DNA of 40,000 bases, from positions 205,434 through 245,433 of the forward strand of contig NZ_JRFE01000017.1 in assembly GCF_000756305.1 (NCBI RefSeq), in the 5' to 3' direction. Below, piece by piece: positions 1-40,000 of this stretch; positions within the stretch are counted from its first letter, which is position 1; every line of letters begins with the position of its first letter. The notes beneath the pieces were generated by a model. That model worked only from the letters and a program-made list of their open reading frames with translations, was not told where the DNA came from and searched no databases. The stretch is from Myxosarcina sp. GI1 (GTDB lineage Bacteria > Cyanobacteriota > Cyanobacteriia > Cyanobacteriales > Xenococcaceae). Both the position numbers and the translations under genes were made by a program.

Positions 1-1494
1 TCCATTTCCAAGTTTCAAAATCGCCTTGTTGACTCTCAAGCTAAGGTAATTCTCACTAACCACAGTCTTTTAGAACGAATTAAGGGCAATATAGCGAGTT
101 ACGTCAAACTATCTCCTAAGTTAGCAGAATTACCTTGGATAGCTAGCGATCGCGTAGAGCTAAATTTAGCTAGCAACTGGCAGCAGCCAAAACTAAACAG
201 CGATACTCTAGCTTTTTTCCAATACACCTCTGGTTCGACAGGAAACCCTAAAGGAGTGATGGTAACTCACGGCAACATCCTGCACAACTCTGAAGTAATC
301 AAACAGGCTTTTCAACATCATCAACAGACCAAAATTTTGATGTGGCTGCCTATGTTTCACGATATGGGCTTAGTAGGTGGTGTAATGCAGCCGTTATACG
401 GAGGCTATCCCGCAGTTTTAATGTCGCCGCTAGCTCTAATTCAACAGCCAGTTTTATGGCTACAGGCTATGTCTCGCTATCAAATTACTACTAGTGGCGG
501 ACCAAACTTTGCTTACGATCTCTTGTGCCAAAAAGTTACTCCCCAACAAAGAGAGACGCTCGATCTCAGCCATTGGGAAGTGGCTTTTTCTGGTGCTGAA
601 ACAGTAAGGGCTGAAACTTTAGCTAAATTTGCCGAACTATACGCTCCCTGTGGTTTTAAGCCAGAGGCTTTTTATCCTTGCTACGGGATGGCAGAAGCAA
701 CTCTATTTATTACGGGAGTCGATAAAACTAAATATCCCCAGGTTTTGTATCTCAGCGAGCCAGATTTAGCCGAAAACAAGGTTGTCTGCGTCGAACCAGA
801 TACAGAACGGGCAAAAGCAGTAGTTAGTTGTGGTTGCCCTTGGTTGGGCGATGAAATTATCATTGTAGATCCAGAAACCTTAACCAGATGTCCGAGCAAT
901 CGCGTCGGCGAAATTTGGGTCAATGGCAGAGGAGTTGCTAAAGGCTACTGGCAGCAGCCAGAAGCAACAGAACGAGACTTTAATGCTCATCTTGCCAACA
1001 ATAAAGAAACAACCTATTTACGCACTGGAGACTTGGGATTTATCCGCGATGGCGAACTCTATATCGTCGGGCGGATCAAAGATGTAATGATTATCTGGGG
1101 TACATATCGCTATCCCCAACACATCGAACAAACGGTTCAAGATGCCCATCCCGCACTAAGAACTAATGCAGGTGCTGCTTTTGCTGTAGAAATTGCGGGA
1201 GAAGAAAGATTGGTTATCGCTAGCGAAGTAGAGAGAACTTTCTTACGGCGTTTACCTGTAGAAGAAATTATAACGGCTATTCGCCAAGCAGTAGGAATAG
1301 AACATACTGTAGATGTCTACACCATACTGTTACTCAAAACGGGCAGCATTCCTAAAACTACCAGCGGGAAAATTCAGCGTCGCGCTTGTCGTCAAGGCTT
1401 TTTAGACGGTACTTTAAACTTAGTAGGTAAGTGGCAACAAAAAGATCTCAGTCAAAGTAATATTACCGACTTGATGCAAAGAATGGCAGAGTAA
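1..1494 (+). CDS. fatty acyl-AMP ligase (FAAL) / AMP-dependent synthetase, 5' end cut by the window edge
   Basis: Frame 1 is open from base 1 with no stop before the listed Met at 256. Adenylation motifs read directly: YTSGSTGNPKGV, YGMAE, YLRTGDLG, GRIKDVMII, SGKIQRR. The context FQYTSGSTGNPKGVMVTHGNILHN is typical of FAALs. No carrier domain follows. Confidence 0.8.
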   Translation, partial: SISKFQNRLVDSQAKVILTNHSLLERIKGNIASYVKLSPKLAELPWIASDRVELNLASNWQQPKLNSDTLAFFQYTSGSTGNPKGVMVTHGNILHNSEVIKQAFQHHQQTKILMWLPMFHDMGLVGGVMQPLYGGYPAVLMSPLALIQQPVLWLQAMSRYQITTSGGPNFAYDLLCQKVTPQQRETLDLSHWEVAFSGAETVRAETLAKFAELYAPCGFKPEAFYPCYGMAEATLFITGVDKTKYPQVLYLSEPDLAENKVVCVEPDTERAKAVVSCGCPWLGDEIIIVDPETLTRCPSNRVGEIWVNGRGVAKGYWQQPEATERDFNAHLANNKETTYLRTGDLGFIRDGELYIVGRIKDVMIIWGTYRYPQHIEQTVQDAHPALRTNAGAAFAVEIAGEERLVIASEVERTFLRRLPVEEIITAIRQAVGIEHTVDVYTILLLKTGSIPKTTSGKIQRRACRQGFLDGTLNLVGKWQQKDLSQSNITDLMQRMAE

Positions 1495-1528
1495 AACAGA
1501 GGTCAAGACAAGAATTAGAGAACAAGCA

Positions 1529-1963
1529 ATGAAAACCGTATCTACTGAAGTTTCAAACGATAAAAAAAGTCTTCGCAGGGAACTATATGCTACTGAAAAT
1601 TATCTTCCTCTTTTAGCTCGTATCTCGCTTTCTGCACTCTTTATTTGGTCGGGTATCAATAAGATTTTGCATCCCATTATCACTCAGCAATATATGTCTG
1701 CTCATGGAATGCCATTGACATCAATCTTTCTCATAGCGGCGATCGCCCTGGAACTTTTAGGGGCATGTTCTCTATTGCTAGGAATTAAACCCCGATGGGG
1801 CGCAACCTTACTAATTATATTTTTAGTTCCCGCTACCTTAATTTTTCATACAAACTTTTCTACCGAACTTCAGCAAGCGATGTTTTTGAAAAATTTAGCA
1901 ATGTTGGGAGGTCTACTAATGGTAATCCAGTATGGAGGGGGAAATATTGCGCTAACGAAATAA
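1529..1963 (+). CDS. DoxX-family small integral membrane protein
   Basis: 144 aa with about four hydrophobic helices. The N-terminal pattern LLARISLSALFIWSGINKILHP resembles the DoxX family. Starts 35 bp after the FAAL stop on the same strand. Confidence 0.6.
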   Translation: MKTVSTEVSNDKKSLRRELYATENYLPLLARISLSALFIWSGINKILHPIITQQYMSAHGMPLTSIFLIAAIALELLGACSLLLGIKPRWGATLLIIFLVPATLIFHTNFSTELQQAMFLKNLAMLGGLLMVIQYGGGNIALTK

Positions 1964-2056
1964 AAGCGATCGCCATAGCTGTATTTCTCGACACTCTTTA
2001 TATTTTGAAATTGATGCTTAAATCTTCGTCAGTGGGTACTTTACCTTTTAAGTGCA

Positions 2057-2308
2057 TTGAAATTTACTGTCGTAATGAAGCAAAATAATAACCGCAAAAG
2101 TCAAAATATTTCAGTAGCAAAAACCTACATCTTTATCTTGATAATGGGGACTATAGGCGCAGTAGTAGGAGCGATCGATAATATGGAAAGTCGAGAGAGT
2201 TCCTCTGAAGAAGTAATAGTTCAAATGGGCATAGGAGCCTGTGGAGGTATGGTTGCTGCGAGTTTTTTAAGCATACCGACAATTTTTTCTAAAAAGAACT
2301 CAAAATAA
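2057..2308 (+). CDS. hypothetical small membrane protein; the start may instead be the Met at 2075
   Basis: 83-aa ORF with two hydrophobic segments (IFILIMGTIGAVVGAI and GIGACGGMVAASFL). No recognisable family, so coding status is uncertain. Confidence 0.3.
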   Translation: MKFTVVMKQNNNRKSQNISVAKTYIFILIMGTIGAVVGAIDNMESRESSSEEVIVQMGIGACGGMVAASFLSIPTIFSKKNSK

Positions 2309-2484
2309 CAAATCTTGTTTTTCTTGATTTAGCAACGCCATAATTTTTAACCAGCTTACGTTTGTTTTCAATTTAGAGAATCGAGTTCTTGTAACTTCTG
2401 CTATTTGTTGGCGATCGCCGCACATTTATCTTCATTTAATATTGTGAGATTATCTTCAATTGTAATTAGTAAACAATACCCCTA

Positions 2485-2526
2485 CTGAGATTGCATCTAA
2501 ACTAAAAAATACAGATCCAATCTCAG
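2485..2526 (+). promoter_or_regulatory. 9-bp inverted repeat (CTGAGATTG...CAATCTCAG) ending 4 nt before the ATG at 2531
   Basis: Read directly: arms at 2485-2493 and 2518-2526, with a 24-nt A-rich loop. It would occlude the ribosome-binding region of the downstream ORF. Confidence 0.3.
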
Positions 2527-2530
2527 TCTT

Positions 2531-2940
<410 letters not shown>

Positions 2941-3100
2941 AATCGCAATGTGTAAAGCGCGATCGCTACAAATTAGAGAATTCAGGTTGTCTCAATGACC
3001 GCGTTCAATATAGCGATCGCATCTTGAAATATTTATAATTTTTGTAACATATTATAAAACACACGATTGATTTCAAGTAGTTTTATGTAGAATACAAATG

Positions 3101-3126
3101 TAGTTAATTAACTGCTTAATTAACTA
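3101..3126. promoter_or_regulatory. perfect palindrome TAGTTAATTAA-CTGC-TTAATTAACTA in the AT-rich region upstream of the repeat-protein gene
   Basis: Arms of 11 bp at 3101-3111 and 3116-3126 are exact reverse complements with a 4-nt spacer. It lies about 290 bp upstream of the ATG at 3415. Candidate dimeric regulator site; function unknown. Confidence 0.25.
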
Positions 3127-3414
3127 GCTCGAAAAAGTATCAAATTGTTAAAAAGCAAAAAAAAAGAAAGCTAAGATCGAATTTATTAGACCAAATCATT
3201 GCTTTTCATCTAATTAGGACATTTAATCCACTTATAAAACAATTCTCTTAATAGCTAATAAAAGGATAAACTTGCTAAAAATTTATTTACAGTGGCTTAA
3301 ATGTGCAAAAAATTTCGATAAATTTGTCGTTGATAAAATTAGTACATAAATTCAAAACTTGGTCGTACTAATCGAAAAAGCTTCTCTTTTTTTTAGACAA
3401 AAAGAGAAGAAAAA

Positions 3415-5040
3415 ATGAAAACCTTATCTCAAACTATCTCTACAAGCATTAATTATGATGCAGATGGCAACATTGATTCTCGCTATTTAAATGTTTACAC
3501 ATTTGATAAAAATAGTAATCAACTAACAAACGTATACGAAGCTGATAACGATGGAGATGGCAATATCGATTATCGTTATTCAACTACTAACACCTACGAC
3601 AAAAAAGGAAATCAACTAACCAGCGTTTCTGAATATGACAATGACGCAGACGGTGACATTGACTCTCGCTATTCAACTACCAATACTTACGATAAACAAG
3701 GCAATCTGTTAACTAGCGTTTCGGAATCTGATTATGATGGGGACAATCTTTCCAATTCTCGCTATTTAACTAAGAATACCTACGATAAACAAGGCAATTT
3801 ACTAACTACCATTTCAGAATCTGATAATGATGGTGATGGTAATATTGACTCTTTGTATTCAACTAAGAATACCTACGATAAACAAGGCAATCTGCTAACT
3901 AGCATTTCGGAATCTGATAGTGATGGAGACGGCAATATTGACTCTTTGTATTCAACTAAGAATACCTACAACAAAAAGGGAAATCAACTAACCAGCATTT
4001 CTGAATATGACAATGACGCAGACGGTGACATTGACTCTCGCTACTCAAACACCAGCACCTACGACAAAAAGGGAAATCGACTGACCAGCGTTTATGAATC
4101 TGATTACGATGGCGATGGTAATATTGACTCTTTGTATTCAACTACCAATACCTACGATAAACGAGGCAATCAACTAACCAGCATTTATGAATCTGATTAT
4201 GATGGAGACGGTCTACTTAATTATCGTTCTTCAACCACCAGTACCTACAACAAACGTGGCAATTTGCTGAGTAGCGTTTACGAATATGACGATGGTGCAG
4301 ATGGTAGCATTAATTCTCGTTCTTCAACTACCAATACCTACGATAAACGAGGTAATCAATTAAGTAGTGTTTATGAATCCGATTACGATGGCGATGGTCT
4401 TTTTGATTATCGTAATTCAACTACCAATACCTACGATAAACGGCGCAATCTGCTAACTAGCATTTCGGAATCTGATAGTGATGGAGACGGCAATATTGAC
4501 TCTTTGTATTCAACTACCAATACCTACGATAAACAAGGTAATCAATTAAGTAGCGTTTATGAATCCGATTACGATGGCGATGGTCTTTTTAATTATCGTA
4601 ATTCAACTACCAATACCTACGATAAACGGGGCAATCAACTAACTACCATTTCAGAATCTGATAACGATGGTGATGGTAATATTGATTCTTTGTATTCAAC
4701 TACCAACACCTACAATAAACGAGGTAATTTGCTAACTAGCGTTTCTGAGTCCGATTACGATGGAGACGGTAACATTGATTATCGCTATTCAACCACGAAT
4801 ACCTATGACAAATGGGGCAATCAACTAACTAGCGTTTACGAAGCTGATTATGATGGAGATGGCAACATTGATTATCGTCAAGAAACACTTTATGAATACT
4901 TAGATAAAAGTAAATATATAGCTGGTGTTTCTGATAACGAACTTGTAGTTGCTTTTGATAATCCGAGCAATTCTCAAATTCATCTCTTGAGTGAAGAATC
5001 AACTTTCTTAATTTCTTCAGAATTAACGCAGTTGTTTTGA
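3415..5040 (+). CDS. tandem-repeat protein: fourteen full 31-aa repeats plus partial copies at each end, combining a DxDxDG Ca-loop-like motif with a YD/Rhs-like motif
   Basis: 541-aa ORF. Repeat consensus is ESDxDGDGNIDSxYSTTNTYDKxGNxLTSxx. There is no obvious N-terminal signal peptide and the last ~50 aa are unique. Codon-level divergence between repeats argues for a real coding sequence. Confidence 0.75.
   Translation: MKTLSQTISTSINYDADGNIDSRYLNVYTFDKNSNQLTNVYEADNDGDGNIDYRYSTTNTYDKKGNQLTSVSEYDNDADGDIDSRYSTTNTYDKQGNLLTSVSESDYDGDNLSNSRYLTKNTYDKQGNLLTTISESDNDGDGNIDSLYSTKNTYDKQGNLLTSISESDSDGDGNIDSLYSTKNTYNKKGNQLTSISEYDNDADGDIDSRYSNTSTYDKKGNRLTSVYESDYDGDGNIDSLYSTTNTYDKRGNQLTSIYESDYDGDGLLNYRSSTTSTYNKRGNLLSSVYEYDDGADGSINSRSSTTNTYDKRGNQLSSVYESDYDGDGLFDYRNSTTNTYDKRRNLLTSISESDSDGDGNIDSLYSTTNTYDKQGNQLSSVYESDYDGDGLFNYRNSTTNTYDKRGNQLTTISESDNDGDGNIDSLYSTTNTYNKRGNLLTSVSESDYDGDGNIDYRYSTTNTYDKWGNQLTSVYEADYDGDGNIDYRQETLYEYLDKSKYIAGVSDNELVVAFDNPSNSQIHLLSEESTFLISSELTQLF
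3451..4878 (+). repeat. 93-bp tandem repeat array inside the CDS
   Basis: The period of 93 nt (31 codons) is read from the translation. A 72-nt stretch is identical at 3887-3958 and 4445-4516, an offset of 558 nt or 6 x 93. Confidence 0.9.
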
Positions 5041-5077
5041 CGGCGCTAACTAATAAGTTAATTAAAAGCTAGGTATT

Positions 5078-5117
5078 GCGGCGTTTTTTGCCAAATGCAC
5101 TTAACGCCGCTTGTTTT
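5078..5117 (+). terminator. candidate intrinsic terminator of the repeat-protein gene
   Basis: GCGGCGTT (5078-5085) pairs with AACGCCGC (5103-5110) and is followed by TTGTTTT. The 17-nt loop is larger than ideal. Confidence 0.45.
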
Positions 5118-5292
5118 AATAATTAAAAAATATAACAGAGAGAAACGGCAGTGAAATTTTATCGATTAAATCAATAAAATTTCTGAAGATTTTAAGAGTG
5201 TAAAATTAGATTTTTTACTTTGACTACTTTTGACTGGCAATAAAAAGCTAAATGGTTTTTGATATAACCAAATCAAATTGAACAAGACAATC

Positions 5293-5461
5293 ATGTCAAA
5301 TTCTATCGATGTAAATGATAACAACATCGTTTTCACTTTTAAAAAAACAGAAATATACCTTCAAAGAATTGCTAAAAGAAACAAATAGTAAGAATTTTGA
5401 TAAAGAATACGATCGCGAAGAACCAGTAGGTGAAGAAGTTTGGTGGCAAAAATTTTTCTAA
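5293..5461 (+). pseudogene. decayed MazE/AbrB-type antitoxin remnant, frameshifted at an A7 run, with no toxin partner
   Basis: Frame 1 (5293-5388) reads MSNSIDVNDNNIVFTFKK. Frame 2 continues KQKYTFKELLKETNSKNFDKEYDREEPVGEEVWWQKFF to the stop at 5459-5461. The two join if one A is removed from the A7 run at 5341-5347. The joined sequence parallels the E. coli MazE C-terminal half ([48 protein letters not shown], from memory). The N-terminal AbrB-fold part is missing, with an in-frame TGA upstream. Confidence 0.4.
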
Positions 5462-5474
5462 GCAAAAATTTACT

Positions 5475-6875
5475 CTACTCTCTTTGCATTTTAGAGCCTA
5501 AAAACAGACTCGCCACAGCATAAACTAAAAATCCTATTGCCATCCCTGGTAAAACTTCGTACATCGCACCTGATAAGCCTAAAACCGATTTCCAAACTAA
5601 AGCACCTGCAATTCCTGCTATCATTACGGCGATCGCCACAGGTGTAGTTATCGGTTTTTCAAACACTCGTATAATCAATAAAACTCCCAAACCAGAAGCC
5701 AAAATCGACCAGGCGAAGGTAATTAGATTAAATACGCTGTCGTTATTAATTAGCGCGATCGCTAAAACAATAGCCGTAACTATTAAAGTGCCAATTTTAG
5801 CGTAGCGATAGGATTTAGCCAACCCTGGGAACAAATCTTGAGTTAAAGCTGCCGAACAGGATAAGATTTGCGAATCGGCAGTAGAAATAGTTGCCGCAAA
5901 CAAACCCGCTAGCATTACTCCTACCAAAACTCCTGGTAATAAGTCTACAGAGAGATCGAGTAGTGCTAATTCTGGATCGTTAATATTTGGTAACAAGACT
6001 CTACCTGTCAAACCAATAGCTATAGCCGTAAAAGCGGTGATTATGCCGCAAATAGTCCTAATATCTCGCGCTTTGCCCATATTATTAGCAGAATCGATCG
6101 CCATTGCCCGAACTAAAATATGAGGTTGTCCCACCGCGCCAAATCCTGCTATCAGCCAGCCGATGAAAAAGGGCAAAAATCCCCAGGCCAAATCGGAAGG
6201 AAATAAGCTGACCAGATTTGCATCTATCTGTCCTAAATTGCTATATATATTTGCAACTCCACCGCCTTCTACAATAGTCACCACAAACAAAATCAGCAAC
6301 GCAGCGATCATCACTATCGTCTGCACGGCATCAGTCCAAATCGAGGCGCGAATTCCGCCAGAAAAGCAGTAAGCGACGACAACAACCGCGCCAATAATAA
6401 TTCCCCAAGAGTAATTCCAACCAAACAGGCTGTTGAGGGCTTTACTTCCTGCCAGTAGTTGCGCTGCGGCATACGAACCCAAAAAAGCAATGGTAATTAA
6501 AGCCGAAACAATCGCAATCCAGCGATAGCCCTGCTGTTTCTGTGCCAGAAAAGCAGGAACGGTTTCTGAATTAGAAGTTTCAGAAACTAGGCGCAATCGT
6601 TTAAAAACCAGTAGCCAAGAGAAATAATCGCCAATTGCCCAACCTATCGCCAACCAAATCGCCGATAAACCCTGAGTATAGGCATATCCTACCTGTCCCG
6701 TAAACAAAAAGGCACTTTGACCAGTCGACAGTGCTGATAGTGCCACCAGCCAGGGATTGACCTTTCTGCCAGCTAGTAAATAGTCAGCAGTTGTATCTTG
6801 CTTTTGAGTTACCGAGTAGATACCCACTACGGTAAACAACAGCAAAAAAGCGATAAAAGTAAGAGCGATCGACAT
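5475..6875 (-). CDS. sodium:solute symporter (SSF) family transporter
   Basis: 466 aa, very hydrophobic with about 12-13 helices. The N-terminal pattern DYLLAGRKVNPWLVALSALSTGQSAFLFTGQ is typical of PutP/PanF-type SSF proteins. Substrate cannot be deduced. Confidence 0.75.
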   Translation of the reverse strand: MSIALTFIAFLLLFTVVGIYSVTQKQDTTADYLLAGRKVNPWLVALSALSTGQSAFLFTGQVGYAYTQGLSAIWLAIGWAIGDYFSWLLVFKRLRLVSETSNSETVPAFLAQKQQGYRWIAIVSALITIAFLGSYAAAQLLAGSKALNSLFGWNYSWGIIIGAVVVVAYCFSGGIRASIWTDAVQTIVMIAALLILFVVTIVEGGGVANIYSNLGQIDANLVSLFPSDLAWGFLPFFIGWLIAGFGAVGQPHILVRAMAIDSANNMGKARDIRTICGIITAFTAIAIGLTGRVLLPNINDPELALLDLSVDLLPGVLVGVMLAGLFAATISTADSQILSCSAALTQDLFPGLAKSYRYAKIGTLIVTAIVLAIALINNDSVFNLITFAWSILASGLGVLLIIRVFEKPITTPVAIAVMIAGIAGALVWKSVLGLSGAMYEVLPGMAIGFLVYAVASLFLGSKMQRE

Positions 6876-6884
6876 TGTTAGAAA

Positions 6885-6926
6885 GGAAGAAGGAAGAGGG
6901 AAGAGGGAAGAGGGAAGAGGGAAGAA
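6885..6926. repeat. heptamer tandem repeat (GGAAGAG)n, six units; CTCTTCC on the coding strand of the symporter leader
   Basis: Read directly: GGAAGAA, then GGAAGAG four times, then GGAAGAA. The array starts 10 nt upstream of the symporter ATG at 6875. Confidence 0.9.
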
Positions 6927-6995
6927 GATGTTGTAGCTTAATTTAACAACTATTTTCTTCTTTCTTATTTTCTTGTCTCACAACGAGTTAATGGT

Positions 6996-8048
6996 TTACT
7001 GTTTGCTAAATTCCATACCCGAAAGACTATTATCGGTTTTGATTACTTTTTCTAATTTAAAACCGCTTTGCTCGAACAACTCTTGAAATTGCTTTTTGGT
7101 ACGCCAGCCACCGCCAGGAGTAGCGACGTTAATTTGTACGGCAAAAATCCCAGGCATAATGCCATCGGCTTCCACTTTAGGTTCGTCGATATCGGGAACA
7201 AAAGACTGTAATAAAATTACTCTACCGTGTGCTGGTAGGGCGCGTTTGCAGTTTTCCAAAATTTTTAAAGCGTCTTCATCGTTCCAAGCCGAGATAAAGT
7301 GCTTCATGACAATCGCATCCGCACCTTGAGGTATTTCCTCAAACACATCTCCTACTTTAATTTCAATGGCATCGGGATCTAGTCCCTGCTTGGCAATATA
7401 AGCTTTAGCGGTTTCTGCTACATAAGGCACGTCGAATAAAATTCCCTTGCAGCCATAACGCTTGACAATGTGAGAAATTAATCCACCCTGTCCGCCACCG
7501 ACATCCATAACCGTATCGTATTGGCTAAAGTCATAGGCATCGAGCAAACCGCCGACTTGCGAATTAGTTAAAAAGCTCATCGCCTTAATAAAGGTGTCGC
7601 CACTCCATTCATTATCGCGACAATAGTCGTAAACTCCTTTGCCGTTGGCGAGTTCAAAAGGAACTACCCCTTGCTTTAAACCTTCTGGCAAACTTCGCCA
7701 GGCATCCCACTGGGCGGGTTCGATGAGGTGCATTGCCAAATGTCCTGCCGAAGGTTCTTTATTAGTTACCAATAAGGACGATACTTCCGTAGGTGCGAAA
7801 ACTCTTTCTGGCTTTTCTTCTAGAACGTCGACATGAGCTAAGGCGCGGAGAATAAAGTAAAGTCTTTCTGCATTAGTATCGGTTTTGCTAGCCAGACTTT
7901 CTACGCTTTGTTCTCCTTCATTGTCAAGGATATTGAAGATACCCAAGCGAGTAGCGACATAAAGACATTTGCTTTTAACAAAAGTTAACATTAAATCGAA
8001 AACTTTTTGTTTGGCTGCGGTTTTGGAGTTAGATACAGTCGATACCAT
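6996..8048 (-). CDS. class I SAM-dependent O-methyltransferase, COMT/Methyltransf_2 type
   Basis: 350 aa. A helical N-terminal third of ~100 aa looks like a dimerisation region. The SAM motif VMDVGGGQGG is followed by FDVP, GDVFE and MKHFISAWNDED, as in plant and bacterial small-molecule O-MTs. Confidence 0.7.
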   Translation of the reverse strand: MVSTVSNSKTAAKQKVFDLMLTFVKSKCLYVATRLGIFNILDNEGEQSVESLASKTDTNAERLYFILRALAHVDVLEEKPERVFAPTEVSSLLVTNKEPSAGHLAMHLIEPAQWDAWRSLPEGLKQGVVPFELANGKGVYDYCRDNEWSGDTFIKAMSFLTNSQVGGLLDAYDFSQYDTVMDVGGGQGGLISHIVKRYGCKGILFDVPYVAETAKAYIAKQGLDPDAIEIKVGDVFEEIPQGADAIVMKHFISAWNDEDALKILENCKRALPAHGRVILLQSFVPDIDEPKVEADGIMPGIFAVQINVATPGGGWRTKKQFQELFEQSGFKLEKVIKTDNSLSGMEFSKQ

Positions 8049-8059
8049 TATTTATTTTT

Positions 8060-8087
8060 GTTAGTAGTTAGTAGTTAATAGTTAGTA
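8060..8087. repeat. heptamer tandem repeat (GTTAGTA)n, four units
   Basis: Read directly: GTTAGTA GTTAGTA GTTAATA GTTAGTA. It sits 12 nt upstream of the O-MT ATG at 8048, in the mysC to O-MT spacer. Confidence 0.85.
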
Positions 8088-8149
8088 GTCAAGCAACAGT
8101 TCAACCATCGACTTAAAAATTATTTCGTTTTAACCTTGTTTGACAAAAT

Positions 8150-9511
8150 TTAGTCTCCGCCTAGTTCGACTAATTTACCGATGTTAAAGTCAATTTTGAC
8201 CCAACCTTTGAGGCGGCGGAGGTTATCTAAAAGTAACAGGGGAATCTGCCAGTTATGAAGCATTAAGAAAGGCAACGGATCGTCTAGATCTAAAATTGCG
8301 TCCGTACCCGTCGTCACTTTATGCCACCAGGCTTTTAGTTCGGACAAAGAGCTTATTCCAGTCAGTCGCCACAACTCATGATATGTCCAGTAGGTTGGTT
8401 TGCTGTCAGGTAAGGGAGTAATCGGTTCTTCTCCAGGTTCGCCATCAGTCAAATAAGCTTTAGCTACTCCAGGATGGTCGTGAAACATGGTAATAGCCGA
8501 ATGCAGACGGGGATTGCACTCAATGGGATAAACCTTGCCATCTGCTGCTTGAATTACGTCAAAACAAACCTGTCCTGTTAAGTTGAGTTCGCTGACAAAC
8601 TTTTCTACCCACTGATAGATAGCGGGGTTATCTACTTGTTGGTAATTGATTTGAAAGGGAGAAGATTCGGAACAGCAGTGCAGTCTAATTTTGCCATTGC
8701 GTACGGTAGCGTGAAAGCAATATTCTTTACCGCGAATAAACTCTTGCATTACCCAAGGTTTATCTTCACTAATAGGTAAGTTTCTAACAAAACCTTCCAT
8801 TCCCTCAAAGGGCAATCTAGTTAGATCGAGGCGCAGCACCGAATCGTAAGGAATACTTTTAAGAATATATCTGCTACCATCGCTGTCAAAATCAAAATCG
8901 AGAATCTGTTGCGGATCGCTAATGCGAAATACTTTAGGTGCGGACAAACCAAGTTCGCGAGCTTTAGAACAAAAGGCATATTTGTCATCCAAAATCTCGG
9001 TTAATTCTGGATCGAGATGAATGGCTTGGCAATATGGTTCTAAAGTTTTTTTGGCTAAAGAATCGTAATAACTAGCGATGGGGCTGGAAACGGGAATAAA
9101 CAGATCGATATTATTTTGTTTGACTATTTTTAGTAATGCCTGACAATAGCCTTCTGGGTCTTGTTCGGGCACTGGTACAGTATAAAAGCCTTTAACCGCA
9201 CGTGAAAAGCGATGTCCCGACAGCCAATATTTATGGGTTTCGACTAAAAATACTGCGTGTCCGTCGCGATGAAAAAAGCGGGCTAGCTGTAAGGCTTTAG
9301 TCATCTTGGCACCAGTAATCAAAATTCTTTTCTTCTCGTTAGTGCCAATGTTTCTGCGGCGAAACGGAGTGGTAAAGATACTCCAAATTAAAGATAAAAA
9401 AACTACTGCTAGATTAAAGGGAAGTAAGAGTAATAATAAGAACAAAGTGCCAAGGTTCTTGACTATTGCCGAAGCTGTCCCCTGTCCCGAAACAAATAGT
9501 ATTTGTGCCAT
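8150..9511 (-). CDS. mysC: ATP-grasp ligase MysC (4-deoxygadusol + glycine gives mycosporine-glycine)
   Basis: 453 aa. Shared features with my recollection of Anabaena variabilis Ava_3856: N-terminal hydrophobic segment, then ILITGAKMTKALQLARFFH...HKYWLSGHRFS...YILKSIPYDSV..., and the C-terminus LRRLKGWVKIDFNIGKLVELGGD. Lies downstream of mysA and mysB. Confidence 0.85.
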   Translation of the reverse strand: MAQILFVSGQGTASAIVKNLGTLFLLLLLLPFNLAVVFLSLIWSIFTTPFRRRNIGTNEKKRILITGAKMTKALQLARFFHRDGHAVFLVETHKYWLSGHRFSRAVKGFYTVPVPEQDPEGYCQALLKIVKQNNIDLFIPVSSPIASYYDSLAKKTLEPYCQAIHLDPELTEILDDKYAFCSKARELGLSAPKVFRISDPQQILDFDFDSDGSRYILKSIPYDSVLRLDLTRLPFEGMEGFVRNLPISEDKPWVMQEFIRGKEYCFHATVRNGKIRLHCCSESSPFQINYQQVDNPAIYQWVEKFVSELNLTGQVCFDVIQAADGKVYPIECNPRLHSAITMFHDHPGVAKAYLTDGEPGEEPITPLPDSKPTYWTYHELWRLTGISSLSELKAWWHKVTTGTDAILDLDDPLPFLMLHNWQIPLLLLDNLRRLKGWVKIDFNIGKLVELGGD

Positions 9512-9677
9512 ATTTTTAACAAAATAGGAAGCAGAAAGTAAAGAGCAGGATAAAGAGAGCGGATTTTTTTCTGTTACCCTGGCTCTTTATTTTGTGGTAC
9601 TTACCAACGGTCAGAGCAGGCTCTGTCAATCGCTGAAGCAATTCGCCTTCGCATTGCGAAGTCGGCGGAGTAATCTC

Positions 9678-10508
9678 TTACTTGCGTTTGATGATGGTCA
9701 ATCCGTCACGCAAAGGAATCATGACTTGTTCGACACGCGGATCTTCAGCGACAAAACGATTAAAACGAGCGATCGCTTTGCCGTTAGTGGTTTGCTTGTC
9801 TGCTGATAGATATGGTTGTCCTTGCAGTAGGGTATTGTCTACGCAGATAAAACCATCGGGAGCGAGCAATTTGGTATCTAAGAGCAGACGAAAATAGTCG
9901 ATATATTCGCTTTTATCTGCATCTATAAACACTAAATCAAATGACTCACCTCTTTCTAGCAATTGCTGCATGGTTTCTAAGGCTGGTGCTACCTCGACCT
10001 TAATCTTTTCTCCATGAGGAGAAGCAGCAAAGCAGTCGATCGCAAATTTTGCTACATAGTCGTCAACTTCACAAGCTACTACATAACCATCATCAGGGAG
10101 AGCTTCAGCGATCGCCAGAGCGGAATAGCCCGTAAACATCCCTACTTCTAAGACGCGTTTGGATTTGGTAAGGGATACCAGCATTTTCAGCATTTGCCCC
10201 TCAATATGTCCCGACAGCATCTCTTGTTCTAAAGCGCGTACCGTCGCACCGTCACTAAAGTGTTTGCTCCAGTCCTCTTGTTGAGTTTTCTGAGATAAGT
10301 TAGCTAAAGCTTCAGATTCGGGAGTAGTGCAGTCTTCCAGATAGGGGTCGATACCTGCGGCTAGATGATATGCTTGGATTAAGGATGTCTTGAGTTCGGT
10401 GGAAACCGTTTCGGTTTCTGCTAACTTGAGGATTTGTTCTAGCTGCTGGACGAGAATTCCTAAAGGAGTAACTGGTCTAGCAGTTTTTTTTGCTGCTGTA
10501 CTCACCAC
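9678..10508 (-). CDS. mysB: cation-dependent (catechol-OMT-like) O-methyltransferase MysB
   Basis: 276 aa with a GTG start 2 nt after the mysA stop. ARPVTPLGIL...AAGIDPYLE.CTTPES...LEQEMLSGHIEGQ.LKM...FDLVFIDADK..Y...LLAPDGFICVDNTLLQG...RDGLTII matches recalled Ava_3857. Confidence 0.85.
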   Translation of the reverse strand: MVSTAAKKTARPVTPLGILVQQLEQILKLAETETVSTELKTSLIQAYHLAAGIDPYLEDCTTPESEALANLSQKTQQEDWSKHFSDGATVRALEQEMLSGHIEGQMLKMLVSLTKSKRVLEVGMFTGYSALAIAEALPDDGYVVACEVDDYVAKFAIDCFAASPHGEKIKVEVAPALETMQQLLERGESFDLVFIDADKSEYIDYFRLLLDTKLLAPDGFICVDNTLLQGQPYLSADKQTTNGKAIARFNRFVAEDPRVEQVMIPLRDGLTIIKRK

Positions 10509-10510
10509 AA

Positions 10511-11755
10511 TTAAATGCTCCCTGCTAATTCTAATTCTGCATCTTCTTTACCTTCGTTCATGTACACTTGCGTACCTAACCCTGCATCGGGATAGTCAGC
10601 GCAAATGCGTCTGTGTTCGGCTAAGGCTTCTTCTAACTCTTCTTTAGACAGATCGTTAATAAAGTAACAAGTACCAATGGGTTTTGGTACTGCCGCTCTC
10701 AACAAACCATCTCTAGTTTGAGTTATCGACTCGCTGGCTTTCCACAACAGATCGATGTCTAATAAGGGATTGTCTAAAGCCAAACCAATATTATTCATTG
10801 TCTGGAGGATGCGATCGCGTTCTGCTTCGGTAATATAGCCGCGTCTTGCTGCGATCGTAGCCGACAGTGCCATGTCGATATTAACCGCATGACCGTGATA
10901 TAAAGGTACTTCGGGAGTAAGCTCTACAGTAGGACTCCAGGTATGTCCGTAAGCAATTACCCGATCTAAATCGAGTTCGTGTAAGTTAGGTGCTTCCAAC
11001 TCCAGCATTTTTTTAATTGCTTTGTAGGTTACTTTGCGTCCGATTTCTTTAATCTCTTCATCACCATTGAGATAGCCAAAGCGAGTCTCTAGTAGTCGTT
11101 TGCCATATTTTTCCAATAGCTCGAATACTTCATTATGAGAGACTACGGCAATCTTGACTAACTCTGCCATACCGTTACGTACCTGAGCGGTAGGTAAGGT
11201 GCGTAAGAAAGAAAAGTCTAAGATTACTTGCTTCGAGGCATGATAAGCACCGAGGCGATTTTTGAGTTTTTTGTGGTTGACTGCCACTTTAATGGCAACG
11301 CTGGCATCCACCAAACCTATCATGGTTGTAGGAATGCGAATATAGTTGCTGCTACGACGATATGCCGCACAGGCAAAACCCGCTACGTCGGTAATCAAAC
11401 CACCGCCAACTACCAAAACTGGCTCTTTACGTACCAAACCAAAATCGGCAAAAGCATCGACAATTTTTTCTAATGTCCGCATACTTTTATCGAGTTCGGT
11501 AATGATGATGGGGAATACCTTTAGTTCGATGTCGTAATGCTGAAAGTAAGCATCGATCTCTTTTTTATAGAGCTGATACACGTTGGCATCTACTACCATT
11601 AAACAGCGTCCGAACTTACGATAGCTTTCGGCTATTTCCGTATTTTCTACTTTGAATACTCCTTCTACAAACAGAAGATCGTACTCAATCTTTTCATAAC
11701 CTTCTACGCGAAAGTTATTGTCTGTAGCTACAAACTTGGCTTCAATTTGACTCAT
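10511..11755 (-). CDS. mysA: demethyl-4-deoxygadusol synthase (sedoheptulose-7-phosphate cyclase, DHQS-like) MysA
   Basis: 414 aa. [90 protein letters not shown] and [14 protein letters not shown] closely match my memory of Ava_3858. Confidence 0.85.
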
Positions 11756-12278
11756 TACTTTCTCGAAATAAACACAACTAAACTTACTACAAAATTATTT
11801 TGCAGATTTAACTTTCACTAGCGTGCTTGCGTAGATTTTATTTGCTGTAGTCGTAACAATAAATACATTGTTTCAACATAGGTACAAATTTTTGCGGCAT
11901 TAAAAATATAACCATTAGCATTAATGGCAATATCTCTGACTGCATATCTAGCAGCTCGCTGGTTTCCAATTTTTAGCCGAGCGTTTTTCCCTGCGACACA
12001 TAAATATGGGGGTTGCCTGGCTAAATTTTAAAAAATAATTATCCTCAAAAAAGTACTGTTGTTAAGCTTTTTAGCTTGTTAAATTTTTCGATCCCGATAT
12101 ATTTAAGCATATTTCCCTTACCATGAGTATCTGCACATAGTCATAGTTGAAAAAAATACTCCTCGAGTTAAGACTAATCATTTAATCGGCTAAAAGCTTG
12201 GGAAAAAAATGACTTACTTTTGTTGATTTACTATTTTATTAAAGCAAGTTTACACAATAGAGTCTATCACTAATTATT

Positions 12279-12307
12279 AAAAAAATGTAAAAAAATGTAA
12301 AAAAAAT
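12279..12307. repeat. short direct repeat AAAAAATGTA x2 in the long spacer upstream of mysA
   Basis: Read directly (taaaaaaatgtaaaaaaatgtaaaaaaaatcc). Confidence 0.6.
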
Positions 12308-12564
12308 CCTTATATTCGAATTTTTGCTTAATATTTATCTCAAGTCAGTTGACAAATATTCAAAAACATTATAAAAAACTTTTTTTATAAAAGCGAGGCG
12401 AACAGAATAACTGAGATCGAATGGTAACAGAGCGCTCTTTAACTCAAATGCAAACACCACTAACCACTAAAGTATTAAAGTAAGCCTAATGCCTATAGTT
12501 AAATTAAGTTAAGATTGACTTATTTATCTATTCTTTAAAATCTTTAAAAAATAAAAATATCAAA

Positions 12565-12610
12565 AGGCGTGTTTGACAATCAAGCGAGGGCTAGAGAGAA
12601 AAACACACCT
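12565..12610. terminator. hairpin with T-rich flanks on both strands; candidate terminator for the GH57 gene
   Basis: AGGCGTGTTT (12565-12574) pairs with AAACACACCT (12601-12610) at 9 of 10 positions, with a 26-nt loop. T-runs follow on both strands. It lies 40 nt downstream of the GH57 stop. Confidence 0.4.
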
Positions 12611-12649
12611 CATATTTTTATTTATTGCTATTACCAGCTAAAAAGCAGG

Positions 12650-14899
12650 CTATGGAGCTTGCAAGGTCACTAAATTATTTTCTGGCACATAGCTGCGGTA
12701 CTCACCACGCTCGGCAAAAACAGCAAGAATATGTAGGGGATAGTCTGGTTCGATGTGCAAATCTGCCCAGGGAACGGCAATTTCTAAGCATTTATCAAAC
12801 ACTGCTTCGGCACGACACGCACGAGTATGCCAGGTATAATGTTCTTCGGCTTCTTCTAACCAAACCGACTCGGTAATTAGATTGATTCCCAGATGATGGT
12901 GAAACTGATAATTTAATGGTGCTTCGTCGGGTAAACCAGACAGAGAAGCGGGGCTATTGTGTTTGATTACATTAGGATAATACCAGAATAAATGCAGTTC
13001 TCCTGGTAAATCTTCCCCAGGTTTAACACCAGATTTAAAATCGAGACGGAAATAAAAGTTGCGGTGATCCAAACCGTAAAAAAGTCGCTGCACTGTGCTG
13101 CTGCGGTGCATAGTGCCTCTAGCACCACCAATTTCGATTCTACCCGCTCTGTCCCAATCTTGCTCGTCTCCGTTCCCGTTAATAATTGGATGAATGTAGC
13201 TTAAAGGCTGGCGATCGCCTCTAGCTTCATGAACATCTACTGACTGATATAAATTTTTGGGAATTGGTTCATTCAAAGCGCGATAGATGGCGCAGATATG
13301 TTCGCGGAACAGGCGATCGAACATGGCATCTTGATTGGAAGAATGTCCTTCACCAAACCACCAGAACCAATCCGAACCTTCAGCAGCATACAAAGCCTCC
13401 CAGACTTCGGGGTTGTTTTCTTCTGTAGCTTCGGGATGTTGTGCTAATACTTCTCTAGCAGCAGTTAACAAGTCCCAGGCACGATTTTTGACAGGATCGC
13501 CAATCCAGGTAGTAAAGTTGCCATCTACCCAGGAACCGCTATGTAGTCCCTCGGCAGGAATAGTTGCACTAGGGGGAAACTGTTCGATAAATTCGTTGAC
13601 GGTTACTAACTTGATGTCTTCATCTTTGCTCAGACGTTCGTACAGAGCTTCTAAAAAAGGTATGCCGTCGCGCTGATAGTATTCCCAGCAGTTTTCGCCA
13701 TCGAGAGCAATGGTTACTAGCCAGGGTTGTTCTAAAGCGGCTTCGGGATTACCTTGATGGGATTTTAGCGATCGCGCAATCGCATCCAAATGACCGATTA
13801 AATCCGATGCGGCATGACGGGGATTCATACCGCTATAGGTAAAGCCAACTAAATCTGACAGACGATGATCGCGGAACACAATTGACAAATCGCCGTGTTC
13901 GGTTTCCAAGCGATAGGGACGATAGAGTAGTTCTGGTTCGTAAACGTTACCTGCTTCGTCGCGATGGAAGAAGTGCTTGATACTCCAACCGAGTACGGCT
14001 TCGTCGGAACAAATCCACTTAAAACCCTGCTTGCTAATGTAGGGCAATATTGTCGGACTGACAGATTGTTCTGAGGGCCATAGCCCATATGGTTCTCGGT
14101 TGAATCTCTGTAAATACATATCCCAGGCTTTGCTGAGATGACGGGGTATATCTTCTTCCCACTGAAAACGCATCTGCGGCAACGCCATTTCGGGTACTGC
14201 TACGCGACCAGAATTAGTATCGGCAAGTAGAGGTAAAATCGGATGGGTGTAGGGAGTTGTGGTAACTTCCAGCTGTCCTGCATCCTGCATTTTTTTGTGT
14301 TGGGGAATGATGCGACGAATAATTTCTTTTTGTTTGGAATAAATACGCTGGCGATCGCTTAAAGTAAAATCTTTGCCTTTTTTCAACCAGGCGGCAATTT
14401 CTCGGTCGTCCCAAAATAACGGATCGATCCAAGCTAGATTATGCCACGCTAACAAGTCGCTATAGTCCCGACCTTTCCAGTTTTCCAGACACCAGGGTTT
14501 CCCTTTTTCCTGTCGCTGTTGATAGAGTTGGTTATAGCGAGGATGGGGTTCTACTAAGGTGTGGTAGTAGCCATCAAAAAAATGCTCGATGATATACTGC
14601 TTTTGTTCGATTGTAAGCTTTGCTACTGGGGTTAAAGCCAAAGCTAAATAGGGATCGATCGCCTCACCTGCGGCATAGTCTTCTAGCTGCAAGATTAAAG
14701 AGGGAACCAGGTTTACGGTTTGATGCAGCTTTGGATAGCGTTCCAGCAGCAAGACTAAATCGAGATAATCTTTAGTTCCGTGTAAGCGCACCCAGGGCAA
14801 ACGATATTGTCCCCAAGAGTCTGTGCCTACTGCTTCGCGTGATTTATAAAGGGGTTGATGTTGATGCCAAATAAAAGCGACATAGAGAGGATGGGACAT
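12650..14899 (-). CDS. glycoside hydrolase family 57 protein (alpha-glucan acting)
   Basis: 749 aa. GH57 conserved regions are visible: FIWHQHQP, EVTTTPYTHPILPLL, LWPSEQSVS and IALDGENCWEYY. Confidence 0.8.
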   Translation of the reverse strand: MSHPLYVAFIWHQHQPLYKSREAVGTDSWGQYRLPWVRLHGTKDYLDLVLLLERYPKLHQTVNLVPSLILQLEDYAAGEAIDPYLALALTPVAKLTIEQKQYIIEHFFDGYYHTLVEPHPRYNQLYQQRQEKGKPWCLENWKGRDYSDLLAWHNLAWIDPLFWDDREIAAWLKKGKDFTLSDRQRIYSKQKEIIRRIIPQHKKMQDAGQLEVTTTPYTHPILPLLADTNSGRVAVPEMALPQMRFQWEEDIPRHLSKAWDMYLQRFNREPYGLWPSEQSVSPTILPYISKQGFKWICSDEAVLGWSIKHFFHRDEAGNVYEPELLYRPYRLETEHGDLSIVFRDHRLSDLVGFTYSGMNPRHAASDLIGHLDAIARSLKSHQGNPEAALEQPWLVTIALDGENCWEYYQRDGIPFLEALYERLSKDEDIKLVTVNEFIEQFPPSATIPAEGLHSGSWVDGNFTTWIGDPVKNRAWDLLTAAREVLAQHPEATEENNPEVWEALYAAEGSDWFWWFGEGHSSNQDAMFDRLFREHICAIYRALNEPIPKNLYQSVDVHEARGDRQPLSYIHPIINGNGDEQDWDRAGRIEIGGARGTMHRSSTVQRLFYGLDHRNFYFRLDFKSGVKPGEDLPGELHLFWYYPNVIKHNSPASLSGLPDEAPLNYQFHHHLGINLITESVWLEEAEEHYTWHTRACRAEAVFDKCLEIAVPWADLHIEPDYPLHILAVFAERGEYRSYVPENNLVTLQAP

Positions 14900-15062
14900 T
14901 GATCGGTGTTAGCTGTAAATTGTCAATTATGGGTCTTTATCATTAGCTATGATAGTTTCGATCTGGGAAAAGAAACCAACATAGTTGTTCCCTGAGTTCG
15001 ATCGCCTAAAAATGTTACCAATATTTTAGTTCGATCGCTTTATTTTTACTGTTTTAAGATAC

Positions 15063-15941
15063 ATGAGTATAAAACAATCGATCGCAGGAACCACCCAACT
15101 GTTAGGAGTAATTGGCGATCCAGTCAAACATTCTTGTTCGCCAGTAATGCACAATGCGGCGATCGCGCAGTTGGGATTGGACTATGTTTATCTACCTCTA
15201 CCAGTAAAAGCAATAGATTTACAGACAGCATTAGCAGGATTTGCGGCGATCGATCTAGTTGGGTTTAATATCACTATTCCCCACAAAACAGCAGTGATGC
15301 CTTTGCTCTATGAAATCTCTCCTACTGCTAAAAAAGTAGGTGCGGTTAATACCGTCTGGCGTACTGAAACAGGTTGGAGCGGTACCAATACCGATGTCAC
15401 TGGCTTTATCGCTCCTTTAAAAGCTATGTCGCGAGATTGGAGCAATGTTAATCCTGTAGTTATAGGTAATGGCGGTGCGGCTAGAGCGGTAATAGTAGGT
15501 CTTGCAGAACTCGGTTGCCCAGAAATTCACGTCGTGGGGCGCAATTATCAAAAATTGGCGCAATTTTATCAAAGTTGGCAGAATATACCCGAAATTAGTT
15601 CTATTTTAAAAATTCATTACTTAGATAATTTAAATATTTTAATTCCTGCTGCCGATCTGTTGATTAACACAACACCAGTAGGTATGTCTCCTAATGTAGA
15701 TAATTCACCCGTAGATGCTATAGCAATGAAGAAGTTAAAACCAGATGCGATCGCCTACGACCTGATTTATAATCCTAGTCCGACCAAGTTTTTACAGCTT
15801 GCCAAAGATAATGGTGCAGTTTCGATCGATGGGCTAGAAATGCTGGTTATGCAAGGAGCGGCAGCTTTAGAGATTTGGCTACAGCAACCCGTACCAGTAG
15901 AAGTGATGCGCCAGACACTGAGAGAGGCGATTTATTCGTAG
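15063..15941 (+). CDS. aroE: shikimate dehydrogenase
   Basis: 292 aa. GVIGDPVKHSCSPVMHNAA, FNITIPHK, AVNT..., GTNTDVTGF and VIGNGGAARA form the typical AroE motif order. Confidence 0.85.
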   Translation: MSIKQSIAGTTQLLGVIGDPVKHSCSPVMHNAAIAQLGLDYVYLPLPVKAIDLQTALAGFAAIDLVGFNITIPHKTAVMPLLYEISPTAKKVGAVNTVWRTETGWSGTNTDVTGFIAPLKAMSRDWSNVNPVVIGNGGAARAVIVGLAELGCPEIHVVGRNYQKLAQFYQSWQNIPEISSILKIHYLDNLNILIPAADLLINTTPVGMSPNVDNSPVDAIAMKKLKPDAIAYDLIYNPSPTKFLQLAKDNGAVSIDGLEMLVMQGAAALEIWLQQPVPVEVMRQTLREAIYS

Positions 15942-16005
15942 AGGTAAACTTTAGGTAATTTGTCAAATTTTTTTAAGTTATTAGTCATTAGGGTGGGCAA
16001 AATTA

Positions 16006-16159
16006 GTAGGGTAGGCAAATAATTATCAGAGTTAATTATCGTTTCAGGGATAACTCTTTGCCCACCAAATCAACCAATCATCGACATTAAATTTTAATTG
16101 CGGTGGGCATTAAGAAAATTATGCGTCACGTTTCAAGTAGTTAGTAATGCCCACCCTAC
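16006..16159 (+). repeat. REP doublet unit, left copy (two hairpins: GGCAAA...TTTGCCCACC and GGTGGGCATT...AATGCCCACC)
   Basis: Starts GTAGGGTAGGCAAA and ends AATGCCCACCCTAC, and aligns along its length with 16811-16961 in the same orientation. An extra head copy TAGGGTGGGCAAAA sits at 15989-16002. Confidence 0.75.
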
Positions 16160-16176
16160 CCATCAATAATCCATGT

Positions 16177-16710
16177 TTAAACGGAAAAGCGATCGCAAAC
16201 ACAACCCCAATTCGCTGGATATCTGCCTCGTTTTACCCAGCGATCAAAGCTAGAATATTGCCACAAATGAGGACAAGAAACCAATTTATGTTTGACGGGA
16301 TTATTATGAATGTAATCTAAATGTTTTTGCAGATCTGTTTCATCGGCGATCGCATGTTCCCAAAACCTACGTTGCCAGACATCACTTTCGCGATGTTTGT
16401 GACGAGATGCCGAAAGTTCGAGATTTGAAAAGTTTTTAGCTTTGTAAGCACGAGTAAATAAAACTTTCATTCTCGATATTCGTTGAGAATAATCAGCATC
16501 GTCAGGAGGTAATTGCCACAGGAAATGTAGATGGTCTGGCAAAATTACCGCCGCTAATATTTTGAAAGGTTTTTTATCCTTAATTTTAGCGATTGCCATA
16601 CGTAAAATTTCAATGTTTTGAGGATCTTTAAACAAAGGTCGGCGACAATAAGTAACTATAGTAAAGAAATAGGTGCCACCTGGAATATACAGTCTTCGAT
16701 AGTTGGGCAT
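16177..16710 (-). CDS. REP-associated tyrosine transposase (RAYT; IS200/Y1 HUH family)
   Basis: 177 aa. Has the HUH motif LPDHLHFLW and a catalytic-Tyr region LDYIHNNPVKHKL, and begins RRLYIPGGTYFFT, typical of TnpA-REP proteins. Confidence 0.8.
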   Translation of the reverse strand: MPNYRRLYIPGGTYFFTIVTYCRRPLFKDPQNIEILRMAIAKIKDKKPFKILAAVILPDHLHFLWQLPPDDADYSQRISRMKVLFTRAYKAKNFSNLELSASRHKHRESDVWQRRFWEHAIADETDLQKHLDYIHNNPVKHKLVSCPHLWQYSSFDRWVKRGRYPANWGCVCDRFSV

Positions 16711-16810
16711 TATGATTGGGTATAGCGATCACTTCAATTAGAGAATGCCCTATGGGGTAAATATTTTTACATCTCTCGAACCTGAAGCCTCGACCATGCC
16801 TTGTAGCCTT

Positions 16811-16961
16811 GTAGGGTGGGCAAACAATCAGCAGAGTCAATTATCGCTTGGGGATAACTCTTTGCCCACCAAATAACCGATTGTTAGCATTAAAATGCGA
16901 TCGCGGTAAGCATCAGATGATTATTCGTCACCTTTAAAGTGTTTGACAATGCCTACCCTAC
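16811..16961 (+). repeat. REP doublet unit, right copy
   Basis: Starts GTAGGGTGGGCAAAC and ends AATGCCTACCCTAC. Its second hairpin differs from the left copy by a paired G-C to A-T change (GGTAAGCAT with ATGCCTACC) plus one mismatch. Confidence 0.75.
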
Positions 16962-17008
16962 GGTGATGCTGTGGGGTTAAATTAATTTTTTAAAATTTTA
17001 TAAAAAAA

Positions 17009-17071
17009 GGTGGGCAATGTAGCTCTACAGTAAAATCTCTATTGAATGTTGCGAGCGTTTGCCCACCCTAC
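17009..17071 (+). repeat. additional single REP hairpin (GGTGGGCAATG...GTTTGCCCACCCTAC)
   Basis: Read directly. Same terminal motif as the doublet units. Confidence 0.65.
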
Positions 17072-17124
17072 AAAGATGCGATCTCTTTATTATCAAAATT
17101 ATGACCGTTCAATTTCGAGCTACC

Positions 17125-17148
17125 ACTTGCTACTTGCTACTCGCTACT
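17125..17148. repeat. heptamer tandem repeat (ACTTGCT)n, about 3.4 units
   Basis: Read directly: ACTTGCT ACTTGCT ACTCGCT ACTT. It lies just beyond the 3' end of the reductase gene. Confidence 0.7.
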
Positions 17149-17154
17149 TTTTAT

Positions 17155-18285
17155 TTACCCCAAACCAGGAATAAATCTCAATTTTTTAGTTGCGATCGCC
17201 GCAACTTCAGAATAGGTTAATTCACCGCAGAGAATTCTACCCATCAATTGCCCCGCACTAGAGCGTTTCAAACCTAGTTTGTATGCTAGTTTGGGTGCTT
17301 TATAAAAGATATTGGCTAAAAACTGTGCTTTACCCAGATCCGAACTCCATTCTTGCTTAATAGTTTCGCTATACTGCGCCAAAGCTTCAGCATCACCAGC
17401 TAAGGCTTTATCGATTGCCTCGGCAGCAGCAACACCCGTAAACATCGCGGGGCGAATTCCCTCCCCAATTAACGGATCGACAATACCAGCAGCTTCACCA
17501 ATAATTAAGGCGCGCTCGCTATGTAAGGGGCGATCTTCTTGCCACAGATTAATTTCGTGTTCGCGATATTCAGCATTTGATGTATCTAAGTCAAACTTGG
17601 CAGCATAGTTATTAAGCTGCTGTTTGAGTTCTTCGGGTTTGCCCTGGCGATCGCGCACAAATGCCGCGCTAAAGGTATAGCCATCGGCTTTGGGAAAACA
17701 CCACATAAAACCATTTTTTAGCGAACCAAAGTCAAAAAACGCCATATCCGAACGGCGATCGCTCACTTCCCCTGAAACTTCCAAACTGGCAGCAGGAACT
17801 TTTTGCGCCGCAGCATAACCCAACCATTCTGCAACTTTACTATTAGCACCGTCAGCAGCAATCAAATACTTAGCCGAGAAATTGCCATTGCTAGTGCTAA
17901 CCTGCCAACTATCTCCCTGTAACTCAATTCCTGTTACTTCCAAATTGTCTTTAAACTCAACGCCCTTTTCTTTAGCGCGATCGATTAAAAAGTTATCGAA
18001 CTTATCGCGCTGTACCATCCACATGGGGCTAATGTTTCTTAGCTGTATTTCCATTGGATCGTCCATTTTCCAGGTGTATTTCACCTTAGAAACGGTACGC
18101 TCGATAACGGGAGCAAAATCAAAATCAAATAACTTGGCGATCGCAGGAGAAACACCACCACCACAGGATTTATTACGGGGAAAAGCAGCTTTGTCAATTA
18201 CTAAAACCGAATGCTGTTTTTGCGCCAGTTGATAAGCCGCACTCGCTCCAGCAGGACCAGCACCAACAATAATACAGTCAAACAT
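17155..18285 (-). CDS. geranylgeranyl reductase-family FAD-dependent oxidoreductase
   Basis: 376 aa with the N-terminal dinucleotide fold CIIVGAGPAGASAAYQLA and later IAADGANS and GEAAGIVDPLIGEGI. Substrate cannot be assigned. It is shorter than, and distinct from, canonical ChlP. Confidence 0.6.
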   Translation of the reverse strand: MFDCIIVGAGPAGASAAYQLAQKQHSVLVIDKAAFPRNKSCGGGVSPAIAKLFDFDFAPVIERTVSKVKYTWKMDDPMEIQLRNISPMWMVQRDKFDNFLIDRAKEKGVEFKDNLEVTGIELQGDSWQVSTSNGNFSAKYLIAADGANSKVAEWLGYAAAQKVPAASLEVSGEVSDRRSDMAFFDFGSLKNGFMWCFPKADGYTFSAAFVRDRQGKPEELKQQLNNYAAKFDLDTSNAEYREHEINLWQEDRPLHSERALIIGEAAGIVDPLIGEGIRPAMFTGVAAAEAIDKALAGDAEALAQYSETIKQEWSSDLGKAQFLANIFYKAPKLAYKLGLKRSSAGQLMGRILCGELTYSEVAAIATKKLRFIPGLG

Positions 18286-18378
18286 AATTTAATCTACCTC
18301 ACTTGAAAATTGCCTAATACCGCCCTACTGTCTTATCACTAAAATGAACAAAAGTCGTAAAATAAGTCAGCCATTCAG

Positions 18379-18413
18379 CAATGAACAGAGAACAATGAAC
18401 AATGAACATTGAG
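18379..18413. repeat. heptamer tandem repeat (CAATGAA)n, five units
   Basis: Read directly: CAATGAA CAGAGAA CAATGAA CAATGAA CATTGAG. Confidence 0.75.
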
Positions 18414-18466
18414 CACTACAGACGATAAATGTTAAATGATAATTGCTCATTGTCTTTTGCCTGTTC

Positions 18467-18490
18467 CCTAAAGCCTAAAGCTTAAAGCCT
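18467..18490. repeat. heptamer tandem repeat (CCTAAAG)n, about 3.4 units
   Basis: Read directly: CCTAAAG CCTAAAG CTTAAAG CCT. It ends 4 nt from the sucrose synthase stop. Confidence 0.75.
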
Positions 18491-18493
18491 TCT

Positions 18494-20911
18494 TTACCGT
18501 TGCCAATGTTCTTCTAACAACGCCTTAGCTCTTGGTTTGTAAATTAGATAAAATAGCGATTCGATATAGCGCAGTAAGTCTTCGCGTTTTTCGCTAGAGG
18601 TAAAGTTCCAAAAGCCGTAAATTCGAGCCAGAGATAGTAAGCGACTGGTATGAATTTTCCAGGTATAGGTGCTGTAAACTCGTTCCATCCCTTTATCCGA
18701 AATCTGCTGCCAATAGCTGGGATCGCGATCGCATTTGCTAATAAAATCAAGCAGTTTTTGAGCGGTTTCCTTTAAATTGGTAGGATTGATATAATATCCG
18801 TTAACTGTGTCTTGAATAATTTCTAGAGGTCCACCAAACTGGGTGCCAAAAGTAGGTAAACCAGAAATCATTGCTTCGAGAATAGTCAAACCAAACGCTT
18901 CAAACAAAGCAGGCTGGACGAAAATCCCCTGGCGATCGGCAATTACCCGATAAATTTCTCCCGAATCGACTTTGGGCAGACGAATACCCAACCAGCGTAT
19001 TTTGCTATAGAGGTCGTACCGCTCGATAATGCGATACATCTTTTCAATTTCTTCTCGTTCTTCGTTGTCCGTCGAACCAGAAGTGTGAATTTTACCCGCA
19101 ACCAAAATTAAATTACAGCGTTCCTGTAGTTCTGGTGATTGACCGAAACATTCTGCCAAACCCGTAAGATTTTTGATGCGGTCTAGTCGCGCCATCGAAA
19201 ATAGTGGACGGCGGTTGGGATTTTCGAGTTTGCCATAGATAAACTCTGGGTCTTCGGCAGTAAATAACAGTTCTTCTAGCTTCTCGATCTTATTAGGTAC
19301 GCGGTCTTCATGTCGCGTATAGGGAAAATAGACGTTTTCGTTAACTCCCGGGGGAACGACATTAAACTTTGGCGAAAATAATTCGATCCCGTTGACTACG
19401 TGGTAGAGGTCGGGCATGGTCAGATTTTCATAAGATTCGTATTGTCCGACGCTATCGGGTCTACCGACAATTTCTTGATAGGTACTGCTAACGATACAGT
19501 TAGCGGCATTCATGGCGATAATATCGGCAGTAAACTGGAGAGAAAAATGATAGGTGCTTTCTAAATCCTGCCAGTAAAGGTTACTAAACAAATATTTCGA
19601 TTTTTCTAAAGCATGAGCGACATTAAATTGAGTAACTTTTAATCTTCTCGCCAACAAAAATGCCACCAAATTGCCATCGGAATAGTTGCCTACAATTAAA
19701 TCTGGGCTAGATTGAAACTCGGCAAAAAGTTCTTTTTCGGCATCGATCGCATAAGTCTCTAAATAAGGATATATTTCAAACCGCGAAATCCAGTTTTGGG
19801 TCATGTTGGGGTTAAATTCGCGGAAGGGAACGCGCAAAATCCAGGCGTTATCGGTGCCGTGTACTTTTTCTAACCTTTCGTTACAGCGAGTGCCGTCATT
19901 ATTGGGTATCAAACGCGAGAGAATAATTACTTTAGGTTTAACTTTAAAACTATCCAAGCCAGCCAGGGTAATATCTTCCTTTAGCTGTTTTTCTAAGCTT
20001 CGAGCCTGGTCTAAAACGTATACAACCTGTCCCCCCGTATCAGGACGACCCAATACACCTTCTTGAGCAAACCAGCCGTGAATTGACACTAAAACGATAC
20101 GGAAGATCATTGGAATGCGTGAGAGAAAAGCTTCCAAAACGCGATCGTCTGGAGAGTCGATCAGTTCGTCTAAAATTTCTAAAGTTTCTCTAACTCGTCC
20201 TGCGGTATTACCCCATCCAGGTTCAAAACCCAAGTTTTGCAGATCGAAGTGAAATTCTTCAAAAGGTTTATCGCTTGGTAATTCACCAACAAAGTTTAAA
20301 GCCTGCTTGACGCGATCGGATAGCTGGTGGCGATTGGCAATCCTACCATTGATCAATAGAGTAACGCCATTGTATCTATGAATATGAAGAAAATTATACA
20401 GAGCCTCTAGCCACTGGTTCGGGTCTTGAAAGAGTTTGCTGGATAAAAAACGATTGAGATACTGCAACCCTTTACCAATGTTTTTAGAGTCGCGAATAAT
20501 TGGCGAATAATCGTAAAAAGGTTGAAAGTCAATTTCAAAAACATCACCTTCTTCAGGATGATGGCGACCTACAAAGCGATCGCGTATGTCTAATAGCTGA
20601 GGGATTGAGATCGGTTCGACAGTCAGATCGTCAAAAATGCGATAGGCTTCTTGTTGGGCGATTTTGGGTCTGATAATCAGGCAAATGCTTTCTTCATCTA
20701 AAATAATTTCCTGAGTGTAATAAATTAACTTACCCAGGCGCGAACTAGACTCAAATTGCGGATCGTCTTTTTGCTGACAAAATTTATGAAAAGCATTCAG
20801 AATATCGTTACGCAATAAATATCTTTTGTCGGAAGCTTCCAATTCGCTAATAAATTCGCGCAGATCGCTTTTTTCTGCTGAATTGAGTACCGCCTCAATC
20901 GTGTAAGACAT
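18494..20911 (-). CDS. susA: sucrose synthase
   Basis: 805 aa with a long N-terminal regulatory region and a GT-B core. VLVSIHGWFAQEGVLGRPDTGGQVVYVLDQ is the characteristic SuS/GT4 motif. The size fits SuS rather than SPS. Confidence 0.8.
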   Translation of the reverse strand: MSYTIEAVLNSAEKSDLREFISELEASDKRYLLRNDILNAFHKFCQQKDDPQFESSSRLGKLIYYTQEIILDEESICLIIRPKIAQQEAYRIFDDLTVEPISIPQLLDIRDRFVGRHHPEEGDVFEIDFQPFYDYSPIIRDSKNIGKGLQYLNRFLSSKLFQDPNQWLEALYNFLHIHRYNGVTLLINGRIANRHQLSDRVKQALNFVGELPSDKPFEEFHFDLQNLGFEPGWGNTAGRVRETLEILDELIDSPDDRVLEAFLSRIPMIFRIVLVSIHGWFAQEGVLGRPDTGGQVVYVLDQARSLEKQLKEDITLAGLDSFKVKPKVIILSRLIPNNDGTRCNERLEKVHGTDNAWILRVPFREFNPNMTQNWISRFEIYPYLETYAIDAEKELFAEFQSSPDLIVGNYSDGNLVAFLLARRLKVTQFNVAHALEKSKYLFSNLYWQDLESTYHFSLQFTADIIAMNAANCIVSSTYQEIVGRPDSVGQYESYENLTMPDLYHVVNGIELFSPKFNVVPPGVNENVYFPYTRHEDRVPNKIEKLEELLFTAEDPEFIYGKLENPNRRPLFSMARLDRIKNLTGLAECFGQSPELQERCNLILVAGKIHTSGSTDNEEREEIEKMYRIIERYDLYSKIRWLGIRLPKVDSGEIYRVIADRQGIFVQPALFEAFGLTILEAMISGLPTFGTQFGGPLEIIQDTVNGYYINPTNLKETAQKLLDFISKCDRDPSYWQQISDKGMERVYSTYTWKIHTSRLLSLARIYGFWNFTSSEKREDLLRYIESLFYLIYKPRAKALLEEHWQR

Positions 20912-21253
20912 ATAGTTGTAGACTCTCCAGATAGCTATTAGTTACTTAATATTTAGGCAAAATCCCATTATCGCCTTTAATCGTAGAGTCGATCGCAGCG
21001 ATTTTTATATTCTTGAATACAAATGCAAACGAAGCATTTAATGGATGACTATGTAAATGTCAACAACACCATTTAAATTTTCCTAAAATTTTTTTAAAAT
21101 CAACCATTTTTGAGACTTGTTGGGGAATTCTATAACAGAACGATACTTTAGTTTTCTCTGCAATAGGTTTGACAGATAACTCTATTTTTGGGGAAGCAAA
21201 CATTTCATCGCTTGACTGAATTTATTGAATATTTAAAATTAAAAGCTACAAAA

Positions 21254-23746
21254 ATGACATCAGCAAATGCCGAAACTCTTTACCAACAAGGACTAGAAAA
21301 ACTCGAACAAAAAGATTTTTTAGGAGCAATTGAAAACTTCGACCGAGCTTTACTATTAAATCCTAATTTGGTTGAAGTCTACAAACAACGAGGACACGCT
21401 TATTTACTTCTCGATAATTTTACAGAAGCCATTGCAAATTTTAATCGGGCAATTGAGTTTACTCCCCACGATACTGAAGTTTATGAATTTCGCGCCCTGG
21501 CTCGAATGGAACAGGGAGAAGTGCTGGCTGCCTTGTCAGACTTAGAGCGCGGATTAGAGCTACAACCAGATTCATTTGAAAGTTATAAAATCAGAGCTAT
21601 ACTGCGTCTATCATTAGGCGATTTTGAGGGCGTTTGGGAAGACAGTGGTAAAGCTCTCGCTCTAAATCAAAATGATGCTACTCTATACAATTTGCGTGGT
21701 CTTGTTTCCTTTATTAGAGAAGAATACGAACCAGCTCTCGATCTATTCAATAGAGCCTTAATTTTAGACCCTAGTTCTGCTGAAGCTTACTGTAATCGTG
21801 GCGGAGTATATGTTACTTTTGGCAACTACGAACAAGCAATTGCTGATTTTAATCGCACTCTAGAACTAAATCCCAACTACGTTGCCGCATATGAAAATAG
21901 AAGCAGAATACTTTGGAAACAAGGAAACCTAGAAGCCGCTTTGAGGGATCTAGAACAAGTTCTGCGGCTCAAACCCGACGACGCAGAAGCTTTAAGCGCT
22001 CGCCTCAAGATTAATCTCACTTTAGGTAATTTTCAAGCAGCTATTAAAGATTTACAATCTGTCTTACAAATTAATCCCGAACTGTTAGATAAAGATTTTC
22101 AATTCCCTGACGAGCTTCGACAAGTTCTAATTTCCCAACCACATGATGCCGAAAGCTACCTCGATCGTGGTGCTGTGTTTTATATATTTCAGAATTTCGA
22201 GAGAGCGGTAGCAGATTTCGACCGAGCTATTGCCTTAGATCCCGACCAAATGCCAGTATTAACTGTAAGAGCTTTATGCAATACATATCTCGAACGCTAT
22301 CTACAGGTTATCGCTGATTGCGATCGCCTTATATCTTCTCAAAACAACAATGCTTTAGTCTACAGACTTCGAGGCATTGCTCGTTACCACAATAACGATC
22401 GAAACGGAGCGTTAGAGGACTTGAATAAAGCAGTACAACTAAATCCTGATGATATTGAAGTTTACCAAAATAGAGGCGTACTTTACTCAGAGCTAGGGTT
22501 ATTGTCAGAAGCCTTAGATGATTTTAATCGTGTTCTACAAGCCAAACCAGATTTTGTAGCTGCTCATAATCACAGAAGCGAAATTTGTTATCGACTCGGT
22601 AGGATGCAAGAATCTTTAGAATCTTTGAACCGAGCGATCGAACTCAAGCGAGAAGATATAGATGTAGCCCTCTATGAAAATCGCAGTAGAGTAAAACAAA
22701 AATTAGGAGATATTTCAGGGGCAATTGCTGACTTAGACTATATAATCAGGCTCAATTATGACGATATAGAAACTTACCGCAGACGAGGACATCTTCATTT
22801 AGAACAAGAAAATTATCCCCAAGTAATTGAAGATTATACACAAGTCTTAAATTTAGATTCTGCTGATTTTAAAGCTTATATTAATAGAGGTATTGCCTAC
22901 GCTAAAACTGGAAATACACAAAAAGCATTTTCAGACTTTACCAAAGCTATTCAAATTAAACCAGAGGAATCTGAGGGATACGAATTGAGAAGTATGCTTA
23001 GTTTTGAAGCAGGTAATTTGGAAGCGGCGAGCGAAGATCTTAAGTTGTTGCTACGTATCGAACCGAACAATATTCGGGCGATCGAGTTTCTAGTGGGTAT
23101 ATATCTCCATAAAAATGAATGGCAGCAAGCACTTGTTGAGTGTAACAAGATAGTAGCAATTTTACCTAACAACCCTACTATGTACCTCAACAGAAGCAAA
23201 ATCAATATTAAATTAAATAATCAAAATGAGGTACTTGCCGATCTCAATAAAGCAATCTTTTTAGATTCGCACAATTATAGTGCCTATTACAATCGTGGTA
23301 ACTTATTCTTTAAAAGAGGACAATTGGAAGAAGCACTCGAAGATTTTAACCAAGCAATAATAATTAGACCCGAATCTTGCGATGCTTACTATAGCCGAGG
23401 AGCAATTAAATTAAATTTGGGGAGGATAGAAGAGAGTATTAAAGACTTGGAGCAAGCAATTACAATAAATCCTAACTTCTTTACAGCCAATTATTTCCTT
23501 GGTAATGCCTATGCCTCTAAAGATAATGCCTCACAAGCTTTGCATTACTATAATAGAGCTTTGGAAATAGATCCTGATTCAGAAGAAGCAGAAATCTATT
23601 GGAATAGAGGTTATGCACATTTGGCTATCGGAGAAAAACAGCTAGCTATTAATGATTTTGAGAAAGCAGCTTTAATTTGGAAAGCGCAAAACAATTTGGA
23701 TGACTATCAAAAATCGCTCGCTCAAATTAAAAGACTTAATATGTAA
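21254..23746 (+). CDS. large tetratricopeptide (TPR) repeat protein
   Basis: The ORF track begins at TTG 21188; the first ATG (MTSANAETLYQQG) is at 21254. About 830 aa are almost entirely 34-aa TPR units, with the repeated patterns A..DF..AL.L.P....AY.NRG. Confidence 0.8.
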   Translation: MTSANAETLYQQGLEKLEQKDFLGAIENFDRALLLNPNLVEVYKQRGHAYLLLDNFTEAIANFNRAIEFTPHDTEVYEFRALARMEQGEVLAALSDLERGLELQPDSFESYKIRAILRLSLGDFEGVWEDSGKALALNQNDATLYNLRGLVSFIREEYEPALDLFNRALILDPSSAEAYCNRGGVYVTFGNYEQAIADFNRTLELNPNYVAAYENRSRILWKQGNLEAALRDLEQVLRLKPDDAEALSARLKINLTLGNFQAAIKDLQSVLQINPELLDKDFQFPDELRQVLISQPHDAESYLDRGAVFYIFQNFERAVADFDRAIALDPDQMPVLTVRALCNTYLERYLQVIADCDRLISSQNNNALVYRLRGIARYHNNDRNGALEDLNKAVQLNPDDIEVYQNRGVLYSELGLLSEALDDFNRVLQAKPDFVAAHNHRSEICYRLGRMQESLESLNRAIELKREDIDVALYENRSRVKQKLGDISGAIADLDYIIRLNYDDIETYRRRGHLHLEQENYPQVIEDYTQVLNLDSADFKAYINRGIAYAKTGNTQKAFSDFTKAIQIKPEESEGYELRSMLSFEAGNLEAASEDLKLLLRIEPNNIRAIEFLVGIYLHKNEWQQALVECNKIVAILPNNPTMYLNRSKINIKLNNQNEVLADLNKAIFLDSHNYSAYYNRGNLFFKRGQLEEALEDFNQAIIIRPESCDAYYSRGAIKLNLGRIEESIKDLEQAITINPNFFTANYFLGNAYASKDNASQALHYYNRALEIDPDSEEAEIYWNRGYAHLAIGEKQLAINDFEKAALIWKAQNNLDDYQKSLAQIKRLNM

Positions 23747-23771
23747 ATTTTGTTTTTCTAATATTTTAGCT

Positions 23772-25139
23772 CTAGTTAATCTGGGTAATAAAATCAGAAA
23801 TTTCATTAACTATCCATTTTTGCTCATCAGGTCTAATCATATAACCGAATTCCGTCGTTCTACTAGTTTCGTTTAAATGGCAACAATAGCTTTTGTTGTC
23901 ATTTATATCATCTACATCGTAAGATGTGTATCCTTGTTCTATACTTTGTATTTTATTTGTTTTTCCATAAATTTGCTTTCCTAATTTGAAAATACTTTTC
24001 CGAAGCTTAAATCTATCTCGATCGATTTCTATCTCTGTATAACCAAATAATCCCCAGAAAAACATTCCTAAAGGATATATTAAAAATCTCCAAAAAGGAA
24101 TTAAAGACAAAGAAGCAAGTGTAGCAAATATCAATGATTTTGTGGCAAAAGCTATTAAGTTGACGACAGCAGATATAAACAACGCTGTTAATACGGCAGC
24201 CAAAGAAAATATACCATGCGTATATAAATGTATTAAAATACTGCCTTGAAATCCAGAGTTAGGCATTTTTATCTCGATCTTACTCTGGTTTCTAGTTAAT
24301 ACAATTCGACTATTAGCAGGCTGGGGAAATTTGTTCTCACTATAAAAAACTTCTAAAGCTTCTGCTACAGATTGAAATCTTTCTTCCACAATAGGCTCTA
24401 ACAGCTTATCGAGCCAGTTCGCAAATTTATCCGAAACTTTAGTTGAAGCACGAACATCGAGTTTCAATTTTTTTTGCGGAAGCTTGTCGGGAGTTTGCTT
24501 GGTCAATAAAAACAGTAGAGTTGCACCAAGACTATACAAGTCGGTAGCAAAGCTAGTTTGTCCTCTTAACTGTTCGGGAGGCATATAGCCCAAGGTTCCA
24601 ACGAAAGTGCTACCACCACTGAGGGTTTGACGATAGATTTCTTGTACCGAACCAAAATCAACTAAAAATAACTTTCCATCAGTACTCCTAATTAAGTTTT
24701 GAGGCTTGATATCGCGATGAATTATGAGTGGTGTTTGTTGATGGAGATAGTCAAGTATTTCTAAAACCTTAATAGCTATTTGCTTTACTTCACTCTCATT
24801 AAAGCGTTTACCTTTTTTCACTAAATCGAATAATGAATCACCCGTAACTAACTCTCTTACTAAATAGAAATAACGATCTTCGGCAGTGTCAACGTGAAAG
24901 TATTCAATATATTTGGGTATGGCAGGATGATTGAGAGAGGCTAAGGTTTTGGCTTCTCTTTCAAATAGTTCTAAGACTTTCCAATCTTTAGTTTGGCGCA
25001 GAGAAACTGTTTTAATTGCCACTTTTTCGGAAGTAGTTATGTTTTCTGCTTCATAAGTTTTTCCTACTCCTCCTTCTCCTAGAAGTTTAATAATCCGATA
25101 CTTTTCAGAAATAACTTTAGTAATTTGTTTACTATTCAT
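23772..25139 (-). CDS. Ser/Thr protein kinase with C-terminal membrane helices and a domain of unknown function
   Basis: GEGGVGKTY, AIK, HRDIKPQN, DFG and GTLGYMPPE are present. After ~270 aa come at least two long hydrophobic segments, then ~90 aa with no family I can recognise. Confidence 0.8.
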   Translation of the reverse strand: MNSKQITKVISEKYRIIKLLGEGGVGKTYEAENITTSEKVAIKTVSLRQTKDWKVLELFEREAKTLASLNHPAIPKYIEYFHVDTAEDRYFYLVRELVTGDSLFDLVKKGKRFNESEVKQIAIKVLEILDYLHQQTPLIIHRDIKPQNLIRSTDGKLFLVDFGSVQEIYRQTLSGGSTFVGTLGYMPPEQLRGQTSFATDLYSLGATLLFLLTKQTPDKLPQKKLKLDVRASTKVSDKFANWLDKLLEPIVEERFQSVAEALEVFYSENKFPQPANSRIVLTRNQSKIEIKMPNSGFQGSILIHLYTHGIFSLAAVLTALFISAVVNLIAFATKSLIFATLASLSLIPFWRFLIYPLGMFFWGLFGYTEIEIDRDRFKLRKSIFKLGKQIYGKTNKIQSIEQGYTSYDVDDINDNKSYCCHLNETSRTTEFGYMIRPDEQKWIVNEISDFITQIN

Positions 25140-25435
25140 ATAAATAATTTTTAAATATTAAAATATTGTCGATTATTACCTCTCTTACAATTGTAAATTT
25201 TCCAAAATCACTGTTTTTTTCAGTTTAGCTGTGTATTACAATGAAATATCAGCTTTAGCTTTTCTATTAGATTTGTCATAGCAATAGAAGCCGTTTCATC
25301 ATGCTGCTTCTGCACTAATAGCCAGTCGCCAATTTATATCGAGTCGAAAAGTGTCATAGAGATTAATGTAACTGTAAATCAAAGAAGTCAAGGCTCTGCG
25401 TTCTTCCCAAGTCAGCGATCGCCTATCCTCTACTA

Positions 25436-26857
25436 CTACACAGAAACTTTAAACCCTGTTGGACAAAAGTGACTCCAGGGTTTAGCTGCTTCGATTTGGG
25501 CTGCAAGTGCTAAAATTGTCTCTTCAGCAGCAGGTTTTCCTACTAGCTGTACGCCTAAAGGTACGCCATTGCGATCGAAACCAGCAGGTATATTAATAGA
25601 TGGCTGTCCCGTCGCATTAAAGGGAGGACAGGGTAGAATCCAGCTAACAATTTTTTCTAAAGTTTCTTCGGAATTTAAATGCGCCCATTCGCCAACTTTA
25701 ATGGCGGGGTGCATATAAGTAGGAACTATTAGAGCATCGTAGCGATCGCAAATACTAACTATGTTTCTGGCGATCGCCTGCATCTGCCCTGCTGCCTGTA
25801 AATATTCTCCTGCCGTACCAGCCTGTTGCATAATCCAGCGATTGATCTGACTCAAAATCTCGGCAGGAATTCCTGCTGCTGCTACTCCAGCAGCCCAGAT
25901 CCGCTTAAATGGTTCAATCAACTCGCTAAGGTCTATGGATATGGGTTCTATCTCATGACCCATTTCAGCCAAGATTTGAATTGTTGAGTCAAGGCTTTGT
26001 TGACATTCAGCAGCCGCTTTTCCTACGGGTAAAATTTCGGTGGCGTAGGCAATGCGTAACTGAGGCAGTTCTCGTTCGCTCATCTCCAAAAAAGATGTTT
26101 CGGGATTTGGCAACCAATAGGGATCGCCCGTCACGTAACCAGAAATAGTATCTAGTAAAGCTGCGGCATCGGCTACGGTACGCACTAGCATTCCACTACT
26201 GGCAATACCGTTTTGGCGATCGCCAACGGGCGCGTAGGAAACTCTGCCCCGACTGGGTTTGAGTCCGACCAGATTGCAGCAAAAAGCGGGACCTCGAATT
26301 GAGCCTCCTGCATCGCCACCTTGAGCGATAGAGCATAAGCCAGCCGCTACTGCTGCCGCCGCACCACCGCTAGAACCTCCTGGTGTATAGTTTAAATTCC
26401 AGGGGTTGCGAGTGGGAGCAAATCCTTCTGGTTCGGTGTAGGGTAAAGAACCAAGTTGAGAAGTTGCAGTTTTGCCTAAAATAATTGTGCCTGCCTGTTT
26501 GAGCTTGAGGGTAATGTTATCGTCATAGGTAGCAAAATTATCTTTTATCGCTCCTACTCCGTAAGTAGTCGGCATACCTTTAACTGAGGTCAGATCTTTA
26601 ATAGCAGTGGGTACACCAAATAAAGGCGGTAAATCGCTATTACTTTTACTCTTTGCCAGATATTCGGTTTTTTGTCGGGCATCGGCGATCGCTGAATCTG
26701 CTGCTACATGATAAAAACAGTTTAGCTGGGGGTTGTATTTATCGATTCTGGATAAATATAATTCGGTTAATTCCAAAGGCGAAATAGCGCGATCGCGAAT
26801 TAATCGAGCTTGTTTGAGTGCGGGAAGAAAGGCTAAATCCTCGTTGCTAAATGACAT
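25436..26857 (-). CDS. amidase-signature family amidase
   Basis: 473 aa with GGSSGG inside a Gly/Ser-rich signature region, plus K and cis-Ser positions as in GatA-like amidases. It stands alone with no gatB or gatC adjacent. Confidence 0.75.
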   Translation of the reverse strand: MSFSNEDLAFLPALKQARLIRDRAISPLELTELYLSRIDKYNPQLNCFYHVAADSAIADARQKTEYLAKSKSNSDLPPLFGVPTAIKDLTSVKGMPTTYGVGAIKDNFATYDDNITLKLKQAGTIILGKTATSQLGSLPYTEPEGFAPTRNPWNLNYTPGGSSGGAAAAVAAGLCSIAQGGDAGGSIRGPAFCCNLVGLKPSRGRVSYAPVGDRQNGIASSGMLVRTVADAAALLDTISGYVTGDPYWLPNPETSFLEMSERELPQLRIAYATEILPVGKAAAECQQSLDSTIQILAEMGHEIEPISIDLSELIEPFKRIWAAGVAAAGIPAEILSQINRWIMQQAGTAGEYLQAAGQMQAIARNIVSICDRYDALIVPTYMHPAIKVGEWAHLNSEETLEKIVSWILPCPPFNATGQPSINIPAGFDRNGVPLGVQLVGKPAAEETILALAAQIEAAKPWSHFCPTGFKVSV

Positions 26858-27046
26858 TATTATTTACTAGATTAAAGTCAACTGTTAATTTTGTAGTACG
26901 CTAGCAAAAGTTTGGGTAAATAATTCCCGCTTTTAATTTCTGAAATACGATAAACTTTCTAGGTTGCATACTCTGTGATTTTATAACGGAGTTTCAAAAT
27001 CGTGCGCGAACAAAGCATTACGAAAACTTTTTAAATATATACAAGA

Positions 27047-27883
27047 ATGAATAATCAGTCTACCAGTTGGCAGCCACTAGCAGGTGGTATTATTGCCGCT
27101 CTAATTATCCTCATAGCATTTAATTCCTTTGTAATTATCAATCCAGGTGAAGCAGGGGTTCTGAGTATTTTAGGTAAAGCTCAAGATGGAGAATTACTCG
27201 AAGGACTTCATTTTCGACCACCCCTAGTTTCTAACGTCGATATATACGATATAACCGTTCAAAAATTTGAAGTTCCTGCCGAAAGCTCTACTAAAGATTT
27301 ACAAGATCTTAAAGCTCGCTTTGCGATTAACTTTCGTCTCGATCCAATTCAAATTGTCGAAATTAGACGCAAACAGGGAACCTTACAAAATATTGTTGCC
27401 AAAATTATTGCTCCCCAAACTCAAGAATCATTTAAAATTGCTGCCGCTAGAAGAACTGTAGAAGAAGCAATTACCAAACGCAGCGAACTTAAAGAAGATT
27501 TTGATATTGCCCTTGGTTCGCGATTAGATAAGTATGGCATTACCGTTCTCGATACCAGCGTAGTCGATCTGAGCTTCTCTCCCGAATTTGCTAGAGCCGT
27601 AGAGGAAAAACAAATTGCCGAGCAAAAAGCCAGACGAGCTGTATATATTGCCAGGGAAGCAGAACAACAGGCTCAAGCAGATGTCAACCGCGCTAAAGGA
27701 CGCGCTGAGGCTCAAAGATTACTGGCAGAAACCCTCAAAGCACAAGGTGGCGAACTAGTACTGCAAAAAGAAGCGATCGAAGCCTGGCGACAGGGAGGTT
27801 CGCAAATGCCCAAAGTCTTAGTAATGGGCGGCGAATCCAACGGCAGCGTTCCCTTTTTGTTTAATTTAGGAGAAATGCAGTAG
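27047..27883 (+). CDS. SPFH/Band 7 (prohibitin-like) membrane protein
   Basis: 278 aa with an N-terminal TM helix, then INPGEAGVLSILGK..., then an Ala/Glu/Gln-rich coiled-coil (EEKQIAEQKARRAVYIAREAEQQAQAD...). Confidence 0.75.
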   Translation: MNNQSTSWQPLAGGIIAALIILIAFNSFVIINPGEAGVLSILGKAQDGELLEGLHFRPPLVSNVDIYDITVQKFEVPAESSTKDLQDLKARFAINFRLDPIQIVEIRRKQGTLQNIVAKIIAPQTQESFKIAAARRTVEEAITKRSELKEDFDIALGSRLDKYGITVLDTSVVDLSFSPEFARAVEEKQIAEQKARRAVYIAREAEQQAQADVNRAKGRAEAQRLLAETLKAQGGELVLQKEAIEAWRQGGSQMPKVLVMGGESNGSVPFLFNLGEMQ

Positions 27884-27889
27884 TAGCAG

Positions 27890-27909
27890 GGGCAAGGCAT
27901 GCCTTGCCC
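27890..27909. terminator. perfect 20-nt palindrome GGGCAAGGCATGCCTTGCCC between convergent genes
   Basis: Read directly. It lies between the SPFH stop (27883) and the argF stop (27929). It lacks a clear T-tract, so a terminator role is uncertain. Confidence 0.35.
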
Positions 27910-27928
27910 GTATCATTTCCGATCGCCA

Positions 27929-28849
27929 TTATTCCTCCAATCCTAATAGAGCAGCAATCAAAGCCTTTTGTGCGTGCATGCGATTTTCTGCCTGATCCCA
28001 GATGCGCGATCGCGCTCCTTCCATGACTTCGGCGGTAATTTCTTCTCCACGATGGGCGGGCAAGCAGTGCAGCACAATTGCTTCTTTGTCGGCATGACTC
28101 ATCAGCTTTTCGTTGACCTGATATGGCTGAAAAATAGGCATTCTGGCATCGGCTAAATCTTCTTGTCCCATACTTGCCCAAACGTCTGTATAGACAATTT
28201 GCGCTCCCGTTACCGCTTCAATGGGATCTGTTAGAACTTCAATTTCTGAATTGGTAGCTAATTGTTTGGCTTGGCTAACAATTTCTGAATTTGGCTGATA
28301 ATCTTCAGGCGCGGCGATCCTTACGTTTAAACCCGTTAAAGCACCGCCTAAAAGTAAAGAATGAGCCACGTTGTTACCATCACCGACATAGGTTAAAGTC
28401 AAACCCTTTAAAGAGCCAAAATTTTCTCGTACGGTCAATAAATCTGCCAAAATTTGGCAGGGATGTTCTAAGTCGGTCAGAGCGTTAATAATAGGAATTG
28501 CAGCATACTCGGCAAAGGTTTGCAAATCTTGTTGGGCAAAGGTACGAATCGCCAAAATATCTAAATAGCGGTCTAATACTCTGGCAGTATCTTCAATTGG
28601 TTCGCCTCGTCCTACTTGAGTAACTTTAGGGTTGAGATCGATTACTTGACCGCCCAACTGATACATTGCCACGCTAAAAGAAACGCGAGTACGAGTCGAA
28701 GCTTTATAAAATAATAAACCCAGGACTTTATCGCAGCGAGGCTTTAATTCACCATTTTTTAGCTGTTTGGCTAGCTGCAACACATCTTCTATTTCTTGTT
28801 GGTTCAAGTCAGGTGTGGCTAGTAAATCTCTTCCCTTGAGTTGTTTCAT
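27929..28849 (-). CDS. argF: ornithine carbamoyltransferase
   Basis: STRTR, HPCQ, DVWASMG and HCLPAHRGEE motifs are present. I place the start at MKQLKGRDLL (ATG at 28849, 306 aa) rather than at 28927 as listed. Confidence 0.85.
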   Translation of the reverse strand: MKQLKGRDLLATPDLNQQEIEDVLQLAKQLKNGELKPRCDKVLGLLFYKASTRTRVSFSVAMYQLGGQVIDLNPKVTQVGRGEPIEDTARVLDRYLDILAIRTFAQQDLQTFAEYAAIPIINALTDLEHPCQILADLLTVRENFGSLKGLTLTYVGDGNNVAHSLLLGGALTGLNVRIAAPEDYQPNSEIVSQAKQLATNSEIEVLTDPIEAVTGAQIVYTDVWASMGQEDLADARMPIFQPYQVNEKLMSHADKEAIVLHCLPAHRGEEITAEVMEGARSRIWDQAENRMHAQKALIAALLGLEE

Positions 28850-28995
28850 AGTATGACTAGAGCAATTTTGGCTGTTGACAAGATATGGAAAAAACTCATT
28901 GTAAAACCAAAAGCAAAAGTAAAACAAATTTCTGCCAGACTATTTAGGTAGAAGCTGTATAGTATTTACAACATAATGCCAATCATCGATCGCCC

Positions 28996-29628
28996 ATGTT
29001 AGTCTCAGACTCCAAAAAATTTGTCTTTATTCATATTTATAAAACAGGCGGTACTAGCGTTCAAAAGATGTTGGAAAAATACGATCGGCGTTTCGATCTT
29101 ACCTGTCGGTTAAAATTATTGGCGAGAAAAGTTACTAATAGCGATATGCCAGTGCTGGCACGTCCTCACAAACACTTTAGTGCCGAAAAGGTCAGGACGC
29201 TAATCGGTGCAGATCGCTACGATAATTATTTTAAGTTCGCTTTTGTCAGAAATCCCTGGGACTGGCAGGTGTCGTTATATTACTATATGCTAAGAAGCCC
29301 CGACACTATGCATCCACTCATTCCCTTGGTCAAAAGTATGGAAAATTTCGATCGCTACATCCGCTGGCGTTGTAGTGAAGAAGTCAGGTTGCAATACGAT
29401 TTTCTCTATGCCGATGGCAAATTATTAGTAGATTTTATCGGTCGGTACGAACACTTTCAGTCAGACTTCGACAAAATCTGCGATCGCCTCGACATAGTTC
29501 GCCAGCAATTACCAAAGGTAAACACTACCAAGCGTGACAAATATCGTGACTACTACACTGCAGAAACACGTCTGCTTGTTAGTGAGGCATTCAGTATCGA
29601 TATTGAAACTTTTGGCTATGAATTTTAA
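28996..29628 (+). CDS. sulfotransferase-family protein (Sulfotransfer_2-like)
   Basis: 210 aa. FIHIYKTGGTSV resembles the PAPS 5'-phosphosulfate-binding loop, and FVRNPWDWQVS resembles the second conserved block. Acceptor unknown. Confidence 0.55.
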   Translation: MLVSDSKKFVFIHIYKTGGTSVQKMLEKYDRRFDLTCRLKLLARKVTNSDMPVLARPHKHFSAEKVRTLIGADRYDNYFKFAFVRNPWDWQVSLYYYMLRSPDTMHPLIPLVKSMENFDRYIRWRCSEEVRLQYDFLYADGKLLVDFIGRYEHFQSDFDKICDRLDIVRQQLPKVNTTKRDKYRDYYTAETRLLVSEAFSIDIETFGYEF

Positions 29629-29631
29629 TTG

Positions 29632-29652
29632 AAGCTTTAAGCCTTAAGCTAT
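29632..29652. repeat. heptamer tandem repeat (AAGCYTT)n, three units
   Basis: Read directly: AAGCTTT AAGCCTT AAGCTAT, immediately after the sulfotransferase stop. Confidence 0.6.
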
Positions 29653-29762
29653 TATAAAAAACTAATGGTTTTAACAAGGGGGTAGACGCAGTTTTTAACT
29701 AATTTAGAATTGGGTCGAGAAAATGTTAGAACGGTAGAGAATAATTGCGCTACAAAAGTTTG

Positions 29763-31424
29763 ATGTCACCAATTTCGTCTGTTATTGCCGATCGCTCTAC
29801 CGCTCGAATAAATAGTAGTAAGCGTTCTCGATTGGGTTTTAAATTAGCAGTTGCGATAATTAATTTGGGCTGCTGTTTGGGTATTCCTGCTTTGCCAGCG
29901 TCAAAAGCTATAAGTGCGGAAAACATTTATTTAGATTATGGACCGCTAGAATTTAGTTTATCGGTAAAATCTTTAGAGATTTATGCCAAAGAAGGCAAGA
30001 TCGAGAGCGATTTTAATACTTTTGCTGGCTATCTCCAACCAGCACAGTTAGAACAACTTAAAACTGCTTTAAGCACTAAAGCCGATCTAAGTCCCTTAGC
30101 GATCGCGCAATTTCTCTATTCCTATCAGGGAGAAAAAATACTCGAAAGAATTGGCAGGGTTATCAAAACTTCCGCAAGACAACCAGGTTTTTATGCTTTG
30201 CGTTCGGCATTAATTTTAGCCGCAGCCGACGAACGAGAAGGTTTGACTTTGCTTAACGTACTTAAAAAATATCCCACTCAAGGCATTCGCATTGATTCCA
30301 ATCAGGGGTTTGCCATTGTTGGCAGTATTAGTGAAATCATTCAAAAAAGCGAAAGAGCTTTCGCTGCTGTCGAACGAGAGGCGAGTGCAGAAAGAAATGA
30401 AAATCTTGCCGCTTCTAACCTTTTACCCATAAGCTCTAATGACTTTTCCTATCGCCAACAACTGTTAACTTTGCGCGATCGCCAACGCAAACGAACTTTC
30501 CCTGTCGATCTCTATTTACCTCAAACTGAGGGTAAAACTCCCCTAATTGTTATTTCTCATGGTTTGGGCAGCGATCGCACTACCTTTGCCTATTTAGCCA
30601 AATATTTAGCCGCTCGTGGTTTTGCAGTTGCCGTCCCCGAACATCCAGGTAGTAACTCCAGTCAAATTCAGGATTTGTTAGAAGGTTTTGCCAATGATGT
30701 CACTCCACCTCGTGAATTAGTCGATCGCCCTTTGGACATTAAATTTTTGCTAGACGAACTCGAAGCCAACTACTCTCAACAGCTAAATACTCAGCAGGTA
30801 GGAATTATCGGACAATCATTTGGAGCCTATACCGCTTTAGCTTTAGCAGGTGCCGAGTTAAATTTTGACAATCTGCGAAGTGAGTGCAGCAATCTCGAAG
30901 ATACTTTCAATATCTCATTGCTCTTGCAGTGTTTGGCATTAGAATTACCCCGTCGAGAATACCAACTGCGCGATCGCAGAATTGTCGCAGCAATAGCGAT
31001 CAATCCTTTAGTTAGTGCAGTTTTTGGTCAAGCTGGCATGAGCGAGATAGAAATTCCCGTCATGTTGATGTCTGGTAGTGCCGATCCTGTTACTCCAGCA
31101 TTAGCAGAACAAATCATGCCCTTTACCTGGCTGACTACAGAGCAAAAATATTTGGCTTTACTTAAAGGAGGAACCCATTTTTCGGTACTCAATGAGTCTT
31201 CTGGCAGTATTCCCGTACCACAAAGAGCTATTGGTCCGAGTCCTCGCATCGCTCAAAATTATCTCAAACAACTAAGTTTGGCTTTTTTTAAGACCTATAT
31301 TAGCGAGCGCCAAGATTTTCGAGCATATTTGTCCGCCAACTATGCTGCCAGAATCAGCAGGCAGGAGTTTCCTATAAGCTTGGTGCGATCGCTAAACCGA
31401 GAAAAACTAGAAGCAGCACCCTAA
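29763..31424 (+). CDS. alpha/beta hydrolase with an N-terminal DUF1400-like region
   Basis: The GQSFGA nucleophile elbow follows VISHGLGSDR. An N-terminal signal-like hydrophobic stretch (LAVAIINLGCCLGIPALPA) is present. First ATG at 29763; the ORF track starts at TTG 29745. Confidence 0.7.
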   Translation: MSPISSVIADRSTARINSSKRSRLGFKLAVAIINLGCCLGIPALPASKAISAENIYLDYGPLEFSLSVKSLEIYAKEGKIESDFNTFAGYLQPAQLEQLKTALSTKADLSPLAIAQFLYSYQGEKILERIGRVIKTSARQPGFYALRSALILAAADEREGLTLLNVLKKYPTQGIRIDSNQGFAIVGSISEIIQKSERAFAAVEREASAERNENLAASNLLPISSNDFSYRQQLLTLRDRQRKRTFPVDLYLPQTEGKTPLIVISHGLGSDRTTFAYLAKYLAARGFAVAVPEHPGSNSSQIQDLLEGFANDVTPPRELVDRPLDIKFLLDELEANYSQQLNTQQVGIIGQSFGAYTALALAGAELNFDNLRSECSNLEDTFNISLLLQCLALELPRREYQLRDRRIVAAIAINPLVSAVFGQAGMSEIEIPVMLMSGSADPVTPALAEQIMPFTWLTTEQKYLALLKGGTHFSVLNESSGSIPVPQRAIGPSPRIAQNYLKQLSLAFFKTYISERQDFRAYLSANYAARISRQEFPISLVRSLNREKLEAAP

Positions 31425-31905
31425 ACTGCAAAGGTTTAAACAATCGAATATTCAAAGTCTCGGTCTGATATCTCAAAGCTATTTTTAATGACCCGAACCG
31501 AGTTACTTCATTAAATAGAGCGATCTTCACTACTAAATGTCTAACATAAAACTAACTCGTTCTGTATCTTTGCCGAAGAATCCTTCAGTCCTTCTATAGT
31601 TTAGTTTCTTTCTTAATCACGGCAACTGTTTCTGCTGATTCGATGACAATTGCTTCTACATCTGGAAGCGAACCAATTCTATTTTAATAGGAAATAGTTC
31701 ACTGTAACGAGCGATCGCAATCTAGGCTAAAGTTTCGTTCCATAGCACCATTACTTGAATCTAGCCTGAGTGATAAATTACCGCGCTAGTAATTTTTTTT
31801 CTGGCTGTAATCTATTTACCCTTCTATCTTCTGAAAGATGAAGCGATCGCGTAATAAATTTGATAATAAGTCTGATAATATTTTGGTTTTGACATTTACA
31901 AAGTT

Positions 31906-33168
31906 ATGGCTCAGTCTCTCGACCCAACAAAGTTTAATATCGCTCTGTTAGGTTTGGGAGGGATTCTGTTCCTTTACGGATTGCTGTCTCGCTATATTAA
32001 AGAGCGACTTTATCTTTCTGCTCCTATTCTCGCTGTCTGTTTGGGAATCGTTTTGGGACCCATTTTTAATATTTTTAATCCCCAACAATGGGCAACCAGA
32101 GAACTAATTTTTGAAGAAATCACTCGTCTGGCAATCGCGATTCAGCTTGTTTCTACTGCTCTCCGTTTGGAAAAAGCTTATCCCTTGCATCGCTGGCGTA
32201 GTTTGGCGATTTTGCTCGGTCCTTTAATGCTGGCAATGTGGGCAGTCAGTAGCTTACTAATATATTGGTTTCTGGGGGTAGATCTTTGGGTCGCGCTCCT
32301 CATGGGTGCAGCGATCGCCCCCACCGACCCAGTTTTAGCCTCAACCATCGTTACTGGTAAATTTGCCGAAAAGCACCTTCCTTCAAGAGTTCGCAATCTC
32401 CTGGCTGCTGAGTCTGGATTGAATGATGGTTTAGCCTATCCCTTTGTTTTTTTACCCCTGCTTATTCTTATTCCATCTCATCCCAATCCTATCGTTCATT
32501 GGCTTACTGTTACTTTGCTTTGGGATGTGGGAGCAGCGATAATTTTTGGCTTACTTATTGGTTATCTGGCAGCCAAATTTTTGCAATGGGGACAGCGCAA
32601 GAAAACGATGGACAAACAGTCTTTTTTAGCGTACGTGGTTGCTTTGACTTTGATTGTTTTAGGGGGAATTAAATTAATTGGCAGTGACGGCATTTTAGCT
32701 GTCTTTATGGCAGGGGTGGGTTTTGACCTGGTTATCAAAGCGTCAGATCGCTTACAAGAAGAAAATGTCCAAGATGCCTTCGATCTGATTACTACTACAG
32801 TAACCTTTACTCTGTTTGGTTTGTTTTTACCGTGGCAAGAATGGCTATCTATCGGTTGGCAAGGATTAGCTCTGGTGGTAGCAATTTTGTTGCTGCGTCG
32901 CCTTCCAGCTTTCTTGCTTCTCAATCGCTTTATTCCCCATACTCAAGGATATAAAGATGCCCTCTTTATGGGTTGGTTTGGTCCGATTGGCGTTGCAGCA
33001 ATTTTCTACGCTAACCTGGCCGCACATGAAACTGGTATAGATCTGATATGGTACTTTACTAGTCTGATTGTTATGGGTTCTGTTATCGTTCATGGTATCA
33101 CTGCTGCACCTTTCTCGGTGCTGTACGAACAACACTCTGAGCCGCATTCTTTTGAAAATCGACAATAG
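31906..33168 (+). CDS. Na+/H+ antiporter (CPA1, NhaP-type)
   Basis: 420 aa, polytopic. AIAPTDPVLA and ESGLNDG are the hallmark CPA1 motifs. Confidence 0.75.
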   Translation: MAQSLDPTKFNIALLGLGGILFLYGLLSRYIKERLYLSAPILAVCLGIVLGPIFNIFNPQQWATRELIFEEITRLAIAIQLVSTALRLEKAYPLHRWRSLAILLGPLMLAMWAVSSLLIYWFLGVDLWVALLMGAAIAPTDPVLASTIVTGKFAEKHLPSRVRNLLAAESGLNDGLAYPFVFLPLLILIPSHPNPIVHWLTVTLLWDVGAAIIFGLLIGYLAAKFLQWGQRKKTMDKQSFLAYVVALTLIVLGGIKLIGSDGILAVFMAGVGFDLVIKASDRLQEENVQDAFDLITTTVTFTLFGLFLPWQEWLSIGWQGLALVVAILLLRRLPAFLLLNRFIPHTQGYKDALFMGWFGPIGVAAIFYANLAAHETGIDLIWYFTSLIVMGSVIVHGITAAPFSVLYEQHSEPHSFENRQ

Positions 33169-33296
33169 CTAGATAAACTCCGCAGCCAGGCTACGGAGAC
33201 AAAGCTAAAGAACACTGTTCTGTTTGTAGTATAGTGTTAACTACCAACTGATAGAGCGGATATAATCATTCGCTCTCGGTTCTCAAAATTTACTTT

Positions 33297-33569
33297 CTAA
33301 AGAACTCCAGCGTTACCCAATCCTAAAATCACGCCAGCACCAATAATATGTCCTAAGCTAGTAGTTGCCAACAGTTCGGGAACGCCAAACTTATCCCACA
33401 TTTCTGGTTGGGGGACGGGTAAATCTGGACCTTGACCTGGTTTTTGAATCGCATACCGTCCAATGGCGATCGCAATTAAATTGCACATAATCATCACGAT
33501 GGCTACCGAAGGATTCCAATCAATAGTTGCAGGAGTTGTCTGAGCCGCGAAGACTAAAGTAGATAGCAT
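33297..33569 (-). CDS. psaK: photosystem I subunit PsaK
   Basis: 90 aa with two TM helices. WNPSVAIVMI.CNL.AIAIGRYAIQ and ELLATTSLGHIIGAGVILGL match the PsaK pattern. Confidence 0.85.
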   Translation of the reverse strand: MLSTLVFAAQTTPATIDWNPSVAIVMIMCNLIAIAIGRYAIQKPGQGPDLPVPQPEMWDKFGVPELLATTSLGHIIGAGVILGLGNAGVL

Positions 33570-33690
33570 ATAAATATTGTTTCCTTGAATTGTTTATACT
33601 TTATGTGGTTTAGTTTATAGAGATTATAAAAATCTTTGGGCAAACAACTTCGTTTCTTTTAAATAATTAACAGTAAGATAGATTTTAATC

Positions 33691-34326
33691 GTGCGAGTTA
33701 AAATTTGTGGCATTACTCAAGCGCAACAAGGAAAAGCGATCGCTGCATTAGGTGCGACTGCTTTAGGGTTTATTTGTGTGGAGCGATCGCCTAGATACGT
33801 TAGACCGCAACAAATTAAAGCAATAGTGGAAACTTTGCCACCCGACGTAGATAAAATTGGCGTATTTGCCAATACCGCTTCAGAAACCATTTTGCAGACG
33901 GTACTTACTGCTAAGTTGACCAGTGTGCAGCTTCACGGTCATGAGACTCCAGAATATTGCGATCGCCTGCGTCAAATTCTGCCTTCAGAAATCGAATTAA
34001 TTAAAGCTTTTAGAATCAAAACTGCCGCAATTTTAGCCGAGCTCAAACCCTATCTCCATCGGATAGATACTATTTTGTTAGATGCTTATGACCCTCAAAT
34101 GTTAGGCGGTACGGGAAAAACTCTCGATTGGGAGGACTTAGAGCAATTTAATCCCGAGCTACCTTGGCTGCTGGCAGGAGGTTTAACCCCAGAAAATATT
34201 TTAGACCCTTTGTCACGTTTGAATCCTGACGGAATCGATCTTTCTAGTGGTGTGGAGCGATCGCCTGGTGATAAAGATCTAACAAAAGTAACCCAACTGT
34301 TCGAGAAGTTGCAAGCTTTTAATTAA
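33691..34326 (+). CDS. trpF: phosphoribosylanthranilate isomerase
   Basis: 211 aa with a GTG start. [16 protein letters not shown] and [11 protein letters not shown] are present. Confidence 0.85.
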
Positions 34327-34441
34327 ATCTCCATCGATAAAATATTAACTCAGACAAAAAATGCAGCGATGGCGATCGATTAACGTTTGCTCCCCTATTA
34401 GTTATATAGTTGATAGTTGGTTGTTTGTAAGTCGCTTGTCA

Positions 34442-35704
34442 ATGAAAATTTTAGTAGTAGGTAACGGTGGTAGAGAACACGCCCTGGCATGGACATTATT
34501 GCGCTCGTCCAATGTCGAAAGAGTATTTTGCGCTCCAGGTAATGGCGGTACCGCCACACTGAAAAATTGTCAAAATTTAGCTGTAGCCGTCGATGATTTT
34601 CAAGGAATAGCTAGTGCGGTAAAAGCCAATGATATTTCTCTGGTAGTAGTAGGACCTGAAGTACCTCTAGCTATGGGTATTACTGATTATTTACAGCAGC
34701 AGCAGATTCCCGTATTCGGTCCTACTCAGGCAGGAGCGAGGCTAGAGTCGAGTAAGTCCTGGGCAAAAGAGTTAATGCAGTCAGAAAATATTCCTACTGC
34801 CCAAGCCCATACTTTTACTGATGCTGCTGCTGCTAGGGAATATGTCGAACGACAAGGTGCGCCGATAGTAATCAAAGTCGATGGTTTGGCAGCAGGTAAA
34901 GGAGTAATTGTCGCTGCTACAGTTTCAGAAGCGATCGCGGCGATCGACGGTTTATTCGCGCAAAATTTTACTCAGTTGGTAATTGAAGAATTTCTAGCAG
35001 GGGAAGAAGTTTCGGTTTTGGCACTTACCGATGGTAAAACTATTCGCCCGTTAATACCCGCTCAGGATCACAAACGTATTGGCGAAAAAGATACGGGAAA
35101 AAATACTGGCGGTATGGGAGCTTACGCGCCACTGCCTCTAGTAGATGATAGCTTGCAGCAGCGAATTCAACAGGAAATTTTGCAACCCATTCTCAAAGCT
35201 CTAAACAAACGGGGTATCGATTATCGAGGTGTAATTTATGCTGGTTTGATGATTACACCCCAAGGCAATCCTAAAGTAATCGAATTTAACTGTCGCTTTG
35301 GCGATCCTGAAACTCAAGTAGTTTTACCTTTGTTGGCAACGCCTCTGGAGAAATTATTGTTTGCTTGCGTAGAACAGAGATTGGCAGCGCAACCGCCCAT
35401 AACCTGGAATGATAAAGCTTCAGTTTGTGTGGTCATAGCTTCTGGCGGCTATCCCGACAGCTATCAAAAAGGATATGAAATTTCTGGACTAAAAACCAAT
35501 AGCGAATCGGGAGTGACAATTTTTCATGCAGGAACCAAATTACAGGGCGATCGCCTTATAACCGATGGTGGCAGGGTTTTAGGAGTTACCGCCCTGGGAA
35601 ACAACCACTCAGAAGCAATCTCGCTGGCATACGGTACGGTAGCGACTATTCAATTTGAAGCTATGTATTATCGTCGCGATATCGGTCATCGTCTCAAACT
35701 ATAA
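34442..35704 (+). CDS. purD: phosphoribosylamine-glycine ligase
   Basis: MKILVVGNGGREHALAW at ATG 34442; the listed 27-aa upstream extension is unlikely. VIKVDGLAAGKGV, EEFL.GEE.S and EFNCRFGDPETQ are present. Confidence 0.85.
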   Translation: MKILVVGNGGREHALAWTLLRSSNVERVFCAPGNGGTATLKNCQNLAVAVDDFQGIASAVKANDISLVVVGPEVPLAMGITDYLQQQQIPVFGPTQAGARLESSKSWAKELMQSENIPTAQAHTFTDAAAAREYVERQGAPIVIKVDGLAAGKGVIVAATVSEAIAAIDGLFAQNFTQLVIEEFLAGEEVSVLALTDGKTIRPLIPAQDHKRIGEKDTGKNTGGMGAYAPLPLVDDSLQQRIQQEILQPILKALNKRGIDYRGVIYAGLMITPQGNPKVIEFNCRFGDPETQVVLPLLATPLEKLLFACVEQRLAAQPPITWNDKASVCVVIASGGYPDSYQKGYEISGLKTNSESGVTIFHAGTKLQGDRLITDGGRVLGVTALGNNHSEAISLAYGTVATIQFEAMYYRRDIGHRLKL

Positions 35705-35786
35705 AATTCATCGATTACTTCCGTACTAATTGATAGACTATAATTGCAAGCAACTTAACATTTATTAATTATTTACGCGGAGTATT

Positions 35787-37793
35787 TTGCTGACTCTTAT
35801 TACCAAGCTTAAAGAAATTATTGCCCTTTGGTGGTCGGAATTCACTCTCCAGACCAAACTCATGGCAGCAGCTACCTTAGTAGTTTCCTTGGTGATGAGT
35901 GGTCTTACTTTCTGGACGGTAAATACAATTCAACAGGATGCCAGAATTCACGACACTCGTTTTGGTAGCGATTTGGGATTGTTGCTGGCGGCTAATGCTA
36001 CTCCTTTTATTGCTGAAGACGATCTTAGTGGTTTAGCTCGTTTTTCCAGTCGTTTTTTCCTCAGTACTTCCAGCGTACGCTATCTAATTTATGCCGATCG
36101 CGATGGTAATATCTTTTTTGGTATTCCCTATTCTCAGGCTGAGGTACAAAATTCTCTGACAATTAAGCGACAAATTCAATTACCAGACGATTATGCTGAA
36201 AATAGCGAACTGCCATTTATTCGCCAGCACGATACTCCTAATGGGGAAGTTACTGACGTATTCGTTCCTTTAAGACAAGAAAATAAATACTTGGGAGTTT
36301 TAGCTGTCGGCATCAATCCCAATCCTACAATAGTCGCTTCTTCCAACCTGACTAGAGATGTCACAATTTCGGTATTTATTACCATCTGGGCGATGGTAAT
36401 TTTAGGCAATGTCTTTAATGCTTTGATGATTACCAGACCGATTAAAGAACTACTAGTCGGTGTGAGAAACATTGCCGCCAAAAACTTCAAACAGCGCATC
36501 GATTTGCCACTTAGAGGAGAATTAGGCGAATTGATCGCTAGCTTTAACTTCATGGCAGAACGTCTGGAAAAATACGAAGAACAAAATATTGAAGAATTAA
36601 CTGCCGAAAAAGCCAAATTAGAAACGCTAGTAACTACCATCGCTGACGGTGCGGTTCTCATCGACACCAATATGAAGATTATTTTGGTCAATCCTACTGC
36701 TAGAAGGCTCTTTGACTGGAAAGAAAATGCGATCGGTGAAAATATACTCCATCATCTACCCTCAGAACTTACTATCAAACTAACTAAGCCTCTATATCAA
36801 ATTATTGCTAACAAGAACGAAAGCGAATCGGAGGTTCAGACTCATGAACATAGTTTAACGATTGGTAATAGCGAACATCTAATTCCTCAAGATGAATTTC
36901 GCATTACGATCGCGCAACCAGTAGAAAGAACTGTTAGAGTTTTACTCAGACGAGTTGTCGATAGCGAACGGGAAAATATCAAAGGAATTGCCATGACCAT
37001 TCAAGATATTACCCGCGAAGTAGAACTCAACGAAGCTAAAAGTCAATTTATTAGCAATGTTTCTCATGAATTGAGAACGCCTTTATTTAATATCAAATCT
37101 TTTATCGAAACTCTGTTTGAATACGGTGAGGATTTAACCGAAGAACAAAAGCGAGAATTTTTAGCAACGGCAAATCACGAAACCGATCGCCTCAGCCGTT
37201 TGGTCAATGATGTTTTAGATCTATCTCGCTTAGAATCTTCAAAAACTTATAAACTTGGTGAAGTAGATCTGACCCAACCAATCGAACAAACTCTTAGAAC
37301 TTATCAGCTTAATGCCAAAGATAAGGGAATTAGAATCGAACGGGAAATTGCGCCAAATTTACCCACTGTTTTAGGGCATTACGATTTGTTATTACAGGTG
37401 TTGACTAACTTGGTTGGCAATAGTCTTAAATTTACTCATGCAGGTGGTAAAGTAACTATTCGGGCATACCCTGTCGAACCCGACACCGTAATTCCCACTC
37501 AACCACAACAGGTAAGAGTAGAAGTAATCGATACGGGAATTGGTATTTCTCCCGAGGACAAAGAAGCTATTTTCGAGCGATTTTTTAGAGTTGAAAATCG
37601 CGTTCATACTTTAGAAGGAACGGGACTGGGACTTTCTATCGTCCGCAATATTATTGAAAAACACAACAGTCAGGTTCATCTTACAAGCGAGGTTGGAAAA
37701 GGAACTACTTTTTGGTTCGATTTACCTATTTACGATAAGTCTCTAGACCATAATCTGGTACGAGCAACGGAAAAACAGGACAGTAAACCATAG
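35787..37793 (+). CDS. nblS: membrane sensor histidine kinase (TM-HAMP-PAS-HisKA-HATPase), NblS/Hik33-like
   Basis: 668 aa with two TM helices, a HAMP region (RPIKELL...FNFMAERL), a PAS region, the H-box SHELRTPLF, and N/G boxes (LTNLVGNSLKFT, DTGIGI, GTGLGLSIV). The N-terminus WWSEFTLQTKLMAAATLVV...NTIQQDAR resembles recalled NblS/Hik33. The TTG start is uncertain. Confidence 0.65.
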   Translation: MLTLITKLKEIIALWWSEFTLQTKLMAAATLVVSLVMSGLTFWTVNTIQQDARIHDTRFGSDLGLLLAANATPFIAEDDLSGLARFSSRFFLSTSSVRYLIYADRDGNIFFGIPYSQAEVQNSLTIKRQIQLPDDYAENSELPFIRQHDTPNGEVTDVFVPLRQENKYLGVLAVGINPNPTIVASSNLTRDVTISVFITIWAMVILGNVFNALMITRPIKELLVGVRNIAAKNFKQRIDLPLRGELGELIASFNFMAERLEKYEEQNIEELTAEKAKLETLVTTIADGAVLIDTNMKIILVNPTARRLFDWKENAIGENILHHLPSELTIKLTKPLYQIIANKNESESEVQTHEHSLTIGNSEHLIPQDEFRITIAQPVERTVRVLLRRVVDSERENIKGIAMTIQDITREVELNEAKSQFISNVSHELRTPLFNIKSFIETLFEYGEDLTEEQKREFLATANHETDRLSRLVNDVLDLSRLESSKTYKLGEVDLTQPIEQTLRTYQLNAKDKGIRIEREIAPNLPTVLGHYDLLLQVLTNLVGNSLKFTHAGGKVTIRAYPVEPDTVIPTQPQQVRVEVIDTGIGISPEDKEAIFERFFRVENRVHTLEGTGLGLSIVRNIIEKHNSQVHLTSEVGKGTTFWFDLPIYDKSLDHNLVRATEKQDSKP

Positions 37794-37859
37794 TAGCAAC
37801 TAGTTTGGAAGGCAGGGGAGCAAGGGAGAGTGCAAGTCAGATTTGCAATCGTTACTCGC

Positions 37860-38222
37860 TTAAGCTGACAGTAAAGTTAGTAAAACACTAAACAGAGCAA
37901 TTACGGCAACTATTACCAAAGCACGATGGCGAGCGCACCAGTTTTTAAACGATTGCCAACTACTTATAGCTGGAGGCGCGGTTTCTTCAACTATAGGCAA
38001 AGAGCGATCGCGAAACAAAGTACAGGTTTTGGCGTTGGGGCGTTGGGGAAAATTACAGGTATCGTCATGATGATAGACGCAGCGATCGCATAAAAACTCG
38101 GTTTCTGTAGCTCGGTGCAGGGGAATCCCTGGATGTCCGAAAGCTTTAAGCCGTTCGTGACAGTGAGGGCATTCTATTGCTTGAGAATCAATAGCGCGAT
38201 CGCAGCGAGGACAGTGAGCCAT
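37860..38222 (-). CDS. zinc-ribbon protein with a C-terminal TM anchor (hypothetical)
   Basis: 120 aa. CPRC...CPHC at the N-terminus, a second Cys/His cluster (CDRC..HHDDTC), and a C-terminal hydrophobic helix ALVIVAVIALFSVLLTLL. Confidence 0.55.
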   Translation of the reverse strand: MAHCPRCDRAIDSQAIECPHCHERLKAFGHPGIPLHRATETEFLCDRCVYHHDDTCNFPQRPNAKTCTLFRDRSLPIVEETAPPAISSWQSFKNWCARHRALVIVAVIALFSVLLTLLSA

Positions 38223-38235
38223 AAAACAACCAAAG

Positions 38236-38559
38236 CTACTTTTCTATGTCTAAACGGGAAAATTTGCGGATTTGAAATTCTTTGCTTTCTATCATTTTAT
38301 ACTTAGTTTTTCCCATAGCCTGGATAAATTCACGTTCCGTAGCTGCCAGAAAATCCATAGGAATAGATTTCCACTGTTGGCGACTTTGCCAGCGAATTAC
38401 AAAAATAACTTCACTGGCTTTACTCGGATCGAGCCAAACTTCTTTGCCGATAAAACCAGAACGACTTTTTAGTGCTGCCGTCCAAATTGCTTCATCTTGC
38501 TGAATAAATTTTTCTCTGGCATCTGATGCTACTCTAAACTTAAGCCATTCAATAACCAT
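38236..38559 (-). CDS. small cyanobacterial conserved protein (TIGR03792-like, possibly ABM/dimeric alpha-beta barrel fold)
   Basis: 107 aa. MVIEWLKFRV....RE.FIQ.DE.IWT..L....GF.GKEVW is as I recall for this family. Recall only, not searched. Confidence 0.45.
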   Translation of the reverse strand: MVIEWLKFRVASDAREKFIQQDEAIWTAALKSRSGFIGKEVWLDPSKASEVIFVIRWQSRQQWKSIPMDFLAATEREFIQAMGKTKYKMIESKEFQIRKFSRLDIEK

Positions 38560-38726
38560 ATAAATAAAAAATTGATAATAATATTTTTGTATGCTTAACC
38601 GTCAGTCACAGTAGGTAGAGAGTTGGTTCTCGAAATTGTTTTAAAAGCCTATGCCTAACAGACGTAGGTATGCTGTGACTATTCTTAGGTCGCAGTAACA
38701 TAGTAAATAAATTTGAGGAAATTAAT

Positions 38727-39050
38727 ATGGAAAATAACGATTGGTTGAAACAGCTATTGATGGTTGGTATTGGTACGACTTCTCTGGTTGCCGAAAAGAT
38801 TCGTGAAGTTAGCGAAGAATGGGTCAGAGATGGAAAAATTAACTCCGAGCAAGCCAAGTCTATGGTTGACGATTTGATGAGCCAATTTAGATCTGATTCT
38901 GGCGATATGCAGCAGCAAGCTGAAAGACAGGTCAAAAATATGTTACAGGATTTAGGCGTTCCTCGACAATCAGAATTAGACGAGTTGAGAGGCAGAATAG
39001 ATCGCCTCGAACGCCAGATCAGAAATTTGGAAAATAAAAGCTGGCGTTAG
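38727..39050 (+). CDS. phasin-like / PHA-granule-associated-like coiled-coil protein
   Basis: 107 aa. LLMVGIGTTSLVAEKIREVSEEWVRDGKI... followed by ELDELRGRIDRLERQIRNLE, a common pattern in COG3937-type proteins. Confidence 0.5.
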   Translation: MENNDWLKQLLMVGIGTTSLVAEKIREVSEEWVRDGKINSEQAKSMVDDLMSQFRSDSGDMQQQAERQVKNMLQDLGVPRQSELDELRGRIDRLERQIRNLENKSWR

Positions 39051-39055
39051 CTAAC

Positions 39056-39084
39056 AGTACTCCGTCTTTTCAAAGCGGAGTACT
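39056..39084 (+). terminator. candidate intrinsic terminator after the phasin-like gene
   Basis: AGTACTCCG (39056-39064) pairs with CGGAGTACT (39076-39084) across an 11-nt loop. The trailing T-tract (ATTTA) is weak. Confidence 0.45.
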
Positions 39085-39377
39085 ATTTACCTCATTAAAT
39101 ATCGAGCGATCGCACTTGTATTAAGACAGTTCACTAGAGCGGATTTTGGAAAGCACCGTTTTTTATAAAGTGGCGGTTTAATTATAAAACTCTGTTTTGC
39201 CGCTCGATCTATGACTCGAACATAGTATAAACAAACTATTATTCTTTAAAGTCTGATTTGCCTCAGACATAACTAACGTACCGACATTCAAAAAGCGATC
39301 GGCTAATATGAAATTGTAATTTTTATTTTATTTTGCCAGTTGTTTGTCAATCCTTAACTGACCTATATAACTTATTT

Positions 39378-39770
39378 GTGATTACTCTAACTTTATTGCA
39401 TCCCCTTCAAGAAGTACCAGTTCAAAGCTGGACTTTTAAAAATGAATCTACTATTCGGGTCGGACGTGCTTCCGATAATGAAGTTGTACTTTATAGTGCT
39501 GTAGTATCGCGCTATCATCTGGAGTTTAAGAAAACCGAACAAAGTTGGGAAGCAATTAATTTAGGAGCAAATGGTACCTATGTTAACGGAAAAAGTATCA
39601 CTATAGTTTCACTAGTTGACGGCATGACTTTACGTCTGGCAAATTCAGGTCCAAAAATTCTGGTTAAAATTGACTCGGAGTTTTTACGACAAAATGCAGA
39701 AGACAGTTTTGCTCGCAAAGCTTTTAAAGAACAAATTTTAAAGCGTTCCAGGGATACTTTAATCAACTAG
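39378..39770 (+). CDS. FHA-domain protein
   Basis: IRVGRASDNEVVLYSAVVSRYHLEF......NGTYVNG is a classic FHA core. I prefer the GTG at 39378 (V/MITLTLLHPLQ) to the listed TTG at 39333. Confidence 0.7.
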   Translation: MITLTLLHPLQEVPVQSWTFKNESTIRVGRASDNEVVLYSAVVSRYHLEFKKTEQSWEAINLGANGTYVNGKSITIVSLVDGMTLRLANSGPKILVKIDSEFLRQNAEDSFARKAFKEQILKRSRDTLIN

Positions 39771-40000
39771 AAATATTGGCTACTTCGCTAATAATTTTCT
39801 CAATTTGTTGGGAATTTATTGGCTGTTCTGGTAGGTGCGTTTTCAACCAGAGTAAATACTCGATATTTCCCGCAGGACCTCGAAGGGGAGAGGGAATTAG
39901 CCCTTGGTATTGCCAGCCTAGATCGCGGGCGACTTGCCAAACTCGATAAATTGCCTCGGCTCGATGTTGGGGGTTGCGAATTACGCCATTTTTACCAACC
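39763..40000 (-). CDS. tlyA: TlyA-type rRNA 2'-O-methyltransferase, C-terminal part (5' end beyond the window)
   Basis: My own minus-strand translation gives ...VIRNPQHRAEAIYRVWQVARDLGWQYQGLIPSPLRGPAGNIEYLLWLKTH...ANISS, with stop codon TGA at 39763-39765. SP..GPAGNIEYL is characteristic of the TlyA C-terminus. It is absent from the ORF track because no start lies inside the window. Confidence 0.6.
   Translation of the reverse strand, partial: VGKNGVIRNPQHRAEAIYRVWQVARDLGWQYQGLIPSPLRGPAGNIEYLLWLKTHLPEQPINSQQIEKIISEVANISS

Follow-up and report, generated by a model that had tools for sequence, protein, structure and literature searches.

The Myxosarcina sp. GI1 locus is a mycosporine (UV-sunscreen) gene cluster of a marine cyanobacterium, and it carries, with a probability that we place slightly above even, an optional mycosporine tailoring-plus-transport module that does not take the place of MysD or MysE. 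In the window, i.e., the whole 40-kb stretch of DNA that was analyzed, five minus-strand ORFs run in the order mysA-mysB-mysC-methyltransferase-symporter, with spacers of 2, 166, 101, and 120 nt. A re-check of the ORFs reproduced exactly the coordinates and gaps of the five-gene run reported in the initial annotation, and Pfam and NCBIfam profile searches returned the domain classes given there for all five genes. The arrangement is not due to chance, since the same order recurs in dozens of species. Membership of the module in the mys cluster is shown by synteny, and its role is inferred. The features of the locus are as follows.

5475..6875, minus strand: mys-associated Na+/solute symporter (SSF, PutP/PanF-like), 466 aa; Pfam SSF, E 2.5e-63
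6996..8048, minus strand: MysF-family SAM-dependent methyltransferase, 350 aa; Pfam Methyltransf_2 plus dimerization domain (COMT type)
7290..7292, minus strand: Ser253 codon at the COMT-class catalytic His position (HDW to SAW), from alignment
7485..7505, minus strand: SAM-binding motif I, DVGGGQG, of the MysF-like methyltransferase, from alignment
8049..8149, minus strand: mysC-mysF spacer, with one promoter-like match at 8146-8119
8150..9511, minus strand: mysC, ATP-grasp ligase, 453 aa; NCBIfam NF005315, 531.6 bits (cut-off, 406 bits)
9371..9460, minus strand: N-terminal hydrophobic segment of MysC, residues 18-47, KNLGTLFLLLLLLPFNLAVVFLSLIWSIFT, outside the NF005315 match
9678..10508, minus strand: mysB, cation-dependent CCoAOMT-type O-methyltransferase, 276 aa; Pfam Methyltransf_3 (CCoAOMT/catechol type), E 3e-52
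10511..11755, minus strand: mysA, demethyl-4-deoxygadusol synthase (DDGS), 414 aa; Pfam DHQ_synthase plus DHQS_C
11756..12649, minus strand: upstream intergenic region, putative promoter region of the mys cluster, with sigma-70-like consensus matches

MysA scored 656 bits against PDB 5TPR, the Anabaena DDGS Ava_3858, compared with 261 bits against 4P53, the EEVS ValA, and at most 116 bits against any DHQS, which confirms the proposed identity of a DDGS rather than an EEVS or a DHQS. It shares amino acid identities of 68% with MysA of the canonical Aetokthonos cluster and 87-88% with those of Waterburya loci. The GTG start of mysB, 2 nt past the mysA stop codon, was verified; the N terminus of MysB, which is 67% identical to Aetokthonos MysB, is alignable from residue 1, and the 2-nt mysA-mysB spacing is also present in loci L003, L008, L009, and L010. 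The NF005315 match spans residues 58-449 of MysC, which shares identities of 62% with MysC of Aetokthonos and Coleofasciculus and 80% with that of Synechococcus sp. PCC 7335. The N-terminal hydrophobic segment has a top 19-residue Kyte-Doolittle mean of 2.7, 31 of the 34 related MysC ORFs share the motif GTLxLLLLLLPFNL, and the segment is probably a membrane anchor. By analogy with well-characterized orthologs, MysA would cyclize sedoheptulose-7-phosphate, MysB would O-methylate the MysA product to 4-deoxygadusol, and MysC, probably membrane anchored, would join 4-deoxygadusol and glycine into mycosporine-glycine.

Upstream of mysA, the sigma-70-like sites at 12301-12273, 12065-12038, and 11930-11903 (minus strand) are consensus matches only, and no Rfam element was found in this intergenic region. 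Terminator-like sites were absent from the three longer spacers, and all four such matches fall within coding regions. A single transcript, with or without an internal promoter, would fit these spacer signals, which are evidence of neither. The promoter-like match ahead of mysF counts against the tailoring-plus-transport reading.

The gene following mysC had been described as a second, unrelated O-methyltransferase gene. Its product is instead a member of the already named MysF family, sharing 54% identity with MysF from plasmid pn1 of Nostoc sp. UHCC 0926 (339 aa aligned, E 9e-136). MysF was named in 2023 by Arsin et al., and its role as an N-methyltransferase is predicted only (PMC10510106). 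In a neighbor-joining tree, the window methyltransferase fell within a tight mysC-linked clade, apart and far from published MysF. The closest solved homologs are CalO6, MmcR, and AlpH of the COMT/DnrK class (PDB 4Z2Y, 3GWZ, and 8H3T; 150-160 bits), which have the dimerization domain and the SAM-binding motifs in common with it. The SAM-binding motif is intact, with DVGGGQG aligning to DvGGGxG of CalO6, AlpH, MmcR, and 6C5B. However, all four of these solved homologs carry His at the position of Ser253, and the HDW catalytic motif of the COMT/DnrK class is SAW or SVF in the MysF family, where the Ser is invariant (254 of 254 members). As judged from the alignment, the invariant Ser speaks against classical catalysis, where a His serves as the base toward a phenolic hydroxyl. 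Because the catalytic His is replaced by this Ser, a hydroxyl needing deprotonation is a less likely acceptor than a nitrogen or an already ionized oxygen of an enol or carboxylate. Of the O-methyltransferase label, the COMT-type fold thus stands, whereas O-methylation in the COMT sense is doubtful.

A check for recurrence of the mysC/methyltransferase/symporter adjacency, suggested in the initial annotation, was strongly positive. The gene directly upstream of the MysF-like methyltransferase gene is mysC in 37 of 45 species-level loci, often with a spacer of just 0-40 bp. These 37 loci belong to Pleurocapsales, Phormidesmis/Leptolyngbya, Coleofasciculaceae, and Gloeocapsa(-opsis) and include the cultured strains PCC 7335 and Gloeocapsa sp. 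PCC 7428, the latter with the order cyclase-mysB-mysC-mysF. An SSF symporter gene lies ≤10 kb away in 18 of the 37. In addition, genes for SSF orthologs with 67-81% identity adjoin mys genes in three arrangements independent of one another: mysF-SSF in the window and in many Pleurocapsales, SSF-cyclase-mysB-mysC-mysF of the Phormidesmis type, and mysC-SSF-NRPS in Coleofasciculus. This recurring synteny assigns both extra genes to the mys cluster, as had been proposed. The transporter genes that come after MysF-family genes also represent four or five unrelated families (SSF, CNT, BT1/MFS, and EamA/DMT, as well as BenE, which adjoins in convergent orientation); for most of these families, the solutes are small carboxylates or of the amino acid type. 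Several loci depart from this layout. In PCC 7319 and Hyella patelloides, loss of mysF has left a derived mysC-SSF order, with a mysF remnant in Hyella. Some mysF-bearing genomes (L058 and L059) have an SSF gene without linkage to mys genes, and in some Waterburya genomes, inserted genes of unrelated kinds (pilin-like and Mrr endonuclease) separate mysF from the SSF gene. The loss, the unlinked genes, and the insertions all count against the tailoring-plus-transport reading.

The symporter is a full-length SSF family match and, among NCBIfam profiles, comes closest to PutP (Na+/proline) and PanF (Na+/pantothenate), but it scores below both equivalog cut-offs (295 bits against 515.5 for TIGR02121 PutP and 193 bits against 328 for PanF) and belongs to a cyanobacterial lineage repeatedly embedded in mys clusters. 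It shares 67% identity with the SSF protein within the Coleofasciculus mys cluster and 77-81% with those of related loci, and the Hyella patelloides transporter, 79% identical, is of the same SSF lineage. The symporter would most likely carry a mycosporine-like or amino-acid-like solute inward on the Na+ gradient, for mycosporine recapture or uptake or, less likely, glycine supply. SSF proteins are importers and EamA proteins are usually exporters; transport direction is thus inconsistent across contexts, which also counts against the tailoring-plus-transport reading.

When every ORF of ≥100 aa in the 40-kb window was scanned against Pfam, no MysD, MysE, MysH, or MysI was detected, and tblastn with reference MysD, MysH, MysI, and MysE matched only PurD and a fatty-acyl-AMP ligase, in agreement with the earlier statement that neither mysD nor mysE occurs in the window. 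PurD is a housekeeping enzyme of the ATP-grasp superfamily (~23% identity), and the fatty-acyl-AMP ligase (1-1494) has no carrier or thioesterase domain and is cut by the left end of the window. Because no second ligase lies within 40 kb, the expected GI1 product is a mono-substituted, possibly methylated mycosporine; the MysF-like enzyme would most likely put one methyl on the MysABC mycosporine, giving a species of +14 Da. From the earlier proposal, that the locus stops at mycosporine-glycine and then turns to methylation or transport, it does not follow that the methyltransferase and symporter take over from a second ligase. In relatives L005 and L023, the order is mysB-mysC-mysF-SSF-mysD, with mysD after the SSF gene, and Coleofasciculus has mysABC-SSF-NRPS with mysF alongside. 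Because these relatives pair the module with mysD or an NRPS, it is accessory, occurring with or without a second ligase, and it does not define a pathway ending at mycosporine-glycine.

The kinship with MysF raises an unlikely alternative, in which the enzyme N-methylates the imine or amine of palythine-type MAAs (aplysiapalythine-type products), the second ligase and a dioxygenase on which it depends are encoded elsewhere in the GI1 genome, and the window holds part of a discontiguous pathway. The 54% full-length identity to MysF and the family-wide Ser signature are consistent with this scheme, the loss of the catalytic His fits N-methylation, mysD lies beside the module in some relatives, and discontiguous mys pathways are documented (PMC10510106). 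However, a TauD/MysI, PhyH/MysH, or NRPS gene was found within 10 kb in 0 of the 37 mysC-linked loci and mysD in only two, and neither MysI nor MysE was found beside a window-type methyltransferase in 49 loci. Moreover, mysD and mysE were missing from the Pleurocapsales compared by Jung et al., Hyella excepted (PMC8472315), the window protein lies in its separate clade far from published MysF, and the published MysF function is itself a prediction. Palythine N-methylation is the sole published proposal for MysF, and the cluster alone cannot make palythine, which counts against the tailoring-plus-transport reading.

Strong purifying selection acts on the cluster genes, also in lineages with a deleted mysA. 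The dN/dS values, which are rough, as dS is near saturation, have a median of ~0.05 for the mysF-like gene, the lowest among the cluster genes, and are ~0.08-0.09 for the SSF gene. In many Pleurocapsales, mysA has been deleted in place, with remnants in L060, L046, and L006 (see also PMC8472315). In the mysA-less lineages, mysB, mysC, mysF, and the SSF gene are intact, with dN/dS values of 0.05-0.09, equal to those of mysA-keeping lineages. The deletion and the intact remainder favor a salvage scheme that we consider quite unlikely for GI1, in which the symporter imports a mycosporine or a 4-deoxygadusol- or gadusol-like cyclitol from the surroundings or a host, MysB, MysC, and MysF convert or re-tailor it, and de novo synthesis by MysA is optional. 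GI1 is sponge associated (PMC4510999), which is consistent with such import. The same can be said of the neighbors of MysF-family genes, most of which are of uptake families (SSF, CNT, BT1, and BenE), and of the Nostocales, in which MysF-like genes lie beside a transporter and a glycoside hydrolase without mysABC. On the other hand, GI1 itself keeps an intact DDGS, EamA-type neighbors are usually exporters, and no mycosporine uptake system is known from cyanobacteria, with none returned by a literature search. The mysA-less strains also have further homologs of the mysA-like or DHQS kind (PMC8472315), and Pope et al. (2015, as cited in PMC10666671) proposed that 4-deoxygadusol can be derived from shikimate.

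It is very unlikely that the cluster ends at mycosporine-glycine and that the methyltransferase and symporter are unrelated neighbors serving, e.g., proline uptake and other small-molecule methylation. NCBI names the Myxosarcina sp. GI1 protein that is 100% identical to the window SSF 'sodium/proline symporter', the SSF family is large (2065 proteins at E ≤1e-100) and at times unlinked to mys genes, MysF-clade genes stand alone in some genomes, and MysF-like proteins bear names such as 'hydroxyneurosporene methyltransferase'. However, such names are generic family-level transfers, the mysC-methyltransferase adjacency in 37 of 45 loci extends over several cyanobacterial orders, the SSF-mys junctions are of three independent types, and mysF of Nostoc UHCC 0926 is preceded by a pseudo-mysC (PMC10510106). 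Least probable of all is O-methylation of the C1 vinylogous-acid oxygen of mycosporine-glycine followed by ammonia or amine substitution, which would give an imino-type chromophore without MysD or MysE; an ionized enol oxygen requires no His base, and Gloeocapsa sp. BRSZ, described as MysABC-only and a relative of PCC 7428, in which mysF follows mysC directly, has an unassigned extract peak at 325-330 nm rather than the 310 nm of mycosporine-glycine (PMC12967839), but the scheme is chemical speculation without precedent in MAA biosynthesis and would be redundant in the several clusters where MysF co-occurs with MysD or MysE. The BRSZ peak, the sole chemical hint for a cluster of this type, counts against the tailoring-plus-transport reading as well.

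The layout is real and testable and only partly new. It had been regarded as undescribed, but much of it had already been published. Jung et al. (2021) reported Pleurocapsales mys clusters without mysD or mysE, named GI1 among them, and wrote that they "may produce distinct MAAs" (PMC8472315); Leptolyngbya sp. NIES-2104 is a published mysABC-only genome (PMC4675709); and Geraldes et al. (2023) described mysABC with a methyltransferase and a transporter in Brasilonema, in which palythine was detected (PMC9918943). What goes beyond these reports is the mysC-methyltransferase adjacency (37/45), the separate clade, the invariant Ser (254/254), the three SSF arrangements, the transporters of four or five unrelated families, and the purifying selection.

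The order and orientation of the core genes are the same as those of the canonical shinorine clusters of Anabaena variabilis (Ava_3858-3855, mysABC plus the NRPS-like MysE) and Nostoc punctiforme (NpR5600-NpF5597, mysABC plus MysD), whereas the GI1 window has no fourth ligase gene, and the MysF-like methyltransferase and SSF genes follow mysC. For the mysABC-only clusters, the locus and the observation are the same (PMC8472315), the proposed product is a mono-substituted or 'distinct' MAA, and GI1 is among the few Pleurocapsales that keep mysA; however, the second methyltransferase is absent from the discussion in these papers, and a 'transporter' is mentioned only for Hyella patelloides (PMC8472315 and PMC4675709). 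The window protein resembles MysF of Nostoc sp. UHCC 0926 in fold, 350-aa length, domains, and invariant Ser, and an ancestral mysC link is common to both (PMC10510106). Published MysF always lies beside MysI (TauD) and a Gly- or Pro-type MysE, with palythine N-methylation as the predicted role (PMC10510106), whereas the window protein is linked to mysC and a symporter and belongs to a separate clade. The Brasilonema/Aetokthonos type likewise has mysABC and a MysF-family methyltransferase followed directly by a transporter (PMC9918943; Aetokthonos locus L061), but the Aetokthonos transporter is of the EamA/DMT family, not SSF, and is followed by a dioxygenase and an NRPS.

Five open reading frames (ORFs) on the minus strand make up the mys locus at 5475-11755, and all of them lie exactly where the initial annotation had placed them. 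The intergenic gaps, in order from mysA to the symporter gene, are 2, 166, 101, and 120 nt.

10511-11755, minus strand: mysA, 414 aa, cyclase of the DHQ-synthase fold
9678-10508, minus strand: mysB, 276 aa with a GTG start, Methyltransf_3 O-methyltransferase
8150-9511, minus strand: mysC, 453 aa, ATP-grasp ligase (NF005315, 531.6 bits; cut-off, 406)
6996-8048, minus strand: MysF-like methyltransferase, 350 aa, Methyltransf_2 and dimerisation domains
5475-6875, minus strand: SSF symporter, 466 aa

The cyclase is identified by its matches as a DDGS type rather than an EEVS or DHQS, as had been proposed. It scored 656 bits against 5TPR, which we take to be the Anabaena DDGS Ava_3858, compared with 261 bits against 4P53, presumably the EEVS ValA, and no more than 116 bits against any DHQS, and its score against the aroB equivalog model (192.8) was under the cut-off of 305. 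MysB, encoded directly downstream of the cyclase, matched PF01596 (E value, 3e-52). MysA, MysB, and MysC share 68%, 67%, and 62% identity, respectively, with those of the complete canonical cluster of Aetokthonos, and together they would be expected to produce 4-deoxygadusol and mycosporine-glycine. Residues 18 to 47 of MysC (window 9371-9460) form a strongly hydrophobic N-terminal segment, KNLGTLFLLLLLLPFNLAVVFLSLIWSIFT, outside the NF005315 profile. Its motif GTLxLLLLLLPFNL is kept in 31 of the 34 related MysC ORFs, which suggests that this glycine-adding ligase is anchored in the membrane.

The window contains neither MysD nor MysE, in agreement with the initial annotation. Pfam scans of all window ORFs of at least 100 aa found no D-Ala-D-Ala-ligase-like, NRPS, PhyH, or TauD protein, and tblastn of the window with reference MysD, MysH, MysI, and MysE from Aetokthonos and Nostoc UHCC 0926 found no homolog, the sole matches being housekeeping purD and, at 1-1494, a gene of the AMP-binding type. 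The mysABC genes are thus not adjoined by the MysD or MysE of a four-gene shinorine-type cluster, and no mysD remnant was detected downstream of the symporter gene (5041-5474) at E values up to 10. Both matched genes were rejected as second ligases. The AMP-binding ORF is not a truncated MysE, being a fatty-acyl-AMP ligase (FAAL) that ends without carrier or thioesterase domains and shows only 25 to 28% generic adenylation-domain similarity to MysE, and PurD (34361-35704) is not a hidden MysD, having a complete GARS_N, GARS_A, and GARS_C architecture and about 23% identity to MysD. The remaining window is ordinary housekeeping, with genes for GH57, aroE, an IS200-like transposase, sucrose synthase, kinases, OTCase, trpF, and purD. 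Its features nearest the locus and at the left edge are as follows.

1-1494, plus strand: FAAL gene, truncated at the left window edge; a DoxX gene comes next
15063-15941: aroE, 3.3 kb upstream of mysA
16177-16710, minus strand: IS200-like transposase gene, 4.4 kb upstream of mysA

On the opposite strand, a 541-aa ORF (3415-5040, plus strand) directly follows the symporter gene and encodes a tandem repeat protein. In the array (3517-4877), a 93-bp unit coding for 31 aa is repeated 14.6 times with 74% matches and has the motif ...STTNTYDKxGNxLTSVSESDYDGDGNIDSRY..., and the protein had no Pfam match at 1e-5. No RNA element or riboswitch in the window matched Rfam at gathering thresholds, no terminator-like sites were found in the intergenic spacers of the cluster, and promoter-like matches (26, versus 16.9 ± 4.5 in shuffled sequence) were barely over expectation. 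The most extreme AT skew of the window (-0.251 at 32001-33000) falls inside a Na+/H+ exchanger gene (31906-33168).

When the plasmid collection was searched at the protein level, the best match by far to the second methyltransferase was on plasmid pn1 of Nostoc sp. UHCC 0926, where the ORFs reproduce the published pseudo-mysC, mysF, mysI, and mysE layout (checked against Table S6). The window protein and the MysF encoded there (PQG02_36115) are both 350 aa long and share 54% identity over 339 aa (E value, 9e-136). The window protein also matched PF00891 (E value, 1.3e-37) and the dimerisation domain PF08100 (E value, 3e-16). It is thus classified by homology as a Methyltransf_2-type MysF homolog distinct from MysB. 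The initial annotation had called it a COMT-type O-methyltransferase unrelated to the catechol-type enzyme MysB; the distinction between the two enzymes held, and the window protein may not be an O-methyltransferase in the COMT sense. The closest solved structures are of the COMT/DnrK class (CalO6, AlpH, and MmcR), and all four closest solved homologs (CalO6, 6C5B, AlpH, and MmcR) carry the catalytic His in an HDW motif, which in the window protein reads SAW, with Ser253 in place of the general base. In all 254 sequences of the family that were compared, from both clades, Ser occupies this position, and the SAM-binding motif DVGGGQG of the window protein (residues 182 to 188) is intact. Since Ser replaces the His base, we infer an acceptor atom that needs no deprotonation by His, which would be either a nitrogen or the oxygen of an enol or carboxylate that is already ionised. 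The loss of the base is consistent with N-methylation of palythine without proving it.

The name MysF comes from Arsin et al. (2023; PMC10510106), who predicted palythine N-methylation and reported the gene solely within mysF-mysI-mysE triads, which were present in 8 of 75 complete genomes. The present data suggest that this role cannot be the whole story, because most of the family members identified here belong to clusters unable to make palythine. A synteny scan with the window methyltransferase, limited to one genome per species, recovered 49 loci (62 to 83% identity). Among the 45 loci whose upstream sequence extends for 1.5 kb or more, mysC was immediately upstream of the mysF-like gene in 37, spanning Pleurocapsales, Phormidesmis/Leptolyngbya, Coleofasciculaceae, and Gloeocapsopsis. 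No homolog of MysI, MysH, or MysE was found in any of the 49 loci. In a neighbor-joining tree, the window protein fell inside a tight mysC-linked clade, with the published MysF as a distant outgroup. The sister clade contains sequences of Nostocales and Coleofasciculaceae from TauD - MysF-like - BT1/MFS - GH32/43 contexts without mysABC. Two cultured strains share the core order cyclase-mysB-mysC-mysF, namely, Synechococcus sp. PCC 7335, in which a CNT transporter gene follows, and Gloeocapsa sp. PCC 7428.

Several further arrangements were observed in these genomes. In Gloeocapsa sp. PCC 7428 (CP003646; locus L055, 6567-11056), the MysF-like gene directly after mysC is flanked by genes for GH1, a glycosyltransferase, and GH65-HAD. 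The literature describes the cluster of Gloeocapsa sp. BRSZ and PCC 7428 as "MysA-MysB-MysC," and BRSZ as having only MysABC; BRSZ extracts have a peak at 325 to 330 nm, compared with 310 nm for mycosporine-glycine (BRSZ, PMC12967839). Together with the mysF-like gene of its relative PCC 7428, this peak is an unassigned hint of the product. In Phormidesmis/PCC 7335-type clusters, the cyclase is a divergent DDGS-like protein, sharing about 37% identity with the window MysA and scoring 247 bits against 5TPR. Its conserved N-terminal extension, about 190 aa long (e.g., GISxCRSLRSCLNFSL), had no Pfam match. Some Nostocales carry a TauD dioxygenase, MysF-like protein, BT1/MFS transporter, and GH32/43-like glycosidase set with no mysABC nearby, in which the MysF-like protein is 70% identical to the window protein. 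The TauD gene in Scytonema and Tolypothrix was rejected as a MysI ortholog, since MysI did not detect it at an E value of 1e-5. Coordinates count within each locus.

L014, 5509-7302; L052 (Synechococcus sp. PCC 7335), 5410-7260; 14 further loci: divergent DDGS-like cyclase
L054 (Scytonema sp. NUACC21), 9244-13641; L037 and L048 (Tolypothrix); L036: TauD, MysF-like, BT1/MFS, and GH32/43 set

The window symporter belongs to the SSF family (PF00474, residues 32 to 421, E value of 2.5e-63; TIGR00813, 198.6 bits, above the cut-off of 184) and is 100% identical to a protein of Myxosarcina sp. GI1, which establishes this strain as the source. It was rejected as a true PutP, its scores being under the equivalog cut-offs (TIGR02121, 295.3 versus 515.5; NF011948, 179.9 versus 955), and the solved homologs, of which SGLT1 matched best with 47 bits, are too remote for comparison of the binding site. 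Of the 37 mysC-linked loci, 18 have an ortholog with 77 to 81% identity within 10 kb. The proposed recurrence of the mysC, methyltransferase, and symporter association was strongly borne out by the scan, with differing arrangements of the symporter gene. The SSF gene directly follows mysF in the window and many Pleurocapsales and precedes the cyclase in the Phormidesmis-type order SSF-cyclase-mysB-mysC-mysF-CNT. The ortholog of Coleofasciculus chthonoplastes (466 aa, 67% identity) lies between mysC and an NRPS gene, with mysF convergent alongside, and Pleurocapsa sp. PCC 7319 has mysB-mysC-SSF without mysF. In some genomes, the SSF gene is apart from the mys genes, and its linkage to them is frequent, not obligatory. 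Genes inserted between mysF and SSF in several Waterburya genomes, which encode a pilin-like protein, an Mrr restriction endonuclease, and an ORF of unknown family, indicate that cotranscription of the two genes is not necessary. The Phormidesmis/PCC 7335-type clusters have an operon for an Mnh-type multisubunit Na+/H+ antiporter right before the SSF or cyclase gene; this placement might point to coupling with Na+-driven transport or just to common ancestry.

L009, 11145-12263; L010, 11161-12081; L002, 11185-12120: Waterburya insertions between mysF and SSF
L015, L016, L022, L024, and L030, about 1-3300; L052, 999-4872: Mnh operon

The transporters encoded after MysF-family genes belong to unrelated families, including SSF, CNT, BT1/MFS, EamA/DMT, and BenE (the last convergent). 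In Aetokthonos, the order is mysA-B-C-EamA-mysD-(PhyH)-mysF-EamA-TauD-NRPS. Geraldes et al. (2023; PMC9918943) reported mysABC with a methyltransferase, a transporter, a dioxygenase, and an NRPS in Brasilonema; by analogy with the Aetokthonos cluster, in which EamA/DMT holds that place, this transporter is probably not an SSF of the window type.

Gene losses have shaped these clusters. As Jung et al. (2021; PMC8472315) also reported, mysA is missing from many Pleurocapsales loci, being retained among Pleurocapsales solely in GI1 and Stanieria according to their comparison. Deletion remnants of mysA were observed upstream of an intact mysB in three loci (L060, Pleurocapsa sp. PCC 7319, 5368-5658; L046, 4506-4628; L006, 3052-3273), and that of PCC 7319 is a 96-aa ORF in which MysA residues 1 to 52 are fused to residues 350 to 414. 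The median dN/dS values of mysB, mysC, mysF, and SSF were 0.05 to 0.09 with or without mysA, and mysF was the most constrained; these values are approximate because dS was high. Purifying selection on the remaining genes after the loss of mysA indicates that the cyclitol precursor must have another source. In Hyella patelloides LEGE 07179, the order is mysB-mysC-(mysF remnant)-SSF-GNAT-mysD, with GNAT denoting an acetyltransferase gene. The remnant (L063, 7133-7225) covers 31 N-terminal residues (52% identity; E value, 4e-5); mysF was lost in this strain. Because the Hyella SSF gene is inside the mys cluster, the "transporter" of Jung et al. corresponds to this SSF lineage.

The initial annotation had proposed that the pathway stops at mycosporine-glycine and then follows an undescribed branch of further methylation, transport, or both. 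The lack of mysD and mysE in the window, from which it argued, was confirmed; the interpretation was supported only in part. In loci L005 and L023, the gene directly after SSF is 43% identical to reference MysD and, like reference MysD, falls far under the cut-offs of genuine Ddl models. MysF also occurs alongside NRPS or MysD in Coleofasciculus and Aetokthonos, and the Hyella cluster likewise contains mysD. Judged from this gene content, the mysF-SSF module is no substitute for MysD or MysE, and since the module co-occurs with MysD or NRPS, the GI1 locus is best read as a mysD-less variant of the lineage rather than as a different pathway logic.

Beyond the gene identities, conserved linkage, purifying selection, intact SAM site, and loss of the His base, which are established, the function of the module is inferred. 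The MysF-like enzyme would methylate mycosporine-glycine or 4-deoxygadusol, and the symporter would carry a mycosporine-like or amino-acid-like solute inward. We regard it as an improbable idea that the methyltransferase and the adjoining transporter constitute a dedicated module for mycosporine trafficking or salvage. A mycosporine or cyclitol core could be imported from the community or host and then retailored, or methylation of the compound could control its retention or export. Such a module would account for purifying selection on mysB-mysC-mysF-SSF in Pleurocapsales that deleted mysA, for MysF-type genes beside transporters of four or five unrelated families, and for the Nostocales TauD-MysF-transporter-glycosidase sets without mysABC nearby. 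If real, this module would be the first system reported for the transport or exchange of microbial sunscreens.

Cyanobacteria and algae rely on MAAs as their main small-molecule UV sunscreens, and these compounds are under development as natural sunscreen ingredients. To our knowledge, no MAA transporter has been described. This type of locus touches two gaps in the pathway, the products of the many clusters lacking mysD or mysE and the movement or retention of MAAs. Literature searches found nothing on the MAA chemistry of PCC 7335 and Myxosarcina GI1. A strongly conserved methyltransferase paired with a dedicated symporter lineage occurs in the culturable strains GI1, PCC 7335, and PCC 7428, which makes the question answerable with LC-MS, heterologous expression, and uptake assays of a routine kind. 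The finding is valuable mainly because it points to strains in culture that allow direct tests of a conserved, putative MAA tailoring-and-transport module.

Related clusters have been described previously. In their comparison of Pleurocapsales mys clusters, Jung et al. (2021; PMC8472315) found no MysD or MysE in any pathway except that of Hyella and noted that these clusters "may produce distinct MAAs." Shimura et al. (2015; PMC4675709) predicted mycosporine-glycine as the product of a genome with mysABC only, and a 2023 review counted methyltransferases among the uncharacterised tailoring genes (PMC10666671). The published MysF is consistently beside MysI (TauD type) and a Gly-type MysE, whereas the window protein has neither neighbor, in the window or in the 49 related loci. 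Relative to these studies and that on Brasilonema (PMC9918943), the mysC-mysF clade, the SSF lineage, the His-to-Ser signature, and the methyltransferase-transporter pairing are new.
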